Shown: one piece after another, positions 1 through 64,000 of the stretch
How the letters are laid out: every line of letters starts with the position of its first letter
Position numbering within the stretch: position 1 is the first letter of the stretch
From: Acidobacteriota bacterium
GTDB lineage: Bacteria > Acidobacteriota > UBA6911
Assembly (NCBI GenBank): GCA_963664705.1
Contig: OY761556.1
Coordinates: 3,488,001-3,552,000 of the forward strand
Length of the DNA stretch: 64,000 nt
Reading direction: 5' to 3'
Notes under the pieces: generated by a model
Told to the model about the DNA's origin: nothing
What the model saw: only the letters and a program-made list of their open reading frames with translations
Database searches by the model: none
Position numbers and translations under genes: made by a program

Positions 1-57
1 CACGGCGCTCCTGGCTGCCACAACTGGGCAAATTGGCATCGGAAGGGAGGTTTAAAG

Positions 58-489
58 CTATTCGCTCTTGGCGATAAAGCGTAGGAAATCGACGGTCGTG
101 ATTATCCCGATAACATGTCGATCCCCATCCAATACCGGCAAACAACCGACTCCATGGGACAGCATCAATTGTGCCGCTTCCGACAGGCTGATATCGCCGG
201 TGGCCGAAATAACTTGCCTCGTCATGATTTGGTGGACATGCCGGCTTAAGGTCGCCCGGTCCGCATTGTTTTCAGACAGCGTTCCTATCCTGGGACTGAT
301 AAAGTACCGAAGGTCCCGATCAGTTACCATTCCTGCCAGGCACTTATTCTCATCAACAACGGGAAGATGCCGAATTCGTCGGGAGGCGCACAATTCCATC
401 GCGCTGCCCAAAGTGAGATCCATATCGATGCTAACCACATCGCGCGCCATCACAGAATCGAGTCGTTGTTCCCGCACTATATCCTTCAT
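58..489 (-). CDS. CBS-domain pair protein (AcuB-like)
   Basis: Two CBS repeats: 'VMARDVVSI...IRHLPVVD...GMVTDRDL' and 'IMTRQVIS...VGCLPVLD...GIITTVDFL'. Confidence 0.9.
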   Translation of the reverse strand: MKDIVREQRLDSVMARDVVSIDMDLTLGSAMELCASRRIRHLPVVDENKCLAGMVTDRDLRYFISPRIGTLSENNADRATLSRHVHQIMTRQVISATGDISLSEAAQLMLSHGVGCLPVLDGDRHVIGIITTVDFLRFIAKSE

Positions 490-596
490 ATTTTGCTTAT
501 CGTCCGACCGGGGCTTCGGCAGAATTCATTTTTGTATGACATAAAAGGAATTCTCTGAAGGTGCGTCGTCAAGTACAATAAACAAGCCCGGAGGGC

Positions 597-1127
597 ATGG
601 ATATGGCTGAAAGGAAACTGGCGGATTCGGTCGCAGAACACAGAAAAAAATCGGAACAAAATGTTGGAGTGGCAGTCATCACCCTTTCCACATCCCGCTC
701 GCTGGATACGGACAAATCAGGGGACGTGATTCAGCAGCTTCTGGAACAGAATGGACACACGGTTCACGTGCGAAAGGTTATTCCCGACAGTCGCAATGTG
801 CTGCGCGCTACCTTGCGGGAATTGACGAGGGAAAAAAAGGTGCAGGCCATCATTACAAACGGCGGCACCGGCCTGTCGCCAATGGATGTAACGATAGAAG
901 CCGTGCAGGGAATGCTCGACAAGGAGCTGCCGGGATTCAATTCCCTCTTTATGCTGCTTAGCTACCCGCAGGTAAAAAGCGCAGCCATGCTGTCTCGCGC
1001 CCTGGCTGGTACCATCAAGGGCAAAATCATTTTCTGTCTCCCCGGAAGTCCCAGGGCCTGCAAACTCGCCACGGAATCCCTGATCCTGCCGGAACTGGGA
1101 CACATTCTGATGCTGTTGGGCAGCTAA
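597..1127 (+). CDS. moaB: Molybdenum cofactor biosynthesis protein, MoaB/MogA family
   Basis: 'VAVITLS...DKSG', 'IITNGGTGLSPMDVTIEA', 'AAMLSRALAG', 'IFCLPGSP' signature motifs. Confidence 0.9.
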   Translation: MDMAERKLADSVAEHRKKSEQNVGVAVITLSTSRSLDTDKSGDVIQQLLEQNGHTVHVRKVIPDSRNVLRATLRELTREKKVQAIITNGGTGLSPMDVTIEAVQGMLDKELPGFNSLFMLLSYPQVKSAAMLSRALAGTIKGKIIFCLPGSPRACKLATESLILPELGHILMLLGS

Positions 1128-1808
1128 ATGACGGTTCCTGCAATGCATCCATGCCGTCTTTTCATATTCGACCTCGACGGGACCCTGATAAACTCACGCG
1201 CCGACATTGCCCTTTCTCTGAATATTGCGCTTCAGCGTGTGTCGCTCCCGGTTTTATCGGAATCGTGCATAGCCGATTTTGTAGGGGAAGGCGTGCCCAG
1301 GCTTGTGCAACGAGCCATCAGTGCATCGGCAAAGCGTGAACCGGAAGCGGATCTGGTTCAAAAGGTCATGGCTCTGTTCCGCGAAGAATATGGACGACAC
1401 CTCCTGGATCAGACCTGCCTTTTCCCCGGCACCGAGGATGCCTTAAACCGCCTCTCATGGGCACAATTCGCAGTCGTATCCAATAAGCCCGAGCAGTTTT
1501 CGCGGCGCATTCTGGACAGCCTGGGCATTGGACATCGATTCCGCGTCATCTTCGGAGGCGACAGTGTTGAAAAACGCAAACCCGACCCCGAAGCTCTTTT
1601 AAAAGCAATGAAGATCTGCCGGACCTCGCCGTCCGAAACGGCCATGGTTGGAGACAGCGGGGTCGATATTCAAGCCGGCAAGGCCGCGGGGGCCCTCACT
1701 TGCGGAGTACTCGGGGGATTCCGCCCCAGGGAAGAACTCGAAGCGGCAGGCTGCGATTTGATTATTGAAAATCTGATGAATCTCGCCGATCACTTTTGCC
1801 CCGCATAA
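1128..1808 (+). CDS. HAD-superfamily phosphatase (phosphoglycolate phosphatase-like)
   Basis: FDLDGTL motif I, 'VVSNK' motif II, 'KPDP' and 'MVGDSGVDI' motifs III/IV. Confidence 0.9.
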   Translation: MTVPAMHPCRLFIFDLDGTLINSRADIALSLNIALQRVSLPVLSESCIADFVGEGVPRLVQRAISASAKREPEADLVQKVMALFREEYGRHLLDQTCLFPGTEDALNRLSWAQFAVVSNKPEQFSRRILDSLGIGHRFRVIFGGDSVEKRKPDPEALLKAMKICRTSPSETAMVGDSGVDIQAGKAAGALTCGVLGGFRPREELEAAGCDLIIENLMNLADHFCPA

Positions 1809-1874
1809 TATCGGGAACGCGGGACGGCCCGGAATCCGGATTCCAGATTTCGGATTCCAGATTCCAGACAATTA

Positions 1875-1891
1875 CTGCCGCGACGCGGCAG
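1875..1891 (-). promoter_or_regulatory. Candidate SECIS hairpin for the YbdD/YjiX gene
   Basis: On the minus strand: UGA + 11 nt + CUGCCGC-GUC-GCGGCAG (perfect 7-bp stem, G-first loop 19 nt after the UGA), located in the 3' UTR. Confidence 0.75.
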
Positions 1892-1896
1892 CCACT

Positions 1897-2073
1897 TTAG
1901 CATCAGCGGTGCGGACGGGAGTACTTTTCGTTCAGTCGGCTGACATAGAACTCGCCGGCGGTCTGTATCCGCACTCCAGGATGCTTCAGCCTTGCATGCT
2001 CGCAGTAGCGCGCATACTCGCCCTCTCCCATTATCTGCGCCAGCAGGTTCCACCATTTTCGTATCAGCTGCAT
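1897..2073 (-). CDS. YbdD/YjiX (Sel_put) family small protein, predicted selenoprotein ending R-U-C
   Basis: ATG 2073, 'MQLIRKWW...GEGEYARYCEHARLKHPG...EFYVSRLNEKYSRPHR', then TGA(1905-1903)-TGC-TAA. The family normally ends RCC and lies just downstream of cstA, as here. Confidence 0.85.
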
Positions 2074-2080
2074 AGGCCCC

Positions 2081-4159
2081 CTATTCGTACGCCGTAACCC
2101 GGTACTCCGCTTCGCACAGAACCGGCACCTTGCGTCGGCTGAGGATAGCAAGCCACTCGCGGGCGCAATCAAGGAGAATCACCAGCACCATGATTGCAAA
2201 AAGTCCTGTCACCGCGGCATCCAGACGATTATTGAATATTTGCCTGTGAACCATGGCTACCTGATTTACAGGAACCTTCCCGGCCTCGACCAGATGGGTC
2301 AACCGATTGGCTTCAGCGATAAATCCTATCCGCGGATCCGGATGAAAGATCTTCTGAATTCCAGCGGTCTGAGTCGCCAGCACAAGCCATAGCATCGGGA
2401 TGATGGTAATCCAGGCATGCCGGGCCTTGTTCATTTTGATCAGGATGCTGGTAGCCACGCACAGCGCCACGACCGCCAGCAATTGGTTGGCGATCCCGAA
2501 CAAGGGCCAAAGGCTGTTTATGCCTCCCAGGGGATCCATCACCCCCTGGTAGAGGAAATAGCCCCAGCCGGACACAATGAGCAGGCTGGAAAGGAGAACG
2601 CTGGGGTACCAGCTTGTGCGTCCCATCGGTTTCCAGACGTGCCCGAGAAGATCCTGCAGCAGAAACCGGCCCACACGGCTTCCGGCATCCAGCACTGTAA
2701 GAATGAACAGCGCCTCAAACATGATGGCAAAGTGGTACCAGTAGGCAGTCAGAGCATTGCCTCCAAGCGTTTTGGCAAAGATATGGGCCATTCCCACCGC
2801 GAGCGAAGGGGCGCCGCCCGTGCGCGCAAACATGGTCTGTTCTCCGACGAGACTGGTCAGATGCTGCATATCCGCAGGCGTGACCGTATATCCCCACGAG
2901 GAAATCATGGCTGTAGCCGCCACCGGATCGGTACCGACAATTCCTGCCGGGCTGTTAATGGCAAAATAGATGCCCGGCTGCAGCACACAAGCCGCAATCA
3001 TGGCCATAATCCCGACGAATGATTCCATCAGCATTGAACCATATCCAATCAGGCGCGCCTGACTCTCTTTCATGATCAATTTGGGCGTTGTCCCGGAAGA
3101 GATAAGAGCATGGAAGCCGGAGACGGCGCCGCAGGCAATCGTGATAAAGGCAAACGGAAATATCTTTCCGGAAAAAACCGGGCCCGTGCCATCCACAAAC
3201 CGCGATAAAGCAGGCATGGCAAGAGTCGGGTGAACCACCAGTATCCCCAAGGCCAGCAGCAGTATTGTCCCGAGCTTGATGAAGGTGCTCAAATAATCCC
3301 GCGGCGCAAGGAGGAGCCAGACCGGCAGAACAGACGCGGCAAATCCGTAGGCGATAATCATCAATGCAAGATGTCTGGCATCAAACGTAAACATGGACGC
3401 CAGGGCTGGAACTCGGGCAACGTATTGCCCGCCGACGACGGCCGCAAGCACCAGGATAAATCCCAGCAATGATGTTTCCAGAACTTTGCCCGGACGCAGG
3501 TACCGCAGATACACTCCCATCAACAGGGCAATGGGAATGGTCATTGCAAGTGTAAAAGTTCCCCAGGGGCTTGATTTGAGCGCGTTGGTGATAACAAGCG
3601 CGATAACAGCAAGAAGGATGACAAGAATGGAGATGATAGCGCACAGGGCCGTTAGGCCGGCAATGGGCCCGACTTCCTCTTTGGCAATCTGTCCCAGCGA
3701 TTTTCCGTTTCGTCGCATGGAAGCAAACAGAATAACAAAATCCTGTACACATCCACCCAGAACGGCTCCGATGATCAGCCACAGCGTGCCCGGCAGATAG
3801 CCCAACTGTGCGGCTAACGTGGGGCCCACAAGCGGGCCAGGACCCGCGATAGCGGCAAAATGATGACCCAGGAGTATCCACTTATTCGTCGGAACGAAAT
3901 CGCGCCCGTCCTCCAGCCTTTCCGCGGGAGTGGCTCGCGTGTCATCCAGCTGCATGACCTTGAACGCAATGAAACGGCTGTAAAAGCGATAACCGACCAG
4001 ATAAACACACACCGAGGCAACGATGATCCACATTGCGTTGATCGGCTCGCGTCGGTTCAAGGCTACCGCACCGAGTGCGCTCGCGCCGAGCACGCTGATC
4101 ACAATCCATACGAGGATGCGAACACCCCTGCGCCAACTGTTCTTTGCGAAAGAACTCAT
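2081..4159 (-). CDS. cstA: Carbon starvation protein A / YjiY(BtsT)-type peptide or pyruvate transporter
   Basis: '[37 protein letters not shown]', '[23 protein letters not shown]', '[13 protein letters not shown]'. Start placed at ATG 4159 after an AAGGAG RBS. Confidence 0.95.
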
Positions 4160-4415
4160 ACTTGCTCCTTCAGAAGATTTTGCCGTAAAAGCCAAGAGCC
4201 TAGTGCGTTCTTGTCCATATTTCAACCATTTGCAGTCAGAAGACGCCATTGCCCAGGCGATTTGTGGAATTTTTCGCCCGGGGGCATGGGAGCCGGCTAC
4301 AGATTTCCAAATGAATCTCTTGATCGCAAGATCGAATTGCCTATAAATAATAAAGGAGGGTTCCCTCCCAGAATTCTCCGTGATATTGTTTTTGCATCCC
4401 TCCTGGAAAAAGACT

Positions 4416-5075
4416 ATGGCCAAGACAGTCGCTCTTTACAGATTATCGATCGGACAAAAGTTGGTTTCAGCAATCACGGGGTTGTTTCTATGCGCGTTCC
4501 TCGTGGTGCACATTTCAGGGAATCTACTGCTATTCAAAAACGACGACGGCCTGGCATTCAATGCCTACGCCACCGCCAATGCTTCCAGCCTGCTGATCCG
4601 GACAATTGAGATAGGGCTTTTTGCGGGATTCTGTATCCATATTTTTTGGGGCATCCAGTTCTGGTTCTTCAACCACCGCGCGCGCCCGAAGAACTATGAA
4701 GTCCGTCATGCTTCGGAAAACAGTGATCTGTTCTCCCGGATCATGCTTTTGTCAGGCAGCCTCGTTCTGCTTTTCCTGGTAGTGCACCTGAAAAGCTTTT
4801 GGGTTCCCATGCGCTTTACAGGCGGCAAAGAGGTTTCGGATTACCTGATCGTGCAGACTGCATTCCAGAACCCTCTGTACGATGTTTTCTATATCGCCTG
4901 CCTGGCGCTGCTTGCATTCCATCTGCGCCAGGGATTCCAGTCGGCTTTTCAAACGCTTGGAATTCGCTCCATCTGGCGAATGGCCATTGAGACCGTCGCG
5001 GTCATCTTCTGGCTGTTTATACCGATTGGATTTGCAACCATGCCGCTGTATTTCCTTCTGAAGGGAGCTCGATGA
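4416..5075 (+). CDS. sdhC: Succinate dehydrogenase/fumarate reductase cytochrome b subunit
   Basis: '[24 protein letters not shown]', heme-ligand His residues, '[14 protein letters not shown]'; first gene before the flavoprotein. Confidence 0.9.
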
Positions 5076-6991
5076 CAATGGACCTGAATGCAAGAGTTCC
5101 GGAAGGCCCTATCGAGAAAAAATGGGATTCATACCGGTTCAACATGAAGCTGGTAAATCCCGCGAATAAACGAAAATATCACATCATCGTCGTAGGCACC
5201 GGGCTGGCAGGATCCTCGGCGGCAGCATCCCTGGCAGAGTTGGGATACCGGGTAACGGCGCTGTGCTATCACGAATCCCCGCGTCGCGCACACAGTATCG
5301 CCGCCCAGGGCGGAATCAATGCACCCAAAAACTATGCCAACGATGGAGACAGCGTTTTTCGCCTTTTCTATGACACGGTCAAAGGCGGCGACTATCGCTC
5401 CCGCGAGGCAAATGTCTACCGGCTGGCCCAGGTCAGCGGCAGCATCATTGATCAGTGCGTCGCCCAGGGCGTCCCCTTTGCCCGCGAGTATGGAGGCCTC
5501 CTCGAAACGCGTTCATTTGGAGGCACGCAGGTTTCCCGCACGTTCTATGCTCGCGGCCAGACCGGCCAGCAGCTGCTTTTGGGTGCATACCAGTCCCTCA
5601 GCCGACAGATTGCCCTGGGAAATGTGCAGCTATTGGGCCGGAGAGAAATGCTGGACCTCGTCGTCATCGATGGACAGGCGCGAGGCATTGTTATACGAAA
5701 TCTTCTGAACGGAAAAATCGAGTCGCTGGTCGGAGATGCTGTGGTTCTGGCTACAGGCGGCTATTCCAACGTATTTTATCTCTCGACCAACGCAAGAATG
5801 TCTAATGCGACCGCGATCTGGCGCGCCTATAAGCGAGGCGCCTATTTTGCGAATCCCTGCTTTACCCAGATTCACCCGACCTGCATTCCCCTTTCCAGTG
5901 AACACCAATCCAAACTCACATTGATGAGCGAGAGCCTTCGCAATGATGGTCGCATCTGGGTTCCCAAAGCCAAAGGCGACAAACGGAATCCCAGCCAGAT
6001 TCCGGAAGCCGACAGAGACTACTACCTGGAGCGGCTCTATCCATCCTTCGGCAACCTGGTACCACGCGATGTTGCCTCGCGCAGAGCGAAAGAGATGTGT
6101 GACAAAGGCCTGGGAGTCGGACCAACCGGAGTGGCGGTGTACCTGGATTTCCGCGATACGATTGCCCGCCATGGGAAATCCTGGATCGTGGAAAAATATG
6201 AAAACCTCTTCGACATGTATCAACAGATCACGGGAGAAAATGCCTTTGAATCACCCATGCGGATCTACCCGGCCCTTCACTACACGATGGGAGGCCTATG
6301 GGTGGACTACGGCCTCATGAGCTCGATCCCTGGATTGTTCGTGATCGGAGAAGCCAACTTCTCGGATCACGGTGCCAACAGACTGGGAGCGAGCGCCCTG
6401 ATGCAGGGGCTTGCCGACGGGTATTTCATCCTGCCGTATACGATAGGCGACTACCTGGCAACCGGCAGATTCCCGGCAGTCGATAGCGCACATGCCGCCT
6501 TTAGAGATGCGGAACAGGAGGTTGCCACTGCCATTCATAAACTGATGAATCTGCCCGGGAAGCGGGCGGTCGATGACTTCCATAAAGAACTCGGAAAAAT
6601 TTTATGGGAATACTGCGGCATGGCCCGGAATGCATCCGGCTTAAAAAAGGCACTCGACCTGATCCCGAAATTGCGAGAGGAATTCTGGCGCGATGTTCGG
6701 ATCCCGGGAAGTTCGGAAGATTTTAATCAGGAAGTTGAAAAAGCTCAACGCCTGGCCGACTTTCTGGAACTGGGACAACTTGTGGTCGAGGACGCGCTTC
6801 ATCGCGAGGAATCCTGCGGCGGGCATTTTCGCGAGGAACACCAAACCGATGAAAACGAAGCCAAACGGGATGATGAGCATTACGGCTATGTTGCGGCGTG
6901 GGAATTCCAGGGGACCGGGAACCCTCCCAGGCTGAACAAGGAACCGCTCGAGTTCGAATATGCAAAGCCTTCCCAAAGGAGCTATAAGTAA
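5072..6991 (+). CDS. sdhA: Succinate dehydrogenase/fumarate reductase flavoprotein subunit
   Basis: VGTGLAG FAD motif, '[13 protein letters not shown]', 'QIHPT', 'HYTMGG', 'HGANRLG', '[10 protein letters not shown]'. Confidence 0.97.
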
Positions 6992-7735
6992 ATGATGCGT
7001 ATCACTCTCAGAATCTGGCGCCAGAAAGATGGGAAAAGCGAGGGGAAGCTGGTCAATTATGAACTCTCGAATGTCACACCCGACATGTCTTTCCTGGAAA
7101 TGATGGATCTTCTCAACCTCGAACTCGCACGCAAAGGAGAGGATACGATCGCTTTCGACAGCGACTGCCGTGAAGGCATCTGTGGAACCTGCTGCCTTCA
7201 GATCAACGGGAGGCCGCATGGACCGCTGCGCGGCGTCGCATCCTGTCAATTGCACATGCGCAGTTTTAAGGACGGCGATACCATTGTCGTGGAACCCTTC
7301 CGGGCAAAGGCGTTTCCGTTGATTAAAGACCTGGTCATCGATCGCACCGCCTTCGAACGCATCATTCAGTCCGGAGGTTACATCGCCGTTAAAACCGGCG
7401 GCACACCTGATGCCAACGCAATCCCAATTCCCAAGCTTGTCGGGGAGGCTGCCTTTGAATCCGCCGCCTGTATTGGCTGCGGCGCCTGCGTAGCTGCCTG
7501 CAAAAATGCCTCTGCCATGCTTTTTGTATCTTCCAAGGTCGCCCACCTCGGGATGCTCCCCCAGGGAAACGCGGAACGCAAGCAGCGCGTGGCGAATATG
7601 GTCGCCCAAATGGACGCGGAGGGATTTGGAGGCTGCTCCAATACCTATGCGTGCGAGGTGGAATGCCCTAAGCTCATTTCCGTGGATAACATTTCATATT
7701 TGAATCGCGAGCTTATCCGCGCGAAACTTTTCTGA
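6992..7735 (+). CDS. sdhB: Succinate dehydrogenase/fumarate reductase iron-sulfur subunit
   Basis: '[10 protein letters not shown]' 2Fe-2S motif, '[11 protein letters not shown]' and '[14 protein letters not shown]'. Confidence 0.97.
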
Positions 7736-7798
7736 GAATCAAAGAGTGGAATTCCAAATCCGAGATCTGGATTCCGTCCCCTCTGGTACACTAAAAAC

Positions 7799-8275
7799 AT
7801 GCGCATCAGTGCCGGATTGCTCATGTATCGCTTCCATAATGGAGAGACCCAGGTCTTTCTTGCTCATCCCGGCGGTCCGCTCTTCCGGAAAAAAGATGAT
7901 GGTCACTGGACAATTCCAAAAGGCGAACTGCCGGAAGGGGAATCTCTGCTGGCTGCCGCACTTCGGGAGTTCGAAGAGGAAACGGGGATCAAACCACACG
8001 GCACTTTTCTCGAACTGGGATCTATCCGGCAGAAGAGCGGCAAGGTCGTCCATGCATGGGCCTTCGAGGGCAATCCGGATGAATCGCAGCCGATTCGGAG
8101 CAATACTTTTGAAATGGAATGGCCACCCGGATCAGGAATCCGGCAGCACTTCCCGGAAGTCGATCGTGCCTGCTTTTTTTCGCTGCCCGAAGCCAAGGGA
8201 AAATTGAAAGATACCCAGTGGCCGCTTGTCGAGCGCCTGGTTTCGATCCTGGAAGGCGCGGCCCAAAAGGAGTGA
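7799..8275 (+). CDS. NUDIX hydrolase
   Basis: 'FLAHPGGP...WTIPKGE...AAALREFEEETG' Nudix box; 'EWPPGSG...FPEVDR'. Confidence 0.9.
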   Translation: MRISAGLLMYRFHNGETQVFLAHPGGPLFRKKDDGHWTIPKGELPEGESLLAAALREFEEETGIKPHGTFLELGSIRQKSGKVVHAWAFEGNPDESQPIRSNTFEMEWPPGSGIRQHFPEVDRACFFSLPEAKGKLKDTQWPLVERLVSILEGAAQKE

Positions 8276-8277
8276 CA

Positions 8278-9552
8278 ATGCGAGTGCTGATGATATCCGG
8301 CAACCGTGAAGATGTTGATATCCGAGTCCCCGCACTGGGGCTGGCTTGTGTGGCCGCCGCAGCCGAGAATGCCGGCCATGAAACGCGCCTCCTGGACCTG
8401 ATGACCACAGAGTCTCCACGAGAGGCTGTTGCAGAATGCATTCGTCAGTTTCAGCCGCAAACCATCGGCCTCTCAGTGCGAAATATCGACGATCAGCGAA
8501 TGCGGAATACCAGATTTCTTCTCGATCAGGCTGGCGATGCAGTCACCTGGTGCCGTGAATCCACGGATGCTCCGATCGTACTCGGCGGCGCTGGATTCAG
8601 TATTCTTCCGCAACCCATCCTGGATTATCTCGGAGCCGAAATGGGCATCCAGGGGGAAGGAGAAGCCGTTTTCCCTGAGCTTCTCAAACGCATTGACAAG
8701 GGTGAAGATGCCACCGATATTCCAGGGGTTTTTCAGAAAGGCAAGCCGGCTCCGATCAAACGATTGTTTACCAAGGGACTGGATGCATTCCCTCTCCCCG
8801 ATCCTTCCCTGCTGGCTCGCTCCCTGACCGGCGCCAAAGACGCTCCAGTCCCGGTACAAACCCGACGTGGTTGTCCGCTTTCCTGCAGTTATTGCTCCAC
8901 GCCGACTATCGAGGGCAAGTTGGTTCGCTGGCGCTCTCCGGAGACCATCGTGGCGTGGATGAGCCGCTGGGTCGAGGAGGGGTTTCGCTATTTCTATTTT
9001 GTCGATAATACCTTTAATCTGCCGCCTGCCTATGCGAGACAATTGTGCACCAGGATCCTGGAGGCGGGATTGGAAATCACGTGGAGATGCATCCTCTTCC
9101 CTGGCGGTCTTGACGAACGGGTTATCGAAATGATGGCCCGGGCAGGATGCAAAGAAGTCAGCCTCGGATTCGAAAGCGGGTCCGAGAACATCCTTCAGGG
9201 AATGAGGAAGCCTTTCGCTCAACGAGAAATTATTGCTGCATCCCAGTCACTGCGGCGCTTTGGCATCCGAACGATGGGATTCCTTCTGCTCGGCGGACCG
9301 GGCGAAACAAAGGAATCCGTGCGGCAGAGCCTGATGTTCGCCGAATCTCTCAATCTGGACAGCATGAAATTGAGCGTAGGTATCCGCATTTATCCGCACA
9401 CCGAAGTGGCTCGACTCGCCTTGCAGGAAAACCTGATCACTTCGGAGCAGGATCTTCTTTCGCCCAGATTTTATGTGGCCAATGGTCTGCAGGACTGGAT
9501 CTACGAGACTGTATCGGACTGTATCGCCGACAAACCGAACTGGATTTTTTAA
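8278..9552 (+). CDS. B12-binding domain radical SAM protein
   Basis: N-terminal 'LGLACVAA...IGLSVRNID...IVLGGAGFS' cobalamin-binding domain; 'QTRRGCPLSCSYC' CxxxCxxC; 'FVDNTFN', 'LGFESGS'. Start ATG 8278 after AAGGAG. Confidence 0.9.
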   Translation: MRVLMISGNREDVDIRVPALGLACVAAAAENAGHETRLLDLMTTESPREAVAECIRQFQPQTIGLSVRNIDDQRMRNTRFLLDQAGDAVTWCRESTDAPIVLGGAGFSILPQPILDYLGAEMGIQGEGEAVFPELLKRIDKGEDATDIPGVFQKGKPAPIKRLFTKGLDAFPLPDPSLLARSLTGAKDAPVPVQTRRGCPLSCSYCSTPTIEGKLVRWRSPETIVAWMSRWVEEGFRYFYFVDNTFNLPPAYARQLCTRILEAGLEITWRCILFPGGLDERVIEMMARAGCKEVSLGFESGSENILQGMRKPFAQREIIAASQSLRRFGIRTMGFLLLGGPGETKESVRQSLMFAESLNLDSMKLSVGIRIYPHTEVARLALQENLITSEQDLLSPRFYVANGLQDWIYETVSDCIADKPNWIF

Positions 9553-9763
9553 AAGTGACGCGATAGATTTGAAGTCAGGAGGCCTGGAATCTGGGATCGG
9601 GAAAGCCTTGTCATTTCCGGCTTTCCGGCATCCGGCTTCTTAAGTATGCAATGACTTCGGCTTTGCTTATTGGTACAATTCAGTTCCCCCCTATTTTGGC
9701 TCATTTCATCGAGGTCCGATTTCTATTCGAATCTTCATTCATTCCTTGATTTGAAGGATTCAT

Positions 9764-11386
9764 ATGTCAAAAAGAATATCAACACAGGTGCAGCGATCCG
9801 TCCTGGCATGCGTTGCAGACAATGATGATTTACGCGTTCTCCAAAGCGCGCTGGCGTCACAATCGGCGGAGGCCATTGTATGCCGGGACATGCCTGAGCT
9901 GTGCGCCATGATTTCCGACCAGGCTGAAGCTGTCTTCATCGGCAGCGAAATACTTGCGCCGGAATCAAACCCACTTCTTGCTCAGGCGCTGCAGGCTCAG
10001 CCGGACTGGTCGGACATTCCAGTCATCTTATCCGTTCCAACGGGTGTGGAGGCTCCTTTGGCTGCGCAGGCAGCCAAAGAACTGGGGAACCTGTTCATTC
10101 TGGACCATCCGGTTACGCACGCTGCAATAAAAAGCGCCTTGCTGCCCGCGTTCAGGAGTCGGGAACGACAACGCTGGATCCGCGATCTCATGAAGGAATG
10201 CGAACATGCCACGAGATCCCTGCAGGAGTCCCGCAGGCAAATGGAACTGGCGGTTCAGGAGCGCACAAACGAATTGACCGAGGAAGCATCTCAACTGCGC
10301 CGCCTGACGGGCGCCCTGATTGTCAGCGAACAAAATGAACGCCGCCGTCTGGCAAAGGCCCTGCATGATAACCTTCAGCAACTGCTGGCCAGCGCCAAGT
10401 ACCGCGCGGCTTCGCTAAACCGGGTGGACAATCCGCCGGTAAAAGCCGCAGCACTGGAAATTGAGACAATGCTTGCGGAAGCCATGGAGGCCTCACGTTC
10501 GCTTGCATCGGAATTGACGCCACCTATCATTCACGAAAGCGGGCTTCGGACCGGAATGGAATGGCTGGTCAGCTATATGTCGGCGCAACATGGTTTCTCC
10601 GTCCGATTACAGATGAGAGAAGACTTCAGCCAGATCGATGAAAACCTACGGGTACTCCTCTTCGACTCAACCCGGGAACTCCTTTTGAACGCGTTGAAAC
10701 ACGGCAAGGTCAAATCCGCGGAACTCCTGGTACAACGGAATTCGGAGAATATGGTCGAAATACAAGTCGTAGATGAGGGCCCCGGTTTCCCGCTCGTTCC
10801 TGAACAGAAAGGCCTTGGGCTATTCAGAATCCGCCACAGGCTGGAGTTGATCAGCGGAAGACTTAGCATCGAAAGTACTCCGGGGAAAGGATCTCGCGTG
10901 CTGATTCACATGCCGGTTGCAGCCGCGAGTTCTGCAACCACGGATTCACAGCTGCTGGCCGAAGAAATCTCCAGATCCGACAGGCTGCTTGCCGGCATGA
11001 TCCGACTGCTGATTGTCGATGACCACGCCGTTATGAGGCAGGGGCTGTCTACTTCTCTCGGGCAGGAACCGGATATGACAATTATCGGAGAAGCAACAGA
11101 CGGCAAGACAGCCATTGAGAAAGCCCGCGGCCTGAATCCGGATGTCATCCTGATGGATCTTGGCATGCCTAAAATGAGCGGCATTGAGGCAACGCGGGTC
11201 ATTCATTCTGAAATGCCGAAAGTGCGCGTCATCGGATTATCCATGTTTGATGAAAAAGAACAGGCAAACGCCATGTTCGAAGCCGGAGCGGTCGCGTATT
11301 TAAGCAAGGGCTGTTCGGTGGATGCATTGACATCCACCATTCGACGCTGTGTCGGAAAATCCGAACTGCCGGTGGGTTCGGTGTAG
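9764..11386 (+). CDS. Hybrid sensor histidine kinase/response regulator (HisKA_3, HATPase, C-terminal REC)
   Basis: 'ERRRLAKALHDNLQQ' H-box, 'ELLLNALKHG', 'DEGPGF', 'GLGL'; C-terminal 'LLIVDDH...DVILMDLGMPKMSG'. Confidence 0.9.
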   Translation: MSKRISTQVQRSVLACVADNDDLRVLQSALASQSAEAIVCRDMPELCAMISDQAEAVFIGSEILAPESNPLLAQALQAQPDWSDIPVILSVPTGVEAPLAAQAAKELGNLFILDHPVTHAAIKSALLPAFRSRERQRWIRDLMKECEHATRSLQESRRQMELAVQERTNELTEEASQLRRLTGALIVSEQNERRRLAKALHDNLQQLLASAKYRAASLNRVDNPPVKAAALEIETMLAEAMEASRSLASELTPPIIHESGLRTGMEWLVSYMSAQHGFSVRLQMREDFSQIDENLRVLLFDSTRELLLNALKHGKVKSAELLVQRNSENMVEIQVVDEGPGFPLVPEQKGLGLFRIRHRLELISGRLSIESTPGKGSRVLIHMPVAAASSATTDSQLLAEEISRSDRLLAGMIRLLIVDDHAVMRQGLSTSLGQEPDMTIIGEATDGKTAIEKARGLNPDVILMDLGMPKMSGIEATRVIHSEMPKVRVIGLSMFDEKEQANAMFEAGAVAYLSKGCSVDALTSTIRRCVGKSELPVGSV

Positions 11387-11413
11387 CCGTCCAGGCGGAG
11401 TGTTTGCAAATGT

Positions 11414-11836
11414 ATGACCAGAATATTGCTCGTTGATGATCACGGGATGTTGCGAGAGCTGATTCGCGGGCTGCTGGAGTCAGAGCCCGGCCTTACCATT
11501 GTCGGCGAGGCAGAAGATGGCAGGAAAGGCCTGCAGCTTGCGGAAGCGCAAAAACCGGATCTGGTGATCAGCGATTTCCGGATGCAGGAAATGAATGGGC
11601 TCGAGATGATCCGGGAGATCCATTCATTTTCTCCCGGCACGCGAATCATCATCCACAGTATGCTGGAAGATCCGGCCTGTGTGGCCATGGCAATGGAAGC
11701 CGGTGCCTCCGGGTATGTCCTGAAGGGTTCCAGTTTTGATGATTTGCTGATGGCAATTCACATGGCCATTTCAGGCCAGCATTACATCAGCCCATCTCTG
11801 GTTGACCATAAGCCTCAAGCGCGCAGCATATCCTGA
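11414..11836 (+). CDS. Single-domain response regulator (NarL-type receiver, no HTH)
   Basis: 'ILLVDDH', 'DLVISDFRM', 'GASGYVLK'; ends directly after the receiver domain. Confidence 0.88.
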   Translation: MTRILLVDDHGMLRELIRGLLESEPGLTIVGEAEDGRKGLQLAEAQKPDLVISDFRMQEMNGLEMIREIHSFSPGTRIIIHSMLEDPACVAMAMEAGASGYVLKGSSFDDLLMAIHMAISGQHYISPSLVDHKPQARSIS

Positions 11837-11851
11837 TCTTCTGGCGCGCTT

Positions 11852-14800
11852 CTAGGAATGCGGTAAAGGCCTGGGGTCCAGCAGGCGATCCAGCAGTGAA
11901 GCCTCTCGACTCTCCATCTGAACCAGTATATGCGTCTCTCCGCCCTCGATGGCCGCCACTGGAACGCCATCGCGATAGACCACGCGATTCGCCGGGAGGG
12001 ACGGAATGCGCGGCCCCGGAGTCAATATGCCTGCCAGGTTCAGAGGATCGCATCCTGAGACGCGCAGAAACTGGCCCTGAACATCCTTCCGACGTAGCGC
12101 ACGAAGTGATTCCACGGCCTCCGGAAGGGCAAATTGCTCGCCATTCATGCCCGCAATAAATCGGCCTCCGCGGATTTCTCCCCGTGCCTCTGAACGGCGC
12201 AATACCGACAACAAGTCGCGCCACGGTGGAGCCGCGGATTCTCTTTGCAGGAGTTCTCTGCAAAAAACGCCGTAGCGCCGTATGAGCTGCTGCGCCCACA
12301 GTTCCAACCGGTTCGATGGAATTTCTCCCCTCATCTCCAACAAAGACCAGCGCCCCTCACGAGTTCGTCGCGGCGGGCGCCTGCGTCTTGGATGCTCCGT
12401 TCTTTTGGCTTCACCACTGACAAGAGATCTCAGTGCGGCAAACGAGTCCGCCGTGACAAGTCCGGCGGCTACCAACTGCCAGAGTCCCTCCTCGATCTCG
12501 GATGGAAGATGCTTTGCGCCCGCCATGATCTCCGGGAAAAAAGATGCTCCACGATCCCGCAAAAATCCCAAAATGTCCCGGGAAACGGCAGAGAGGGCCG
12601 ATTCATCCGCAGGGACACCATCCAGAAGCCATGGCATGTCTTCGCGCAGTCCCAAACCGATCGGAGCGCTACGGGTCAGGCCCGGCCGGCGCGCAGGGTT
12701 TTCCGCCTGCGTGGCCCGTCGCCGCCATCTTCCCCAAGCCACATCGCCGCCAAGACACAGGCTGTCCAACCAGGAGGGGTCATATTCCTGCATTCTTGTG
12801 CGCAGAATATCGGATTCCCAGCCAGCGGCAGCCGTTTCAAATCCCTGCAGCTGTTCAATAATTTCCAGGACTCCGTGTACCCCTTCCAGCCGCGATTCCG
12901 GCATGCCATGCTGCCATTCGAAAAGAAACCGAAGGAAAGCGGCCGCCGGAACGGGTTCTATCTCTCTTCGAAGGTGGGCAATGGTTGCACGATGAATCCG
13001 CGCCAGGATACGTCGATCGCAGAACTCCGCTTCCAGCCGCTCCTGAAAATGGCCTTGCAGAACCAGGCCTTCGCCTTCAAGCGTGGCCAATGCAGTCCTG
13101 ATGTCGCCCGCCGTAAATCCGAGAAGGTGGCTTAAATCCGATACGGTGACGGGACCGCTGACTTCAATCCATCCCCTGACGATTGGAACCAGATGGTTTT
13201 CATGGTAGTCCCCACGCATCACCGCTTCGACGAGATCCCGCGATTCCATCGCAGCCCAGTAATACCTGTGGCCCGCCGAAAAGCGAATAGCACGCCCTTC
13301 GCGGACAAGCAGCGAAAGCCATGAAGAGGCCTCTGCAGGCAGCCGGTTCCGTTCATCCTCCGGAAAGATGATGAGCCCCAATAATGCGTCATGAAGCTCG
13401 TTGGCATCTCTAACCGCGGGCCAGGCATCCTCTGCCGCACTCCGGATAGCATCCGGATTCAGCTTCCCCAGATCATCCGCTCTTTCCGGCAGAGCCCTGC
13501 GCAGGATAACAGCGCGCGCTCGACGTTCCTCGAGCGGTGCATCATCCAGGAAAGCGTAGGGCATGGCATTCAGGATCTGGTGCGAAAACACGGAAGGCAT
13601 GGGAGTGTCCCGGCCAGAAAACTGAATCTCACCTTTTTCCATTTTCTCCAGGACGTCCCGCAACCCTTCAATATCCATCGCCTCGATCAGGCAGTCGCGC
13701 AGCGTTTCAAACACCAGGGGATGATCCGGCACTTCCACATCCGGAGCCGTCCGGTTGTCCTGGCACTCTGCCTGGGCTGGGAATATAGCGGCTAGCAAAT
13801 CTTCCGAGCGCATCCGCTGGATAGGGGCCGGTATTTTTTTGCCGCCCGAAAAGCGCAGCAGAGCAAGCGATCGCGTCAGAGTCCAACGCCAGCGCGTCAC
13901 AAATACGGGTGAAGCCAGCACCGCCTGAATCAGAGTTTCATCCAGTTTCTGCGCCCTGAGAAAAACAAAAAGATCATTGATGGGGAAAGAATGCTGCGGG
14001 CCAAGCGAAAGGTTGATGCCGTCATCCGTCGCAGATGCCTGCAGCTCGAAATTAAAGCTGCGGCAGAATCGCTTGCGTAAAGCCAGTCCCCACGCTTTGT
14101 TGATCCTTGATCCAAATGGCGCATGCAGGACGAGCTGCATGCCGCCAGCCTCGTCAAAGAAGCGTTCCGCAACAATGTGGGTCTGGGTCGGTACCATCCC
14201 CAACACACGCTTCCCTTCCGCGATGTATTCATATGCCTGTTCAGCCGCATATACCGACAATCCAACTTCCTTTACCAGCCAGTCCACACATTCTTCCCGA
14301 TCGGACAGGCGCTGCGCGATTCCTTCCCTTACACTGGACACCAATTGCGACAATTCACGGCTTCTTCCGGGAGCTTCACCGATCCAGAACGGAACATTGG
14401 GAGCCTGGCCCTGCGCATCTTCCACGCAAACCCGCCCCTTCTCCACGCGACGGATGCGCCAGGACGTATTGCCAAGTAGAAAAACATCGCCGCCTACACT
14501 CTCAACGGCAAAGTCCTCCATCACGCTTCCGACATAAGTTCCGTCCGGCTCGGCGATCACATCATAATCGGCATTGTCGGGAATGGCGCCGCCGCTGGTG
14601 ATGGCAGCAATCCGGGCACCGCGGCGTCCCGATACGGTGTCATGAATTCCATCGTAATGCAGATAAGCGGACCTTCTCCCCAGTCGCGTGGCGATTCCAG
14701 CGGATAACATCTTCACAATCCTGTCAAAATCGGCACGCTGCAAATCTTTGTAGGAATATGCACCGCGGATTGTCTGGTACAGCTCATCGATTTTCCAATC

Positions 14801-16081
14801 CTCCGCGGCACACATGGCAACAACCTGCTGGGAAAGCACATCCAGCGGCCAAGGCGGAATCGAGAGTCTGTCCAGTTCCCCCTTTCGAACAGCATAGACA
14901 AGCGCGGCGCACTCAATCAGTTCATCTCGAGTCAGAGGGAATATGCGCCCCTTAGGCAAGACATTCCGTGAATGACCGGACCTCCCGACGCGCTGCAGGA
15001 GCACTCCGATAGACCTTGGGGAGCCGAGCTGACATACCAGGTCGATGGCACCGATATCTATTCCCAATTCCAGTGAGGATGTTGCCACGCAGACGCGGAC
15101 TTCCCCGCGCTTCAACAGTTCTTCTGCTTTTAATCTGGTTTTGCGCGACAGGCTGCCATGGTGCGCCACCAGGTTCTCTTCGCCGATCTTTTGGGACAAC
15201 TGGTGGGACACGCGCTCCACCAGCCGTCGCGTATTGACAAAAACCAGCGTGGTCTGATGCCCGCGGATAAGATCCGCAACCCTTGTCAACGTTTCATTCC
15301 ACAACTCGTGAGTTGCAATCGGCCCGAGTTCGCCTTCCGGCATCTCGAGCTGCAGATCCATCGGTCGGAGATGCCCGGCATTCACAATGGTGCAGCGGGG
15401 ACGGCCCTCGGAATCCAGCTCCCCGGTCCCGACAAGAAAACGCGCGGCGTCTTCAATGGGCCGAAGCGTTGCACTCAATCCGATTCTTGTTACGGGCTCC
15501 CCAGCCAAACGGCATAAACGCTCCACGGATAGCGAAAGATGCGCCCCCCGTTTGCTGCCGGCAATGGAATGTATTTCATCCAGAATGATCGTACGCACTC
15601 CGGAAAGACCGCGCCTCCCGCTCTCGGACGTAAGGAGGATATAGAGGCTCTCAGGCGTTGTGATCCAGATGTGTGGAGGCTTCCGCGCCGTCATCTGACG
15701 CTCATAGGCAGGCGTATCTCCCGTTCGCAGGGCGATTCGTATTTCCGGCACTTTCAGCCCCTCGGCCTTTGCCCTCTCGGAAATTCCCTGCAGCGGGACG
15801 GAAAGGTTTTTATGCACATCGTTTGAAAGCGCCTTCAGGGGAGAGACATACACGACCTGCGCGGAATTGGTCAGTTCTCCACGAATCGCCGCCTGGAACA
15901 GGCGATCAATGCACAGCAGAAATGCGGCCAGCGTTTTCCCGGACCCGGTGGGTGCCGAGATGAGCGTATTCCGGTTCTCCGCTATCGCGGGCCAGCCCAG
16001 AGTCTGGGCCTCAGTCGGCGTCGCAAATCGATCTTCAAACCAGCTCCGGACAACCGGATGGAACGAGGATAAGGGATTCAT
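11852..16081 (-). CDS. lhr: Lhr-family DEAD/DEAH-box helicase (long form)
   Basis: APTGSGKT, 'ITTPESL', DEIH, 'GLSAT', 'ATSSLELGIDIG', 'QRVGRSGH'; C-terminal 'RGGRFIAG..GEQFALP'. Confidence 0.93.
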   Translation of the reverse strand: MNPLSSFHPVVRSWFEDRFATPTEAQTLGWPAIAENRNTLISAPTGSGKTLAAFLLCIDRLFQAAIRGELTNSAQVVYVSPLKALSNDVHKNLSVPLQGISERAKAEGLKVPEIRIALRTGDTPAYERQMTARKPPHIWITTPESLYILLTSESGRRGLSGVRTIILDEIHSIAGSKRGAHLSLSVERLCRLAGEPVTRIGLSATLRPIEDAARFLVGTGELDSEGRPRCTIVNAGHLRPMDLQLEMPEGELGPIATHELWNETLTRVADLIRGHQTTLVFVNTRRLVERVSHQLSQKIGEENLVAHHGSLSRKTRLKAEELLKRGEVRVCVATSSLELGIDIGAIDLVCQLGSPRSIGVLLQRVGRSGHSRNVLPKGRIFPLTRDELIECAALVYAVRKGELDRLSIPPWPLDVLSQQVVAMCAAEDWKIDELYQTIRGAYSYKDLQRADFDRIVKMLSAGIATRLGRRSAYLHYDGIHDTVSGRRGARIAAITSGGAIPDNADYDVIAEPDGTYVGSVMEDFAVESVGGDVFLLGNTSWRIRRVEKGRVCVEDAQGQAPNVPFWIGEAPGRSRELSQLVSSVREGIAQRLSDREECVDWLVKEVGLSVYAAEQAYEYIAEGKRVLGMVPTQTHIVAERFFDEAGGMQLVLHAPFGSRINKAWGLALRKRFCRSFNFELQASATDDGINLSLGPQHSFPINDLFVFLRAQKLDETLIQAVLASPVFVTRWRWTLTRSLALLRFSGGKKIPAPIQRMRSEDLLAAIFPAQAECQDNRTAPDVEVPDHPLVFETLRDCLIEAMDIEGLRDVLEKMEKGEIQFSGRDTPMPSVFSHQILNAMPYAFLDDAPLEERRARAVILRRALPERADDLGKLNPDAIRSAAEDAWPAVRDANELHDALLGLIIFPEDERNRLPAEASSWLSLLVREGRAIRFSAGHRYYWAAMESRDLVEAVMRGDYHENHLVPIVRGWIEVSGPVTVSDLSHLLGFTAGDIRTALATLEGEGLVLQGHFQERLEAEFCDRRILARIHRATIAHLRREIEPVPAAAFLRFLFEWQHGMPESRLEGVHGVLEIIEQLQGFETAAAGWESDILRTRMQEYDPSWLDSLCLGGDVAWGRWRRRATQAENPARRPGLTRSAPIGLGLREDMPWLLDGVPADESALSAVSRDILGFLRDRGASFFPEIMAGAKHLPSEIEEGLWQLVAAGLVTADSFAALRSLVSGEAKRTEHPRRRRPPRRTREGRWSLLEMRGEIPSNRLELWAQQLIRRYGVFCRELLQRESAAPPWRDLLSVLRRSEARGEIRGGRFIAGMNGEQFALPEAVESLRALRRKDVQGQFLRVSGCDPLNLAGILTPGPRIPSLPANRVVYRDGVPVAAIEGGETHILVQMESREASLLDRLLDPRPLPHS

Positions 16082-16085
16082 GGTA

Positions 16086-16715
16086 TTAACGGTCGGGATA
16101 CAATGACCATTGTCCGTTTATGATTGCGTAAATGACGGATGGAATAAACACGGCGGCCTCCTGCTCGACCGCCTGTATCTCATAGTAATCGAGCCTCAGA
16201 TTATTCTGCATTTCCTCGGAAACACCCTGGCGGAAATTCTGTTCGCACCAGTCGCTGAAGAGGCCGTCATGCGAGTCCACCATTGGAATGCCTTCAAGGC
16301 GGCACGTAATTGGTCGAAATTCATAAATGAGGCATGCATTGCCGGTATCCAGAAATGGGCAGGGCACGCTGCCGACGAAATCCGCAATCGCATCGATTCT
16401 TTCCGGCGCCAGTCCGTCGAGGAAAAAGGGTGGCGGCAGATCCGGTTGCGATTTTGTCAGTATGGCCTGTATAGCTGATGCTCGTTCCGCAATAGTGTCC
16501 TTTGTCTCCGCGGAAAGAGCCGCAAATCCCTTGGCTATGCGTAATGCATCATAAATGGAAATATCAAAGAGTCCGTGACAGCACTGCGCACATCCCTGCC
16601 CGCAGCGCATGTGTGCGGCATAACGGGCGTGAATTGCGTGAGACCACGCATCAAGCCGTTCGACGAGTTCATCATGCCGCCGTATCATTTCTTCCGATAT
16701 CTTCACTTTAAGCAT
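16086..16715 (-). CDS. YkgJ family cysteine-cluster (CxxCxxCC) protein
   Basis: 'CGQGCAQCC' and 'CPFLDTGNACLIYEFRPITCR'. Start placed at ATG 16715, downstream of the SCO gene stop. Confidence 0.85.
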   Translation of the reverse strand: MLKVKISEEMIRRHDELVERLDAWSHAIHARYAAHMRCGQGCAQCCHGLFDISIYDALRIAKGFAALSAETKDTIAERASAIQAILTKSQPDLPPPFFLDGLAPERIDAIADFVGSVPCPFLDTGNACLIYEFRPITCRLEGIPMVDSHDGLFSDWCEQNFRQGVSEEMQNNLRLDYYEIQAVEQEAAVFIPSVIYAIINGQWSLYPDR

Positions 16716-16735
16716 CCGATCACCGGGACATGCGC

Positions 16736-17569
16736 CTAGTTCCCCATTATGGCCAACACATCCGCAGGTTTCCACTGGTTGCCCTGGTACAATTGCGCAA
16801 TCTTCCCCTCCGGCGTGATCAGCGCCGTCACCAGGGAGTGAACGATCTGTCCGGATTCAGGCCGATACTGAAGTCCAAAATAGCCGGTTATCTTCTTTAT
16901 CTCCTCCGGGGATCCAGTCGCAAATCCCCAGTCCTTGAAATTGGTGGGGTGCATATAGCGCGCCGCATATTCACGCAAGACCGCCGGAGTGTCATTCTCG
17001 GTGTCAAAACTGATGGTCAAAAGCACCGGTTTCTGATCCGATTGGGGTTTGGATCTCAGTGCCTGGTATATTTCGGAAAAATTTTTGCTTGTTCTCGGGC
17101 AATAGTCCGGGAGCGGGCATCGCGTATAGATGAATGTAAGGAGAAGAGGGCGACCACGGAATTGATGGAGTTGAATACGCCGATCGTCCTGGTTTAGGAG
17201 AGTGAAATCAGGGACCTCCTCTCCAGCCTTGGGTCCGGGGCCCGCCGATTCCGGACTACCCTGATCTGATTTGCTTATGTTGAGGATTTCCAGCCACGAT
17301 TCATCGCCGCGCACCACCAGCGTTCCATCAACCGCCTGGCCCGGAGCCAAAGCATTGATAGCCCAATCTTCATGAATATTGAATGGCATTGTCATGGCAT
17401 CCATGAAGCCTTGTATCTTTTCATGCGCGATCGTTGCCTGTCGATGCTCTCTGTCAACGCTGACCACCTTTCCCTTCAGGGGATAACGATGCTCCGGCGC
17501 GTTTCTGCAGCCGGTCAGGAAAACAGTAATCGTGAATAGGACAAGCGCCATGCGATGCCATCGCCACAT
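16736..17569 (-). CDS. SCO family copper-binding lipoprotein with N-terminal CusF-like domain
   Basis: Lipobox 'LTGC'; 'IAHEKIQGFMDAMTMPF' CusF-like; SCO motif 'TFIYTRCPLPDYCP' and 'IVHSL'. Confidence 0.9.
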   Translation of the reverse strand: MWRWHRMALVLFTITVFLTGCRNAPEHRYPLKGKVVSVDREHRQATIAHEKIQGFMDAMTMPFNIHEDWAINALAPGQAVDGTLVVRGDESWLEILNISKSDQGSPESAGPGPKAGEEVPDFTLLNQDDRRIQLHQFRGRPLLLTFIYTRCPLPDYCPRTSKNFSEIYQALRSKPQSDQKPVLLTISFDTENDTPAVLREYAARYMHPTNFKDWGFATGSPEEIKKITGYFGLQYRPESGQIVHSLVTALITPEGKIAQLYQGNQWKPADVLAIMGN

Positions 17570-17770
17570 AAACACCTCCACAGATGGATTCATTGGGTAT
17601 TCGTCTTATACGAGCCTATTTTACCCGGAATATCGAGTGATGTCTCCAGGGTTGCAGGACTGCCTTCGCGGAATGTGGGGCGGGTAGGATACAGTTCTGA
17701 ATCAAAGTACTACGGAACAGCGGCGCAAAAGCCCCCATTGGGATAGGAGGCCTTTGCGCATTCAGATCTT

Positions 17771-19084
17771 TTACTTTTTTGCCTTTGCCTGGTCTTCTTC
17801 TGTGTAAACGGTAGCGATCACGGAAAGCCCCGGCATTAAGGGGTGCGTCTCGTCCTCGCCTCTCTCGATCAGGATTTTAACCGGCACACGCTGCACCACT
17901 TTGACAAAGTTGCCCGTCGCATTCTCCGGAGGAAGCAGGCTAAACCTGGCACCCGTCGCGGCAGCAATGCTGTCGACATGCCCTTCATATTTGCGGCCAC
18001 CGTAGGCATCCACCGTGATGGAGGCTTTTTGTCCCTGGCGCATATATTTCAATTGATTCTCTTTGTAGTTGGCCGTTACCCAAACATTGTGGAGCGGCAC
18101 CAGTGCCAGCAATGATTGACCGACCTGGATGTACTGGCCCAATTCAACGCGTCTCTGGCTCACAATACCGTCAATGGGCGCCTTCACCTGCGTGTATTGA
18201 AGGTTCAATTCGGCCTGTTGCAGAGAGGCCTCAGCCAGTTTGACTCTGGCCTGGGCCGTCTGGACAGCGGACCGGCTGATCGCAATCTGTTGCGGTGCCG
18301 TTTGCGTAGCCTGGAGATTGGCTTTTGCCTCCTTTATCCTGGCCTCCGCCTGCGCCACACGAGCCTGCGCGGTGGCAATAGCTTTGACCGTTTCCTCCAC
18401 TCCAGCCTGTGCCGAATCACGCGATGCGCGAGTTGCATCCGCCTGGGCAACGGCTGCATCGTATTGCTGCCGGGATATCTCATCTTTGTCGATCAACTGC
18501 TTCATTCTCTGCAGATCCTGCGTTGCTTTGATATAGTTCGCTTCCATCTCACGAACTCGCGCCTGAACCGAATCGAGTCTGGCTTTCGCCGTATCGACAT
18601 CCTTCAACGCAACAGCCCTTGCCTGTTCCGCTTGTTCGACTCCCGCACCGGCCAGGTTTGTCTGACTAGAGGTTGTGGTGGATATCATGGGCACCTGGGT
18701 TTGTGCCGAGACCAGGACCGACTGGGCTGCGGCCAGTTCAGCCTTTGCTCGCTCGAGCGCGACCTGGTAGTCCGTGGGATCAATCTGAATCAGAACCGTC
18801 CCCGCTTTCACGAATTGATTATCTTCAACGCTGATAGCAGTAACATGGCCCATGGCTTTGGCCGCGATCGGGTTGATATGCCCGTCAATCTGCGCGTCAT
18901 CCGTCGTTTCGCGATTTGCAAAATAATTTTCGTAAATCCAGTAGCCGGCACCTAAAAGAATCAAGGGGATCAATATAAGAAGAAAACGTTTCGATGTTCT
19001 TGGTTGCTGCCCGGCTTTGGAATCACGCGAATTGCTTTTCTCTTCCGTTCCCGTGTTTTCCTTCTCCATCAGTTCTCGGTTCAT
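17771..19084 (-). CDS. HlyD/EmrA family membrane-fusion protein
   Basis: 'TDDAQIDG', long coiled coil, 'ATGARFSLLPPENATGNFVKVVQRVPVKI' (EmrA signature). Confidence 0.93.
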   Translation of the reverse strand: MNRELMEKENTGTEEKSNSRDSKAGQQPRTSKRFLLILIPLILLGAGYWIYENYFANRETTDDAQIDGHINPIAAKAMGHVTAISVEDNQFVKAGTVLIQIDPTDYQVALERAKAELAAAQSVLVSAQTQVPMISTTTSSQTNLAGAGVEQAEQARAVALKDVDTAKARLDSVQARVREMEANYIKATQDLQRMKQLIDKDEISRQQYDAAVAQADATRASRDSAQAGVEETVKAIATAQARVAQAEARIKEAKANLQATQTAPQQIAISRSAVQTAQARVKLAEASLQQAELNLQYTQVKAPIDGIVSQRRVELGQYIQVGQSLLALVPLHNVWVTANYKENQLKYMRQGQKASITVDAYGGRKYEGHVDSIAAATGARFSLLPPENATGNFVKVVQRVPVKILIERGEDETHPLMPGLSVIATVYTEEDQAKAKK

Positions 19085-19089
19085 TGATT

Positions 19090-20556
19090 TTACTTTCCTC
19101 TCAGGAACTGTTCGTATTCAGTATCGGAAATGCCAATAGCTCTTGCCAACGCCAGTTTGGCTGCACTATGAGCCTGGAGACTGGCGATATAATTTTCGCT
19201 GGCAGTCGCGAGCGCTTCCTGAGCCTGTACCACCTCGACGTTATTCGTTACTCCCGCACGAAATCGGTCCTGCGATTGCAGGACCTGTTCATCGGCCAGT
19301 TTGATTGCGCTTTGCGCAACCTGGACACGGTCCGCGGCCGCCTTTAGATCCAGAAAAGCCGTCTGGATGCTGTAGTAGATTCTGCCGCGCAGATCCTCCA
19401 ATTCGGCCTGGCGCTGCCGCAATTGGGCTTCCGCCTGCCACTCAACCGCCTGAATGTTTCCACCTTGGAAGATCGGAATTCGCAGCACGCTGGCTATTGA
19501 AAACGTTCCATGGGAATCCCAGGGCCTTTGCCCGATGATGCCATAGTCGGCACTGAAGCCTACCGTAGGATAGCGACGTGCCCTGGCGGACTTGCGATCC
19601 AGTTCCGCGGATTTCAATTTTGCCTGCGCGCCCTGATAATCCGGCCGTTCTTTATAGGCGCGTTGTACGGCTTCGTCCAGCGTCATTCCGGGAATTGGCA
19701 CATAGGACATACCATCGGTCAGAGTGAACTCCTGGCCGAGCGGCAGGCCGATGGCACGCGCCAGCGCCAGTTTGTCTTTCGCGGCTATGTCCTCCGCCAC
19801 AATGAGCCTCTGCTGCTGAGCCTGAAGCTCGACCTGGGCGCGCAGCACCTCAATTCCCGGCACCACACCGGCCGCCTTCTGATCCATGGCAAGCCGATGA
19901 AGGACGTCGGCCGTCTTAACCTGAGCACGCGTCGCTTCAATCCTGCTGCTGTCCGCAATGGCCTGCAGGTAAAGGTTGGCAACCACATAAACAATGAGAT
20001 CCCGTGTATCCATTTTGGAGAGTTGAGCGGCTCTGAGATTCTCATTTTCCGCGCGATAACGATTCAAGGCCGAAAAATCGAGAACCGTCTGGCTGACGGA
20101 GGCCCTGATATCAAAAACATTAAAGGGGCCCACAACCGTTTTGGATCCGGGAAACCCGGAGAATCCGTATGCTTCGAGATTGACCTGCTGCTGGGATTCG
20201 GTCAGACCGGCACTCACCTGGGGCAAGAGGCGGCTGAGCGCGATCCGGCGCGCCGCACCCGTGGCGCGAACTTTCTCATCGCTCAACACCGCGCCAAGAT
20301 TGTAGTTCAAACCTCTCTTCACCGCCTCCGACAAGGAAATCGGAATGACCCCTCCAGTGGGTTTCCCGGTTGGAATGCCTCCCAGCAAAGGATTTTGCAT
20401 GTCGCCGACATCGGCGGCAGACATGGCCGAAGCTGCGCCAGCCTGACTTGAAGCGGACGAATACTCTGACCCGGCCGCGGATTGTCCAGGCCTCTGCGCC
20501 AGGGCGGACACCCCAAACAACAGAATTGTGACCGGAATGCTGAGAAAACGTTTCAT
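19090..20556 (-). CDS. TolC family outer-membrane efflux protein
   Basis: Signal peptide from ATG 20556, two OEP repeats, 'RFRAGVTNNVEVVQAQ...AKLALARAIG'. Confidence 0.9.
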   Translation of the reverse strand: MKRFLSIPVTILLFGVSALAQRPGQSAAGSEYSSASSQAGAASAMSAADVGDMQNPLLGGIPTGKPTGGVIPISLSEAVKRGLNYNLGAVLSDEKVRATGAARRIALSRLLPQVSAGLTESQQQVNLEAYGFSGFPGSKTVVGPFNVFDIRASVSQTVLDFSALNRYRAENENLRAAQLSKMDTRDLIVYVVANLYLQAIADSSRIEATRAQVKTADVLHRLAMDQKAAGVVPGIEVLRAQVELQAQQQRLIVAEDIAAKDKLALARAIGLPLGQEFTLTDGMSYVPIPGMTLDEAVQRAYKERPDYQGAQAKLKSAELDRKSARARRYPTVGFSADYGIIGQRPWDSHGTFSIASVLRIPIFQGGNIQAVEWQAEAQLRQRQAELEDLRGRIYYSIQTAFLDLKAAADRVQVAQSAIKLADEQVLQSQDRFRAGVTNNVEVVQAQEALATASENYIASLQAHSAAKLALARAIGISDTEYEQFLRGK

Positions 20557-21040
20557 TGCATTTCCTTTCCAGGTAATGTCACATGGGAAGCCTGCGCAAC
20601 ATCGAAGAAGTGTAAAATTGGCAAGCAAAATCCGGAAGACGTCCTATAATCGCAGTATCAGCGAAACCTATTCAATACCCGTTCATTACGCAAACAACTC
20701 GTACTAAAGCTATTCTGCACAAACGTTTTATGCTGACATACCCGGCTCCGGCAGTCAACGGATTTGCAGAACCGGAGCATAGTCGGAACAGATGGTCAAC
20801 CCGAAGCGTCGAAATCTGAAATCCGAATCCGCGATATAGATACATACATATATACCTATCCGGCATAAAAGGAAGCATTGTCGGGCTGCGGGCTATGGAA
20901 CACACATTCACCAAGTTTTTTCGCTGGCTCAATGAGTTCGGATCATGTATTGATTATGGTTCTCTTGCAGGGGAATACGCGGGCACAAGATCCTCCGCAG
21001 GGCTTTGTTTAGGGAAAACTGAGTCAAAGGAAGATTGGAA

Positions 21041-22129
21041 ATGTATCGTCAAGTAAAGCAGCTCTTGGAAGAAAATGAAACTCTGGCCGTTGCAACGATA
21101 GTTTCAACACTAGGCTCAACTCCCAGGGGAGTGGGAGCAAAAATGGTTGTCACCACCTCCGGAGAAATTCTGGGAACCGTCGGCGGAGGATGCGGAGAAG
21201 CGGAGGTAGTTCGCAAAGCGGTTGAGGTCATCCGTTCGCGTGAAACGGCGCTGGTTACCGTCGAACTCATGGATGATATCGAATCCAACAGCCCCGCGGT
21301 GTGCGGCGGAGTCATGAGTGTATTCGTGGATCCGTGGTGGCAGGAGCCGGGCAACCGGGTCTCGGTAAAATTAGCCGGCGAGATGGTGGAGGTGCAGGAG
21401 CAAGGCACGGAAGCGGTCATCGCCACGGTCATTGGGGTGGAAGGCCTGCAGGATGTGATGCTCGGACAGAAGTGCATGATTCGCGGTGGTGTTCCCTGCG
21501 GTGGCAGCATCTCCAACCAGGAACTGATCGAAGCCATTCTCAAAGAAGCAGAGATTCGACTGAAGAAAGAGGATTGCCGTCGCGTACCGCTGGATCTGAG
21601 CGGCGGCAAGGCAGAGGTATTTTTTGACGTCATCCCGGCAACTCAAAAAGCCGTGATCGTCGGAGCCGGACATCTCGCCATTCCCCTGGCAAAGTTTGCC
21701 AAAATCCTTGGATTCCACACCACGGTGATTGACGACCGGGTCATCTATGCCAACCGGGAGCGCTTCCCGGACGTTGAAGAAGTTCTGGCCGGGGATATGG
21801 CAGAAACCCTGCGAGGGATCGAAATCACGCCGCATACCTACATTGTACTGATCACGCGTGGTCATCAATACGATGAACCCTGTCTTCGGGAGGTCATACA
21901 CAGCCAGGCAAAATATATCGGCATGATCGGCAGCCGGCGACGCATCAAAGCCTGCTTCATCCGATTCAGGGATGAGGATAAAATCCCGGAAGAACTGCTG
22001 AAGCGGGTGCACGCCCCTATTGGACTCGATATCAAAGCGGAATCGCCGGAAGAGATCGCGTTGTCGATCATCGCGGAAATGGTCAAGGCGCGCAGAGGCG
22101 GAACGGGACAATCGCTCGCAGGATTCTAG
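21041..22129 (+). CDS. XdhC/CoxI family molybdoenzyme maturation factor
   Basis: 'ATIVSTLGSTPRGVGAKM...GTVGGGCGE', 'VCGG', 'VGAGHLA', 'TRGHQYD', 'YIGMIGSRR', 'APIGLDI...PEEIALSI'. Confidence 0.92.
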   Translation: MYRQVKQLLEENETLAVATIVSTLGSTPRGVGAKMVVTTSGEILGTVGGGCGEAEVVRKAVEVIRSRETALVTVELMDDIESNSPAVCGGVMSVFVDPWWQEPGNRVSVKLAGEMVEVQEQGTEAVIATVIGVEGLQDVMLGQKCMIRGGVPCGGSISNQELIEAILKEAEIRLKKEDCRRVPLDLSGGKAEVFFDVIPATQKAVIVGAGHLAIPLAKFAKILGFHTTVIDDRVIYANRERFPDVEEVLAGDMAETLRGIEITPHTYIVLITRGHQYDEPCLREVIHSQAKYIGMIGSRRRIKACFIRFRDEDKIPEELLKRVHAPIGLDIKAESPEEIALSIIAEMVKARRGGTGQSLAGF

Positions 22130-22308
22130 AGTAGTAAGTCAGAAGTCCTTTGCCTTTTGGAATTCCTGTTTTAGCGCCGGAGGCCTGCGGCATTTAGCTT
22201 CCAATACCGGTCTTATATAAAGATCGGGTGGACGCGCCGCACTGGAGGCATATCCTGATCCCCGAACATGCTCCCAGGCGCAGGCCGTCGGAAGAGAGAA
22301 CGCTCACA

Positions 22309-22836
22309 ATGACAATAAACAAGCGGAACCTGATTCTATGCGGCTTTATGGCCACGGGCAAATCGTCGGTCGGGAAAAAACTGGCTTCGCTTGTCGGATA
22401 TGACTTCCTCGATATGGATGCATCGATTGAGGCGGAAGAGGGGATCTCCATTCCACGGATATTCGCGGAACGGGGCGAAGCGGCGTTCCGAGCGCTGGAA
22501 TGCGCCCTGGTGGAACGCCTCGCGAGTCGATGCGGCCTTGTGATCGCAACCGGCGGCGGGACCATCGTAAACCCGCTGAATCTGGAAAAGCTGAAAGGCT
22601 GCGGGATTCTTATTAATCTCACCGCCGACATTGACACCATCATTGCGCGCGCCGGATCCGGAGAAGACAGGCCAATGCTGCAGCAGGGCGATCGGCGGGA
22701 GAGGATTGAAAAGCTATTGGAACAGCGTGCATCGTCCTATGCTCAGGCCGATCTTGCCGTCGACACATCGTCGCTTTCTATTGAAGATGTCGCAAAGCTG
22801 ATCCTGGATTGTTTACGGGAAAGCGGCCGCCTGTAG
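22309..22836 (+). CDS. aroK: Shikimate kinase
   Basis: 'GFMATGKSSVG', 'GEAAFRALE', 'VIATGGG', 'RPML'. Confidence 0.93.
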   Translation: MTINKRNLILCGFMATGKSSVGKKLASLVGYDFLDMDASIEAEEGISIPRIFAERGEAAFRALECALVERLASRCGLVIATGGGTIVNPLNLEKLKGCGILINLTADIDTIIARAGSGEDRPMLQQGDRRERIEKLLEQRASSYAQADLAVDTSSLSIEDVAKLILDCLRESGRL

Positions 22837-22938
22837 CCTTCCCTCAACCATACATATATACATATACACCAATTATCCACACCAAAACACGAAACCTCCC
22901 GGATTCCGGTAACCCTTCAGGCTTCAAAAGGTACCGTT

Positions 22939-23397
22939 CTATGCCTTCCGGTCGGCACTCCTGTCCTGCAGCATCCCTATCAAAGCAAGAATACCGCTGG
23001 TATAGCTGCGAATCCCAAGACCCGCGATGCACCCCGCAACCACCGGAGAAATGACGGAGTGATTTCGGAATCCCTCGCGCGAGTAAATGTTGGACAGATG
23101 CACTTCTATGGCGGGAAGGTGGACCGCCGACAAGGCATCGCGAATCGCATAGGAGTAGTGCGAGTAGGCTCCAGGGTTGATGACGATTCCATCTGCCCAT
23201 TTGTAGGCACCCTGAATCGCATCAATCAGCGCTCCTTCGCTGTTGGATTGAAAGGTGCGAACCTCCGCCCCATACTCCGCTGCCAGCTTTTTCATCCGCG
23301 CATCGATTTCGTCCAGAGTCAATGTTCCATACACCTCCGGTTCCCGCGTTCCCAGCATGTTCAGGTTGGGTCCATGGATGAGTAGAATTTTGAACAC
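22939..23397 (-). CDS. aroQ: Type II 3-dehydroquinate dehydratase
   Basis: '[17 protein letters not shown]', 'QSNSEG', '[10 protein letters not shown]', 'EVHLSN..SREGFR'. Confidence 0.96.
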
Positions 23398-23421
23398 GGC
23401 CGTTCCTCCTTCGGAAAATTG

Positions 23422-24435
23422 CTATGCAATCTCAATGTGAATCTTGCCCGCTCCGCCAGTGCCGGCAAACTTCAAGGCTTCTCCCAGTTTTCCCAAAGGA
23501 AATGTGTGGGTGACAACGCTTGCCGGATGCAGCGCTCCCTTGGCTACCATGCCAATGACATATTCAAAGTCGGACGGATGATCATAAATCATCGAGGTGC
23601 GAATATTGATTCCTTCGCGTACCAGTTTCATCGGGTAGAAACTGGCGGCCGTCGATGAAAGCCCCAGGAGAATCACCTGGGCCCCGCGCGGCACTGCACT
23701 CAGAGCCAGTTCCACGGTGGGCGTTACGCCGGCACACTCAAAAACCGAACTGACGTTTTCCGCCAGCCACAAGCGACCGATATCCTCCGATTCAGAAGGA
23801 ATAATGGCACCGAGCTTTTCCGCCATCTTCTGCTTCTCGGGAAGCCGGTCGTGCGCGATCACGCGCACTCCCGCGGCCGCCGCGGCATGTACCAGCAGCA
23901 AACCTACAACGCCGCATCCAAGGACTGCAACCGTATCCCCGGCCTTGGCCCCGGATACCAACAGCCCGTGCATGGAAACCGTTAACGGCTCGATGGTAGC
24001 GGCATCGAAATCGGAAATCCCATCCGGAATCGACCAGACAAATTCAGCCGGCGCCAGCGTTCTCTGAGCAAAACAACCTGGATCATTGACACCCATGCTG
24101 ATCTTCTGCGCGCAAACGGCACCACGACCGGAACGACAGAGCGCGCATTTTCCGCACGGATAGTTGGGCTCCACAATAACGCGTTGCCCGAGACGGAATT
24201 TTGTGACCCCCTCGCCCAAGGCAACCACGCGGCCCATCAGCTCATGCCCGAGGATGAATGGATAAGGAACCGAGCGGTGGCCCGCAAAAATCGAAATGTC
24301 GGTTCCGCAGATTCCGGCAATGGCGGGCTGAATTAAAACCTCACCCGCCGCGGGTTGCAGTTCCGCCGCGGTTTCAATGACAATTTTCTCAGGAGCAAGC
24401 AGCAACGCAGCTTTCATATGAACCTCCGAATCCAT
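23422..24435 (-). CDS. Zinc-dependent medium-chain alcohol dehydrogenase
   Basis: 'GICGTD', 'LGHE', 'CGKCALC...C' structural zinc site, GCGVVG NAD motif. Confidence 0.92.
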   Translation of the reverse strand: MDSEVHMKAALLLAPEKIVIETAAELQPAAGEVLIQPAIAGICGTDISIFAGHRSVPYPFILGHELMGRVVALGEGVTKFRLGQRVIVEPNYPCGKCALCRSGRGAVCAQKISMGVNDPGCFAQRTLAPAEFVWSIPDGISDFDAATIEPLTVSMHGLLVSGAKAGDTVAVLGCGVVGLLLVHAAAAAGVRVIAHDRLPEKQKMAEKLGAIIPSESEDIGRLWLAENVSSVFECAGVTPTVELALSAVPRGAQVILLGLSSTAASFYPMKLVREGINIRTSMIYDHPSDFEYVIGMVAKGALHPASVVTHTFPLGKLGEALKFAGTGGAGKIHIEIA

Positions 24436-24609
24436 CAGCGCTTCCTGAGTAGCCTAACACAGGAGTCTGCTTCCGTTGGTGAAATATCACAGCGCGGGCA
24501 CTAGTGCAAACGCATCATAAAATTATCAAGCGCAAATTGACGAACCGTGCTAGAATTCACACGGCAGCAGAAAATTCAGGACTAAATATTTGTTGGAGGA
24601 TTTCAAACA

Positions 24610-24912
24610 ATGTCCTTTAAGATCATCGAAGAATGCATCAATTGTGGTGCTTGCCAGCCCGAATGCCCTAATGCGGCGATTTACGCCGGCGGCGAAGATT
24701 ATGAACTCAACGGTAAGACACTGCCCGCTCTTTCGCAGGATTTTCATTATATAGTGCCCGAGAAATGCACCGAATGCATCGGATTCCACGACGATCCGAT
24801 GTGCGCGTCCGTGTGCCCGACAGACTCTTGCCAGAAGGATCCGGAAAAGGCCGAGACGAAGGAAGCTCTTTTGGCAAAGGCAAAGGCGCTGCATCCCGAT
24901 AAAAGTTTTTAG
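24610..24912 (+). CDS. 2[4Fe-4S] ferredoxin (YfhL-like)
   Basis: 'CINCGACQPECPN' and 'CTECIGFHDDPMCASVCP'. Confidence 0.93.
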   Translation: MSFKIIEECINCGACQPECPNAAIYAGGEDYELNGKTLPALSQDFHYIVPEKCTECIGFHDDPMCASVCPTDSCQKDPEKAETKEALLAKAKALHPDKSF

Positions 24913-25337
24913 TAAATCTATGAATCCGTCAGGAGCTCGCAGATAAAACGCACGCCTGCTGTCTGCGAGCTTCTTCGATTCTTGCGGTCATCCCGGCTGA
25001 GGTGTATTGGTATGCCCGGCCGGACACTGCAGCCTGCCGCTATCGCATTTCCCCCAAAACATCATTCTCCCACGCACTTTTGCTCCATAGTATATCCACA
25101 CTAACTGCTTCCTCGCCTCCTGACTCACAATGACAGTGCCTAATACTCCATACCTATATACGTATATACATAAAATCTTGAGGAGCCGAACTGCCGCCGT
25201 CATTGTTTCCAAAAACAAGGGCAATGCGACGCGAGATGGCCTAAAATAGAAGTAACTGGAGGCAAAGTCTCCCCCTCTACTTCGAGTCCTTCTGAATTTC
25301 ATCTCGGCTTGCATATAGGTGCAAAACGGAGGGAATC

Positions 25338-26072
25338 ATGGATCACTCACAAACAGATGTTACGGCACGCATTTCGGAACGCCAGATGCGTTTGTGGAAT
25401 GCGCTTCATCGCGGGAAACGGGAATCCGAATCGGGAACTCCCGGAAAATCTTCGTACAGGTTCCTGACACTTTCACGAGATGAAGGAAGTCTGGGGAATG
25501 AAATAGCGACCAAACTCGCCGCGCGCCTGAAATGGCACGTGTTTGATCGGGAGATTTTAAATTATATCGCCCAGAACAATCATGTTCGGGAGGACATGGT
25601 CGGTCAACTGGATGAGAAATCGCAAGGGCTCATGCATGAGGCTATCCTGCGTCTTCTACGAATGCCCGAAAGCGCTCCCTTCGGTCTGGAGGAGTATCAC
25701 GAGTCACTGCTCAAAACACTGGCAATGATCGCATCCCGCGGTGAAGCCGTGATGATCGGGCGCGGCGCCAATTTCGCGCTGCGCGACACGAACCAGGGAC
25801 TGCACGTACGCATCACCGGATCGTTTGAGATTCGATTGCACCGGGAATGCGAACGACTCCAATGGCCGATGGATAAAGTTCGAGCGGATCTGGCGGCCCG
25901 GGATGCAGACCGTCGCCAGTTTATCCGCTACCATTTCAAAAAGGATTTCGATGACCCGAGGTATTACGACATCAGCTTTAACACAGATACATTATCCGTG
26001 GAACAGATCGTGGAAGCGATCGATTCCATGATGCATCAAACCAATCCACTAGAGGAAAAGCAGGCTTCGTAG
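25338..26072 (+). CDS. Cytidylate kinase-like family protein
   Basis: 'LTLSRDEGSLG', 'VMIGRGANF', 'RDADRRQFIRYHF...YYDISFNT'. Confidence 0.85.
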   Translation: MDHSQTDVTARISERQMRLWNALHRGKRESESGTPGKSSYRFLTLSRDEGSLGNEIATKLAARLKWHVFDREILNYIAQNNHVREDMVGQLDEKSQGLMHEAILRLLRMPESAPFGLEEYHESLLKTLAMIASRGEAVMIGRGANFALRDTNQGLHVRITGSFEIRLHRECERLQWPMDKVRADLAARDADRRQFIRYHFKKDFDDPRYYDISFNTDTLSVEQIVEAIDSMMHQTNPLEEKQAS

Positions 26073-26341
26073 GGAGGCACATGGGGAGAATTTTCACTCG
26101 ATGAATTAAATACATTATTCCGGATCCCTGCCGATACGTAGAAATACGTAGCATCGATTGGCTACTGATACCTACACCAAGTTGAGCAGTTTGGCGAATT
26201 GATCCTGAAAGTGTTTGGCGCTTGAATGAAATTGACGTCAGGGCACGTCAAGCATCTCGCCCTCGCGACAAGGCCATTCAGGAATTCAAACAGGTTGCAT
26301 TTGCCGGAAACTTGCAGCGAAAGACAGAACGGAGAGGGACC

Positions 26342-26533
26342 ATGAGTACATGCAGCTTCAAACGGCTAGTTCAATTGTTGGACAAACAGCTGAATCTCGA
26401 TGAAAAACTCGAAGTGTTGGAGCATCTCGATAAGTGCTCCATCTGCAGAGATGCCATTTACCAGATATCCCGGGACCGCGATGAAGCCTACTTCGTGCAC
26501 CGGCCCTACAAAGTGGAAAAGATCGTCGCCTAG
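26342..26533 (+). CDS. Small zinc-finger (zf-HC2/ZAS-like) protein
   Basis: 63 aa from ATG 26342 after a GGAGAGG RBS; N-terminal Cys plus 'EHLDKCSIC' (HxxxCxxC). Confidence 0.7.
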   Translation: MSTCSFKRLVQLLDKQLNLDEKLEVLEHLDKCSICRDAIYQISRDRDEAYFVHRPYKVEKIVA

Positions 26534-26761
26534 ATCCGACGACCCGGTTTTGCCGTTACCGCTATTTTATCGACCACCGCATCCTCTTGCGCGAAGCGCG
26601 GAATAACATTTTTATCCGCGTCCCCTTGCGGCCCGCGGTCTTGACCCAACCACACCGCACGCCATATTACCTCCAAGACTTATTCGTGATAGCCGATTCT
26701 CCACACGGGACTGGTGCTATAATCCCCGCATACCAGACAGTATTTCAAACAGGAGCAGGCT

Positions 26762-29700
26762 ATGTTCGTACTCTTGATAGTACTGGCAGTCTTCCTGGCT
26801 GTCCTCTGGTCCAAAGTAAGCCAAAATTCCGCACAGATGCGATTCCTCGAAGAACAGCTCGCGCTTCTGCAAAACCGGATCGAGGGGTTGTCCCGCACTG
26901 TGAGGGAGCTTAGCTCCGGACCCAGGCCTGAATCAGCGCCGGAAAATATCGAAAAACGCCAAGAGCCGGCTCCACCGCCTGCAAAAACAGCTGCCCCGGA
27001 AGCAGCACCGAAAGTCGAACCGCAGATTCTGAAGCCGGCGGCCGCGAAGCCTCCGTCGCCTCCATCCCCCCCGCCCGTGCCCGTGGCACAACCCATCTCA
27101 GCGGCCGTGACTGGACCGCATGCCCCTGAGGTCCAGAAACAACCTCCGGGAGCAGCCATCCCGCTCCGACCTGCGCTCAGGAAACTGCCCAAATTCGATT
27201 GGGAAAGCCTGGTGGGGGTAAAGCTCTTTTCCTGGATTGCCGGCGTCGCTTTGCTGCTGGCGGTTGTATTTTTCCTGCGCTATTCGATCAATCAGGGCTG
27301 GTTGATGCCCAAGGTTCGCATGACCATCGGGATCATCATCGGCATCGGGCTTCTGGCGCTTTGTGAACTCAAAGCTGCACGCCGCTATCCGGTAACCGCC
27401 AACGCCATGGATGCATCCGCGATAGCAATTTTGTTTTCCACATTCTATGCGGCGCGCGCTCTCTGGGACCTGGTTGGCGCCATCCCCGCCTTTATCCTGA
27501 TGGTCCTCGTTACGGCCATCGCGGTATGGCTCTCCATACGGCGCGATTCCGCCTTCATCGCCCTGCTTGGTCTCCTCGGCGGGTTTGCTACCCCTGCCCT
27601 TCTTTCTACGGGAGAAAACAAGCCCATCTCGCTTTTTGCCTATCTCCTTTTATTAAACGCGGGACTGGCATGGGTGGCCACGAAAAAGAAGTGGCCTCTC
27701 TTGATGACTCTCAGCCTGATTTTTACCGTCTTCTATCAGTGGGGTTGGGTGATCCGATTTCTTACCGATGCCCAACTCCCGGTTGCCTTGGGTATTTTCC
27801 TGGTCTTTCCAATACTGGCCTTCGTCGTTGCCGCTTTCGGTCGTGGCCAGGGTAACAAGGGATGGATCTCGCTGTATGGCCAGACTGCCAATATCACGGC
27901 CTTGCTGCCGCTCTTGTTCAATCTGTATCTGGCAGCAGTCCCGGCCTATGGACACCGCTATATTCTTCTCTTCAGCTTTCTCCTTCTTCTCGATGCGGGC
28001 CTTTTCATCATTGCAGCGATACGCGGCCCCGAGATACTGCACCTCGTTGGAGGTTTGTCGACGCTGCTGATTCCGGCAATCTGGCTGTGGCGCTCCTATG
28101 AAAGCAGCGCATGGCCATCCCTGCTTGTTTTCCTGGTTCTTCTCACATTCCTTTATCTCTTCGCCCCGCTTGCGGCTCAGCGGCTCCGCCATGGATTCCA
28201 TGATGCAGGCCGCTGGGCCGTGTTTACGGCGCCTGTTATTCTTTTTGCATTTCCGGCACTCGTGATCATGGAGCCGGCATGCGCAAATCCCTCGATCCTT
28301 TTCGGGGTTCTGCTGATTCTTCTACTCGCCGTTTCCGGATATGCAATCCTCGCGGAAACAGGGCCCGCCTATTTCATTGCCGCGGTCTTTGCGCTATTGA
28401 CCGAAGCCTTGTGGGCCGGCATGTATCTGACTCCCGACCGCCTGATTCCAGGGCTTGCCATCTTTTCCATTTTCGGTTTGGTGTATATTGCCGTGCCCGC
28501 GCTCGCGCGTAGATGGGAGAAGAAGCTTCAGCCCGAAGTGGCCGGGCCGCTGCTTCTGTTGCTCAGCATAGCCCTTCTTTTTTTCCTGTCGATGGGAACA
28601 ATGGCCTCCGCCGCAATCTGGGGACTGGCAGTGCTCCTGCTCCTGTTGAACATTGGACTGCTATGGCATGGGGAGCCCCTCGTGGCTCTTGTCGGAATGA
28701 TCCTTTCCTGGTTTATCCTTGCTTCACTATGGCGCAGCCTGTCACTGGACAGCGATTTAATTCCGGCACTGATCGTGATGGGAAGCTTTGCCCTGTTCGT
28801 CCTGGCAGGAAACATATGGCTGCAGAAGAAATCGCCGGGGGGAACTCCGGAAAGCGGCGTTTTCCTCGGATTGACCGGGCACCTGTTCCTGGCGTTCCTG
28901 GCCACGCAGGCATCTCTGGCCATCCCGCCATGGCCGCTGTTCAGCGTCCTTCTGATTCTCGATCTGGCAATTGGTATGTCCGCCCTGTACCTCAGGCGCG
29001 ATGAGCTTCACAGGGCAGCCATGGTGGCGTCCGCATTTGTTTTGATGATCTGGGTCGTCACTGCAAAGGTCTATCCCTGGCCGGGTATTGCGATCCTGTG
29101 TGCGGCCGGGCTTTCTCTTTTCAGTTTTATCTGGATCTACCTGGCCAGGCGGACCAGCACCGATTCCGATCCATACTCGGTCACCACTGCCATTGCCTTG
29201 TTTATGGCGCAAGTTGCGACGATTGTCGCAGCCATGCAACCCGGAGTTCCCAGCGTCGGGTACCTGCTCCTGGCTCACATGGTGTTTCTGATTGCTCTGA
29301 TGGCTCTCGCGTGGCCACGCCGTCATCAATATGTGTTGATTGCGGTCTTCCCAACAGCCATCGCGGTTACATTCTGGATTCTCGGGCATGCCGGACCTGA
29401 GTTCTGGCTGCAACAACTGCTCTTTGCTGCACCGGTATACCTTCTGTTCATCGCCTACCCTCTCCTTTTGGGCCGTCGCGCCGAAAGATCGGTGCAACCC
29501 TATCTGGCCGCCGTTCTGGCTAGCATTCCATTCTTCTTCCAGGCCAGGCATGCCATGCTGCAGGCAGGCTGGGAAGGCTTCATCGGCATTCTACCGGTCC
29601 TGCAGGCACTCCTGATGGGCAGCCTTGTGCTCCGGTTGCTGCGCATGGAACCACGCGCTGGCCGTGCGCTCGGACGCCTTGCATTCGTATCAGGAGCAGC

Positions 29701-30433
29701 GCTTGCCTTTATTACAGTGGCGATACCTCTGCAGCTTGAAAAGGAGTGGATCACCATCGGATGGGCGTTGGAGGGCGCTGCACTGTCCTGGCTATACAGA
29801 AAAATACCGCACAAAGGACTGCTTTACACGGCGGCTGGACTATTTACGGCTGTATTTGTCCGCCTGGCTTTGAATCCTTTCGTTCTTACCTATGCGGAAC
29901 GAAGTGATATTCGAATCTGGAACTGGTACCTGTACACCTACCTCCTGTCGGCCGCAGCCATGATTGTCGGGAGTCGGCTCCTGGCAAAAACAAAGGATGG
30001 GCTTCTTTCCGACTCGATTTCCCTTTCAAAGCTGACCCCTGGTGGCGCGGTCATTTTGCTCTTTCTGCTGCTGAATATTGAAATCGCCGCTTACTATTCC
30101 ATCGGCCCTACAATCACATTTAACTTCTCCGCAACGCTCGCACAGGATCTCACCTATACCTTGGGATGGGCTTTGTTCGCCGTTGCCTTGCTGGCCGTGG
30201 GCATTATGTTCCGCAACCAGTCGGCCCGTATCGCTTCCCTGGGATTGCTCGTCGCTACCAGCGTGAAATGCTTCATCCACGACCTTGCCAGGCTTGGAGA
30301 GTTGTACCGCGTCATGTCATTTGTCGGCCTTGGCGTATGCCTTGCACTCGTTGCCCTGGCGCTGCAGAAGTTTGTTTTCGCCGCGCGGAAGAAGGAAGGA
30401 GAAGCCGCGGAGACGGGAAACCCGGAAAGATAA
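26762..30433 (+). CDS. DUF2339-type large polytopic membrane protein
   Basis: Pro-rich linker then 'WESLVGVKLFSWIAG', 'LGLLGGFATP.LLSTG', 'ITIGWALEG', and C-terminal 'YRVMSFVGLG'; many transmembrane segments. Confidence 0.85.
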   Translation: MFVLLIVLAVFLAVLWSKVSQNSAQMRFLEEQLALLQNRIEGLSRTVRELSSGPRPESAPENIEKRQEPAPPPAKTAAPEAAPKVEPQILKPAAAKPPSPPSPPPVPVAQPISAAVTGPHAPEVQKQPPGAAIPLRPALRKLPKFDWESLVGVKLFSWIAGVALLLAVVFFLRYSINQGWLMPKVRMTIGIIIGIGLLALCELKAARRYPVTANAMDASAIAILFSTFYAARALWDLVGAIPAFILMVLVTAIAVWLSIRRDSAFIALLGLLGGFATPALLSTGENKPISLFAYLLLLNAGLAWVATKKKWPLLMTLSLIFTVFYQWGWVIRFLTDAQLPVALGIFLVFPILAFVVAAFGRGQGNKGWISLYGQTANITALLPLLFNLYLAAVPAYGHRYILLFSFLLLLDAGLFIIAAIRGPEILHLVGGLSTLLIPAIWLWRSYESSAWPSLLVFLVLLTFLYLFAPLAAQRLRHGFHDAGRWAVFTAPVILFAFPALVIMEPACANPSILFGVLLILLLAVSGYAILAETGPAYFIAAVFALLTEALWAGMYLTPDRLIPGLAIFSIFGLVYIAVPALARRWEKKLQPEVAGPLLLLLSIALLFFLSMGTMASAAIWGLAVLLLLLNIGLLWHGEPLVALVGMILSWFILASLWRSLSLDSDLIPALIVMGSFALFVLAGNIWLQKKSPGGTPESGVFLGLTGHLFLAFLATQASLAIPPWPLFSVLLILDLAIGMSALYLRRDELHRAAMVASAFVLMIWVVTAKVYPWPGIAILCAAGLSLFSFIWIYLARRTSTDSDPYSVTTAIALFMAQVATIVAAMQPGVPSVGYLLLAHMVFLIALMALAWPRRHQYVLIAVFPTAIAVTFWILGHAGPEFWLQQLLFAAPVYLLFIAYPLLLGRRAERSVQPYLAAVLASIPFFFQARHAMLQAGWEGFIGILPVLQALLMGSLVLRLLRMEPRAGRALGRLAFVSGAALAFITVAIPLQLEKEWITIGWALEGAALSWLYRKIPHKGLLYTAAGLFTAVFVRLALNPFVLTYAERSDIRIWNWYLYTYLLSAAAMIVGSRLLAKTKDGLLSDSISLSKLTPGGAVILLFLLLNIEIAAYYSIGPTITFNFSATLAQDLTYTLGWALFAVALLAVGIMFRNQSARIASLGLLVATSVKCFIHDLARLGELYRVMSFVGLGVCLALVALALQKFVFAARKKEGEAAETGNPER

Positions 30434-30510
30434 CTCCACACGGGAAGGGAAATAATCCGACAGGATTCCAGCCGCTGTGCCGATTAGATGCGCAGCAGGG
30501 AGCGTATAGC

Positions 30511-31476
30511 GTGGGTACCTTTCGTTTTACAGTCGAGCATTTCTCCAGGGAACTTGCACCGGATCGTGCAAAGGCTCTGTTCAAGGCATCCGTTAATCAG
30601 ATTGAGATCGAGACGTTTACCTATTGCAACCGCACCTGCTGGTTTTGCCCGAATTCGAGAATCGATCGCCGATCCGAAAACAAATACATGGACGAAAGCC
30701 TGTATTTGCGCGTTCTTGATGAACTCGCGGCCATCGATTACGACAAAGTCATTACCTATAGCCGGTACAACGAGCCGCTGGCTGATCGAATTATTCTGAC
30801 TCGTCTTCGTCAGGCACGCCAGGCGCTGCCCAAAGCCTGTCTTTCCACCCACTCCAATGGCGATTACCTGAAGCGCGAGTACCTTGATGAACTCAGAGAT
30901 GCCGGGTTGAATCGGCTACGGGTCCAGGTCTATCTTGGCAACAAAGAAGAGCCTTTTGATGACCACAAGGTCCTGTTCCGAATGATTCAGAAACTGAAAA
31001 GCCTCGGACTGCCCTATAAGATGATCGCCGCATCCCAGGGAATCCGCTATCTGGCACAGGTCCATTATGAGGGAATGGAAGTCACGTTTGACGCCAGAAA
31101 TTTTGCGGAAATCGGCATTGACCGCGGACAAACCGTAACGCTGCCCAAAGTCTATGAGCGGAATTCACCGTGCCTGATCGTGTTTCAGCATTTGTACATC
31201 GATTATGACGGGACCGTCGTTCCCTGCTGCAATATTCGGTCGGATATACCCGAACATGCCCCCTACCTGATCGATCGCCTTGGTAAAGACCGGACAATTT
31301 ACCAGGCTTTTGCCAATAGTTCTCTGGTGGAATGGCGGCGATCGCTGGTCGGCTTCGGTCCTAAAAAGAAGCCGTGCAACACCTGCGGCTACGAATGCCT
31401 GGACGATACGCCTCAGATGCGCATGCAATTCGACGCCGTTGTTCGGCAGTTCGGCCTAAGCGAAACCCGAAACTAA
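30511..31476 (+). CDS. Radical SAM/SPASM(twitch)-domain protein
   Basis: 'IETFTYCNRTCWFC', 'YNEPL', 'SNGDYL', C-terminal 'C...IDYDGTVVPCC...CNTC'. GTG 30511 after AGGGAG chosen as start because the longer ORF overlaps the upstream gene. Confidence 0.85.
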   Translation: MGTFRFTVEHFSRELAPDRAKALFKASVNQIEIETFTYCNRTCWFCPNSRIDRRSENKYMDESLYLRVLDELAAIDYDKVITYSRYNEPLADRIILTRLRQARQALPKACLSTHSNGDYLKREYLDELRDAGLNRLRVQVYLGNKEEPFDDHKVLFRMIQKLKSLGLPYKMIAASQGIRYLAQVHYEGMEVTFDARNFAEIGIDRGQTVTLPKVYERNSPCLIVFQHLYIDYDGTVVPCCNIRSDIPEHAPYLIDRLGKDRTIYQAFANSSLVEWRRSLVGFGPKKKPCNTCGYECLDDTPQMRMQFDAVVRQFGLSETRN

Positions 31477-31550
31477 TCCATACATATCAACGAATGTCGC
31501 TGATTGAAATCCCGGCAGGATGGATTCCAGATTCCCGATTCCGGATCTTC

Positions 31551-31745
31551 TCACCGATCATGGCGGTGCGATTGAAAATCAGACACGGTTTCGTTCCTGG
31601 AGTGCTTCGACTTCTTCCCTTCCTCCGATAGAAAGTACTCGATCAGACGTCGAATCACTTCACCCATCTCGGTATTGTTGTCCACACACCAGTGTTTCAG
31701 CTGCTTATGAAGATCTTCCGGCAGATTCATACTGAATTTTTTCAT
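31551..31745 (-). CDS. Small ribbon-helix-helix (CopG/ParG-like) DNA-binding protein
   Basis: 'MKKFSMNLPEDLHKQLKHWCVDNNTEMGEVIRRLIEYFL': alternating beta strand followed by two helices, typical of RHH proteins. Confidence 0.75.
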   Translation of the reverse strand: MKKFSMNLPEDLHKQLKHWCVDNNTEMGEVIRRLIEYFLSEEGKKSKHSRNETVSDFQSHRHDR

Positions 31746-31918
31746 GTGAATACATATATACCTATATACGACGCGGGATCAATGGGTATTTTTTAAGCCG
31801 ACGGAATGCACGCCTTTGCAGCAGGTTAGACGTTATGCGGAATTACGCCCCATCAAGGAATTGAAAAAAGAACCTCCATCAGATAGGAATATGGGCACAA
31901 ACAAAACCGATTGGATGC

Positions 31919-32587
31919 ATGGAGGAAAACACCGTGAAAGTACTGGCCATTAATGGAAGTCCAAGGAAAAAGTGGAACACCGCCACATTGCTGCAGAAAG
32001 CCCTGGAAGGAGCGGCATCCCAGGGGGCAGCCACCGAGTTGGTTCATCTCTATGACCTTTCATTCCGTGGTTGTATCAGTTGCTTTTCCTGCAAGACACG
32101 AGGTGGCGCCAGCTATGGCCGCTGCGGATTCAAAGATGGCCTGTCACCCTTGCTGGACAAAATCCTGGCCTCTGATGTCCTCCTGCTGGGATCCCCGATT
32201 TATTTTGGAACCGTGACCGGAGAGATGCAGTCGTTCCAGGAACGCCTTCAGTTCCCGTTCCTGACCTACACGGACCCTCCGGCATCCATCTACCCGGGCA
32301 AAATCAGGACAGGCTTTATCTATACCTTTGGCGCCGATGAGGCCATGGCCAAAGAGCGCGGCTTCTCTGCACGGATTGAGGCAAACGAATTTATCCTGAA
32401 AATGATATTTGGGAATTGCGAATCGCTCTGCAGCTACGATACCTACCAGTTCGAAGATTACAGTAAGGTTTTTGCTCCGCGCTGGGATCCGGAGAAAAAG
32501 GCAAAACGAAAGGCGGAGGTTTTTCCTGAGGATTGCCGGCTCGCATTCGAGATGGGCAAAAGGCTGGCTTCCGGCGAGCCCGTGTAG
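31919..32587 (+). CDS. Iron-sulfur flavoprotein / NADPH-dependent FMN reductase family
   Basis: 'INGSPRKKWNT', 'GCISCFSC...C', 'LGSPIYFG'. Confidence 0.9.
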   Translation: MEENTVKVLAINGSPRKKWNTATLLQKALEGAASQGAATELVHLYDLSFRGCISCFSCKTRGGASYGRCGFKDGLSPLLDKILASDVLLLGSPIYFGTVTGEMQSFQERLQFPFLTYTDPPASIYPGKIRTGFIYTFGADEAMAKERGFSARIEANEFILKMIFGNCESLCSYDTYQFEDYSKVFAPRWDPEKKAKRKAEVFPEDCRLAFEMGKRLASGEPV

Positions 32588-32659
32588 CATTCCTGAATTT
32601 GCGATCAAGCAATGCTGGGAACTCCCGCATGAGCGGCGCTCCCAGCATTGCGCCCAGTC

Positions 32660-34066
32660 TTAGAAGTAGATATCTCTTTTACCGCCGTCGATGTCGACGA
32701 TCGCCTGCCCCATGCGTTCCTTCAGATCATTACTGTCAAGCCCGGCAAGGATCTCCCTGATCAGTTTGTCTCCATTCGATTTTGTCTCAGGCGAAGCAAA
32801 ATCATTCAGGTACTCCCTGAAGGTGAACACTGCATTCGGCATGCAGAACTGCTTGATAAGGCCCGGCTTGGCAAGATCCATAAAATCATTCCCGACGCGT
32901 CCCTTGCGATAGCAGCCGGTACAGAATGAGGGGATGTATCCTTTCTCCACAATGGAGTTGATAACTTCCTGAAGACTGCGGTGATCTCCAAGGGCAAACT
33001 GGCTCCCGGTGCCGGTATCATGGCTATAGGCACCGGGATTGGTACGGGATCCGGCCGATATCTGGCTCACGCCATAGTTGAACAGCTCGGTGCGCATCTC
33101 CTCGTTTTCGCGGGTGCTCAAAATAATTCCGGTATAGGGAAGAGCGATGCGAATGATGGCAATGATCTTCTTGAAATCAGCGTCGCTGACCGGCTGCGGC
33201 ACATGCGCGGCCAAGGGCGCATTTTCCGCCGGCTCGATGCGCGGGAAGCTTACCGTATGGGGCCCGCAGCCGTACAGAGTCTCGAGGTGAGCCGCGTGTT
33301 CCATGATTGCCAGGATTTCAAACCGGTAATCCGCAAGCCCGAAGAGCACGCCGATGCCGACGTCGCTGATGCCACCCTCCATGGCGCGATCCATGACGGT
33401 AACACGATATTCATAATCCGATTTGGGAGCGCCCTTTGGATGATATTTCTTATACATCACGGGGTCGTAGGTTTCCTGGAAACAAACGTACGTGCCGATC
33501 TTTTCCGCCTTCAGCCTGGCGAAATCCGCCACTTCCATTGGCGCAAGCTCAAGATTGATGCGCCGTACATAATTCTTCCCTTCGCGAACGGCGTAGGAAG
33601 TGCGGATGGCCTCGCACATGTAATCCGTATCGTTCTGTGCGCTCTCCCCGCATATCAGCAGGATCCGCTTATGGCCCTCAAGGAGGAGCGTACGAACTTC
33701 CTGCTCGATCTCCTTCATGTCGAGGATTTTTCGCTTCAGCGAGGTATTGCTCTTGCGAAAGGCACAATAAACGCAGTTGTTGTCGCAGACATTGCCGGTA
33801 TAAAGGGGGGCGAACAGAACCAGCCGCTTGCCGTAGATCTCTTCCTTGACGCGGTGCGCGCAGTCCATGATCTTCCGGATCTGCACGGGATCTTCGACAA
33901 CAAGAAGCGATGCGACATCATCGAGTGATAATCCCTTGAGCTGATCCGCCCTATTCAGGATTTCGTCTATATTCCCAGCAGCCGTTTTCTTCTGCTCGAG
34001 AAGTCCATAGAGTTTGTCGCGGTCAATGAAGCCCTTTTCTTTCTCATGCCTGCTCGCCGAAATCAT
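32660..34066 (-). CDS. hydG: [FeFe]-hydrogenase H-cluster radical SAM maturase HydG
   Basis: 'LFAPLYTGNVCDNNCVYC', 'FQETY', 'GPHTVSFPRIEPA', and C-terminal CX2CX22C 'PSFCTGC...KQFC' that distinguishes HydG from ThiH. Confidence 0.9.
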   Translation of the reverse strand: MISASRHEKEKGFIDRDKLYGLLEQKKTAAGNIDEILNRADQLKGLSLDDVASLLVVEDPVQIRKIMDCAHRVKEEIYGKRLVLFAPLYTGNVCDNNCVYCAFRKSNTSLKRKILDMKEIEQEVRTLLLEGHKRILLICGESAQNDTDYMCEAIRTSYAVREGKNYVRRINLELAPMEVADFARLKAEKIGTYVCFQETYDPVMYKKYHPKGAPKSDYEYRVTVMDRAMEGGISDVGIGVLFGLADYRFEILAIMEHAAHLETLYGCGPHTVSFPRIEPAENAPLAAHVPQPVSDADFKKIIAIIRIALPYTGIILSTRENEEMRTELFNYGVSQISAGSRTNPGAYSHDTGTGSQFALGDHRSLQEVINSIVEKGYIPSFCTGCYRKGRVGNDFMDLAKPGLIKQFCMPNAVFTFREYLNDFASPETKSNGDKLIREILAGLDSNDLKERMGQAIVDIDGGKRDIYF

Positions 34067-34322
34067 GGTCGTTCTCCTTATAATTCGTGAGAACGGATTT
34101 CACCTGGATTCCCTTAAGCCTTCCGATCTTGCCGGTAGCGGAGCCGATCTGGTCCGTAGTCCCCTCTACGATGAGGGAGATAACACTGACGCCATGATCG
34201 CGAAGAGGCATTCCCTGTCGGCCGAGCACGATATCACTGTAGGCTGAAATGATGGTATTGAGCTGCGGGATGCTCGACTTGTCATTGACGAGTATTGCAA
34301 TAACGCCGATTCTCTTCTCCAT
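34044..34322 (-). CDS. TM1266 family iron-only hydrogenase system putative regulator
   Basis: 'MEKRIGVIAILV...LN.IIS.Y.DIVLGRQGMP...VISLIVEG..DQI...TGKIGRL.GIQVKS'; overlaps the hydG start. Confidence 0.88.
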   Translation of the reverse strand: MEKRIGVIAILVNDKSSIPQLNTIISAYSDIVLGRQGMPLRDHGVSVISLIVEGTTDQIGSATGKIGRLKGIQVKSVLTNYKENDHDFGEQA

Positions 34323-34706
34323 CAGAAAAAACCTCTGGGTCAGAACGCTGCTTAGGGTCCTCGAAAAAGATGAATCCGTTTCTCAGACGGCGTAAGTATT
34401 GCACATAGCTAAGAATTGTCCAATGGGGAAAAGGCGGAAAATCGCAGGGTAGGAAGTGGGTTTCAGGCGGCGCCGTTCAAACTCAGGATCACATCCTGAC
34501 GGCGCACAAAGATCAATGCGGGTTTTGAGGATTCCTCGATGCCGCATTGATCTTTGTATACCGAATCAGACAATTTTGCGTTTATCTTTTCTTATAGGTT
34601 TTGTCGTACATTGCGGGCATTCCACCGTCCGCTGTAATAACACGTCTCCTGTTTGGGTTATAACAATGCCGTTCTGACTAACGCCGCAGACTCGACAAAA
34701 AAGATA

Positions 34707-36839
34707 TCATTGACCCCTGCCTGTTCGCGGCGACTCGAGCGCAGGCTTGAGCCCGCGTTCAATCAGCAGCGGCTCCACACTGGCATCACGGCCGCGAAAG
34801 GCCCGATACATCTCTGCGGAATCCATCTGTCCACCGCGGGAAAGGATCTTATCGCGGAATTGTTGCCCGTTCTTGCGATTCAATCCGCCCTTCTCCTTAA
34901 ACCAATAGTAGGCATCCTGGTCGATAACCTCGCTCCAGAGGTAGGCATAATAGCCGGCGGAATATCCGCCCGACCAGATGTGTGAGAAGTATGGCGTATG
35001 ATACCGCGGTGGGATTTCGTCCAGGTTGACCTTGTATTTTGCCAAGGCGGTTTTCTCGAATTCCGCCGCATTCTGAAGCGGCGAATCGGCTGCCAGCAGA
35101 TGCCACTCCATATCGATCAGTGCGGCCGCCGCATATTCGGTGGTCGCAAATCCCTGGTTGAAGGTTCCGGCCTTTTTCTTTTTTTCAATCAACGCCTTAG
35201 GCATCGCATCGCCGGTTTTGTAATGTTTGGCATAGTTTTCAAACACGGTCGGATCTTCGGCCCAATGTTCGTTGAACTGGGACGGAACCTCGACGAAGTC
35301 GCGCGGCATTCGGCCCGCGTAGGTTGCGGTTGAAAATATGCTGGCCAATGCGTGGCCGAACTCGTGAAACAGGGTTTCGACCTGATCCGAAGTCAGAAGC
35401 GCTGGTTGACCCGGAGCCGGTTTGGGAATATTGAGGTTGTTCGTGACGACGGGACTGGTCCTAAGAAGTTTGCTGGCGCTGACGAATCCGCTGCTCCACG
35501 CCCCGCCGGCTTTTCCGGAGCGCGCAAAATAATCGCCATAGAACAGAGCCAGCGGCGAGCCGTCTTTGTCAAAGACCTCCCACACCTTTACATCGGGATG
35601 GTAAACGGGAATATCACTCCTGACCCTGAATGTGATGCCATACATCTTTGTTGCCGCAAAGAAAACTCCGTCGCGGATGACGCGCTCGAGTTCAAAGTAG
35701 GGACGAAGCTGCTGTTCATCAATGTCATAATCGGCCTTGCGCACCAGCTCGGCATAGTACTGCCAGTCCCACGGAGCCAGCTTGAAGCCCGCCTTCTGTC
35801 CGTCAATGAGTTGCTGCATGCGGGCGGCTTCGCTTCTGGCCTTGGCGGTGGCGGCCGGAGCAATATCGGTCAACAGCCGGATGGCATTTTCCGGTGTTTT
35901 CGCCATCTGCTCCTCCAGGCCATAGGCGGCAAAATTTTTGTATCCCAGAAGCCGCGATCGCTGCGCCCGGAGCTGAGCGATGCGGGCCGCGATCGACGTC
36001 GTATCGTTTTCGCCGCCAAGACACCGCTCGCTGGAGGCTTTAAAGAGTTTCGCGCGCGTATCCCGATTCTTCAGATAGGCCATGGCCGGCTGCTGCGTTG
36101 TGTTCTGCAGCGCAAGCACCCACTTGCCGGCAAGATTCTTCTCTTTGGCCTTCTCCGCTGCACCGGCGATATCGCTTTCAGGCAGCCCTTCGAGCAGCGT
36201 CACATCGTCGACCACCAGCGCTTTGGCATTTGTCTCAGCAAGAACCTTCTTCCGGAATTCGTTGGACAGTTCCGAAACCTCTCGATTGATGGCGCGGAGG
36301 CTTGTCTTATCGGCTTCGGAAAGAAGTGCACCGGAACGAACGAATTCCTTGTAGTAGCGCTCCACTACGTATTTTTGCTCCGCTGTCAGCTTTGACCGGT
36401 TGCGGTCATCATAGATTGTCTTGATGCGCTGAAACAGCTTTGCGTTGAGGTTGATCGCGTCGTTATGCGCCGCCTGTTTCGGAGCCAGCTCAGTCTGCGC
36501 CTTTTGCAGCAAAGGGTTCGTATTGGATTGGGTAATGCCGCTGAAAACACGCGCAACACGGCGCAGCAACGCGCCGGATTTTTCCAATGCCGCAATCGTG
36601 TTTTCAAATGTTGGAGGCGCAGTATTCCCCGCAATCGCCTCCACCTCCGCCAGCTCCTGTTTCATTCCCTCTTCCATGGCCGGCTGATAATCGGGATCTT
36701 TGATTTTGTCGAATGGCGGCGCGTGGTATGGAAGCGAACTCTCTTTGAAAAATGGGTTATCGTTCCCGGGTGCCTGAGCCAGCGCCAGTGCGGGGATTGT
36801 AGAACAGGCAAGGATAAGGACTATTTTTATCAAGCTCAT
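34707..36839 (-). CDS. dcp: M3 family metallopeptidase (peptidyl-dipeptidase Dcp-like), exported
   Basis: Signal peptide; 'TLFHEFGHAL' HExxH, 'RDFVEVPSQFNEHW', 'GYSAGYYAYLWSE'. Confidence 0.88.
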   Translation of the reverse strand: MSLIKIVLILACSTIPALALAQAPGNDNPFFKESSLPYHAPPFDKIKDPDYQPAMEEGMKQELAEVEAIAGNTAPPTFENTIAALEKSGALLRRVARVFSGITQSNTNPLLQKAQTELAPKQAAHNDAINLNAKLFQRIKTIYDDRNRSKLTAEQKYVVERYYKEFVRSGALLSEADKTSLRAINREVSELSNEFRKKVLAETNAKALVVDDVTLLEGLPESDIAGAAEKAKEKNLAGKWVLALQNTTQQPAMAYLKNRDTRAKLFKASSERCLGGENDTTSIAARIAQLRAQRSRLLGYKNFAAYGLEEQMAKTPENAIRLLTDIAPAATAKARSEAARMQQLIDGQKAGFKLAPWDWQYYAELVRKADYDIDEQQLRPYFELERVIRDGVFFAATKMYGITFRVRSDIPVYHPDVKVWEVFDKDGSPLALFYGDYFARSGKAGGAWSSGFVSASKLLRTSPVVTNNLNIPKPAPGQPALLTSDQVETLFHEFGHALASIFSTATYAGRMPRDFVEVPSQFNEHWAEDPTVFENYAKHYKTGDAMPKALIEKKKKAGTFNQGFATTEYAAAALIDMEWHLLAADSPLQNAAEFEKTALAKYKVNLDEIPPRYHTPYFSHIWSGGYSAGYYAYLWSEVIDQDAYYWFKEKGGLNRKNGQQFRDKILSRGGQMDSAEMYRAFRGRDASVEPLLIERGLKPALESPRTGRGQ

Positions 36840-36872
36840 ATCTGATTCCTATCGGGTGACTTGATCTGCAGT

Positions 36873-36936
36873 TGTGCAATTCGTGAAATTCGTGGCGGAA
36901 GGAGTTCCAGGCGCCACTGATTTCACGAATTGCACA
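36873..36936. repeat. 17-bp inverted repeat (hairpin) between the UGSC-like gene and dcp
   Basis: TGTGCAATTCGTGAAAT (36873-36889) ... ATTTCACGAATTGCACA (36920-36936). Confidence 0.75.
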
Positions 36937-36943
36937 GGTTTCA

Positions 36944-38629
36944 CTATCTCCACTTATCGATCTGGACGGATTGGCTTGGCACCATGCCGCCCATGCTGAA
37001 GTAGTTGTTGTTCGATCCGCCCGTAACGACTACGGTGAAGGTTCCGCCGGCGTAGCGCTGTCCGCTGTTGGGTGGCGGCGGGTTGGGATTGGATCCGGCT
37101 TTGACATAATCCGTAAATTTTTCGACGGAGTCATACCCGGCATCCTTCACAAAATTGGCGATTGGAGGACTCAGAACCGCAAACGTTCCAAACAGCGAAC
37201 CATCCTGCGAGTTGTAAATATCTTTGATGATCTTGGGGTAGTTCATCTGTGTGCCCCAAACGTTGTCGGCCCAGTTCTTGGCAGAGAGGACGCCCCAACC
37301 GTTGAACAGAGTAATGATATTTTCATTCTTCTTGAAGCCGCGTCTGACGGAGAGCGGCTGAAATGGAGAATCCCGTTCATTTTCGGCAATGATGATGTTG
37401 ATCAGATTCATGGGATTTCCGACGGTCCCCATATAGGTCGTCCCTACCTTGCCGCAGTTCCCGCCGTTGATGGAAAGCAGGTTCCAGGCTCGTCCAATGG
37501 TTGTATTGGCATGGGCGTAGGGCCCCATGGCACCGATTTCATAGTTCAATCCGATCTCATCGCGAATTGAACCATTAATGACCGCACCGGATACAAAGCC
37601 GTTATCCGAAACGGAAATGCCTTCCATTCCGGTAGAGCCGATCGCGAGAATAATCGGGAAATATTCCGGCGCCGCCCCTGCCATCACCGCGTTGACGGCA
37701 GCATCTTTGACCGTATAGGTCCAAGTCTCGAAGACGCCAGCAGTCGGCCCCATCTTCCCAAGCACTTCGTCAGGGCGATGACTGGTCGCCTTCAGCATCT
37801 CATTGACCTTTTCCTCCGTCGGCATGACTACAGGCAGAAAGTCGGTATATCGCTTCTGAAGAAACACTTTCTGCAGTTCGTCAGCCGTGCCACTGAATGT
37901 GGCGGGTCCCTTGTCGCGAACCATCTGCCCGGATTTCTGATCTTCCGCGGATAGCGGTTTGGTGAGTTTGTCGACAATTTCCTGCATCACCGGCTTGCCG
38001 GTGAGCGGGTTGTTCCCCAGAACAACATCGCGGCGCAACTGTTCACGCGTCTTTCCCCAAATTGGGCCGCGGATATATTGGATGCGCATGCCCGGCATCC
38101 CCGCAGTTAAGGCAACTTCCTTTAATTGCTTATCAAAACTTGAAACCACGATGGGAACGGCGGGCTTTTTAATGGTGGATTCGAAGTCGATCGAAAGCCT
38201 GGTGACCCCAGGCGCACACACGCTTCAATGCCCGAGGGCGATGACCATGGCATCGGCCTTCTGTTTCATCTCGGCCCACAGCGCGGGATCCGGCTGAGCC
38301 ATGAATGTGGCTTTTTTCACATAATGGAAATTTGTTTTCGGATAAGCTTCTTTGAATCCTTTTTCAAATTCAAAGAGCAGATTATCCGATCCGGGATATC
38401 CGTCATCAACCAGATAGATAGTCTTGCCATCCATGGTATTCAGGCGAGGCGCCATCGGCTTCAATTCCAGCGGAGGTGGCGTGCCCAAGGGGTTGAGCAC
38501 CGTAATAACGGATTCTGCAGACTTCTTTGCCGCAGTCTTCACCTGAGCCTGGCCGCTCAAAATCGAGTAACTGCAAAACAGGCACAGGCACAGTACTGCA
38601 ATGAAAAACACAGTCGTATGCCGCTTCAT
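36944..38629 (-). CDS. Exported UGSC-like selenoprotein paralog A (~561 aa, Sec at UGA 38227-38225, motif H-U-S-V-C)
   Basis: ORFs 38629-38225 and 38221-36944 are in frame, joined by 'ALGH-TGA-AGC GTG TGT GCG CCT' = U-S-V-C-A-P. Hairpin GCCUGG-GGUCA-CCAGGC (38213-38197) starts 11 nt after the UGA. Signal peptide MKRHTTVFFIAVLCLCLFC. Confidence 0.85.
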
Positions 38630-38812
38630 TCCTCGATCCTCCTTGTTGTAGTTTGACGAACTCAAGTGATTCAAGCCGGAGTGCGAGTGGCTTTCATCGC
38701 TTGGCATACTGCTTTGAGGCAACCAAATGCTTGATAAATCACGGTTATCAAATGCGTTTCCATGCTGCAAATCCCATGCACAGCATAGAAAATTTGACAA
38801 AATGCCGATGCG

Positions 38813-39499
38813 CTATTGCAGGACGTACTCTCCGCCCGGCTTAACGGCAACCGCTTTTCTCCCTGCCGCCTCGACCTTTTTGACGAATTCATCCGGGTCG
38901 GCATTGATGACATCGAAGGTCTTGTAATGCATGGGAATATTGACCCCGGCCCTAAGATAACCGGTTGCATGAACGGCGTCGTCGATGCCCATGGTGAAGT
39001 TGTCCCCGATCGGGAGCAATGCGGCATCCAGCGGACCCCAGACCTCGCCAATCATCCGCATATCCATAAACAGGCCGGTATCGCCGGCGTGATACACCTT
39101 TTTGCCGCCCATCGTCAACACGATCCCCACGGGGTTGCCCAGTGCTTCGCCGTTCGGGCCGGAGGAACCGTGATGGGCAACCGTCAGTTTTACGTGGCCG
39201 AAGGAAAACTGGTGGCCGCCGCCGATATGCATCGGATGGCCTTTACAGCCCTGGGCACCGAGGTAATTGACAATTTCAAAATTGGATACAACAAGGGCTC
39301 CGGTTTTCTTTGCAATGGCAGCGGCGTCCCCCAGGTGATCGCCATGGCCATGAGTCACGAGGATGGCATCCAGTCTGGTAAACTGATCCGCCGTGACATC
39401 GGCCAGAGGGTTCCCGCTGAGAAATGGGTCGATCAATACCCGATGAGTCCCATCGTCGAATTCCCAGCAATCGTGTCCGTGGTATCGCAGCTTTAGCAT
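38813..39499 (-). CDS. Metallo-beta-lactamase-fold metal-dependent hydrolase (UPF0173-like)
   Basis: 'LIDPFLSGNP', 'THGHGDH', 'YHAGDT', 'LPIGDNFTMG', 'IPMHY'. Confidence 0.92.
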   Translation of the reverse strand: MLKLRYHGHDCWEFDDGTHRVLIDPFLSGNPLADVTADQFTRLDAILVTHGHGDHLGDAAAIAKKTGALVVSNFEIVNYLGAQGCKGHPMHIGGGHQFSFGHVKLTVAHHGSSGPNGEALGNPVGIVLTMGGKKVYHAGDTGLFMDMRMIGEVWGPLDAALLPIGDNFTMGIDDAVHATGYLRAGVNIPMHYKTFDVINADPDEFVKKVEAAGRKAVAVKPGGEYVLQ

Positions 39500-39536
39500 A
39501 GCAACATCTCCTTTGTTTGATCCTTGGACAATTATA

Positions 39537-40517
39537 CTATCTCAGGCCCTGAACAATTCTCTTCTCAAAAGCTTCGCGGATCAGTCGGTCATCGCGCGAA
39601 GAGGCAGCGATTCGGATCTGCTCACGGCTGTCGGGGTTGATGCCATACACGGCCAAAGCCTCAATCGCCGCAATGGCGTTATCCCGATGCTCGCTCCGTA
39701 GGACTTCAAGGAGCATGGCAAAAGCATCATTGCTGCGGGTCAGGGCGATCGGCAGGAGCAGGGTACGCTTGATCGATGGCAGGACATTGCGCTCCCGGAA
39801 ATCCCGCAAAATTCCGAAGGCTTCCTTGAGCCGGGAATTCCCGATGGCCAGGGCGGCCTCATCCGCGACCTGTGGGTCCTCCGCCTCGAGGAACTGCTCG
39901 GCAAATTTCAGTGAGCGTGCCGGAGAAATGGCCAATAAGCCGCTCAGGCAATCGCCCAGAATTTCGGGCTCCGTGTCGCCCTGGAGGGCCTTCATCCGCA
40001 ACAGCATCTCGCTCACTTCGCGACCCAAATCCGTAAGAACTCTGACCGCAGCACGCCGCGGTGCGGTCTTGCTGTCCATCAAAAGGGTAACCATTTCGCA
40101 CAACAGCTCAGGATGTCCCAGGCGGTACAGCCCGAAGGCGCATGCGGCGCGCAGAAGCTCAGCCGTATCGACGGGCGGGCCAAAAGAAGGTTCCAATTGA
40201 ATGTGACGAATGCCCCGCAGCAGCACATCAGCGTCGGGGCAATCAAGAGCGTTCAGGGTTTCAACCGCCGCCAGTTTGGCATGGCAGCCGGGATCCGTTT
40301 TGACGGGATTCTGAAGATATCGATGAAACGCGGCAGCAATCTCAGGTTTCAGATCGCGCAAGCCCCATTTGGCGGCGATCCGCGCTCCTTTTGCAGCCAA
40401 TAGACTGCTGGAACCGGCCAATGCCTGGCGTAACTCAAGGAGCCCGTCTGGAGACGGGTTCTCCAACTCGAGCCGCTTTAGTCGGGCCAGTTTCTCATCA
40501 AATGATTGCCGGGCCAT
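39537..40517 (-). CDS. HEAT-repeat-like alpha-helical protein
   Basis: Repeated helical hairpins ('RRAAVRVL', 'ADEAALAIG', 'AAIEALA'), 'KTDPGCHAK', 'QLEPSFGPPVDTA'. Confidence 0.7.
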   Translation of the reverse strand: MARQSFDEKLARLKRLELENPSPDGLLELRQALAGSSSLLAAKGARIAAKWGLRDLKPEIAAAFHRYLQNPVKTDPGCHAKLAAVETLNALDCPDADVLLRGIRHIQLEPSFGPPVDTAELLRAACAFGLYRLGHPELLCEMVTLLMDSKTAPRRAAVRVLTDLGREVSEMLLRMKALQGDTEPEILGDCLSGLLAISPARSLKFAEQFLEAEDPQVADEAALAIGNSRLKEAFGILRDFRERNVLPSIKRTLLLPIALTRSNDAFAMLLEVLRSEHRDNAIAAIEALAVYGINPDSREQIRIAASSRDDRLIREAFEKRIVQGLR

Positions 40518-40665
40518 AACGCTGGTATAATGCAGGAAAAATCAGGAAAGGTAAATCTTTCCAAGGTGTCGCGGGTTTCTGATTCCAGATTCCAGATTCC
40601 AGTGCAGATTGCAGATTCCAGACTTTCGTTCGCGCTCTTACCGTCGCTGTCTTCTTATCCGCACT

Positions 40666-43545
40666 TCAGGCATCTGTGAGCTTTGAATGGGCCATCGGAT
40701 TGCTCTCAATAGCACCCCTCACTTTAGTAGCCAATTCCTGTATGCTGAATGGTTTTGCAAGGAAATGTATCCCTGGCTCCAGAACACCGTGATTCGCTAT
40801 GACAGTATCCGTATAGCCGGACATAAACAAACATTTGATATCCGGGCGAACGATCTTTAGCCTCTTCGCCAATTCCTTGCCGTTCATCTCCGGCATGATT
40901 AGGTCTGTTATCAATAGCTGAATGGTGCCGGCATGTTTCTCGGCCAGTTGAATCGCCATCCGCGGTGTCTCAGCCGCCAGCACAATATACCCCAGCCGCT
41001 CAAGCGCCGTTTTCCCCAGTTTCAAAATTGAACTCTCATCCTCGACCAGCAGAAGCGTCTCGCTTCCATGAGGTTCACTATCTCTCAAAGTGTTTTCCCG
41101 AACCTCGATTTCTTCCTGCTTCATTTCCCGAGGTATATATATTTTGAAGGTTGTTCCTTTCCCTGGTTCGCTATGAACATTGATGAAGCCTTTATTCTGT
41201 CTGACGATTCCATATACCGTGGATAATCCAAGACCGGTGCCGCGTCCCAGTTCTTTGGTAGTAAAAAACGGCTCGAAAATTTGGGTCAGCGTCTCCTTAT
41301 TCATCCCGCAGCCGCTGTCGCTTACTGCCAGCATTGCAAACTCGCCTGGCTGAAAATCCGATTGGGTATCATCCAATGCTCTATCAAGCTCGATATTTTT
41401 TGTCTCGATTGTAATCCTACCGATGCCATTGATAGAGTCGCGCGCGTTAACGCAGAGATTAGCCAGCACCTGATCAATCTGCGAGGGATCCATTCGAACC
41501 GGCCATAACTGAGAGTCCGGATGCCAGACCAGCTCAATATCCTCTCCGATAAGGCGCCTCAGCATCTTCAGCATCCCATCGATGGTATGGTTCAAATCGA
41601 GAATCTTTGGAACGATGGTTTGCCTGCGGGCAAAAGCAAGAAGCTGGCGAGTAATGCGAGCGGATTTCCCGGCAGCGTCCTGGATGGCGCTTAGGTCGGC
41701 ATGCAGCGGCAATCCCGGCTCCGCTTCGGCCAGCAACATCTCAGTGTGTCCAAGGATCACAGTCAGCATGTTGTTGAAATCGTGCGCTACACCGCCCGCC
41801 AGACGCCCCACGGACTCCATTTTCTGCGCCTGCATCAGTTGGGCTGTTAATTGCTGATGCTCAGTAATATCGCGCTTAACCGCAACAAATTGAATGATCC
41901 TGCCCGAAGCATCGCATACCGGCGAGATCGTGGCTTCCTCCGCATAGCGTTCACCGCTCCTCTTGCAGTTGATAAATTCGCCTTTCCAGGTTTTGCCGGA
42001 GGTGATTGTTTTCCACAAATTGCGATAAAATTCATTATTTTGCGCGCCGCTTTTCAATATGCGCGGATTTTTGCCGATCACTTCTGCGCACGTATAGCCC
42101 GTCACGGACTCAAAAGCGGGATTAACGTACTCGATGCGTCCATCCAAATTTGTGATACAGACGGCTTCGCCCGCCTGTTCAATGGCCGCAAGCAGACGCT
42201 CTCGCTCGACTTCAGCTCGCTTGCGGTCTGCAATATCATGCACAATGGAATGAAAGACCTCCTTGCCGGTCGTCACAATGCGGCTGCTGAACACTTCCAC
42301 ATCCCGAATGGAGCCATCCGCCCGGCGATGGCAAAACTCAAAATGAATTCGGTTTTGATCTTTGATCTTCTGCATCGCTTTGCGAATGTCCTCAGGCGGA
42401 AGCGTATTGATGTTTTGGATATTCATTTGCATCAAGCGCTCGCGGGGCCAGCCATAGTATTGGGTGGCCGCCTCATTGACATCCAGTATTGATCCTGTTT
42501 CAGGATCCATGATCATTTGGACCGCAGCATGGTCTTGGAATAACCGACGATATGTTTCTTCGCTCTCCCGCAAGGCTTGCTGAGTCCGATAGGTCTCGGT
42601 CACATCTCGAAAAACCAGCACCACACCGCTCACATCTCCGTTTTCATGACGAATAGGGGCAGCAGTGCTGGTAATGTGCCGTTCCGTTCCGTCGCTCGCT
42701 ACAAGTATGCTGTGATTCGCCCAACCGGAAGTTGTGTCCGTGCGCAACACCGTCTCTACTGGATTGAGATCAGCCTCCTGCGTATCGGTATGCTTGATCT
42801 TAAAGACCTCCGCCAAATTTTTCCCACGCGCGGCCTCACTGGACCAGCCGATGAGGCGTTCCGCTTCCGGATTCATAAGGACGATCCGACCTTCTGGATC
42901 AGTCGATATGACTGCTTCCCCCATGGACTGAAGAGTCACTTCGAGATTTTGCTTGGTTTTGCGCAGCTCCTCCACCGAGCGTGAAGCAAATGCCTGGTCG
43001 GCCAGAACCTTGCCGCCAAGAATGGTAGCTAGGGGATACAGCAATATCACTGGAAGACCAATATTATGTAAAGTCGGCAGGATGGATTTGGCAGGCAACA
43101 CAAAAATCATCGCAATCATGGCAACATGCACCGCAAGGCCGAAGATGTAAAGAGTTCTGACGGATACGCCCGATTCGGGTTTGACCCTGAAATGTGCGAC
43201 AATGCCAATGCTCATTGAGGACAGAATTACTAGCACTCCCATCACCGTCCCCATACCGCCAATCCATACCCGGCAGCCTATGGGCATCACCACCGCGGCA
43301 ACCGCCGCCCAGGGACCAAAATAGAGGGCGCATAGGCTTATCATTACGGATCGTCCATCAAAGATCAGCCCTGCTCCCAAATCCAGCGGTCTCAGCATTC
43401 CCACAACTGCGGCACCACCAAAGAGCATGCCTTGCAAAATCTCAGCCAATCGTCCCCTTTGGGGCTTATGTTTTTCAATGAAGCCGGAGATGATGCTGAG
43501 CGCCACCAGCAGCGCCAGGTTGAAGACCAAATTGAGGTAAATCAT
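40666..43545 (-). CDS. Hybrid sensor kinase: 5TM-LytS-type membrane domain, three PAS domains, HisKA/HATPase, REC
   Basis: 'GLIFDGRSV' LytS-like membrane region; PAS motifs; 'QAQKMESVGRLAGGVAHDFNN', 'NLCVNARD', 'FEPFFTTK..GRGTGLGL', 'LLITDLIMPEMNG'. Confidence 0.93.
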   Translation of the reverse strand: MIYLNLVFNLALLVALSIISGFIEKHKPQRGRLAEILQGMLFGGAAVVGMLRPLDLGAGLIFDGRSVMISLCALYFGPWAAVAAVVMPIGCRVWIGGMGTVMGVLVILSSMSIGIVAHFRVKPESGVSVRTLYIFGLAVHVAMIAMIFVLPAKSILPTLHNIGLPVILLYPLATILGGKVLADQAFASRSVEELRKTKQNLEVTLQSMGEAVISTDPEGRIVLMNPEAERLIGWSSEAARGKNLAEVFKIKHTDTQEADLNPVETVLRTDTTSGWANHSILVASDGTERHITSTAAPIRHENGDVSGVVLVFRDVTETYRTQQALRESEETYRRLFQDHAAVQMIMDPETGSILDVNEAATQYYGWPRERLMQMNIQNINTLPPEDIRKAMQKIKDQNRIHFEFCHRRADGSIRDVEVFSSRIVTTGKEVFHSIVHDIADRKRAEVERERLLAAIEQAGEAVCITNLDGRIEYVNPAFESVTGYTCAEVIGKNPRILKSGAQNNEFYRNLWKTITSGKTWKGEFINCKRSGERYAEEATISPVCDASGRIIQFVAVKRDITEHQQLTAQLMQAQKMESVGRLAGGVAHDFNNMLTVILGHTEMLLAEAEPGLPLHADLSAIQDAAGKSARITRQLLAFARRQTIVPKILDLNHTIDGMLKMLRRLIGEDIELVWHPDSQLWPVRMDPSQIDQVLANLCVNARDSINGIGRITIETKNIELDRALDDTQSDFQPGEFAMLAVSDSGCGMNKETLTQIFEPFFTTKELGRGTGLGLSTVYGIVRQNKGFINVHSEPGKGTTFKIYIPREMKQEEIEVRENTLRDSEPHGSETLLLVEDESSILKLGKTALERLGYIVLAAETPRMAIQLAEKHAGTIQLLITDLIMPEMNGKELAKRLKIVRPDIKCLFMSGYTDTVIANHGVLEPGIHFLAKPFSIQELATKVRGAIESNPMAHSKLTDA

Positions 43546-43794
43546 GCTTGCCTTCTCCCGAGAGGGCGTATGAGCAGTGGCTGTCGCCAGGATCCACAAA
43601 ACTTGCTAAGGCATAGCTATGCCTTCATCAATACAAGAACGCAAATAAGTGGAGGTCGCCTACTCAGTGCTGCTGATTTTTTGTCAGGCTTTACCCGCTT
43701 GGGTTATCGACATTTTCCGTGTAACGAATTAACAGGAATACAGAGGAGCGAGCAATTGCCCTTTCTCAAAAAAGGTGGACGAAGGGGACGTCCC

Positions 43795-44277
43795 TTAAGA
43801 CTGCCAGTAGGTGCGGTCGAGCGTGCGGTATTGGATAGCCTCGGAGACATGGCGGGCAAGAATCTTGTCCATGCCGTCCAGGTCGGCCATGGTCCTGGAG
43901 ACGCGCAGAATGCGGTCATACGCGCGCGCGGATAAACCAAGCTTTGTGATGGCATTCTCCATCTGTTTTTCCGACTCGGCATCCAGACTGCAAAAACGAC
44001 GAATCGTGCGCGCTGTCATCTGGGCGTTGCAGTAGATGCCAAAAGCCTCCAGTCGTTTGCACTGGGCATTCCGCGCGGCCAGGATGCGGCCACGAATTAC
44101 CGTGGACTCCTCACATTTATCATCCTGCGCCAATTCCTTGTATTTGACGGCCGGAACCTGGATATGTAAATCGATTCTGTCGAGCAAAGGCCCGGACACT
44201 CTTGCCAGGTATCGCTGAATCAGCGGCGGCGTGCAGGTGCAGTCGTGCTGCGTATCGCCAAAATACCCGCACTGGCA
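43795..44277 (-). pseudogene. comM: Orphan 3' fragment of comM (direct repeat copy 1, 483 bp)
   Basis: Matches 51414-51896 with 7 mismatches by my manual alignment. It starts at the CQCG codons and runs to the stop; no 5' half is attached. Confidence 0.95.
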
Positions 44278-44285
44278 TAGATGCG

Positions 44286-44705
44286 TTGCCTTTTTGCAGC
44301 TTAACCTTAAAGGCGAAGGTACCGCTATCCAAGCATTACCCTAAGCAAATCAATAGCTTAGGAGACCACCTTAGGAAGAGAAGATTGGACCTGCAGCTCC
44401 TTCAGAAGGAAGTCGCGGAGAAAATTGGAGTTGATACGTCTACCATTCACAATTGGGAGAAGCAACACACGCAGCCGGAAATACGGTTCGTTGCCCGGAT
44501 CATTGAATTCCTTGGATATGACCCGCTACCGCAGCCGGAATCATTTCCGGAGAAGTTGAAAACGCACCGATTAAGGCTGGGGCTGTCACAACGGAAGCTG
44601 GCAGCAAAACTCGGAGTGGATCCGAGCACGATCTATCACTGGGAATTAGGCAGCCACAAACCGGTAGAGGTCTTTTGCAGGTTGTTGGAAAGACTCCTGA
44701 AATAA
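44286..44705 (+). CDS. Tandem XRE-family HTH protein (two HTH_3-like domains); start uncertain
   Basis: 'LGDHLRKRRLDLQLLQKEVAEKIGVDTSTIHNWEK' and 'LKTHRLRLGLSQRKLAAKLGVDPSTIYHWE'. The frame is open across the comM junction; the first in-island start codon is TTG 44286. Confidence 0.8.
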   Translation: MPFCSLTLKAKVPLSKHYPKQINSLGDHLRKRRLDLQLLQKEVAEKIGVDTSTIHNWEKQHTQPEIRFVARIIEFLGYDPLPQPESFPEKLKTHRLRLGLSQRKLAAKLGVDPSTIYHWELGSHKPVEVFCRLLERLLK

Positions 44706-44841
44706 TGACAGTAAAAGAGAGAAGCCAAATCGAGGCCAAGAGGATTTATTGGAACAAACGTAACCGGGCCCAAATTGCGCGGTTGGGCAAATCATGCCCA
44801 TGCACCGCCTCCCTCGTCTTCCGGAGGGCCAAACACTTTGT

Positions 44842-44922
44842 TTAACAGGTTTCCGATGGACTGAACCCACTCCCAGTGAGACCATCTGAATCCACCAGAT
44901 CAGAATCATTTCTGACGTAAGC
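44842..44922 (-). pseudogene. Degenerate orphan RHS core-tip fragment
   Basis: Reads AYVRNDSDLVDSDG versus AYVRNDPLNRVDADG in the RHS gene; 15 identical nt (44905-44919 = 46203-46217). Confidence 0.6.
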
Positions 44923-45008
44923 TGGTTTTTGCGCAACGGAATCAAGCCTGCGCTACGCGATCGAATTCTGTAGGAAGCCATCCATGCCGCGTAGAGACTA
45001 GGCTTGCA

Positions 45009-45443
45009 TTAGGGATACTCAAGGCGCCGAGTTAGAATAATCATTTCTCTCGGGTTTGCTGTTGGGGCAATCTCATTCTTTCCCTCACTCACCATCCTCC
45101 TAACCACCCCCTTTTGAACCAATTCTCTTGTCTTTAGTATAAATCGCTGGTCACGGTCTGACTGCCACCACTTAGAACTTAGCGCAACGAGAAAACTGAC
45201 ATACCTTGGTGCGGGAGAAGGAAAGTTAATTTGAGCGGCTCCTTTGTCATCCGTAATTAGGATGACAGGCGATATGTAGTTAGCAGGAGTTTTATCCTCT
45301 TTTTCATACATTAGAGATATTGAAACTCGCTGACTTGGCAATGGATTCCCAGTTTCTACGTCGATGATGCGAACCGTTATTGTCTGCCCTAAACAGACTG
45401 GGACAAACAATAAATACAAAAGGTATAGAGCTGGCCGACTCAT
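45009..45443 (-). CDS. Exported protein, probable cognate immunity protein of the RHS toxin
   Basis: Strong AGGAGG RBS, signal peptide, small beta-rich domain ('ITVRIIDVETGNPLP...TDDKG'); lies directly downstream of the toxin with similarly low GC. Confidence 0.6.
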   Translation of the reverse strand: MSRPALYLLYLLFVPVCLGQTITVRIIDVETGNPLPSQRVSISLMYEKEDKTPANYISPVILITDDKGAAQINFPSPAPRYVSFLVALSSKWWQSDRDQRFILKTRELVQKGVVRRMVSEGKNEIAPTANPREMIILTRRLEYP

Positions 45444-45533
45444 TAATTCCTCCTAAAAAGGCAATTGTCGGTTGGTGTAACGGGTGTCGTAACTGGCCGG
45501 CATTCGCCGACGTTTAGGAAAACCATTTTCCCA

Positions 45534-48500
45534 TTAGTTTAGGTTCGTTCCATGACAATGCTCCCTTAGCTTGTCATCCCAATAGCCACTTGCATCAAGC
45601 GTATTCTCATCCAATGATTTCTGCGGATTACTAACCCATCCCAATACTGAGGCGATAGCAATATCTCCACTATTTAAGCCAATATGAATGCCCTCGTGTA
45701 AAACTGTTGCCCCCATTTCAACTGACAAGAAAACCGCGGGATCAAAAGCCGGTTTCCAGAGATCAATGGTCCACGTGTCCAGATTTGCAGTGGCCGTGGC
45801 ATTTTCTTGCCATTTATGATGGAATTGGTTAGGGTGTGAGACAATATTATAATCAAATTGCTGGAAGTCTGAAAAACGCTGATTTGCGTAGTACTCTCCC
45901 TGATATTTGTATATCGAATTGAAAAGTCCCATAACAAAGGACCCACAATCAGAGCTGATGTCACTAACCCATGATTTTGCGATCGATTCACCTGAATCAA
46001 CGAGTGTTTTCACAGGATCGGCCGGAATCGCTGGGATCTGTATTACTGGCTGAGGCGGTTGCATGCTATAAGCAAAGGCATACCAGTACAGTGCACTTCG
46101 TGCCATGAAATCGCTAAAATCAACTGGAGGGTTGTATTCGCTGGAACCAAGCCATCCAAGCGGGTTCCAAAACTTTCCATCCGCATCAACCCTATTTAGA
46201 GGATCATTTCTGACGTACGCGTACTTGTTCAGCGACTGCGGGTCGTAGATGTGCGCCGTCAAAGGATCCGGCGAGGTCCATCGCATTAGCGAGGTATTGT
46301 AGTACCTGGCACCGAAGTCCTTCAGACCTGTCTCCTCATCCACCTTGTGGCCGGGATATTGATCCGAGCCGCCGGAACCAAATGCCCTGGAATAAAAGCC
46401 GCTATCAACGATCTGGCTTCCGATTGTAACAACCTCCTCCTGCCGGTGATTCCTTCCCGGCCATTTGAGATTATCCACCACCGTGTAGCCAAAGCTGTTG
46501 TTCGTATAGCCCCTGGTGCGCCGCGCAACAAGCGCCGAGTTCATATAGATATTGTTCGTATATGTATTTTCATACGTCTGCCACGACGCGCTCTCCACCT
46601 TGTATTCGGCAAGGATTTCATTCCCGTTCCCATAAACATACGAATAGCTAACCGAGCGCTGTTCCCCATAATAATAATAGTTCCAGCTCTTTTTCACCCT
46701 GCGGCCCAGCGCATCGTACCGGTACGCTCCCAGCAACGCGCTATCCGACGTGCGATTCACTTGCCTGATCAGGCTGTTGGCATTGTAAAGGTACGAATTG
46801 GCTGCATCCTGAAGCTGGTTGCCCGACTGATCATAGTAAGATGCATACGCTGCAAGCCGGTTGTTCTGGTCATTGGCGGTCCCACTCACGTTCCCGTACC
46901 TGTCATAGCTCCAGTTGCTGCTCCACTCTGTTCCGTTCGCCGACTGCAGAGTTTCCGCCGACAACCGCCCCAATCGATCGTACCCATACGTCGACCATTT
47001 CGATTCCAGGCTATTGCCGTAAGCATCTTTTTTCGTGTAGTCGACCCGAGAGATCCGGTTGGATAGCGTGTACGAATAATTCAGGTCATATTCGTGGGGA
47101 GTCCCCCACATGCTATTCGGAACCGTTATCCGGATGATCGAAAGCCTCCCATAACTATCCGTAACATGTTCTTCCGAGCTGGTTCCGTAAGAAATCAGCG
47201 AAACCGATCCATCCACCAGCGCGTAGTCGACATCCGTGACATAGGTTCGGCTTGTCCCGGAAATGACAGTATCCACTATTCCCGTCGCTCGTCCGATTGG
47301 ATCGCGCGTGTATGTGATCTCATTGCCGTCAGGATAGGTCATACTTTGTAGATCCTTCTTCGAGCATCCGCAGCCAGCCGGCGTGTAGCTATAGTTTACA
47401 GGATAATTTGTGGAGTCCATACGCATGATCTGCTGCGTCACCCGGCCTCCCTGGTCGTAGCTCCAGCTATAACCGACACTCTCTCCCGTAATCTGAAGAC
47501 TGCTGTTGACCGTCCAGGCGCTCGTCATTCGCCCCTGCCCGTTTGTTATCAGACCTATCAGACTCGAACTCGATTCATCGTAACTCATCAGTGACCATGG
47601 AGTGCCGTCCGAATAGGACGTAACCAGCAACCGGTTCAGAGCATCATAGCTGTAGCCCGTGACGACACCCCGGGCATCCGTCTTCTGCGTCACGTTCCCG
47701 TTATCATCATAGACAAACGTTACCGTTCCGCTCTCGGGATTGGTTTCCGCTATCTTTCTGCCCAGGCTGTTGTATCCATAGGTCCTCACTTGAACCCCCT
47801 GCAGGATTTGTATCAGCCGGCCCGGAATATCATAGGAATATACGGTCTCAGGTCCCCAGTTCCCGTTGGAATCCTCCTCGATCACCTTTAGAATCTGCCC
47901 GGACTCATTGTGTTCCGTCCTTTTTCTTCGTCCCTCCTGATCGGTCGCTGTGGTTACGTTTCCCACATATTGATACGTTATCTGGCCGCCCGTTGCCGGG
48001 CTTATGCTGGTAATCCTGCCCAGCACATCATAGCTGTAGGTCGTAAACGCCGCCGTGCCCCCACGGCTGGGCAGCCACTTCTTCGTGGCCCGGCCATGAG
48101 CATCGTAGTCCGCTTTTTCATAAATGCTGTTTTCCGACGGGATCTCCTTCTGCGTTTTGATCGTGTTGCCCGAAGGATTGCTGTCAAAATAGGAATAACC
48201 CGATGAGTTGTTGGTGGTTACTTGGTAATCCTGATCATCATAAGAAAAATACGAATTTCCGGTCGGCGCCGATTGATTTACTTTTCTATTGAGCCCGTCA
48301 TAGGCATTGGTAACCTGGGCGCCGTTGGGGTCCGTCGTCGAATACAGATTCCCGGTCCACGCCGTACCAAGAAAACTCTCCCACTGGTACTGCGTCGTGT
48401 GATTCAGCGCATCGGTCGACGAGGCCGGATAGGGACCGACGGTATAGGAAATCGTGGACTGGCTGCCTTTGGGATCAACCTTCCTCACCACATTGCCAGC

Positions 48501-50291
48501 GATATCATATTGGGCATGAGACATAATCCATCGGGACTGCTCCTTGTACAGCGCTCCCGCACTGGTCGCGTTTCCCCGCGTCAAATATGCCGTCCAGTAT
48601 CCGGAATTGTGATTAACCGGATTATAGGCCATCGCCACTAAAGGATAAGCGCCATATTCGTCATAGGCGGTCTGTGTCCGGGTCAGCTCGACATTACCTG
48701 CGTTTCTTGTCGATACGGCCGACACCAGGTTGGTCAATCCCTGCGCAACATATTCCGGATGCGTCTCGTGCCAGTACTCCATTGCCGTTCTTCGAAGCAC
48801 CGAACCGCTGAACCCGGTTTCGACGGTTTCCTTCACATTGCCGGTCCCGTCGGCGGCGTAGGTCGTTGCCGTTTGCGTCGTTTTCCCATCGTCCAGCGTG
48901 GTTGTGGCAGACGTAATTCGCGGGTTCAGAACAAAAGTCTTCAGCGTATCGTCCTGACTCCAGGAATAACTCTGGGTTCTCAAAACAGTCTGCCCGTTAT
49001 AGGTTTTCCGCGTGACCGAGGTCGGCATGCCGTCAGACCAATTTGCTCCCGATGAGGTGTAGTTCAGGTTATAAATGGTTCGCCCGTCGATATCCGCCGC
49101 TACCTCAACAGAAGAGGGGTTGGATTTCGTCTGGTCAACGCTGTAGCTGATGGACCAGGTGGTGCTGGTTGTCGTCCCATTATTGTTAACGTACTCCGTC
49201 TTCTGAGACACCATTCTCTGGGGACGCCAGTTTGGAGTGCCGCCATCATAGATGCTGTTTGTTCCATAAGAATAGGCGACCCTGTCCCGGCTCGAGGTGG
49301 ATATCAGCGTCCATTGATAGGTATTATAATCATAGCCATACTCGCTGACGGAGTCGGTCACGACGGCCAGCTCGCCAAACTGATTGTACTGAAACACTTG
49401 TCCGAGACGTGTATTGCTCAAGCCTCCGCCATTAATTCCCGCCATCCATATCGAACTCAACACCTTTTCATTGGGGCCCGGGCTCTGAACCGTATAAGGA
49501 GACGGGAAGGACGGCGAAAGCGACGGTGTCGCGTATTGAAAATTAATCCATATGGGATAGCTCGCATGCATCACCCGGATGCTGCTGAGAAATCCATCCC
49601 CGCCATAGAAGAAAGTCATCTGCGGCACAGCCGTGTAAGGGTAGGTCGTTGTGTCGTATGAATTTCCCAGGCTGTCGTCAATCGAGGCCAGTTTCCCGGT
49701 GCCGGGCACATAGGTTGCAAATATCTGGTTTCCGTTTCGATCCCGAACTTCCGTTGCGTAGGAATTGGCCCCCACGGTATTTCCAAAAAACAGCTTTGTG
49801 CCTCCGACCATCGTCGCCACATTCGGATTGCCCGGCGTCAGCCGTATATAGGTGGAATCGACAGACCTCCAGTCGCCGCGTCCATAATCGGCTATCTCGT
49901 GCGAACTGCCGTCTGACATGACAAGTGTATAGCTGGATCTCCCTTGGACAAGGTATGGAAAGCCAAGCCGCCACCCCAATCCCACGGAACTTCCCAGTTC
50001 GGACAACCCCATCAGCGTGGTGCCGGTTCGCGTCCAGATCTTGCTGTTATAGGCCAATGACAGGGACAGATTCAAGCCGGCTCTGCCCGGTCGCGTCGGC
50101 AACGGCCTGCTGAAAACAATATTTCCGTTCACCAGGTTGATTTGTCCAAGTCCGCCCAGATAGGGAACAAATGAATACATCCCCTGCGCATTCATGCAGT
50201 CATAGGTTAATTCGGTTTCAATAAATGCGGTTCTTGTCGCGATGGGAAAAGTCAGGAATGCAATCAGAATGAGTAGGATTCGTTTTGTCAT
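45534..50291 (-). CDS. RHS/YD-repeat polymorphic toxin with signal peptide and C-terminal HExxH domain
   Basis: YD repeats (YDALNRL, YDALGRR), core 'DEETGLKDFGARYY...RWTSPDP...PQSLNKYAYVRNDPLNRVDADG', C-terminal 'TVLHEGIH'. Confidence 0.93.
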   Translation of the reverse strand: MTKRILLILIAFLTFPIATRTAFIETELTYDCMNAQGMYSFVPYLGGLGQINLVNGNIVFSRPLPTRPGRAGLNLSLSLAYNSKIWTRTGTTLMGLSELGSSVGLGWRLGFPYLVQGRSSYTLVMSDGSSHEIADYGRGDWRSVDSTYIRLTPGNPNVATMVGGTKLFFGNTVGANSYATEVRDRNGNQIFATYVPGTGKLASIDDSLGNSYDTTTYPYTAVPQMTFFYGGDGFLSSIRVMHASYPIWINFQYATPSLSPSFPSPYTVQSPGPNEKVLSSIWMAGINGGGLSNTRLGQVFQYNQFGELAVVTDSVSEYGYDYNTYQWTLISTSSRDRVAYSYGTNSIYDGGTPNWRPQRMVSQKTEYVNNNGTTTSTTWSISYSVDQTKSNPSSVEVAADIDGRTIYNLNYTSSGANWSDGMPTSVTRKTYNGQTVLRTQSYSWSQDDTLKTFVLNPRITSATTTLDDGKTTQTATTYAADGTGNVKETVETGFSGSVLRRTAMEYWHETHPEYVAQGLTNLVSAVSTRNAGNVELTRTQTAYDEYGAYPLVAMAYNPVNHNSGYWTAYLTRGNATSAGALYKEQSRWIMSHAQYDIAGNVVRKVDPKGSQSTISYTVGPYPASSTDALNHTTQYQWESFLGTAWTGNLYSTTDPNGAQVTNAYDGLNRKVNQSAPTGNSYFSYDDQDYQVTTNNSSGYSYFDSNPSGNTIKTQKEIPSENSIYEKADYDAHGRATKKWLPSRGGTAAFTTYSYDVLGRITSISPATGGQITYQYVGNVTTATDQEGRRKRTEHNESGQILKVIEEDSNGNWGPETVYSYDIPGRLIQILQGVQVRTYGYNSLGRKIAETNPESGTVTFVYDDNGNVTQKTDARGVVTGYSYDALNRLLVTSYSDGTPWSLMSYDESSSSLIGLITNGQGRMTSAWTVNSSLQITGESVGYSWSYDQGGRVTQQIMRMDSTNYPVNYSYTPAGCGCSKKDLQSMTYPDGNEITYTRDPIGRATGIVDTVISGTSRTYVTDVDYALVDGSVSLISYGTSSEEHVTDSYGRLSIIRITVPNSMWGTPHEYDLNYSYTLSNRISRVDYTKKDAYGNSLESKWSTYGYDRLGRLSAETLQSANGTEWSSNWSYDRYGNVSGTANDQNNRLAAYASYYDQSGNQLQDAANSYLYNANSLIRQVNRTSDSALLGAYRYDALGRRVKKSWNYYYYGEQRSVSYSYVYGNGNEILAEYKVESASWQTYENTYTNNIYMNSALVARRTRGYTNNSFGYTVVDNLKWPGRNHRQEEVVTIGSQIVDSGFYSRAFGSGGSDQYPGHKVDEETGLKDFGARYYNTSLMRWTSPDPLTAHIYDPQSLNKYAYVRNDPLNRVDADGKFWNPLGWLGSSEYNPPVDFSDFMARSALYWYAFAYSMQPPQPVIQIPAIPADPVKTLVDSGESIAKSWVSDISSDCGSFVMGLFNSIYKYQGEYYANQRFSDFQQFDYNIVSHPNQFHHKWQENATATANLDTWTIDLWKPAFDPAVFLSVEMGATVLHEGIHIGLNSGDIAIASVLGWVSNPQKSLDENTLDASGYWDDKLREHCHGTNLN

Positions 50292-50307
50292 GGCCCAGTT
50301 CTCCGCG

Positions 50308-50730
50308 CTATCTCGTGCGTTTCAGGACAATCACGTTTGACTTGAGGGTGGTGGAAGACAATTTGGCGGGCAAGCCTTCGGATAGGGCCCGGCTCCGGTC
50401 CAATGCCATGACCCGGACTTGATAGGATGCACCAATCCCGGTGCCATCCGATTTGCCGAAATGGCACAGGGCGCTCCATCGATACGCGCCCCCTTCTTCG
50501 TGAATGGTCGCGGGGAAAAGCCGCCAGGCCTTCAGGTGCGGCTCATGAACCAGCGCATAGATTATTTGATCGGGATTGTCGGTTGTTCCTTCTATCAACC
50601 CGCTGTAACCAACGGTCGTGCCTGCTTCCTCGATATTTTTCCGTTCGAGCTTATCAATTCTCAGGCTCGATTGAGCAAGGGCACTGCAACCAAACAGAAC
50701 AAGCGCAAGGCCAACCCAGAATGCTTTCAT
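50308..50730 (-). CDS. Hypothetical exported protein upstream of the RHS gene
   Basis: 'MKAFWVGLALVLFGCSALA' signal peptide after an AAGGAG RBS; beta-rich mature part; co-oriented 17 nt before RHS. Confidence 0.7.
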   Translation of the reverse strand: MKAFWVGLALVLFGCSALAQSSLRIDKLERKNIEEAGTTVGYSGLIEGTTDNPDQIIYALVHEPHLKAWRLFPATIHEEGGAYRWSALCHFGKSDGTGIGASYQVRVMALDRSRALSEGLPAKLSSTTLKSNVIVLKRTR

Positions 50731-50973
50731 GTCTCTCTCCTTAGCCTTTAAGGAACTGATAATTGCCATTTTGCGAGATTCCTGCTTTTGCTTTGCTTAT
50801 CAAAGGCATTCACATCACAAGCTTCGCTTCACAAGACACTATGCCATCCCAGAAGAAGCGGGCCGCTCTACGGCGCCGGATTAGTGCCGGAGCTTAATTA
50901 TTGCTGTAGCTAAATTCTTGATCGTGAACTCAGTTTTATGGCGGAAGTGAAAATCTGTCTAGCGCGGATTTCG

Positions 50974-51275
50974 CTAATTTCGTGGATTGCGTTTCTTTCG
51001 CGAAATACGCGAATTGCGCGTGTCGTCCCGCAGGACAGTTTCATCATTGCAGTTAACGATATATCGCTCCACGTCCGGAAGGTATACTTGGTATTTCCTG
51101 CCATTCCGTACAGCGAGAACACAACCCTGCTCAACCCATAGCTGCAGGGTTCGCTGGGAAAGGCCAAGATCATTGGCCGCCTGCGCTGTCGAAGCAAACA
51201 AAAGCTTGGCTTATCTGATGAAGCCGATAGGAAAAGACTTAGCAACTCCTGTTCATTCCTTGGATGTTTTTCCAT
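50974..51275 (-). pseudogene. Excisionase/MerR-like small HTH protein, probably frameshifted
   Basis: 'FASTAQAANDLGLSQRTLQLWVEQGCVLAVRNGRKYQVYL' is an HTH_17-like pattern. A plausible N-terminus (ATG 51275, MEKHPRNEQELLSLFLS) is in a different frame and would join with one extra base near 51210. An intact gene from TTG 51201 cannot be excluded. Confidence 0.6.
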
Positions 51276-51413
51276 GCGTCCCGCCAATCTTCCACTTATG
51301 GAACCACGCGTCGTTTGGGCACAGCTTGGCCCCTTAATATGCAAGAACGCAAGAGAGTGGAAATCGCCTACTCTCTTTTTCACATTTTTCGGCAAAACCG
51401 CGATTACTTCTAT

Positions 51414-52952
51414 TTACGACTGCCAGTAGGTGCGGTCGAGCGTGCGGTATTGGATAGCCTCGGAGACATGGCGGGCAAGAATCTTGTCCATGCCGTCCAG
51501 GTCGGCCATGGTCCTGGAGACGCGCAGAATGCGGTCATACGCGCGCGCGGATAAACCAAGCTTTGTGATGGCATTCTCCATCTGTTTTTCCGACTCGGCA
51601 TCCAGCTTGCAAAAACGACGGATCGTGCGCGCTGTCATCTGGGCGTTGCAGTAGATGCCAAAAGCCTCCAGTCGTTTGCACTGAGCATTCCGCGCGGCCA
51701 GGATGCGTCCACGAATTACCGTGGACTCCTCACATTTATCATCCTGCGCCAATTCCTTGTATTTGACGGCCGGCACCTGGATATGTAAATCGATTCTGTC
51801 GAGCAAAGGCCCGGACACTCTTGCCAGGTATCGCTGAATCAGCGGCGGCGTGCAGGTGCAGTCGTGCTGCGTATCGCCAAAATACCCGCACTGGCAGGGA
51901 TTCATCGCGGCAGCCAGCATGAACCGCGCGGGAAACGTCAGGGACATTGCGGCTCTTGAAATTGTGACCTCCCCGTCCTCCAGCGGCTGTCGCAGCACAT
52001 CCAGGACATGGCGATGAAACTCCGGAAGCTCGTCGAGAAAAAGCACGCCGTTATGCGCCAGGCTTACCTCTCCGGGCCGTGGCATTGTGCCGCCGCCGAT
52101 GAGGCCGGCATCGGAAATGGTATGATGCGGAGCGCGAAAGGGGCGCATGGCAATCAGCCCGGCCTGATTGGAAAGCAGCCCGGCTACAGAATGTATTTTG
52201 GTCGTTTCAATCGCCTCATCAAAAGACATCGGTGGAAGAATTGTCGGTAGCCGACGCGCCAGCATTGTTTTTCCCGAGCCTGGGGGCCCGATCAAAATAA
52301 TATTGTGCCCGCCAGCCACCGCGACCTCCATCGCGCGCTTGGCCTGGTATTGCCCCTTCACGTCTCTGAAATCGACATCGTAATGGCTGTGTTGCGCAAG
52401 AAGCTGTTCTCGATCCACCGCCAGCGGGATCCAGGGCTGTTTGCCATTGAGCAAATCGACCACCTGGGCCAGCGACCGCACGGGAAATGTGCGTACGCCA
52501 TCTACCACCGCGGCCTCGCGTGCATTGGCTTCCGGCACAATCAGGTGTTGCAGTCCCTTTTCTCGGGCCATCGATGCCATGGACAGGGTGCCTTTGACCG
52601 GCCGGATCGATCCATCCAAAGACAGTTCACCCATGAACAGGTAAGCCGACAGATTCTGCATCCGGACACACCCGGATGCCCCCAGGATCCCTACTGCCAT
52701 GGGAAGATCAAACCCGGACCCTTCTTTTTTCAGATCCGCCGGGGCAAGGTTGATCGTTATCCGCTGGGCAGGAAGAACAAATCCGCAATTCCGGAGAGCC
52801 GCTCGTACGCGCTCACTGCTCTCACGAACCGCAGTATCGGGAAGCCCGACCGTCATAAAATCCAGCTTTTGCCCGGAACTGAGGTCCACCTCCACTGAGA
52901 TTGGATATGCCTTGATGCCAAAGACAGCCGCTGATTGGACTCGAAACAACAT
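51414..52952 (-). CDS. comM: YifB/ComM Mg-chelatase-like AAA+ ATPase (intact)
   Basis: '[11 protein letters not shown]', '[20 protein letters not shown]', GPPGSGKT, 'RAPHHT', 'LFLDELPEF', 'AAMNPCQCG', 'SGPLLDRID'. Confidence 0.96.
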
Positions 52953-53098
52953 GGGCCTGATACTCCTTTCGTATATCCAATGGCTTCCTGTCATTTTGAG
53001 CGAAAATATTTTGCTAATTTGCTCAACCCTGCCACTAGAAGAAGGATCCTTATGCGGGAACTGGTATAATCAGGCTTTATTCAATAAGGGGCGTTCTC

Positions 53099-54736
53099 AT
53101 CCACAAGATAGACGGCAATACTCTAGGAATTAAGCAATCGCAGCGCGGCGCTCTCGAGCGCGTCTTCCGGCGGCGTGTCGCGCCTGACCAGGTCGTTTCG
53201 CCGGAGCTGGCCAAATACTTGTCCGCTCTTTCCAGGGAACTTGGCCGCCAGGTCGGCGTTTTTTTGTCCAGAGACGGTATGATTCGAAATGTGATCCTCG
53301 GGGATGCCACGCACCTTGAGCTGCCAGACATCGGCCGGCTTCGGGGCGGCACCGGAAGGTTTCGCGGACTCCGTCTTGTCCATACACACCTGCGCGGCGA
53401 GCCGGTTACGCAGGATGATCTGAACGATCTCACCCTTTTGCGCCTGGATCTGATCGCCGTTATCCACGCCACGAACGAGGGGGACGCGGGCAGGATCGAA
53501 CTGGCGCACATTCTTCCGATCACGGATGGCGATCTGAAATCGGAACCCTTCCGAAAGATCGAAGCTCGCGACATCTACCATCTGAAGTTTGATTTCGAAG
53601 AGGAAATCCGGGCGCTCGAAAGCGAGTTCTCGCGCACCACGGAACACAGCGCTGAGGAGACACTCCATGAACGGGCCCTGGTCTTGTGTATCACTCCAGG
53701 CGAAGCGGCCCGATCAGAGGTAACCGAACTCGTCCGGGCTGCAGGGGTTGAGATTGCGGAAGTCATGACCTTCGCGGGAGGCCAGATCCACCCGCGTACG
53801 GTTGTCGGCCAGGGTCGACTCCAGCGCATAGCCCTGGCCGCAATGCGGCGCGGCGCGGATGTAGCCATTTTCGATATCGACCTGAAGCCCAACCAGGCGC
53901 GCGCCTTCGAAGATACCACGGGATTGAAAGCCGTCGACCGCACGCAGTTGATCCTCGACATCTTTGCACAGCGCGCGCGCAGCCGTGACGGTAAGCTTCA
54001 GGTGGAACTGGCGCAATTGAAGTATTCGCTTCCCCGGCTGACCGAGGAAGATGCCGGGCTGTCGCGACTGGTCGGAGGAATCGGGGGCCGCGGCCCTGGA
54101 GAAACGGTTCTGGAAATAGGACGACGGCGCGCACGCAGCCGGATTCGTCACCTTGAAAAAGAAATCCAGCAGTTATCCAAACAGCGCAGCGTGCGCCGGC
54201 ACCGGCGCAATCGCCAGGGCCTGCCAGTGCTTTCGATTATCGGTTACACGAACGCGGGAAAAAGCACGCTGCTCAATGCCCTGACGGAAAGCGAGATCGA
54301 CACCGCCGACCAGATGTTCGTTACGCTGGATCCCACCTCGCGACGATTGCGTTTCCCGAAGCAGGGAGACGTGATCATCACCGATACGGTCGGATTTATT
54401 CGCGATCTGCCCCCGGATCTTGTGACCGCATTCCGCGCTACCCTCGAGGAATTGTCCGATGCGGACCTGCTGCTCCATGTCGTGGACGCTTCGGATCCGG
54501 GCCTTGAGAGAAAGATGGATGCGGTAAATCGCGTCCTGAACGACCTGGAGCTCCACACGGTTCCGCGCCTGGTTGTCATGAACAAATCCGACCGGGTTGA
54601 GCCGGCGGTCATGGACGGGATTTGCCGGCGCTATGAAGCGGTTGCGGTCAGCGCGCTTAAACGACAGGGGTTGAGCGCCCTGATTCAGACAGCCGAAAAA
54701 CGGATCCGTCACCAACCGCTGTCCCCGGGGGCGTAA
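53099..54736 (+). CDS. hflX: Ribosome-splitting GTPase HflX, long form; proposed non-AUG start
   Basis: 'DRTQLILDIFAQRA', 'GRGPGE', GYTNAGKS, 'TLDPT', DTVG, NKSD. A homolog-like N-terminus 'IHKIDGNTLGIKQSQ..ALERVFRRR' lies upstream of the ORF-track start at 53219. Confidence 0.93.
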   Translation: MHKIDGNTLGIKQSQRGALERVFRRRVAPDQVVSPELAKYLSALSRELGRQVGVFLSRDGMIRNVILGDATHLELPDIGRLRGGTGRFRGLRLVHTHLRGEPVTQDDLNDLTLLRLDLIAVIHATNEGDAGRIELAHILPITDGDLKSEPFRKIEARDIYHLKFDFEEEIRALESEFSRTTEHSAEETLHERALVLCITPGEAARSEVTELVRAAGVEIAEVMTFAGGQIHPRTVVGQGRLQRIALAAMRRGADVAIFDIDLKPNQARAFEDTTGLKAVDRTQLILDIFAQRARSRDGKLQVELAQLKYSLPRLTEEDAGLSRLVGGIGGRGPGETVLEIGRRRARSRIRHLEKEIQQLSKQRSVRRHRRNRQGLPVLSIIGYTNAGKSTLLNALTESEIDTADQMFVTLDPTSRRLRFPKQGDVIITDTVGFIRDLPPDLVTAFRATLEELSDADLLLHVVDASDPGLERKMDAVNRVLNDLELHTVPRLVVMNKSDRVEPAVMDGICRRYEAVAVSALKRQGLSALIQTAEKRIRHQPLSPGA

Positions 54737-54945
54737 AGGGCCAATCACAGCTCCCGCTTGAAGAACGATCCCGGCTCGCTGTCTTCCTATGTCTCCCTGC
54801 CACTGGGTAAATCTGGGATCACAAATGCTTTAGCGCTTGTGCCCTAACCTTTGATTGTGCTAAAAACAGCAAAAATATTAGGAGTCATGTTGTACAGTGG
54901 GGATCCACTGTAATACCCGATCTATAGCATCGGAAGGGAAGGAAA

Positions 54946-56688
54946 ATGAAAAATAGGCAACTCTTAGCATGCATTGCTGTCGTGATCATGGCAGCAGTGG
55001 CATTTGCCGGCTTTGCACCCGTGCAGGCACAGCAAAAGGCCACCGCCAAGCCCAAGATTACGGTGCTGAATCCCGCTATCGAAAGCAAGATGGCGGATCG
55101 CATACCACTTTCTCCTCGCCTGGACACGCTCGAGGGGAAGACACTGTACCTGGTCGATATCAACTGGGGCGGCCCCGAGGCAGCCTACAGCGTGTTTGAG
55201 GAAATGCAGGCCTGGTTTGCTCAAAACATGCCCAGTGTGAAAATCATCATCAAACGAAAAGCCGGATCGTACACCACAGACGATAAGCCGCTGTGGGCGG
55301 AGATCAAAAAGAATGGAAATGCCGCTTTGATCGGCATATCGGGTTGAGATGGCTGCACGTCGGCCGTGAGCCAACATTGCAGAAGTCTCGAGTTGATGGG
55401 CATTCCGACCTCAGGCGCAGCTGCTGCCAATATCGTGAGGTATGCGGTCGGGTATGATTTTGAATATACAAACGGCATGCCGATTCGCTATGTCGGATTC
55501 CCGTTCCCGGTAGCCGGACAGCCGAAGGCTGTTCACCACAAGTATGTTTTTGAAAGCAAAGATGTATTGACCGGCAAGCCGATGATGCAGGCCATCATCG
55601 ACAATCTTACAAAGCCGCTGACTGATAAGGAAAAGATCGCGGGAAAGCCTCCTGAAGCCAAAGTTGAGCCACGGCTTCTGCCTCCCGGTAACGAGGATGA
55701 ACTGCAGCAAGTCTTCAAGGATAATGATTGGACCGACTATAATCCCATCATTCTTCCGACTGAAGAACGAGTCGCTGCAATGCTGAAGGGAACCAGCCGA
55801 AAACCCACCGATAAAGTAAAAGAACTGAATTGGCCGGGCGGAAAGCGGAACCTCACAGTCGAAAAGGTTGCGGTCTGCGCCGTGATGGCGGGTGCAAAAC
55901 CGGAACACTTCCCCCTAATCCTGGCCCTGGCAACCGCACTTCCGTTCGGAAATTCGACAAGCTCCATGGCAAACATGATTCTTGTCAACGGTCCGATACG
56001 GAACCAGGTAAAGATGAACTACGGGCTGAACACCATGGGACCGCACAATGAAGTGAACGCGGTTCTGGGAAGATCCTTCACGTTGATGTCGAAAACCGCC
56101 GGAAATCTGCACTCCGGAAAAACGACGTTCAGCGGTCTGGGAAGCAACCTGCAATACAACAATGTGTGCTTCGCGGAAAACGAAGAAGCGCTGCCCGCAG
56201 GATGGAATCCTGTCCACGTACAGATGGGCAACAAGCCGACCGACAGCACTGTGACAGTGGCGACCGGCTGGTCCTATATCTCGAGCGTGGGTGAAGTGCA
56301 AAGAGGATATCCTCCACAGTTCCTGATGCGTGATTACATGCGATCGCTGTCCGGCATGGGCGGCACGGTAATCATGGATCCGTCCGTGGCAGCCCTGATG
56401 AAGGATGCCCAGGGATTCAATAGCAAAGAAGACCTGTCCAAGTGGCTTGCTCAGAATATCGAGAAGACCGTATCGTCCTATTGGGGCAATGGCGTGATCT
56501 CGACGATGTTTGCAACCATGGCGATTCAGGGACTCGAACCCTATGCATCCCAGAAGAAGATGCCCCCCGACACACTGATCAAGCCCTTCCAAAGGGTTGG
56601 AGTGGTTGTAGCGGGTGGCGGGCAGACCACCTGGTTTGTGACCGATTTTGGTCTCGGCCGGGGTGAACTGGTCGATAACTGGAAGTAG
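54946..56688 (+). CDS. Exported UGSC-like selenoprotein paralog B (~580 aa, Sec at UGA 55345-55347, motif G-U-D-G-C)
   Basis: ORFs 54946-55347 and 55366-56688 are in frame, joined by 'IGISG-TGA-GAT GGC TGC ACG' = U-D-G-C-T. Imperfect hairpin at 55353-55382 with loop CGUGA; signal peptide. Confidence 0.85.
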
Positions 56689-56718
56689 TCGACAGTCGAT
56701 AATCGGCAGTCGGCGGGG

Positions 56719-56766
56719 AAGGCCGCAGAACGGCATCGGGAATCCCGATTCAGTTCTGCGGCCTTT
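56719..56766 (+). terminator. Hairpin/terminator after paralog B
   Basis: AAGGCCGCAGAAC ... GTTCTGCGGCCTTT inverted repeat. Confidence 0.6.
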
Positions 56767-56942
56767 CTGTTGTCGCAAGACTCTAACTTCATAAAAAACA
56801 ATTATTTAGAGTCTGTGTTTCCGCAAGGCCACAAAACGCATGTTTTGCCTGGCCCGCAGCAGTTTTAATGAAATTCCCTCACCCCTGGGACGTAGTTACC
56901 CTATGGTGGCATCAATTTAACTAAAACACGGAGGAATCACGC

Positions 56943-58682
56943 ATGAAGTTGCGTACCGCAGTAATTGCAATTTTGTGCCTGGGTCTTTGTCTCAGTTTCT
57001 CTGCACTGAGCATTCAGACCTATGCGCAAGGAAAGAAGGCAGCTCCGGCTGGTAAACCGGTGGCCGTGGCCAAGATTACGGTACTCAGTCCGATGGGTAC
57101 ACCGCCCCCGATTACCCTCAAGAACCAGGCACCGCGCCTGGATACGCTTGACGGCAAAACCATTTATCTGGTGAACACGGGATTTGTCGGAACTGAACGC
57201 CTGATGGAAGTCATGACGGAGTGGTTCAAGGAAAATCATCCCAAAACCACCATCGTCAACAAAAGAAATCCTTCAATGGATCAGCCCAATAAACAGCTGT
57301 GGGCTGAGCTCAATGAGAAGGCTGACGGCGTCATCATCGGGCTGGGTCATTGAAGTGTTTGCGCGCCTGGGGCGGTTCGCCTCAGCATTGACATCGAATC
57401 CAACTTCAAGAAACCCTCAATCCCTCTCATCCTGTCTGATTTCGCCAAACAGGAAGCCGAAGTCGCTCTTACCAGCGGTATGCCTGGCCTCCGCATTCAA
57501 TATTTCCGTGGCCCGGTTTGGGGCAAAACCAACGAACAGCTCAAGAAACAGATTATTGAAGGCCTCAATCCGGTAACAGGAAAACCGGTGATGCCAGAAA
57601 TCATCGAAAAACTCACCAAACCTCTGACCGCCGAGGAAAAGAAGACCGGGGATATCAAGGTGGATAAAGGCCCGGCCACTTTCACCGGCACGCCGGATGA
57701 ACTCCAGAAGCTGTTCCTTGACAAACGAATGACCGATTTCATGCCCATCATTCTTCCGACCGAAGAGAAGGTTGAAGAAATGCTGAAGGGCACCAGCCAC
57801 CGTCCGGACGAGCTTCTTGGCAAAATGAACCCGGGCTCCGAAGCTGGTGACGTTTGGACCTATACGGTCAAAGATGCCGCCGTTAACGCCGTTATGGCCG
57901 GTGCCAAACCGGAATACTTCCCGGTTATCCTGGCACTCGGTTCGACTGGTTCGCCGAGCGTCAATGTGTCCGATAACGGCTTCATGGCCGGTGCCGTCGT
58001 AAACGGCCCCATCCGTGACGAAATCAAACTCAATTACGAAATCGGCGCCGTGGGTCCCTATGCCCAGGCGAATACGACGATCGGAAGAGCCTGGAACCTG
58101 CTGTCCATCAATGGCGGGAACTGCGGCAAAGTCGGGACGACCTACATGGGCACCGTAGGAAATGCCCACAACTATGTCAGCCCTATCATTGCCGAAAACG
58201 AACGCGATTCTCCATTCAAGCCGCTGGCCGTACGCCGCGGATTCAAGGAGAATGAGAATATCGTCACCCTGTTCATGGGCTGGGGTATTCTTTCCGCGAA
58301 AAACTGGAAAGCCGATGTTTGGGGATCCAACATGAATTATCCCCAGATCATCAAAGACATTTTCAACCAGCAGGATCCCATGTTCGGGACGATCGCCGTC
58401 CTGAGTCCGCCTATTGCCAATTTCGTGAAAGATGCCGGCTATGATACAGCCGAAAAATTCACGGAATGGGTAACGGCGCCTGTGAATCCCCCTGCAGCTC
58501 CGGCTGGCGCTCCTGCCGGCGGGCCTGCCGGTCGCGGCCCCGGTGGACCTGGCGGACGCGGCGGCATGGGCATGATGGGCGGCGCATTCAGCGTCGTCGT
58601 CACTGGCGGCACCAACAACAACTACTGGATGATGGGCGGCATGAGGCCTGGTCAGTCCATTCAGATTGATAAATGGCGGTAG
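56943..58682 (+). CDS. Exported UGSC-like selenoprotein paralog C (~579 aa, Sec at UGA 57351-57353, motif H-U-S-V-C)
   Basis: ORFs 56943-57353 and 57480-58682 are in frame with 42 sense codons between them, homologous to paralog A (SVCAPGAVRLSIDIES). Hairpin CUGGGGCG-GUU-CGCCUCAG at 57367-57385; signal peptide. Confidence 0.87.
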
Positions 58683-58729
58683 TCAGTAGCCAGTAGCCAG
58701 TAATCAGTAGGCAGTAGGCAGTAGGCAGT
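58681..58729. repeat. Heptamer tandem repeat (CAGTAGG/CAGTAGC type)
   Basis: AGTCAGTAGCCAGTAGCCAGTAATCAGTAGGCAGTAGGCAGTAGGCAGT. ATTCCAG-type heptamer runs also occur at about 1832-1869, 31521-31547 and 40581-40623. Confidence 0.8.
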
Positions 58730-58730
58730 G

Positions 58731-58768
58731 AAAAACGGCAGCGGGTATCGTCACCTGCTGCCGTTTTT
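58731..58768 (+). terminator. Rho-independent terminator after paralog C
   Basis: AAAAACGGCAGCGGGT-atcgtc-ACCTGCTGCCGTTTTT. Confidence 0.8.
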
Positions 58769-58779
58769 ATTTTGTCGCG

Positions 58780-59128
58780 ACAAGTCAGGCAACGGAGCCC
58801 ATTGGAGTACCGGCGTCTCGCCCAATGCCATGGCATTTTTCCTTCGCCCCTTCAGCATGGGGCCGGTCGTTATGGCCAAAACATTGGTGACACTGACCGA
58901 CAGTGATCCCGTTTTAGGAGACTATTACTTATCTCAACGTCCGGACCAACCTCCTGCCATTGAAAGGAAAACTGCATGCAGGAGAAAAAATACACCGGGA
59001 AACAAAGTAATAACAAACGCAAAAGTACGGGAGTGGTTAACCACACTCCCGTGCTAAACCCAAATGCTGCCGGCATTGACATTCATCCCACAAAGATCTT
59101 TATTGCCGTGCCTCAAGGTAGAGATGAC
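58780..59128 (+). mobile_element. Truncated IS110-family element: upstream non-coding end plus about 50 N-terminal codons of the transposase
   Basis: ORF from 58976 reads '...PVLNPNAAGIDIHPTKIFIAVPQGRD', resembling the first DEDD-nuclease strand (AAGIDI...VAVP..RD) of IS110 transposases, then loses similarity. The left boundary is approximate. Confidence 0.65.
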
Positions 59129-59316
59129 AAGCTGATAAGCTTGCACGAATACTATGGCACCTTGTTTCCTTCAATGTACCCTATGATTCCTCGGTGTTTT
59201 TTGACGCGGCACAAAAGTATAAACAACGCTATAAGAAGAACCTTATAAAACGAATTGAATCTATGGGCTATCGTGTATCCCAAGATCCAGCCGACCCAGC
59301 GTTAGCACCCGCAGTT

Positions 59317-59533
59317 CCTTAGGAGGGCTTTTGGAGCTGCGGATATACCCCCCGGGCTCGCAAGCTCGCCCGGGGCTGCTATCTTTCGCACCTCGCGCTG
59401 GATCTTTGTTCCAATTGTTCGGAGCGCTGTGACCCGAACGAAGCAACAGGCCCGGAGGGCCGAAAGCAAGTAGCCAGGGGTGAGCGCAGCGAACCCCTGG
59501 TAGAATAGCGAAAAAATTGGAGCCCTCCTAAGG
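59317..59533. repeat. Inverted pair of REP-like palindromic elements
   Basis: CCTTAGGAGGGCT (59317-59329) / AGCCCTCCTAAGG (59521-59533) enclose two internal hairpins: CCCCGGGCTCGCAAGCTCGCCCGGGG and CCAGGGGTGAGCGCAGCGAACCCCTGG. Confidence 0.7.
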
Positions 59534-59673
59534 CGCTCGATGCAAATCGGGAATCATAACTATATTTGTTCCAAGTATTTAACTAAACAGAGAAAAAGCA
59601 AAAAATAAATCGAGTTCCCTTGATGTTTGGAACACCACCGGTGGGCGGGCTGCTGAAGGGGCGAAAGAAGGCA

Positions 59674-60116
<443 letters not shown>

Positions 60117-60120
60117 CAAC

Positions 60121-60153
60121 AAAAAAAGCCAGCAGTAATAACTGCTGGCTTTT
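60121..60153 (-). terminator. Rho-independent terminator of the TonB-dependent receptor gene (intron insertion site)
   Basis: AAAAGCCAGCAGT-aata-ACTGCTGGCTTTT with a U7 tract on the minus strand. Confidence 0.88.
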
Positions 60154-60177
60154 CTGCTTTCAGAGGTTGGCTAGATC

Positions 60178-63100
60178 TTAGAACAGCAGCTTCAATCCCA
60201 TCCGCATTGTTCGACTGCCGCCGCTGATCTGCGTGAAGTTCAAAAATAGTCCGGCTCCGGTTCCGTTAACCGTCTTGGTGACAGATCCGGGACTATCGAA
60301 ATTCTCATGATTCAGCAGGTTGAAAATTTCCGCCCTGTATTCCAGTCTGACCTTTTCGGTAAACCGGAAAGTCTTCAGGGCATTCAGATTGACGCTGGAA
60401 TAACCGGAAGTATACACGCTGTTTCTCCCAGCCGTGTTTGCTCCGGGTACGCTGTATGAAGTAACGGCAATCCAACGCACCTGATCGGAGGTCGTGCAAC
60501 CATAGCCGTTCGATGCACTGGCTGTGACATTCAGATCCCGCAACCCCGAAGGGCAGGCGGAAGCCGATGCAGCCCCAACCGGAACGGTAACGGCGCGAGT
60601 GTCCACGGGAGCATTCGGATTTCCTACATCCGGACGCAGTGCGGTCGCATCCGCTCCCCCTTCATACATTCGGTCAAATCCATTGAGAACAGTGTAAGGA
60701 ACTCCCGAACGGAAGGTAAGGGTACTGGCGGTACTCCACCCACCCAGAATTTGTCCCAGGATTCCGCTCTTGGGTCCGCGAATATCCCACATCAAAGATG
60801 TCGACCACATATGACGTCGATCGTTATCCGATGGCCCGTAGTCGATGTTGCCGCTCAGCCCCATACGCTCAACCAGGATGGGAGAGATGGACGCATTCTG
60901 CGGGGAACCGTTCGTAGCAAAGGTCTCGGTCCCGGTATCCATATTCCGTGACCAGGTATAGTTACTGTCGAAAGACAGTCCACCCACCGGAGTATTGCTG
61001 AACCTGCGGCGAATACCCAGCTGCATGGAGTTGTAATTGCCATTCACGAACGAAGCACGGATCTGGCGAGCACCGATGGTTGAGACTATGCGGGAACCGA
61101 ATCCGTTCAGAGCCGCATTGGGCAAATAGGGATTCATCGCAACGGTCCTGAATTGCTTCCGTGTAACCGAACCCACATAGGCAATATCAAGTACCGTCTT
61201 CCCCAAAATCTCCCGTTGAATGCCCAGTGACCAGCGCTGCGTATACGGATTGCGAATATTCGCGTCAAACTGTGACGAAGCACTGGACAGATCGTCGACC
61301 GCAGTCGGAACCAGGGATGGCAGAACAGCCGAAAGGTTGCTTAGCCCTCTAGGTGTTGCCGCCGTCGACGAGGATGGAACGGGAACATTGGCCAAGGCGT
61401 TGGGTGAACCGGCCGCCATGTTTGAGAGAAGGTTGTTGTACCAGGTATCATAGGTAAGCTGATACCCGCCACGAACCACCAGCTTGCCTTTGCCAAAAAG
61501 CTTGGCAAGCAGTTTGTTTGCAAGCCAGCCACTCTTCGGATCCGGATTCCAGGCAAACCCGAAACTGGGCCCGAAATTGTTATTATCCGGATTTACCTTG
61601 GTCGAGGTTGTAATGGCGCCTGGCGTGTTGCCTGTATAGGCCGGATATTTGAAGCTATTGGCGGGCTGCCCGAAATTCTCGTAGCGAATTCCGTAATTCA
61701 ATGTGAGATGCTGCGTGACCTTCCATCCATCCTGGGCAAACAGAGTCCAACGGAACAGATTCGGATAGTAGATTCCGCTGCCAAATGTTATCGACACAGG
61801 ACCGCTGGATGTGCCGGCGTAATCGTCAATCCAGTTTGCCATGCTTGTCACACCGCCAGGCACCAGGGTGCTGCTGGAGGTGGAGAAGTAGGAAGCTGTG
61901 CCACGATAGTTGAAGGGCGCCTGCTGTCTTGCCAGCTGGCGCAGAATATCTCCACCGAAGCGGATGGAATGAGTCCCCCTGATTGTGGTGGCCGTATCCT
62001 GGTATTGATAGGAGTTTGAAACTCGCCCCTGCGGATACGTGCTGCTGACTCCAATGGAAGATAATCCGGTCAGGCTTATCTGCGGCAGCGTATTGCCTAC
62101 GGATTCGGGATTTGCCAGGGGATATCCCAAATTCACCCTCTGGAAGTTGAATCGGACTTCATTCGTTGTGTGATTCGAAATCATGTAGGTATGGTTCACG
62201 GCCACACCAAAGCTCTTTTCCGAATAGAGAGTACTGAAATCCGGCGTGAAGCCGATGGAATCCGGAGAATTCGTCGTTCGGTTGTAGAGCCATCGAACCA
62301 TGAAATACTGCTTATTGGAGATCTGGTGGTCAAACCGGATCTGATGATTGTTATTGAGATAGACGGTCGGCGCAAACAAGGTTGCAATAGCGGTTTCCAC
62401 GGTCTGCCCCGTGCGGGCTCCGCCGCTGCAGGAAGTCGAAGCCAGGCTGGCCGGCAAGGCAATGCTGTACGCGGACGCACTGTTGGCCGGATTGCCACGC
62501 AAACTACCCAGGAAGCCAAGATAGGACGCCACATTGGCACAGGTGGTCGCCAATGGTTTCAATACCTGGTACCCAGCCTCGGTGGGCACGCGGTAGCTTG
62601 CCTGGGTTCCGCCATCCGAATAACGGTCCCACTGACCAGCAACGAAAATGAAGGTCTTGTCTTTTCCATTGTAAATGTGGGGAATGACGACAGGAGAACC
62701 AAAGGTGAAAGCCGGGATATTCTCCTTGAATACCGGCTTGAGCGGATTGCCGCTGCCGGGAACATATGCAAGCCGCTGAGTGCGAGTGGATGCATTCAAA
62801 CGCTGCGATCGGTAAACCCAGGCCAAAGTACCGGCAGGGTTGTTGGTTCCCGACTTGATAATCTGATTGATGACGGCGCCGCCAGCGCGTCCGAATTCAG
62901 CGCTGAAATTGGAGGTTTGAATGGCCACTTCCTGCAACGCATCATTGTTGGTCAGGATCAGGCCCGGTCCGGCAACCGAAATATCGTTATTTTCCACGCC
63001 ATCGATCATGTAGTTGTTTGAACGGGCGCGGGCACCGTTTACCGATCCCACACCGCCGCCAACACCTGTCTGGTTAGTCGTAACGCCGGGGAGCAGCAGG

Positions 63101-63573
63101 ATCAGGTTCGTGGAATCCTGTCCACTGATCGGCAGCTGTGCCAGGGATCGCTCGGTGATATTTGTCCCGCGTTTCTCTTCATTCAGCTGGACCTCTGCAG
63201 CCTCGCCCTTTACCGTAACGGTTACATTCTCAGTCGCCACGGCCAAAACTGGATCAACGGCCGCCGTCTGGTTGGCGGAAACCTTGATCTGTTTAACCAC
63301 AAATGTGCTGAAGCCCGTCATCTTGACGGTCAAATCATAATTTCCTAAATCCACGGCGTCGAAACGAAAGATTCCAACCTCGTTGGTAACTTCCGACCGG
63401 GTGGAATTGGTTTCCGTCCGGGTCAGCTCTACCGTGGCTCCAGCGACAACGCCACCCTGCTGATCCGTGACCACGCCTAAGACGGTTCCACGGCTTGTTT
63501 GTGCGTAGCTATTGCCCAGTAAACTAAGCAACAGTACACACACAAACAAGAAGATAGCCCTTTTCCCAATCAT
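60178..63573 (-). CDS. Oar-like TonB-dependent outer-membrane receptor with N-terminal carboxypeptidase-regulatory-like domain
   Basis: Signal peptide; 'GVVTDQQGGVVAGATV', 'VNGARARSNNYMIDG', 'TSNFSAEFGRAGG', 'FAQDGWKVT..LTLNYGIRYE', C-terminal 'RAEIFNLLNH...RTMRMGLKLLF'. Confidence 0.93.
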   Translation of the reverse strand: MIGKRAIFLFVCVLLLSLLGNSYAQTSRGTVLGVVTDQQGGVVAGATVELTRTETNSTRSEVTNEVGIFRFDAVDLGNYDLTVKMTGFSTFVVKQIKVSANQTAAVDPVLAVATENVTVTVKGEAAEVQLNEEKRGTNITERSLAQLPISGQDSTNLILLLPGVTTNQTGVGGGVGSVNGARARSNNYMIDGVENNDISVAGPGLILTNNDALQEVAIQTSNFSAEFGRAGGAVINQIIKSGTNNPAGTLAWVYRSQRLNASTRTQRLAYVPGSGNPLKPVFKENIPAFTFGSPVVIPHIYNGKDKTFIFVAGQWDRYSDGGTQASYRVPTEAGYQVLKPLATTCANVASYLGFLGSLRGNPANSASAYSIALPASLASTSCSGGARTGQTVETAIATLFAPTVYLNNNHQIRFDHQISNKQYFMVRWLYNRTTNSPDSIGFTPDFSTLYSEKSFGVAVNHTYMISNHTTNEVRFNFQRVNLGYPLANPESVGNTLPQISLTGLSSIGVSSTYPQGRVSNSYQYQDTATTIRGTHSIRFGGDILRQLARQQAPFNYRGTASYFSTSSSTLVPGGVTSMANWIDDYAGTSSGPVSITFGSGIYYPNLFRWTLFAQDGWKVTQHLTLNYGIRYENFGQPANSFKYPAYTGNTPGAITTSTKVNPDNNNFGPSFGFAWNPDPKSGWLANKLLAKLFGKGKLVVRGGYQLTYDTWYNNLLSNMAAGSPNALANVPVPSSSTAATPRGLSNLSAVLPSLVPTAVDDLSSASSQFDANIRNPYTQRWSLGIQREILGKTVLDIAYVGSVTRKQFRTVAMNPYLPNAALNGFGSRIVSTIGARQIRASFVNGNYNSMQLGIRRRFSNTPVGGLSFDSNYTWSRNMDTGTETFATNGSPQNASISPILVERMGLSGNIDYGPSDNDRRHMWSTSLMWDIRGPKSGILGQILGGWSTASTLTFRSGVPYTVLNGFDRMYEGGADATALRPDVGNPNAPVDTRAVTVPVGAASASACPSGLRDLNVTASASNGYGCTTSDQVRWIAVTSYSVPGANTAGRNSVYTSGYSSVNLNALKTFRFTEKVRLEYRAEIFNLLNHENFDSPGSVTKTVNGTGAGLFLNFTQISGGSRTMRMGLKLLF

Positions 63574-64000
63574 GCCTCACTTCTCCTTGAAGTAATTGCT
63601 ACTGCATTCAACCACACATTCCCTTACCCGAGGCGCTTGACAACAGAATACGCTGCAAAAAAAATCTCGCTGAATCCCCAGGCGCGCAAAAGGGTTCAAT
63701 ATTTCTATAACTTAAACCAAAAATCAATGAATAATTGGCGAAGGATCTTGGCTATATCCAGCGAAAACAATTCACTAAAACAATGCATACAAATACTTTA
63801 TATGTATTTCCACAGATTATTTCGCATATAAAACCAAGTCATTGTATTGATACATTTACTAATGCATTTACACTATTTTGAATAAAAACGACCTGGAGTC
63901 TTGAGGCGGGACAGACAAAAAAAGTCGGCAGCAGGTTTTGCGACCTACTGCCGACTGAGGACAAAACGACCGGCACCTGACGACGGAGTTACCGCCAGTT

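Follow-up and report, generated by a model that had tools for sequence, protein, structure and literature searches.

A single TGA interrupts an otherwise open reading frame on the minus strand of an acidobacterial genome (36944..38629), within the 64,000-nucleotide stretch analysed here (the window). This raises two questions: whether the codon is read as selenocysteine (Sec), and what a protein that carries such a residue would do. A first, sequence-only reading proposed that the gene is one of three paralogous periplasmic Sec oxidoreductases. We followed up that proposal in the complete genome (6.89 Mb, one contig), whose closest named homologs are Acidobacteriota. The whole window is present, with zero letter differences, in contigs from two runs of one sample, which is possibly its source.

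The in-frame UGA almost certainly encodes selenocysteine

Read through the TGA, positions 38629-36944 (minus strand) form a single frame of 561 codons. The sole in-frame TGA is codon 135 (38225..38227, minus strand), in the context ALGH-U-SVCAPG, and translation together with paralog and homolog alignment marks it as Sec135 of a U-x-x-C motif completed by Cys138 (38218-38216, minus strand). A Shine-Dalgarno sequence, AAGGAGG, can be read at 38638..38644 (minus strand), 8 nt upstream of the ATG at 38629. ORF calling with table 11 yields two separate ORFs here, one of 134 and one of 425 residues; the sequence holds no Shine-Dalgarno-like stretch before the GTG at 38221, the start that gene callers give the downstream half.

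Comparative sequence evidence indicates that UGA135 is almost certainly decoded as Sec. The aligned codon is TGA in 31 of the 35 copies of the gene in this genome and a sense codon in the other four. Among 89 outside homologs (77 loci plus 9 and 3, from three separate homolog collections) it is TGA in 79, TGC or TGT in nine and CTA (Leu) in one. TAA and TAG occur at this position in neither set; their absence, noted for three copies in the sequence-only reading, holds for all 35 and for the 89 homologs. Relative to three orthologs that are 80-84% identical, with dS near or above 1, dN/dS is 0.04-0.10 for residues 40-134, 0.04-0.07 for residues 136-200 and 0.05-0.06 for residues 201-561: purifying selection acts on both sides of the UGA and is not relaxed after it. 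Sec/Cys interchange, purifying selection, a covarying hairpin and complete Sec machinery together back the original identification of the gene as a selenoprotein.

The TGA could instead be a true stop, leaving two adjacent genes or a pseudogene, or UGA could be read as Trp genome-wide. Public gene calls do divide the gene, most database matches start after the UGA, and genuine two-gene UGSC plus Unknown_1 arrangements are found elsewhere in the phylum; yet the codon is TGA or Cys, never TAA or TAG, in the 35 and 89 sequences, uninterrupted Cys homologs exist, and selection just past the UGA is equally strong. TGA terminates 1692 of 5249 called genes and is thus an ordinary stop here, which argues against genome-wide recoding, as does a tRNA-Trp with the normal CCA anticodon. 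As far as sequence allows, the true-stop reading is refuted, and we assign it almost no probability. Among the 150 homolog matches listed, of 575 in all, two contain an additional TAA, and a TAA is also present in a partial match that covers residues 143-561.

A SECIS-like hairpin lies at +12 to +28 after the UGA (38197..38213, minus strand), with a 6-bp stem and a 5-nt loop that begins with G (+18). Over 79 distinct TGA rows, 73% of cells are paired in the register +12..+27, more than in any of six slid registers, and four of the six pairs show changes on both sides. In the nine Cys homologs, no more than 33% of rows can form any of four of these six pairs; the difference in hairpin z-score between TGA and Cys homologs has a p value of 0.017 across sequences that are related to one another. 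Compared with synonymous recoding, the hairpin gives z of -2.1 to -3.6; on its own, the window hairpin stands out little from dinucleotide shuffles (z -1.44). The G-D-U-G-S-C subfamily (paralogs 5, 6, 12, 16 and 33; loci L028, L029, L035, L038 and L052) does not have the short hairpin. These five U-G-S-C paralogs have a longer one instead, from about +8 to +55 (z -2.3 to -3.9), so that two SECIS shapes coexist in one family of one genome.

A doubled decoding apparatus and a large selenoproteome

The genome holds two each of selA, selB, selD and tRNA-Sec, by curated profile cut-offs and, for the tRNA, by aragorn. One complete set is clustered (L055:6597-13092; G000:C1:3.072-3.079 Mb) and consists of selB, selA, a selD fused to a carboxymuconolactone-decarboxylase-like domain, tRNA-Sec and a UGA-containing methyltransferase. 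It adjoins a corrinoid protein, two URO-D-type methyltransferases and a corrinoid-activating RACo protein. Scattered elsewhere are the second selA, selB, selD (with its own UGA) and tRNA-Sec (L001, L003, L007, L010). Within the genus, two selA occur in 5 of 25 genomes and two selB in 3 of 25. We considered double machinery as a cause of the family's expansion and rejected it, since genomes with 30 or more family matches have one set. Aragorn also reports a 72-nt, canonical-size tRNA-like sequence with a TCA anticodon and a mismatched acceptor stem (G000:C1:1625651-1625722, minus strand); it is absent from the Rfam tRNA-Sec matches and is probably a pseudo-tRNA.

By eye, the genome has about 12-15 more likely selenoprotein genes, de novo screens being noisy. 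We take these to include two MvhD/FrhD-like proteins, FdhA, SelD, two rhodanese-like and two DUF1573-like proteins, a thioredoxin-like protein and a methyltransferase. The by-eye total is about 43-46 selenoprotein genes. In this respect the genome resembles other large bacterial selenoproteomes, being of anaerobe type and rich in selenoprotein genes, and its total is no record: at least 57 genes are given for the Olavius delta-1 symbiont, and 63 for a Methylomirabilota MAG, in the accessible text of PMC13188914. It is unlike them in that one family supplies 31 of the genes. The Olavius delta-1 table, in the portion of PMC1976440 available, has no known selenoprotein family with more than five copies, and the Olavius dataset has a single UGSC copy, compared with 31 Sec copies in one genome here.

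A long, probably exported form of the UGSC family

The sequence-only reading did not recognise the family. Residues 44-201 (38027..38500, minus strand) match the Pfam UGSC domain (PF24696) with 80.5 bits against a cut-off of 25, which all 35 copies exceed. The cut-off of the NCBIfam equivalog NF041046, a short stand-alone protein, is missed (57.4 against 125 bits); the gene is a long fused UGSC variant and not that equivalog. Both the family and the UGSC/Unknown_1 fusion were already published in 2007-2008 (PMC1976440, PMC2398784), and the product on its own is an ordinary member, sharing with the proteins described in the accessible parts of those papers the U-x-x-C motif and the interchange of Sec and Cys. 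It differs from published UGSC proteins in its U-S-V-C motif (literal U-G-S-C appears in 7 of the 35 paralogs), in its predicted N-terminal signal peptide and in the replacement of the Unknown_1 Cys by Ala.

The predicted Sec-pathway signal peptide spans about residues 1-28 (38546..38629, minus strand) and has a basic start, a hydrophobic core and a small-residue cleavage region. This tripartite pattern was recognised by eye and by a hydrophobicity heuristic (score 3.34); by that heuristic, the periplasmic location claimed earlier is likely. Twin-arginine-type leaders occur in homologs mostly labelled Acidiferrales (L067-L075, L084, L085, L089, L093, L099) and in the genome's own paralog 22 (L041). 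The family therefore spans Sec-exported, Tat-exported and cytoplasmic forms.

The C-terminal domain, about residues 240-561 (36947..37912, minus strand), corresponds to 'Unknown_1' of Zhang & Gladyshev (2008). We identified its motif, AVNAVMAG-x-x-PEY-x-P, by eye at residues 311-329 against the alignment text of the 2008 supplement, and the domain order is that of the fusion in Figure S1A, as far as the accessible material extends (PMC2398784). The conserved Cys of Unknown_1 is Ala319 here; the position is Ala in 93 and Cys in 18 of 111 aligned rows. Near-invariant residues are D263, P270-T271, N375, G379-R380 and E416. The domain has no Pfam, NCBIfam or PDB sequence match, PDB sequence searches with the protein and with a profile returned nothing below E 0.9, and profile searches matched the protein to no solute-binding family.

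AlphaFold, run on 111 sequences, models both domains as one chain (pLDDT 93.8, pTM 0.92); a single-sequence model was unusable (pLDDT 36). The Sec-bearing domain is predicted to adopt a flavodoxin/CheY-like alpha/beta fold and not the thioredoxin-like fold presumed in the available text of the 2008 paper (PMC2398784). Thioredoxin-fold chains are absent from the top 50 structural matches of a VIA search with model residues 29-192. Foldseek against the PDB and viral models gave weak alpha/beta matches alone, with TM-scores of at most 0.21 over the query, and the ESM Atlas, queried with two database relatives, returned just unnamed or UGSC clusters. A mutual-information contact analysis was dominated by indels.

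The family is broad, with 3392 clusters at 50% identity scoring E<=0.001. Gene callers split its long form at the UGA, and databases therefore hide that form. Among database representatives whose frame runs uninterrupted across the site, just 18 of 51 keep C-x-x-C; part of the family therefore works without the redox motif.

A genus-wide, polyphyletic expansion

The earlier count of three paralogs was too low. Searches by tblastn and, independently, by six-frame Pfam scan found 35 full-length copies in the genome, 31 of them with TGA. Besides the gene under study, the window contains paralog B (54946..56688, plus strand; U-D-G-C in the context ISG-U-DGC, TGA at 55345-55347, about 30% identical) and paralog C (56943..58682, plus strand; U-S-V-C in the context GLGH-U-SVCAPG, TGA at 57351-57353, about 65% identical), each with exactly one TGA, at the aligned codon. 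It also holds the 3' end of paralog D (U-S-Q-C; 63989..64000, minus strand), which continues past the window (G000:C1:3551989-3553668). The nearer paralog is 16,317 nt away, in agreement with the 16 kb first given, and translating both genes bears out the architecture said to be shared with paralog C. The peptides quoted as common to the copies are identical in our gene and paralog C and are absent from paralog B. Their codons differ between the two genes at 12 of 32, 7 of 14 and 3 of 6 positions (22 of 52 in total), and the statement that synonymous sites differ was correct.

Median pairwise identity among the 35 copies is 32%, and it is above 90% in three pairs alone. Four full-length paralogs have Met, Leu, Asn or Ser in place of Sec (L025, two divergent genes in L036, L045); three of these four also have no resolving Cys138.

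All 27 genomes searched in the genus contain family matches at E<=1e-20, from 8 to at least 31 per genome with fragments included, compared with 0-2 in 20 other genomes of the family and 0-2 in 16 other genomes of the class. In a FastTree tree of 76 rows, in which the 41 outside rows were hand-chosen from 89 and are biased towards the subfamily of the window gene, the genome's own copies are spread over at least 16 positions, interspersed with homologs from Thermodesulfobacteriota, Chloroflexota, Bacillota and other groups, and several clades consist of own copies only. This distribution implies old or transferred subfamilies together with local duplication. We reject a single duplication burst, given that this tree requires no fewer than 16 label changes to place the genome's own copies. 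The lineage-specific expansion inferred from three copies is thus real in being genus-wide, and is far larger than proposed, but it is polyphyletic; we claim no donor. Full-text searches of the open literature listed no paper on an expansion of the UGSC family.

The selenium site resembles that of GrdB and PrdB

We compared the Sec domain with a PrdB-like profile drawn from 30 loci, read through the UGA, of the 48 PF07355 matches in 151 phylum genomes. HHalign aligned the domain with 29 PrdB-like proteins at a probability of 92.5% (score 50.9, 97 columns), with U and C in register; controls (20 column shuffles and reversed, receiver-domain and FMN-reductase profiles) scored at most 21. With Cys and Sec masked, the match to GrdB/PrdB scored 36.8. 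Identity to GrdB is 19%. Both families share a strand, U-x-x-C, a helix ending in (L/I)E-x-x-G-(I/V)-P-T-V, then a strand and P-x-P. They also share thioredoxin-system genes near the non-exported homologs. We found no solved GrdB or PrdB structure with which to confirm the homology, and full-text searches of the open literature listed no paper on homology between UGSC and GrdB.

The differences are as clear. None of 57 UGSC-fusion members matches PF07355 (GrdB/PrdB) at E<=1; the model ends just before the Sec. PF07355 has no match in the genome, in a search in which no control genome gave a match, although the model did match 39 of 151 phylum genomes. GrdA and GrdE/PrdA were found in none of four genus genomes including this one, with a positive control (G029) that scored, and the C-terminal domain shows homology neither to GrdE (probability 0.9%) nor to GrdB. 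The classical reductase partners, among them the pyruvoyl proprotein GrdE/PrdA, are therefore missing, and the Sec domain is fused to an unrelated domain of 320 residues. If exported as predicted, the UGSC fusion could not directly feed cytoplasmic acetyl-phosphate formation. From these sequence comparisons we predict that the protein functions like a GrdB/PrdB without being one.

Sets of substrate-specific paralogs are known for GrdB itself: in the accessible part of PMC10838667, the genome of Cloacibacillus porcorum is described as carrying eight Sec-grdB genes that differ in substrate, and a C-F bond is proposed as a target of attack by Sec. By analogy, Sec-GrdB offers a precedent both for substrate-specific Sec paralogs and for bond attack by Sec.

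Neighbouring genes and electron supply

The downstream neighbour is a dcp-like M3 peptidase (34707..36839, minus strand). As the sequence-only reading stated, it is co-oriented with our gene, which lies upstream of it, and with a signal-like stretch at its N terminus (gene 36839-34707) it appears to be exported. The association it implied is not conserved, and we rejected it: dcp is absent from regions of 9-14.5 kb around four orthologs (83-87% identity) and the four next-closest genus copies, and it is therefore probably outside the system. The upstream metallo-hydrolase, HEAT protein, hydG and kinase are absent from the same eight regions. Between the gene and dcp lies an imperfect palindrome (36872..36936), a dispersed repeat with 16 BLAST pieces in the genome including itself, possibly a transcription stop or a REP-like element; a terminator scan does not call it, promoter and terminator scans here performing at chance level. 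Downstream of dcp, on the same strand, are hydG and a TM1266-type hydrogenase regulator (window 32660-34322).

The genes that flank the 35 copies are for the most part unrelated, and we found no substrate-linked operon among them. At 77 outside loci, a co-oriented thioredoxin-reductase-like gene lies within 2 kb of 22 of 49 signal-less homologs and of 0 of 28 exported ones. These counts, like those for TonB receptors below, come from related and hence non-independent genomes, with heuristic signal classes and some flanks cut by contig ends. Exported copies would need an electron path across the membrane; DsbD, present in five of five genus genomes tested, is a candidate.

We tested 67 gene families for enrichment near the paralogs of this genome against shifted paralog positions, and two families were enriched. 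TonB-dependent receptors lie near 8 of the 35 paralogs, against an expectation of 1.9 (p 0.02 after family-wise correction for the 67 families); one such outer-membrane receptor (60178..63573, minus strand) sits between paralogs B/C and D. The second is an exported family of 170-190 residues, a candidate accessory subunit, with eight of its nine members within 143 nt of a copy and one matching DUF4352. Neither family adjoins the window gene. The 170-190-residue copies are at L050:5841-6380, L040:5856-6395, L043:5961-6518, L033:5961-6461, L053:5925-6365, L051:5648-6130, L034:3424-3861 and L024:3403-3918, and in other phyla, too, members of this family lie next to homologs (L078, L087, L088, L070, L071). 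Linkage to aldehyde:ferredoxin oxidoreductases, Mo-hydroxylases, SnoaL-like proteins and esterases was rejected: nominal post hoc p values were 0.001-0.17, and correction for all 67 families left none significant (best 0.11). Three of these groups are themselves large in this genome, with about 21 aldehyde:ferredoxin oxidoreductases, about 20 Mo-hydroxylases and about 26 SnoaL-like proteins.

A proposed mechanism and its alternatives

Our preferred model is that the product is a periplasmic, two-domain, GrdB-like reductase with a Sec nucleophile and paralog-specific substrates. As a whole chain of steps we hold it tentatively, at a little under an even chance. Its first step is well supported and very nearly certain: SelB, tRNA-Sec and the hairpin at +12..+28 would insert Sec to give the 561-residue precursor. 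Removal of the signal peptide on export through the Sec pathway is likely. The Sec135 selenolate would then attack a carbon or heteroatom of a substrate held by the C-terminal domain and displace a leaving group, and Cys138 would resolve the adduct to form a Se-S bond. This bond may be re-reduced by thioredoxin reductase in signal-less homologs, or through DsbD in exported ones. The 31 Sec copies, with a median identity of 32% and subfamily-specific loops, would serve different small molecules imported by TonB-dependent receptors. The link to glycine and proline reductases underlies this proposal: given a related selenium site, the 31 proteins, likely exported, are predicted to be bond-breaking reductases for different imported substrates. 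Against the proposal stand the lack of any substrate-linked operon near the 35 copies, the missing classical partners and the many members that lack the redox motif (Sec is missing from 4 of the 35 copies, and just 18 of 51 uninterrupted representatives keep CxxC).

The earlier label of oxidoreductase is consistent with the UxxC motif, the GrdB/PrdB homology and the thioredoxin-reductase neighbours of signal-less homologs, and one could envision a more general role. In the accessible text of the 2008 paper, UGSC proteins were assumed to be thiol oxidoreductases (PMC2398784). A general envelope thiol/selenol oxidoreductase, acting on disulfides, sulfoxides or peroxides of proteins and oxidants, with a C-terminal domain that selects protein clients, would account for the U-x-x-C motif, for thioredoxin reductase beside signal-less homologs and the presence of DsbD, and for the exported 170-190-residue family directly beside paralogs (8 of 9 copies). 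It fits poorly with the predicted flavodoxin-like fold, the lack of thioredoxin-fold chains in the top 50 structural matches and the closest profile match being GrdB/PrdB, and a housekeeping redox role would not readily explain why there are 31 diverged copies, each with a second domain of 320 residues. We consider it unlikely, at about a quarter of the total weight.

Less probable again, though not negligible, is that the proteins bind periplasmic ligands or metal(loid)s, or act as lyases or transferases through the second domain, with Sec and Cys serving as ligands or a redox switch and not as a nucleophile. Such a role would explain why many full-length members have neither Sec nor Cys (4 of 35 here are without Sec; 18 of 51 keep CxxC), why TonB receptors are enriched nearby and why invariant residues cluster in the C-terminal domain. 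However, 31 of the 35 copies retain Sec, a costly residue, the linkage to thioredoxin reductase implies catalytic redox cycling, and solute-binding families are not matched.

Etherases act by nucleophilic displacement alpha to a carbonyl, followed by thiol resolution. That chemistry suits a Sec-x-x-Cys site, and a special case of the GrdB-like reductase would be a glutathione-independent etherase that cleaves lignin-type beta-aryl ethers after LigD/L/O-like oxidation. One homolog locus (L130) has three short-chain dehydrogenases; the top four PDB matches of the one searched include the C-alpha-dehydrogenase entries 4YAE, 4YA6 and 4Y98 (E 5e-96 to 2e-59), and such dehydrogenases are present in 23 of 30 genus genomes. 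Their genomic placement speaks against the idea: both of those in this genome stand among unrelated genes, with 221 and 420 kb separating them from the closest paralog, a close dehydrogenase occurs at just 2 of 77 outside loci (L130, L127), and short-chain dehydrogenases are not enriched near paralogs. We regard this special case as a long shot.

Taken together, the GrdB-like reductase model and the expansion suggest a broader picture, in which an orphan selenoprotein may have become the periplasmic toolkit of an uncultured Acidobacteriota genus: as many as about 30 single-chain relatives of glycine and proline reductases, each with its own substrate, that would reductively cleave C-N, C-O or C-S bonds of TonB-imported molecules. 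Aryl ethers derived from lignin are possible targets, and the enzymes would need neither glutathione nor pyruvoyl subunits nor GrdA and would use a C-terminal domain whose fold has no identified relative. In full, this picture is speculative and rather doubtful. If it is true, no single-family selenoprotein expansion that we have found reported is larger, and one of the most abundant orphan families of selenoproteins would gain a function. UGSC proteins were in 2008 among the most abundant selenoproteins of ocean and non-marine metagenomes, and they are an orphan family still. With 8 to at least 31 copies per genus genome, mostly exported, the family can be expected to carry a major physiological load in this genus. 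The genus-wide expansion, the homology to the GrdB/PrdB site, the predicted flavodoxin-like fold and the split in thioredoxin-reductase linkage between signal-less and exported homologs are new here. The expansion to about 30 selenoprotein copies, the site homology and the reductase neighbours together render the function of the family testable, with the genus paralogs as a natural panel for substrate screening; the GrdB/PrdB and thioredoxin-reductase links supplant the 'thioredoxin-like' label with specific, testable chemistry.

Two further loci deserve mention. In another genome (G022; L207:5393-11007), a C-alpha-dehydrogenase-like gene lies 7 kb from a UGSC-fusion gene and follows genes for a radical SAM protein (DUF3641), a CMD-like protein, a DUF2064-glycosyltransferase and a pyridine-nucleotide disulfide reductase. 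Within the window, the 3' end of a Mg-chelatase-like gene, presumably of the comM/yifB type, is duplicated 7 kb downstream (43795-44199 and 51414-52994). The intervening stretch, which encodes an HTH protein, an RHS-repeat protein (45534-50291) and small ORFs and has a GC dip to 0.48, is likely an element integrated into that gene.

Follow-up and report, generated by a model that had tools for sequence, protein, structure and literature searches.

An island without a recombinase behind an intact comM gene in an Acidobacteriota bacterium, probably a cassette of a serine-recombinase family

An island in the genome of an Acidobacteriota bacterium (GCA_963664705.1, contig OY761556.1), placed between an intact comM gene and a second comM 3' end, is on balance a recombinase-less cassette of a serine-recombinase family that targets Cys353 of comM, likely left by a visiting complete element. 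The best reading of such cassettes in general is that they are cis-mobilised units dropped by a large serine recombinase (LSR) element, with homologous swapping in addition among close kin. All coordinates below refer to the window, which is the whole stretch of 64,000 nucleotides that was analysed.

The window contains an intact comM/yifB gene of 512 aa (51414..52952, reverse strand) that scores above the TIGR00368 cut-off and possesses PF01078, PF13541 and PF13335. Its 3' third, from Cys353 to the stop codon, constitutes the head copy (51414..51896, reverse strand), which was putatively brought in by the cassette and joined to a host 5' part; the two together restore a complete attB target. 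The tail copy (43795..44277, reverse strand), which would be the host's own 3' third in displaced form, begins at an attR-type junction with the TGC of Cys353 in the CQCG motif and is open to its stop codon, where the repeat ends. The two comM 3' ends form a direct repeat of 483 bp with a spacing of 7,619 bp and differ at 7 nt in 6 codons (98.5% identity), five of the changes being synonymous and one a K/S exchange. The repeats, the intact gene and the CQCG start of the second copy are all as the first-pass annotation had described them, and apart from the intact gene and the tail copy the 6.89-Mb single-contig genome contains no comM 3' copy. A dispersed host REP-like repeat directly follows the tail-copy stop (43768..43794, reverse strand), and a repeat resembling it sits after comM in the relatives G005 and G017. 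A 56-nt motif downstream of the head copy (51339..51394, no strand assigned) is 73% alike to 43631-43686; by pattern it occurs at 3 of 341 loci, with a few partial genome matches besides. Rfam gave no genuine match over 43000-53500, and folding of the motifs downstream of the comM copies gave no z-score under -1. Genus-mates are approximately 77% identical in DNA.

The cargo (44278-51413, 7,136 bp) begins on the comM side with an excisionase-like HTH_17/MerR protein of 75 aa (50974..51201, reverse strand; TIGR01764 just above cut-off), which exhibits 53% identity to part of a gene in a tRNA-Ser prophage of the same genome. A hypothetical protein (50308..50769, reverse strand; likely start 50730) has a 96% identical copy in that prophage and is followed by an Rhs/YD protein of 1585 aa with a hydrophobic N-terminus (45534..50291, reverse strand). 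Residues 1-1380 of the latter share 96% identity with the prophage Rhs protein, whereas the C-terminal domains differ. YD/RHS repeats, an RHS core and a variable C-terminal domain are all present, as in Rhs polymorphic-toxin loci; the C-terminal domain contains an HExxH motif, and its Atlas matches to metallopeptidase clusters (0.85-0.88) serve as leads only. The domain is a putative toxin and no immunity gene for it is evident, so that, of the earlier label 'toxin island', the Rhs protein with its HExxH C-terminus stands and the toxin itself is presumptive. A hypothetical protein of 144 aa (45009..45443, reverse strand) has an 85% identical copy in the prophage locus, where the Rhs C-terminus differs, and the last gene encodes a double-HTH Xre protein of 139 aa from a TTG start (44286..44705, forward strand). 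The earlier statement that the cargo holds no recognisable recombinase was borne out by Pfam searches on 14 ORFs of the region and by custom HMMs for LSRs and for tyrosine recombinases, each of which matched its positive controls; the tyrosine recombinase that an integron would possess was likewise absent from the span in the custom HMM search. PF07508 is absent genome-wide (the genome is 98% complete) and no LSR was found in trans, the best match being a short resolvase-like stretch with 36% identity over 87 aa. Profile searches found no integration or transfer genes in the island, where the 75-aa excisionase-like gene is present.

Sequence comparison identifies the left edge of the island as the attachment junction of an LSR family whose elements interrupt comM at Cys353. 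The TG crossover dinucleotide (44276..44277, reverse strand) supplies codon positions 1 and 2 of Cys353, and the element-side (P) arm (44278..44299, reverse strand) forms an inverted repeat with the arm found, in relatives, at the 3' end of the recombinase gene. Of the 22 nt ahead of the TG, all are identical in G007 and 21 in G003. In these two genomes of the same genus, comM is split at the TG junction, an Xre gene common to both shares 66% aa identity with that of the island, and an LSR of 503-506 aa abuts the comM 5' part at the end opposite the Xre junction; the element arms of the pair are inverted repeats over 16/24 and 14/24 nt. The first-pass annotation had proposed that an element integrated at the CxC site and that related genomes be searched for a serine recombinase there or for several comM 3' copies; the junction and Xre gene in common with the G003 and G007 elements agree with the former, a serine recombinase is present in both of these relatives, and several comM 3' copies occur in arrays across phyla.

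Circles computed for G003 and G007 each contain a single open frame, of 652 and 645 codons, and the circular-form site falls within this LSR-Xre fusion gene. Natural LSR-Xre fusions exist in P0009 and P0004, and among metagenome stretches with an intact site 11 of 59 have at least 494 open codons running into the Xre part. The Xre gene is the C-terminal portion cut off from the recombinase gene, with which it is in frame in the circular forms. The first-pass annotation had overlooked this aspect of the gene. The present genome has a single element-side arm and no attL, its comM is unsplit and an LSR is absent, so the island is not a complete LSR element; its left end is an attR-type junction and its right end is the re-formed attB, at which an attL would arise only once a complete element inserts. 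The viral_contigs set gave 0 matches to the attP pattern and 0 to the attR pattern, and one locus (L289) is compatible with a carrier as well as with a chromosomal array.

The layout of comM 3' third, cargo, Xre gene and junction is found in many phyla, often stacked in arrays of 2-4 units, and a literature search found no description of this architecture. Both an Xre gene and a comM 3' part accompany 105 of the 122 loci with the junction pattern; where at least 9 kb of upstream DNA is available (n=34), an intact same-strand comM is present at 9 and an LSR at 0. Two to three full copies are stacked in G118, G140, G141, G142 and G160. The custom HMMs detected an LSR in 0 of 24 inter-repeat spans and a tyrosine recombinase in 1, and 12 of 24 array genomes lack a PF07508 match. 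A predicted intermediate, in which a comM 5' part and an LSR precede two junction-bearing full 3' copies, was seen in G130, G137, G138 and G154 among 54 genomes picked for carrying the junction, and an old array into which a new element had inserted would also look like this. Near-identical whole-unit repeats in G118 (99.2% over 8.2 kb), G140 (97%) and G142 (97.7%) look like tandem duplications.

The comM 3' copies are open for 153-176 codons in 44 of 46 cases; the G071 head copy (frameshift, 86 codons) and the G139 first copy (not extracted) were set aside, the second copies of G188 and G199 lie outside the strict junction pattern and that of G129 is partial. Over 30 non-identical pairs of 62-98% identity, dN/dS is 0.03-0.32, omitting the degenerate G144 middle copy and short distal fragments (G118, G071, G140, L087, L095, L141), whose existence means that some copies do decay. 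Of 16 genomes tested, 5 have copies that differ in GC3 by at least 0.06, and in all 5 the last copy is closer to the 5' part (for example, 0.91 / 0.62 / 0.87 in G135 and 0.84 / 0.53 / 0.77 in G148); the other 11 exhibit no polarity, and in G118 the head copy is the closer one. Trees concur in G148 (support 1.0) and G138 (0.87). In the testable arrays (5 by GC3, 2 of them also by trees), the last copy is the host's own and the 5'-proximal copy foreign. The earlier claim that both copies evolved as functional alleles, one of them imported, is supported by dN/dS, GC3 and trees alike.

To judge from these data, a cycle of two standard LSR reactions would suffice to produce the island; in studied LSRs, the productive pairings reported in the portion of the source concerned are only attP x attB and attL x attR (PMC3783163). 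A complete element in comM, ahead of a cassette, would excise with a distal junction and take the cassette and a comM 3' third along. In a new cell, attP x attB recombination would insert element and cassette into an intact comM, and a later attL x attR excision that used the closest internal junction would remove the recombinase part, so that the imported 3' third completes comM and the cargo is stranded ahead of the displaced host 3' third. As the target is re-formed, the cycle could be repeated, with new units added at the comM-proximal end. In close relatives, homologous recombination via comM and the Xre-junction flank is likely also to swap or duplicate units.

The alternative that RecA-type recombination alone moves the cassettes, the junction being only a scar, is less likely. 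Either a circle excised between the 483-bp repeats would re-enter comM by one crossover, or incoming DNA would replace an LSR element between the comM 5' part and the Xre-junction flank, restoring comM. The 98.5% identity of the window's copies favours it, as do the duplicated units of G118, G140 and G142 and a genome without a cognate LSR, and at such identity a RecA-type route for the window's unit, possible in itself, needs no recombinase; recombination tracts spanning comM are reported for Acinetobacter baumannii in part of a further study (PMC11472951). In the G148 genus panel, whose pairs share genomes, only 2 strong pairwise breakpoints out of 20 are placed within 30 nt of the TG, which is covered by the interval in 7 of the 20; the others extend from about -250 to +210 nt, several of them 110-250 nt upstream of the TG, with two near -700, a spread that is the mark of homologous recombination. 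Against this stand neighbouring copies of merely 62-81% identity in seven genomes (G135, G138, G140, G141, G148, G154 and G126) and a switch at the CxC codon, placed by GC3 in G135 at 0 (interval -20..2 codons) and by comparison with L265 in G148 at +26 nt (interval -7..44); in many arrays this combination indicates a serine recombinase. Taken singly, 7 of 11 strong GC3 change points have an interval that includes the site, whereas the pooled GC3 step at codon 0 is biased by the choice of genomes. Recombinase-less units also keep the recombinase-binding arm, although the arm encodes the Xre start as well. The earlier suggestion that units of comM 3' end and cargo stack behind comM is upheld, and homologous recombination as its main route is not established.

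The first-pass annotation had also considered a repair of comM by incoming DNA that took the recombinase end away. As a one-off event, an LSR element would have split comM, and DNA from an empty-site strain would have joined by homology at comM and by illegitimate recombination within the element, with loss of the recombinase end. The same layout results, the copy differences have a synonymous bias, and the 56-nt motif behind the head copy, being similar to one downstream of the tail copy, could be a retained donor flank. However, the motif is only 73% alike against 98.5% for the coding copies, homology stops at the stop codon in the window and in most inspected arrays, and arrays of 2-4 units in many phyla demand repeats of a rare event; this recurrence is left unexplained by the proposal, which is very improbable.

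Contigs of three short-read runs (X1-X3), which derive from one sample, probably the genome's source, and so are not independent, contain all four junctions at similar depth. None covers the whole unit, and the repeat is collapsed at higher depth (15.7 against 6-10 in X1, 24.8 against 10-20 in X2, 28.1 against 15-19 in X3); contig depths alone, a weak test, give no sign of amplification or excision. Most improbable of all is a two-strain assembly chimera or an in-place comM 3' duplication followed by decay, to which the 6% contamination estimate, the unspanned unit, the Rhs repeat in the prophage and 5 synonymous changes of 6 (for which a simple decay model gives P = 0.04, a small but not negligible value) lend something, but against which stand the four junctions in contigs, the single-contig genome, a boundary that is a family-wide attachment junction and a layout repeated in many independent genomes. 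The stretch is absent from raw-read run X6, and a second-sample contig (X5) is identical to comM over 52326-51900 and has 99 more letters, a hint, not counted as evidence, of a different site in a conspecific strain.

An insertion in comM is usually taken as mobile DNA disabling transformation (PMC12378983). The cassettes have the opposite effect, leaving comM whole as their cargo of Rhs proteins and of defence-like and surface genes accumulates behind it; mobile DNA can likely build up at this site in such a way with the gene unbroken. Through the cassettes, species also appear to trade the helicase's C-terminal third, in which case comM phylogenies and tallies of 'disrupted' comM genes would be affected. 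It is tentatively proposed that comM may anchor a cross-phylum, polarised gene-capture array without a resident recombinase, where visiting LSR elements load and unload cassettes that each supply a working ComM C-terminal third, giving chimeric ComM across species, and where the LSR alternates between two forms, a short one when integrated and an HTH fusion in the circle, the latter setting direction. The attachment site divides the family's recombinase gene into catalytic and double-HTH parts, which offers a directly testable candidate for the control of directionality in an LSR family that is large and mined for biotechnology.

Several known systems share features with the island. The prophage e14 at icd restores its target by supplying a synonymous-biased 3' gene fragment, and SSV-type integrase genes contain attP and are split by it; both use tyrosine recombinases borne by the element, and elements of these types are not known to form recombinase-less stacks. 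The staphylococcal SCC and pseudo-SCC elements share with the cassette family the tandem arrangement of serine-recombinase islands. Of predicted site-specific LSRs, 12.4% target homologues of Mg-chelatase/comM/yifB, according to part of one survey (PMC10083194). The available portions of the descriptions of phage WO sr1WO (PMC9203015) and alphaproteobacterial pipolins (10.1101/2024.05.22.595293) show the same target gene, a serine-recombinase junction and a 2-bp core, and the sr1WO prophage end also carries HTH_XRE genes (PMC9203015). In those portions, the elements bring their recombinase along and lie within or beside the gene, which sr1WO leaves split, whereas the island has no recombinase, a whole comM and a replacement 3' third of 483 bp; a recombinase-Xre fusion across attP, found in the island's family, is not mentioned in those portions or in that of the LSR-target survey. 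As in the CIMEs and tandem accretion covered in part of a review (PMC5704250), the units are integrase-less and stacked at one target. CIMEs are also bounded by att sites and movable with an adjacent complete element; of the island's ends one is an attR-type junction and the other a re-formed attB, and joint movement would be compatible with genome states such as the predicted intermediate. Accretion as described relies on short repeats at the end of a gene, and serine-recombinase IMEs disrupt their target gene (PMC5704250); here, the site lies within the gene and each unit brings 160 comM codons, and therefore hosts end up with chimeric ComM. The Dehalococcoides ssrA islands with DsiB (PMC3146451) are tandem serine-recombinase islands, 15 of them without an integration module, in which the 3' end of the integrase gene overlaps attL, a likeness to the island's family. 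They differ in a 20-bp repeat at the end of an RNA gene and a second recombinase, DsiA, and the part of that report concerned shows neither a large protein-coding replacement nor a protein domain added upon circularisation (PMC3146451).

The window carries an intact comM/yifB gene on the minus strand (52952-51414), followed by 7,136 bp of cargo and a second copy of the comM 3' third (44277-43795), which forms a 483-bp direct repeat with its counterpart in the intact gene (51414-51896) and spans the Cys353 codon to the stop codon. The copies differ at 7 nt, affecting five synonymous codons and one K/S codon, and a recount confirmed this layout, with the repeat beginning at the CQCG codons, as given in the first-pass annotation. 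Among named sequences, those nearest to this comM, at 64-67%, are Acidobacteriota records. The cargo comprises an excisionase-like gene of 75 aa, a small gene of hypothetical product, the gene for an Rhs protein of 1585 aa, and a gene of 144 aa; a double-HTH Xre gene lies on the opposite strand. No recombinase was found in the cargo, as first reported, and no large serine recombinase (LSR) was found in the whole genome (G000). All four unit junctions are present in short-read contigs, probably from the source sample, in which the comM repeat is collapsed at raised depth and none of the contigs covers the entire unit. The parts of the cassette were identified with high confidence; the island is real and belongs to a variant of serine-recombinase accretion that is widespread and apparently undescribed.

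Several other features were observed. A 56-nt motif (73% alike) lies 3' of both comM stops at unequal offsets (51339-51394 and 43631-43686); there is a third, partial one near genome position 2941927, and the G068 cassette has one too. For 51030-51171, run X5 from a second sample has the excisionase-like gene followed by differing sequence, a hint of variable cargo. Positions 36944-38800 and 54946-58682 hold three paralogous pairs, each of a small secreted-looking protein and a 400-440-aa protein, as DNA repeats 71-80% alike; a search with one of the 400-440-aa proteins gave no Pfam match. ARAGORN placed three tRNA-SeC and three tRNA-Cys genes in G000.

The comparison covered 61 related genomes. 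In same-genus G003 and G007, comM is in two pieces (1-355 and 349-511) and a 503-506-aa LSR adjoins the 5' piece. The element-side arm ahead of their 3' pieces matches the window's arm (44278-44299) at 22/22 nt in G007 and 21/22 nt in G003 and is accompanied by the same Xre gene, 66% identical to the window's. The core common to these junctions and the window is TG, the first two bases of the Cys353 codon, and the element arms of G003 and G007 form imperfect inverted repeats. The left edge of the window's island is therefore the attachment junction of a comM-splitting LSR family, which backs the earlier proposal that an element integrated at the CxC site. In the computed circular form, the LSR and Xre share one reading frame of 645-652 codons, and two natural recombinase-HTH fusions (P0009 and P0004) have the same joint; the window's Xre gene is thus the cut-off C-terminal part of this family's recombinase gene. 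Among 59 metagenome stretches with an intact site (L283-L341), the frame is open for at least 494 codons into the Xre part in 11, open up to the contig edge in 7, and stopped earlier in 41. The full recombinase frame is absent upstream of 41/59 of these attP-type sites, and Xre genes flank some of the sites on both sides, as if these were joints of recombinase-less units. In G024 (L047 / L060), comM is split near residue 311, a second site within the gene, by another LSR that shares 28% identity with the one in G003.

Positions 44882-50736 match, at 90-95% except in the Rhs C-terminal region, a module of a 58-kb prophage in the same genome, inserted in tRNA-Ser outside the window (G000:C1:2539673-2598055). 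One of its two Rhs loci is the window's three-gene module at this identity with another C-terminal domain, a His-rich nuclease-like one which we take from its motif to be HNH-like, with an immunity-like ORF after it. In the window, the Rhs protein ends in an HExxH domain, for which Atlas leads were all <0.9, and is likely a toxin, judging by its family. No immunity gene for it was evident, and the 'toxin' in the earlier label of a toxin island is putative.

Of 116 genomes in an unbiased sample at class level, 88 gave a match and three have intact comM and same-strand 3' copies on a single contig: G000, G071, and G118. The G071 unit fits Rhs and excisionase-like genes, Xre and the junction into 9.6 kb, and G118 has two full units with unlike Rhs C-termini plus one more fragment. 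A junction-pattern search returned at least 123 stretches from many phyla; among the matches listed, Xre and a comM 3' part occur together in 105 of 122 junction loci, and the 34 loci with at least 9 kb upstream include intact comM in 9 and an LSR in none. Within 54 genomes picked for possessing the junction, 13 have intact comM followed by one to three full copies on a single contig, and 4 have LSR-split comM with two full junction-bearing copies. At least two comM 3' pieces lie on one contig in 7/41 sampled Lysobacter genomes, the genus of G148, with the junction verified in 5 of the 7. No LSR was found in 24 inter-repeat spans, one of which contains tyrosine recombinases. Cargo differs between arrays, including Rhs, defence-like and surface proteins, as judged from ORF listings. 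The suggested stacking of comM-3'-plus-cargo units behind comM is supported.

At L221 (G133), L224 (G168), L223 with L101 (G131), L135 (G147), and L222 (G132), a comM 5' part and LSR (no LSR detected in G132) adjoin another comM of full length, oriented the same way or inverted; some of these elements seem to contain an entire comM, or else to have undergone inversion at the site. Far from its comM locus, G118 has an Xre-junction-comM 3' unit embedded in a long Rhs array on C5 (about 1,963,000-1,991,000; L070-L071); the 60 kb examined there contained neither an LSR nor a comM 5' part.

Of 46 comM 3' copies, 44 have 153-176 open codons, and 30 non-identical copy pairs, a set excluding shorter decayed fragments, show dN/dS of 0.03-0.32 at 62-98.5% identity. 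The copies thus diverged as working genes in separate lineages and were imported, which supports the earlier view of two functional alleles, one imported. Decayed shorter fragments also exist at distal positions. Arrays are polarised, the last copy matching the host and the nearest being foreign: third-position GC is clearly unequal between copies in 5/16 genomes, where the last copy fits the host 5' part and the nearest does not, and trees concur for G148 and G138. The window's copies are too similar for this test; a dispersed host repeat directly follows its tail copy, and a similar repeat follows comM in G005 and G017. In the G148 panel, many intact comM genes are low in GC3 across their 3' third, which suggests that chimeric genes are common there. 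Within L246-L273, from this genus, third-position GC in many intact comM genes is 0.77-0.89 in the 5' part versus 0.51-0.69 in the 3' third, and one clade takes in most of these 3' thirds.

Direct entry of a free cassette circle into attB is not expected, since the circle would bear an attR-type site and, in the accessible text on studied LSRs, productive pairings are attP x attB and, given a directionality factor, attL x attR (PMC3783163). The simplest route built from standard reactions would be pick-up and drop-off: a complete element would excise using a distal junction, integrate in a new cell, and then excise with the nearest junction, leaving an imported 3' third that completes comM. 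This would account for an exact start at the TG, for copies that have diverged but stay open, for the polarity, and for the lack of a recombinase. Genome states matching the cycle were observed, although a new element atop an old array would look just the same. Homologous recombination probably acts as well: in the G148 panel, the breakpoints between pairs are scattered (2/20 within 30 nt of TG; TG inside 7/20 intervals), against a purely site-specific account, and certain adjacent units are 97-99% identical across kilobases. Recombination, as first proposed, therefore probably contributes; with the window's copies 98.5% alike it is feasible there, and recombination alone is the less likely route by which the unit was placed. 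We put arrival by drop-off with recombination alongside at slightly better than even.

In the accessible parts of the literature, comM homologues are targeted by 12.4% of predicted site-specific LSRs (PMC10083194), a comM homologue is split by sr1WO of phage WO, whose end bears Xre genes (PMC9203015), and yifB serves as the target of pipolins (10.1101/2024.05.22.595293). Insertion in comM is regarded as disruption in reviews (PMC12378983), and for Acinetobacter baumannii, recombination was weighed as a means of comM repair and found to be no commoner than chance would give (PMC11472951). The present architecture was not found described in a full-text search, mostly outside subscription journals. 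As far as the accessible accounts go, the cassettes work as cis-mobilizable elements do in accretion (PMC5704250) and resemble Dehalococcoides ssrA islands, where an integrase gene likewise overlaps attL (PMC3146451), but differ from both in having a site within the gene, a replacement piece of 160 codons, and an HTH domain gained on circularisation.

Follow-up and report, generated by a model that had tools for sequence, protein, structure and literature searches.

A UGSC/Unknown_1 fusion selenoprotein family expanded in an Acidobacteriota genus, with a selenocysteine domain related to that of PrdB and GrdB

In this work, we analysed a 64,000-nucleotide stretch of an Acidobacteriota genome (the window), in which two neighbouring genes, here called B and C, each have one UGA in frame that is almost certainly read as selenocysteine (Sec). 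Both belong to a family of UGSC/Unknown_1 fusion proteins with 35 scattered members in this genome, B and C included, 31 of which have TGA in the Sec column. The UGSC selenoprotein and its fusion to Unknown_1 were already known (Zhang and Gladyshev 2007, PMC1976440; 2008, PMC2398784, Fig. S1A), so the initial annotation's proposal of an undescribed system does not stand. What we add is the genus-wide expansion, the link to PrdB/GrdB, a predicted fold and the co-variation with tungsten aldehyde:ferredoxin oxidoreductases (AOR). The literature searched, mostly non-subscription, yielded no report of an expansion, an export signal or a PrdB link of UGSC, and the string 'seleno' has zero occurrences in one family-level genomic study. 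Because gene callers split these genes, a family of about 30 members per genome has been hidden in this genus.

Gene B (54946..56688, plus strand) encodes 580 residues when its TGA (55345..55347, plus strand; Sec134 in G-U-D-G-C) is read as Sec, comprising a signal-like peptide (residues ~1-28), a UGSC domain (~40-225) and a C-terminal domain (~240-580). Its paralogue gene C (56943..58682, plus strand; 579 residues, with a Gly/Pro-rich insert near the C-terminus) has its TGA at 57351..57353 (plus strand; Sec137 in H-U-S-V-C). The two proteins are 35% identical over 512 residues and their TGAs share one alignment column, as was initially claimed together with the motifs U-D-G-C and U-S-V-C, whereas under translation table 11 they are cut into ORFs of 133 and 440 residues (B) and 136 and 400 residues (C). 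Shine-Dalgarno-like sequences stand at the true starts of both genes, gene C having its own site, and the independent starts considered at first for the downstream ORFs did not turn up, the three candidates inspected having no such sequence. Chance and sequencing error are excluded as the origin of the TGAs, since TGA occurs in 31 of the 35 paralogues and in every one of the homologous loci inspected in other genomes (20, out of a set of 22), and since short-read contigs agree: both TGAs are reproduced without difference in three runs (one sample, possibly the source), and that of gene B is also matched in contigs of a run from a second study. Among metagenome loci, the column holds TGA in 47/63 and TGC in 6/63, the latter with a continuous frame, and these are the Cys homologues that the initial annotation had proposed to look for.

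The selenocysteine machinery proved complete, with each component in duplicate: two selA, two selB and two selD, all over their cut-offs, and two full-length tRNA-Sec (selC). We rejected the idea that this duplication serves the expansion, as two selA matches are found in 3 of 18 genus mates and the expansion in 18 of 18. A UGA-reading tRNA-Cys was also discarded; the three tRNA-Cys all have GCA anticodons, and the acceptor stem of a 72-nt 'SeC' call is broken. Putative SECIS upper hairpins follow both TGAs. The one in gene B (55357..55375, plus strand; z -1.77, 9/200 shuffles) is by itself no better than synonymous resampling (p 0.53); 15 of the 20 homologous loci examined share positions 55357-55374 to the letter, even at third codon positions. 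The one in gene C (57365..57386, plus strand) reaches p 0.01 against synonymous resampling, and the whole 56-nt stretch is ordinary against dinucleotide shuffles (103/200). The hairpin signal per gene is thus modest, with 6 of 31 genes at p ≤0.05 against synonymous resampling, and UGSC also occurs elsewhere in separate genes, as stand-alone frames of ~180-250 residues. Both facts would suit a UGA that is a true stop, or another residue, with the two halves as separate proteins. We hold this to be very improbable: the stop would lie inside a Pfam domain, at a position aligned with Cys in homologues that are continuous, the Sec machinery is complete, the downstream starts are bare of Shine-Dalgarno-like sites, and across the family the stem pairs more than under synonymous resampling (0.55 vs 0.43, 1/2000, in a register picked after inspection). 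Rfam gave zero matches within 52000-64000. A long inverted repeat between the genes (56713..56768, without assigned strand; -46.7 kcal/mol, z -6.2, 0/200 shuffles) is possibly a terminator or a stabilising hairpin; the terminator scan did not flag it, and reported a terminator-like hairpin 3' of gene C (58731..58768, plus strand).

Membership of the UGSC family, first proposed by eye, is borne out by Pfam PF24696 (gathering cut-off 25 bits), for which B and C score 41.1 and 67.3 bits and all 35 hits in the genome exceed the cut-off. Their scores of 27.3 and 39.9 for the NCBIfam equivalog NF041046 fall below its cut-off of 125 bits, so that on profile evidence B and C are a divergent UGSC branch outside that equivalog. 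The proposed fusion to a large C-terminal domain also holds, the UGSC domain being joined in frame to Unknown_1, which has no profile in the libraries scanned; compared by eye, the Unknown_1 segment of PMC2398784 Fig. S1A matches gene B residues ~309-358. Stop-free full-length homologues in databases have neither Cys nor Sec at the position in 22 of 31 cases, a sample biased because Sec forms are split there. As for the signal peptide, the hydrophobic N-terminus was recovered, and export stays at the level of the probable: a simple hydropathy rule, a crude heuristic, finds a basic start and a hydrophobic core in B, C and 29 of the 35 paralogues (one doubtful), and one paralogue that it does not flag has a twin-arginine motif. 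B and C are probably periplasmic.

The genome-wide count of paralogues removes the special standing of B and C as a tandem pair, as originally described. Two more members lie in the same window: one of 561 residues at 36944..38629 (minus strand; TGA 38225-38227, U-S-V-C, 67% identical to gene C), and one of which the window holds only the 3' end (63989..64000, minus strand; genome 3551989-3553668, U-S-Q-C). Closer kin are found elsewhere in the genome, where the nearest paralogues are 60-64% identical to B and 62-77% to C, against a median identity of 32% among the paralogues. U-x-x-C, second Cys included, is present in 31 of 31 Sec paralogues; four of the 35 are without UGA, and three of these have L, N and S in the Sec column. 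At least 41 selenoproteins were found in the genome, about three quarters (31) of them in this family, in a non-exhaustive tally that adds SelD and nine genes matching known selenoprotein-type families (from 20 of 104 filtered candidates tested, with a curated cut-off passed by PDO only). The tally does not support the idea of a record, published selenoproteomes having 46 (PMC12013277) and 57 and 63 (PMC13188914) members.

On the basis of profile comparison, the Sec domain of the UGSC fusions is homologous to that of PrdB/GrdB. When the UGSC domain (58 rows) is compared by HHalign with 30 GrdB/PrdB-like genes whose UGA is read through, the probability is 94.6% (E 7e-8) over 99 columns, with U and C in register and the following helix and two strands covered. 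With U and C masked the probability is still 86.4%, while controls reach 0.5% (thioredoxin), 7.7% (PDO) and 1.2% (receiver domain), the thioredoxin and PDO profiles being shallow, and 15 column shuffles at most 1.3%. The likeness stops short of the known families themselves: PF07355 (GRDB), found in 32 of 251 genomes of the phylum by the same search, has zero matches in the 35 paralogues and in this genome (98% complete), where PF09338 (GrdE/PrdA) has zero matches too. The predicted Sec domain consists of five beta-alpha units, with U-x-x-C at the N-terminus of a helix after a strand, and aligns over its whole length with flavodoxin/Rossmann-like domains (Z 8-10.6, 110-145 residues, rmsd ~2.5-4.2 A). 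The top match, a chain of the MCR activation complex (Z 10.6), is tied with generic domains. The 50 structural matches listed for the full model include no thioredoxin-fold chain, an absence that by itself excludes nothing. The domain is predicted to be flavodoxin-like rather than thioredoxin-like; the initial label suits the motif and is probably wrong for the fold.

For the C-terminal domain, the models suggest no clear solved relative. A PDB sequence search gave nothing below E 0.048, and Foldseek with the models of both proteins no match at E ≤0.001; its best rows for the C-terminal domain, class I fumarate hydratases (E 5e-3, rmsd 17) and Toblerone-fold hydrolases (E 0.3), were set aside as weak matches. 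VIA with this domain gave a best Z of 5.6 over 85 residues, with no clear fold, which does not in itself prove a new one. Conserved residues are D264, S337-T338-x-S340, N371, R376 and E411. Against one GrdE sequence the domain scores 0.7%, a weak test with a single sequence, and the pyruvoyl half of the PrdB/GrdB analogy is accordingly unsupported.

The expansion extends across the genus, with 9-44 UGSC matches per genome in 18 of 18 genomes and 0-2 in the other relatives searched, and it recurs in a second phylum, in the class of genome G276 (recorded as Desulfatiglans). In both lineages UGSC copy number tracks that of AOR, a correlative observation. AOR matches number 8-25 in 19 of 19 genus genomes, 3 and 1 in two sister genera and 0 in each of 13 genomes from other families; in the G276 class, the median AOR number is 17 for the 16 genomes that have 5-23 UGSC matches and 7.5 for the remaining 34 tested (50 of 121 genomes, the 71 without a UGSC match being left out). 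The size-corrected rank correlation reaches 0.75 for the G276 class (n=50) and 0.66 for the genus (n=19), compared with 0.35 and 0.11 for the control, Mo-hydroxylases, themselves another expanded family of the genus (6-27). Within the set of 16 high-copy genomes of the class no trend is seen (rho 0.09), and because kin are not independent, the link perhaps reflects two lineage events. At the level of loci, an AOR gene lies within 6 kb of 7 of the 35 paralogues, against 1.7 expected from 1000 rotations (p 0.004); TonB-type receptors (12, with 2.9 expected) and MFS transporters (6, with 1.3 expected) do equally well, in a test whose neighbour families were picked after being seen. Among 80 metagenome loci, 36 of them at least 6 kb long, AOR occurs in 4 and SDR in 18. 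An upstream Tat-signal Fe-S partner is detectable for 4 of the 23 AOR genes only.

The reading we lean towards, at somewhat less than even confidence, is that these proteins are periplasmic single-chain reductases, in which Sec would attack a substrate held by the C-terminal domain, forming an electron-accepting branch beside aldehyde oxidation. In proline reductase, the Sec of PrdB attacks a substrate bound on a partner subunit, and a U-to-C variant is inactive (PMC11229817). By analogy, a small organic substrate would be held and activated by the C-terminal domain, and attack by Sec would cleave one of its carbon-heteroatom bonds. The Cys three positions further along would then free the product, leaving a selenenyl-sulfide for a periplasmic reductant to restore. 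Paralogues may each cover different substrates, B and C acting independently, and the set as a whole could serve anaerobic catabolism as its electron-accepting branch, paired in a Stickland-like manner with the co-expanded AOR. With 31 copies and a Sec domain resembling proline and glycine reductases, the anaerobes of this genus likely run a large undescribed set of Sec-dependent reductases.

Other readings draw on the same data. U-x-x-C at a helix start and the exchange of Sec and Cys among homologues, together with the thioredoxin-like fold and redox role suggested in PMC2398784, would also fit periplasmic thiol/selenol-disulfide oxidoreductases or peroxidases that act on proteins or oxidants, with the C-terminal domain selecting the client. 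We find this doubtful, given that the model aligns with flavodoxin/Rossmann-like domains, that the sequence link is to PrdB/GrdB and not to thioredoxin, and that thirty-odd paralogues of such diversity would better suit a range of substrates than redox upkeep. It is unlikely, in our view, that they are periplasmic proteins that bind or scavenge organic solutes, metals or Se, S, W or Mo species, in which Sec would serve as ligand instead of catalytic nucleophile and which would have TonB-type receptors, transporters and molybdo/tungsto-enzymes as partners. The nearby receptor and MFS genes, the many homologues without Cys and Sec, and the paralogues located immediately downstream of an AOR or Mo-hydroxylase gene in the same orientation are consistent with such a role, as are periplasmic binding-protein domains among the structural matches; however, these are tied with generic flavodoxin-like folds, and both the invariant U-x-x-C of the Sec paralogues and the kinship with a catalytic subunit point to catalysis.

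The suggestion that B and C are two subunits of one dedicated heteromeric enzyme fares worse, and we consider it quite improbable. The genes adjoin in the same direction, several relatives (seven loci) have a B orthologue in the vicinity of C-type genes, and some database proteins, five of them noted, have two C-terminal domains per chain, which hints at pairing. In those same relatives, however, the two genes are convergent, tail to tail, and not operonic; B and C are set apart by a strong hairpin and by the Shine-Dalgarno-like site that C has to itself; for most of the 35 paralogues, the two nearest neighbours per side include no other family member; and, as described above, the closest kin of B and C are elsewhere.

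A bolder version of the reductase reading, which we put forward as speculation more likely wrong than right, is a third branch of glycine/proline-reductase selenium chemistry: a single-chain periplasmic reductase with Sec as nucleophile and a catalytic domain of unsolved fold, amplified to 10-40 substrate-specific copies in each of two anaerobic lineages unrelated to one another, as the electron-accepting partner of equally amplified tungsten AORs. If true, this would mean a Stickland-like metabolism that has gone unrecognised, and the expansion would possibly be the largest of any single selenoprotein family in bacteria. The family lends itself to experiment, offering a soluble single chain, natural Cys forms, a confident model, an analogue in PrdB and a co-expanded candidate partner pathway.

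Compared with known systems, the family shares with PrdB/GrdB the profile similarity around U-x-x-C and a Sec module tied to a larger partner. Unlike them, it is a single chain, is outside PF07355, and has a partner in which no likeness to GrdE was detected (one sequence). While the Prd and Grd proteins are cytoplasmic, the UGSC fusion is probably exported. The placement of U-x-x-C is common to thioredoxin-fold selenoproteins, but profile comparison with the genome's own thioredoxin-like proteins stays at background (shallow profiles). The closest likeness is to the published UGSC/Unknown_1 fusion, which has the same UGSC domain, U-x-x-C and, by eye, the C-domain segment A-V-x-x-V-M-A-G-x-x-P-E ... 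N-G-P. The genes described here differ from it in their signal-like N-terminus and in the motifs U-D-G-C and U-S-V-C, in having Ala where the 'AGC' motif singled out in the 2008 paper (PMC2398784) has its Cys, in that all 35 copies are fused, and in number, with about 30 copies per genome here against one or two for the published fusion.

Translated through their in-frame TGA as selenocysteine (Sec), gene B (window 54946-56688, + strand) encodes 580 aa, with U134 within G-U-D-G-C, and gene C (56943-58682, +) encodes 579 aa, with U137 within H-U-S-V-C; under table 11 each is cut into two ORFs. The proteins are 35% identical with both TGAs aligned, confirming the continuous frames and shared position described in the initial annotation. 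Short-read contigs are identical base for base at both TGAs in three runs from one sample, and those of a second study likewise agree at the first, in gene B. Shine-Dalgarno-like sites lie at the real starts of both genes and at none of the three downstream candidate starts inspected, which argues against separate products from the downstream ORFs.

The UGA of both genes is almost certainly recoded as Sec, judging from sequence evidence that combines the Sec gene set, conservation of the TGA in paralogues and metagenomes, Cys codons and a SECIS signal. The machinery that the initial annotation had proposed looking for is present: selA, selB, selD and full-length tRNA-Sec genes each occur twice in the genome (G000; 6.89 Mb, single contig, 98% complete). 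Of its 35 paralogues, 31 carry TGA in the same column, all 31 as U-x-x-C. Metagenome loci covering this column (n = 63) have TGA in 47, TGC or TGT in nine and another codon in seven; six of the nine fall in the Sec column itself, bearing out the expected Cys homologues, and three are off by one residue. The SECIS signal is modest: tested gene by gene against synonymous resampling, 6 of 31 were better singly, gene C but not gene B among them, and the pooled stem had 0.55 of cells paired versus 0.43 expected (1 of 2000, in a register picked after inspection). Bases 55357-55374 of gene B, third positions included, are unchanged in 15 of 20 homologous loci. Against this evidence, an unrecoded UGA is very improbable. 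Elsewhere, a 72-nt tRNA-like element (G000:C1:1625651-1625722, −) that contains a UCA triplet, lacks a CCA end and has its acceptor stem broken is probably a pseudogene, and an in-frame TGA midway in an otherwise unbroken CPA2-family cation:proton antiporter gene (L110, G000:C1:6396412, −) is either a nonsense mutation or an unrecorded recoding.

The tandem pair is less special than first thought, as the nearest paralogues sit elsewhere in the genome (60-64% identity for gene B, 62-77% for gene C) and relatives often have the B orthologue near C-type genes, arranged tail to tail. The neighbourhood is inherited and the tandem order local; with recurrent proximity on one side and scattered closest paralogues on the other, a dedicated B–C heteromer appears improbable. 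The 254-nt gap holds a strong hairpin (z −6.2) that a terminator scan did not flag. Immediately 3′ of the gene C stop is a short imperfect 7-nt tandem repeat (58680-58730), of which a similar pattern occurs eight times in the genome and which draws unrelated contigs. Between gene C and a TonB-type receptor gene (60178-63573), short ORF fragments at 58976-60138, for which neither Pfam (at 1e-5) nor Rfam gave a match, resemble pieces of a decayed transposase and a group II intron reverse transcriptase. The window also contains ordinary genes for CstA (2081-4423), an XdhC-family Mo-cofactor chaperone (21035-22129), a radical SAM/BATS protein (32660-34066), YifB (51414-52994) and HflX (53219-54736), and one for a 1585-aa RHS-repeat protein (45534-50291, −) whose N-terminus is signal-like and whose C-terminal tip has no annotation.

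B and C score above the Pfam UGSC cut-off (PF24696) and below the NCBIfam UGSC equivalog cut-off. A UGSC protein fused to an 'Unknown_1' domain was published by Zhang and Gladyshev in 2008 (available parts of PMC2398784, including Fig. S1), and the Unknown_1 segment printed there resembles gene B residues ~309-358 by eye; the family and its fusion to a large C-terminal domain therefore stand, and the architecture, already in print, is not the undescribed system once supposed. B and C are almost certainly genuine selenoprotein genes, from a known family with no assigned function, which is also how the consulted portions of a 2007 paper (PMC1976440) and a 2026 review (PMC13188914) list it. Among database proteins, P0193, P0195, P0241, P0250 and P0251 contain Unknown_1 twice and lack a UGSC domain; P0208, P0224 and P0248, long and secreted-looking, combine two Unknown_1 domains with a UGSC domain bearing C-G-C-G-L-C. 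What is new is the probable export, the 10-40-fold amplification seen in two lineages, a sequence link to PrdB/GrdB (selenoprotein B of proline and glycine reductase) checked against controls, and co-expansion with tungsten aldehyde:ferredoxin oxidoreductases (AORs).

Export is probable by sequence: B, C and 29 of the 35 paralogues have a segment that a hydropathy rule scores as signal-like, in line with the proposed signal peptide. In the AlphaFold2 model of mature B (pLDDT 95.5, pTM 0.93), the predicted N-terminal UGSC domain has five β–α units, with Sec where strand 3 ends and a helix begins. Flavodoxin/Rossmann-like domains align with it over its full extent (Z 8-10.6, many tied), which argues against the thioredoxin-like fold assumed in the initial annotation and, for UGSC, in the available text of PMC2398784. 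The C-terminal domain modelled alone (pLDDT 95.6) had no clear match among solved structures (best Z 5.6); D264, T272, S337, S340, N371, R376 and E411 are among its conserved polar residues, and it has no invariant Cys or His.

The paralogue count of 35 by tblastn equals that of PF24696 matches. All 18 same-genus genomes searched have 9-44 UGSC matches, with one TGA in nearly all among the matches listed; the counts in two sister genera are 2 and 0, 2 of 12 genomes from other families have 1-2, and a phylum draw scoring at most 11 candidates per genome gave matches in 12 of 150 other genomes, 1-2 each among those listed. In a second class, that of Desulfatiglans, at least 30 of 121 genomes match and at least 16 carry 5-23 copies, all of these being lower bounds. 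A non-exhaustive search found at least 41 selenoprotein genes in G000; larger selenoproteomes, of 46 (PMC12013277) and of 57 and 63 (PMC13188914), appear in the consulted parts of those papers. The accessible part of a UBA6911 family study (10.1101/2021.04.09.439258) describes versatile heterotrophs using proteins and amino acids, and 'seleno' does not occur in it. Four paralogues without the UGA (G000:C1:444274-446028, 2728377-2732179 and 5837927-5839597) offer natural non-selenium controls; one lies downstream of co-directional twin-arginine Fe-S and AOR genes, and two are divergent neighbours adjoining two related ~347-aa genes.

Two selA matches occur in only 3 of 18 genus mates, so the expansion does not depend on the second Sec gene set. 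This compact set (L072, G000:C1:3072623-3078482) comprises selB, selA, a long, C-terminally extended selD and tRNA-Sec, its SelB being only 34% identical to the other, and is possibly an acquired island. It lies next to an arsenite-methyltransferase-like selenoprotein gene that, when read through, ends right against the tRNA, and next to genes that we take, by motif, to encode corrinoid protein-like and uroporphyrinogen-decarboxylase-like methyltransferase proteins.

Around the 35 paralogues, 108 surveyed ORFs are mixed: AORs, Mo-hydroxylases, esterases, TonB-type receptors and MFS transporters. With families picked after the fact, AORs lie within 6 kb of 7 paralogues versus 1.7 in rotations, and TonB-type receptors near 12 versus 2.9. 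AOR copy number follows the UGSC expansion, with 8-25 matches across the genus, 1-3 in its sister genera and none in 13 other genomes; in the second class the median is 17 in high-copy UGSC genomes versus 7.5 in the other 34 tested, a comparison that covered 50 of the 121 genomes and omitted 71 with zero UGSC matches. Size-corrected rank correlations, in which kin are not independent, are 0.66 (genus) and 0.75 (second class), against 0.11 and 0.35 for Mo-hydroxylases. A direct link is weakened by this non-independence and the 71 omitted genomes, by the absence of a trend among the 16 high-copy genomes of the second class, by a detectable Tat-signal partner for only 4 of 23 AORs, and by AORs in only 4 of 80 metagenome loci (SDR in 18). 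The 24 AOR and 22 Mo-hydroxylase matches of G000 (genus mates 8-25 and 6-27) are a tungsten/molybdenum enzyme load unusual for Acidobacteriota.

We tentatively propose that these would be single-chain periplasmic proteins in which Sec would be the nucleophile of a reductase, serving anaerobic catabolism as its electron-accepting branch. A thiol-redox enzyme, suggested by U-x-x-C and disfavoured by the predicted fold, seems rather less probable, and a binding or scavenging protein, set beside the nearby TonB-type receptors and the retained Sec, slightly less so again. The reductase reading draws on selenoprotein B: a UGSC profile matched a profile built from 30 GrdB/PrdB-like genes, translated through their own UGA, with 94.6% probability (E 7e-8 over 99 columns, with U and C in register), and still with 86.4% once the U and C columns were masked, versus 0.04-7.7% for thioredoxin, PDO, receiver-domain and shuffled controls. 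In proline reductase, according to the available part of PMC11229817, the PrdB Sec attacks a PrdA-bound substrate and Cys is no substitute. G000 has no match to PF07355 (GRDB) or PF09338 (GrdE/PrdA), and the single GrdE sequence compared gave no match to the C-terminal domain. By sequence, then, the UGSC/Unknown_1 proteins are not members of the selenoprotein B family, yet the profile kinship and the chemistry of PrdB make it likely, by analogy, that they work like selenoprotein B.
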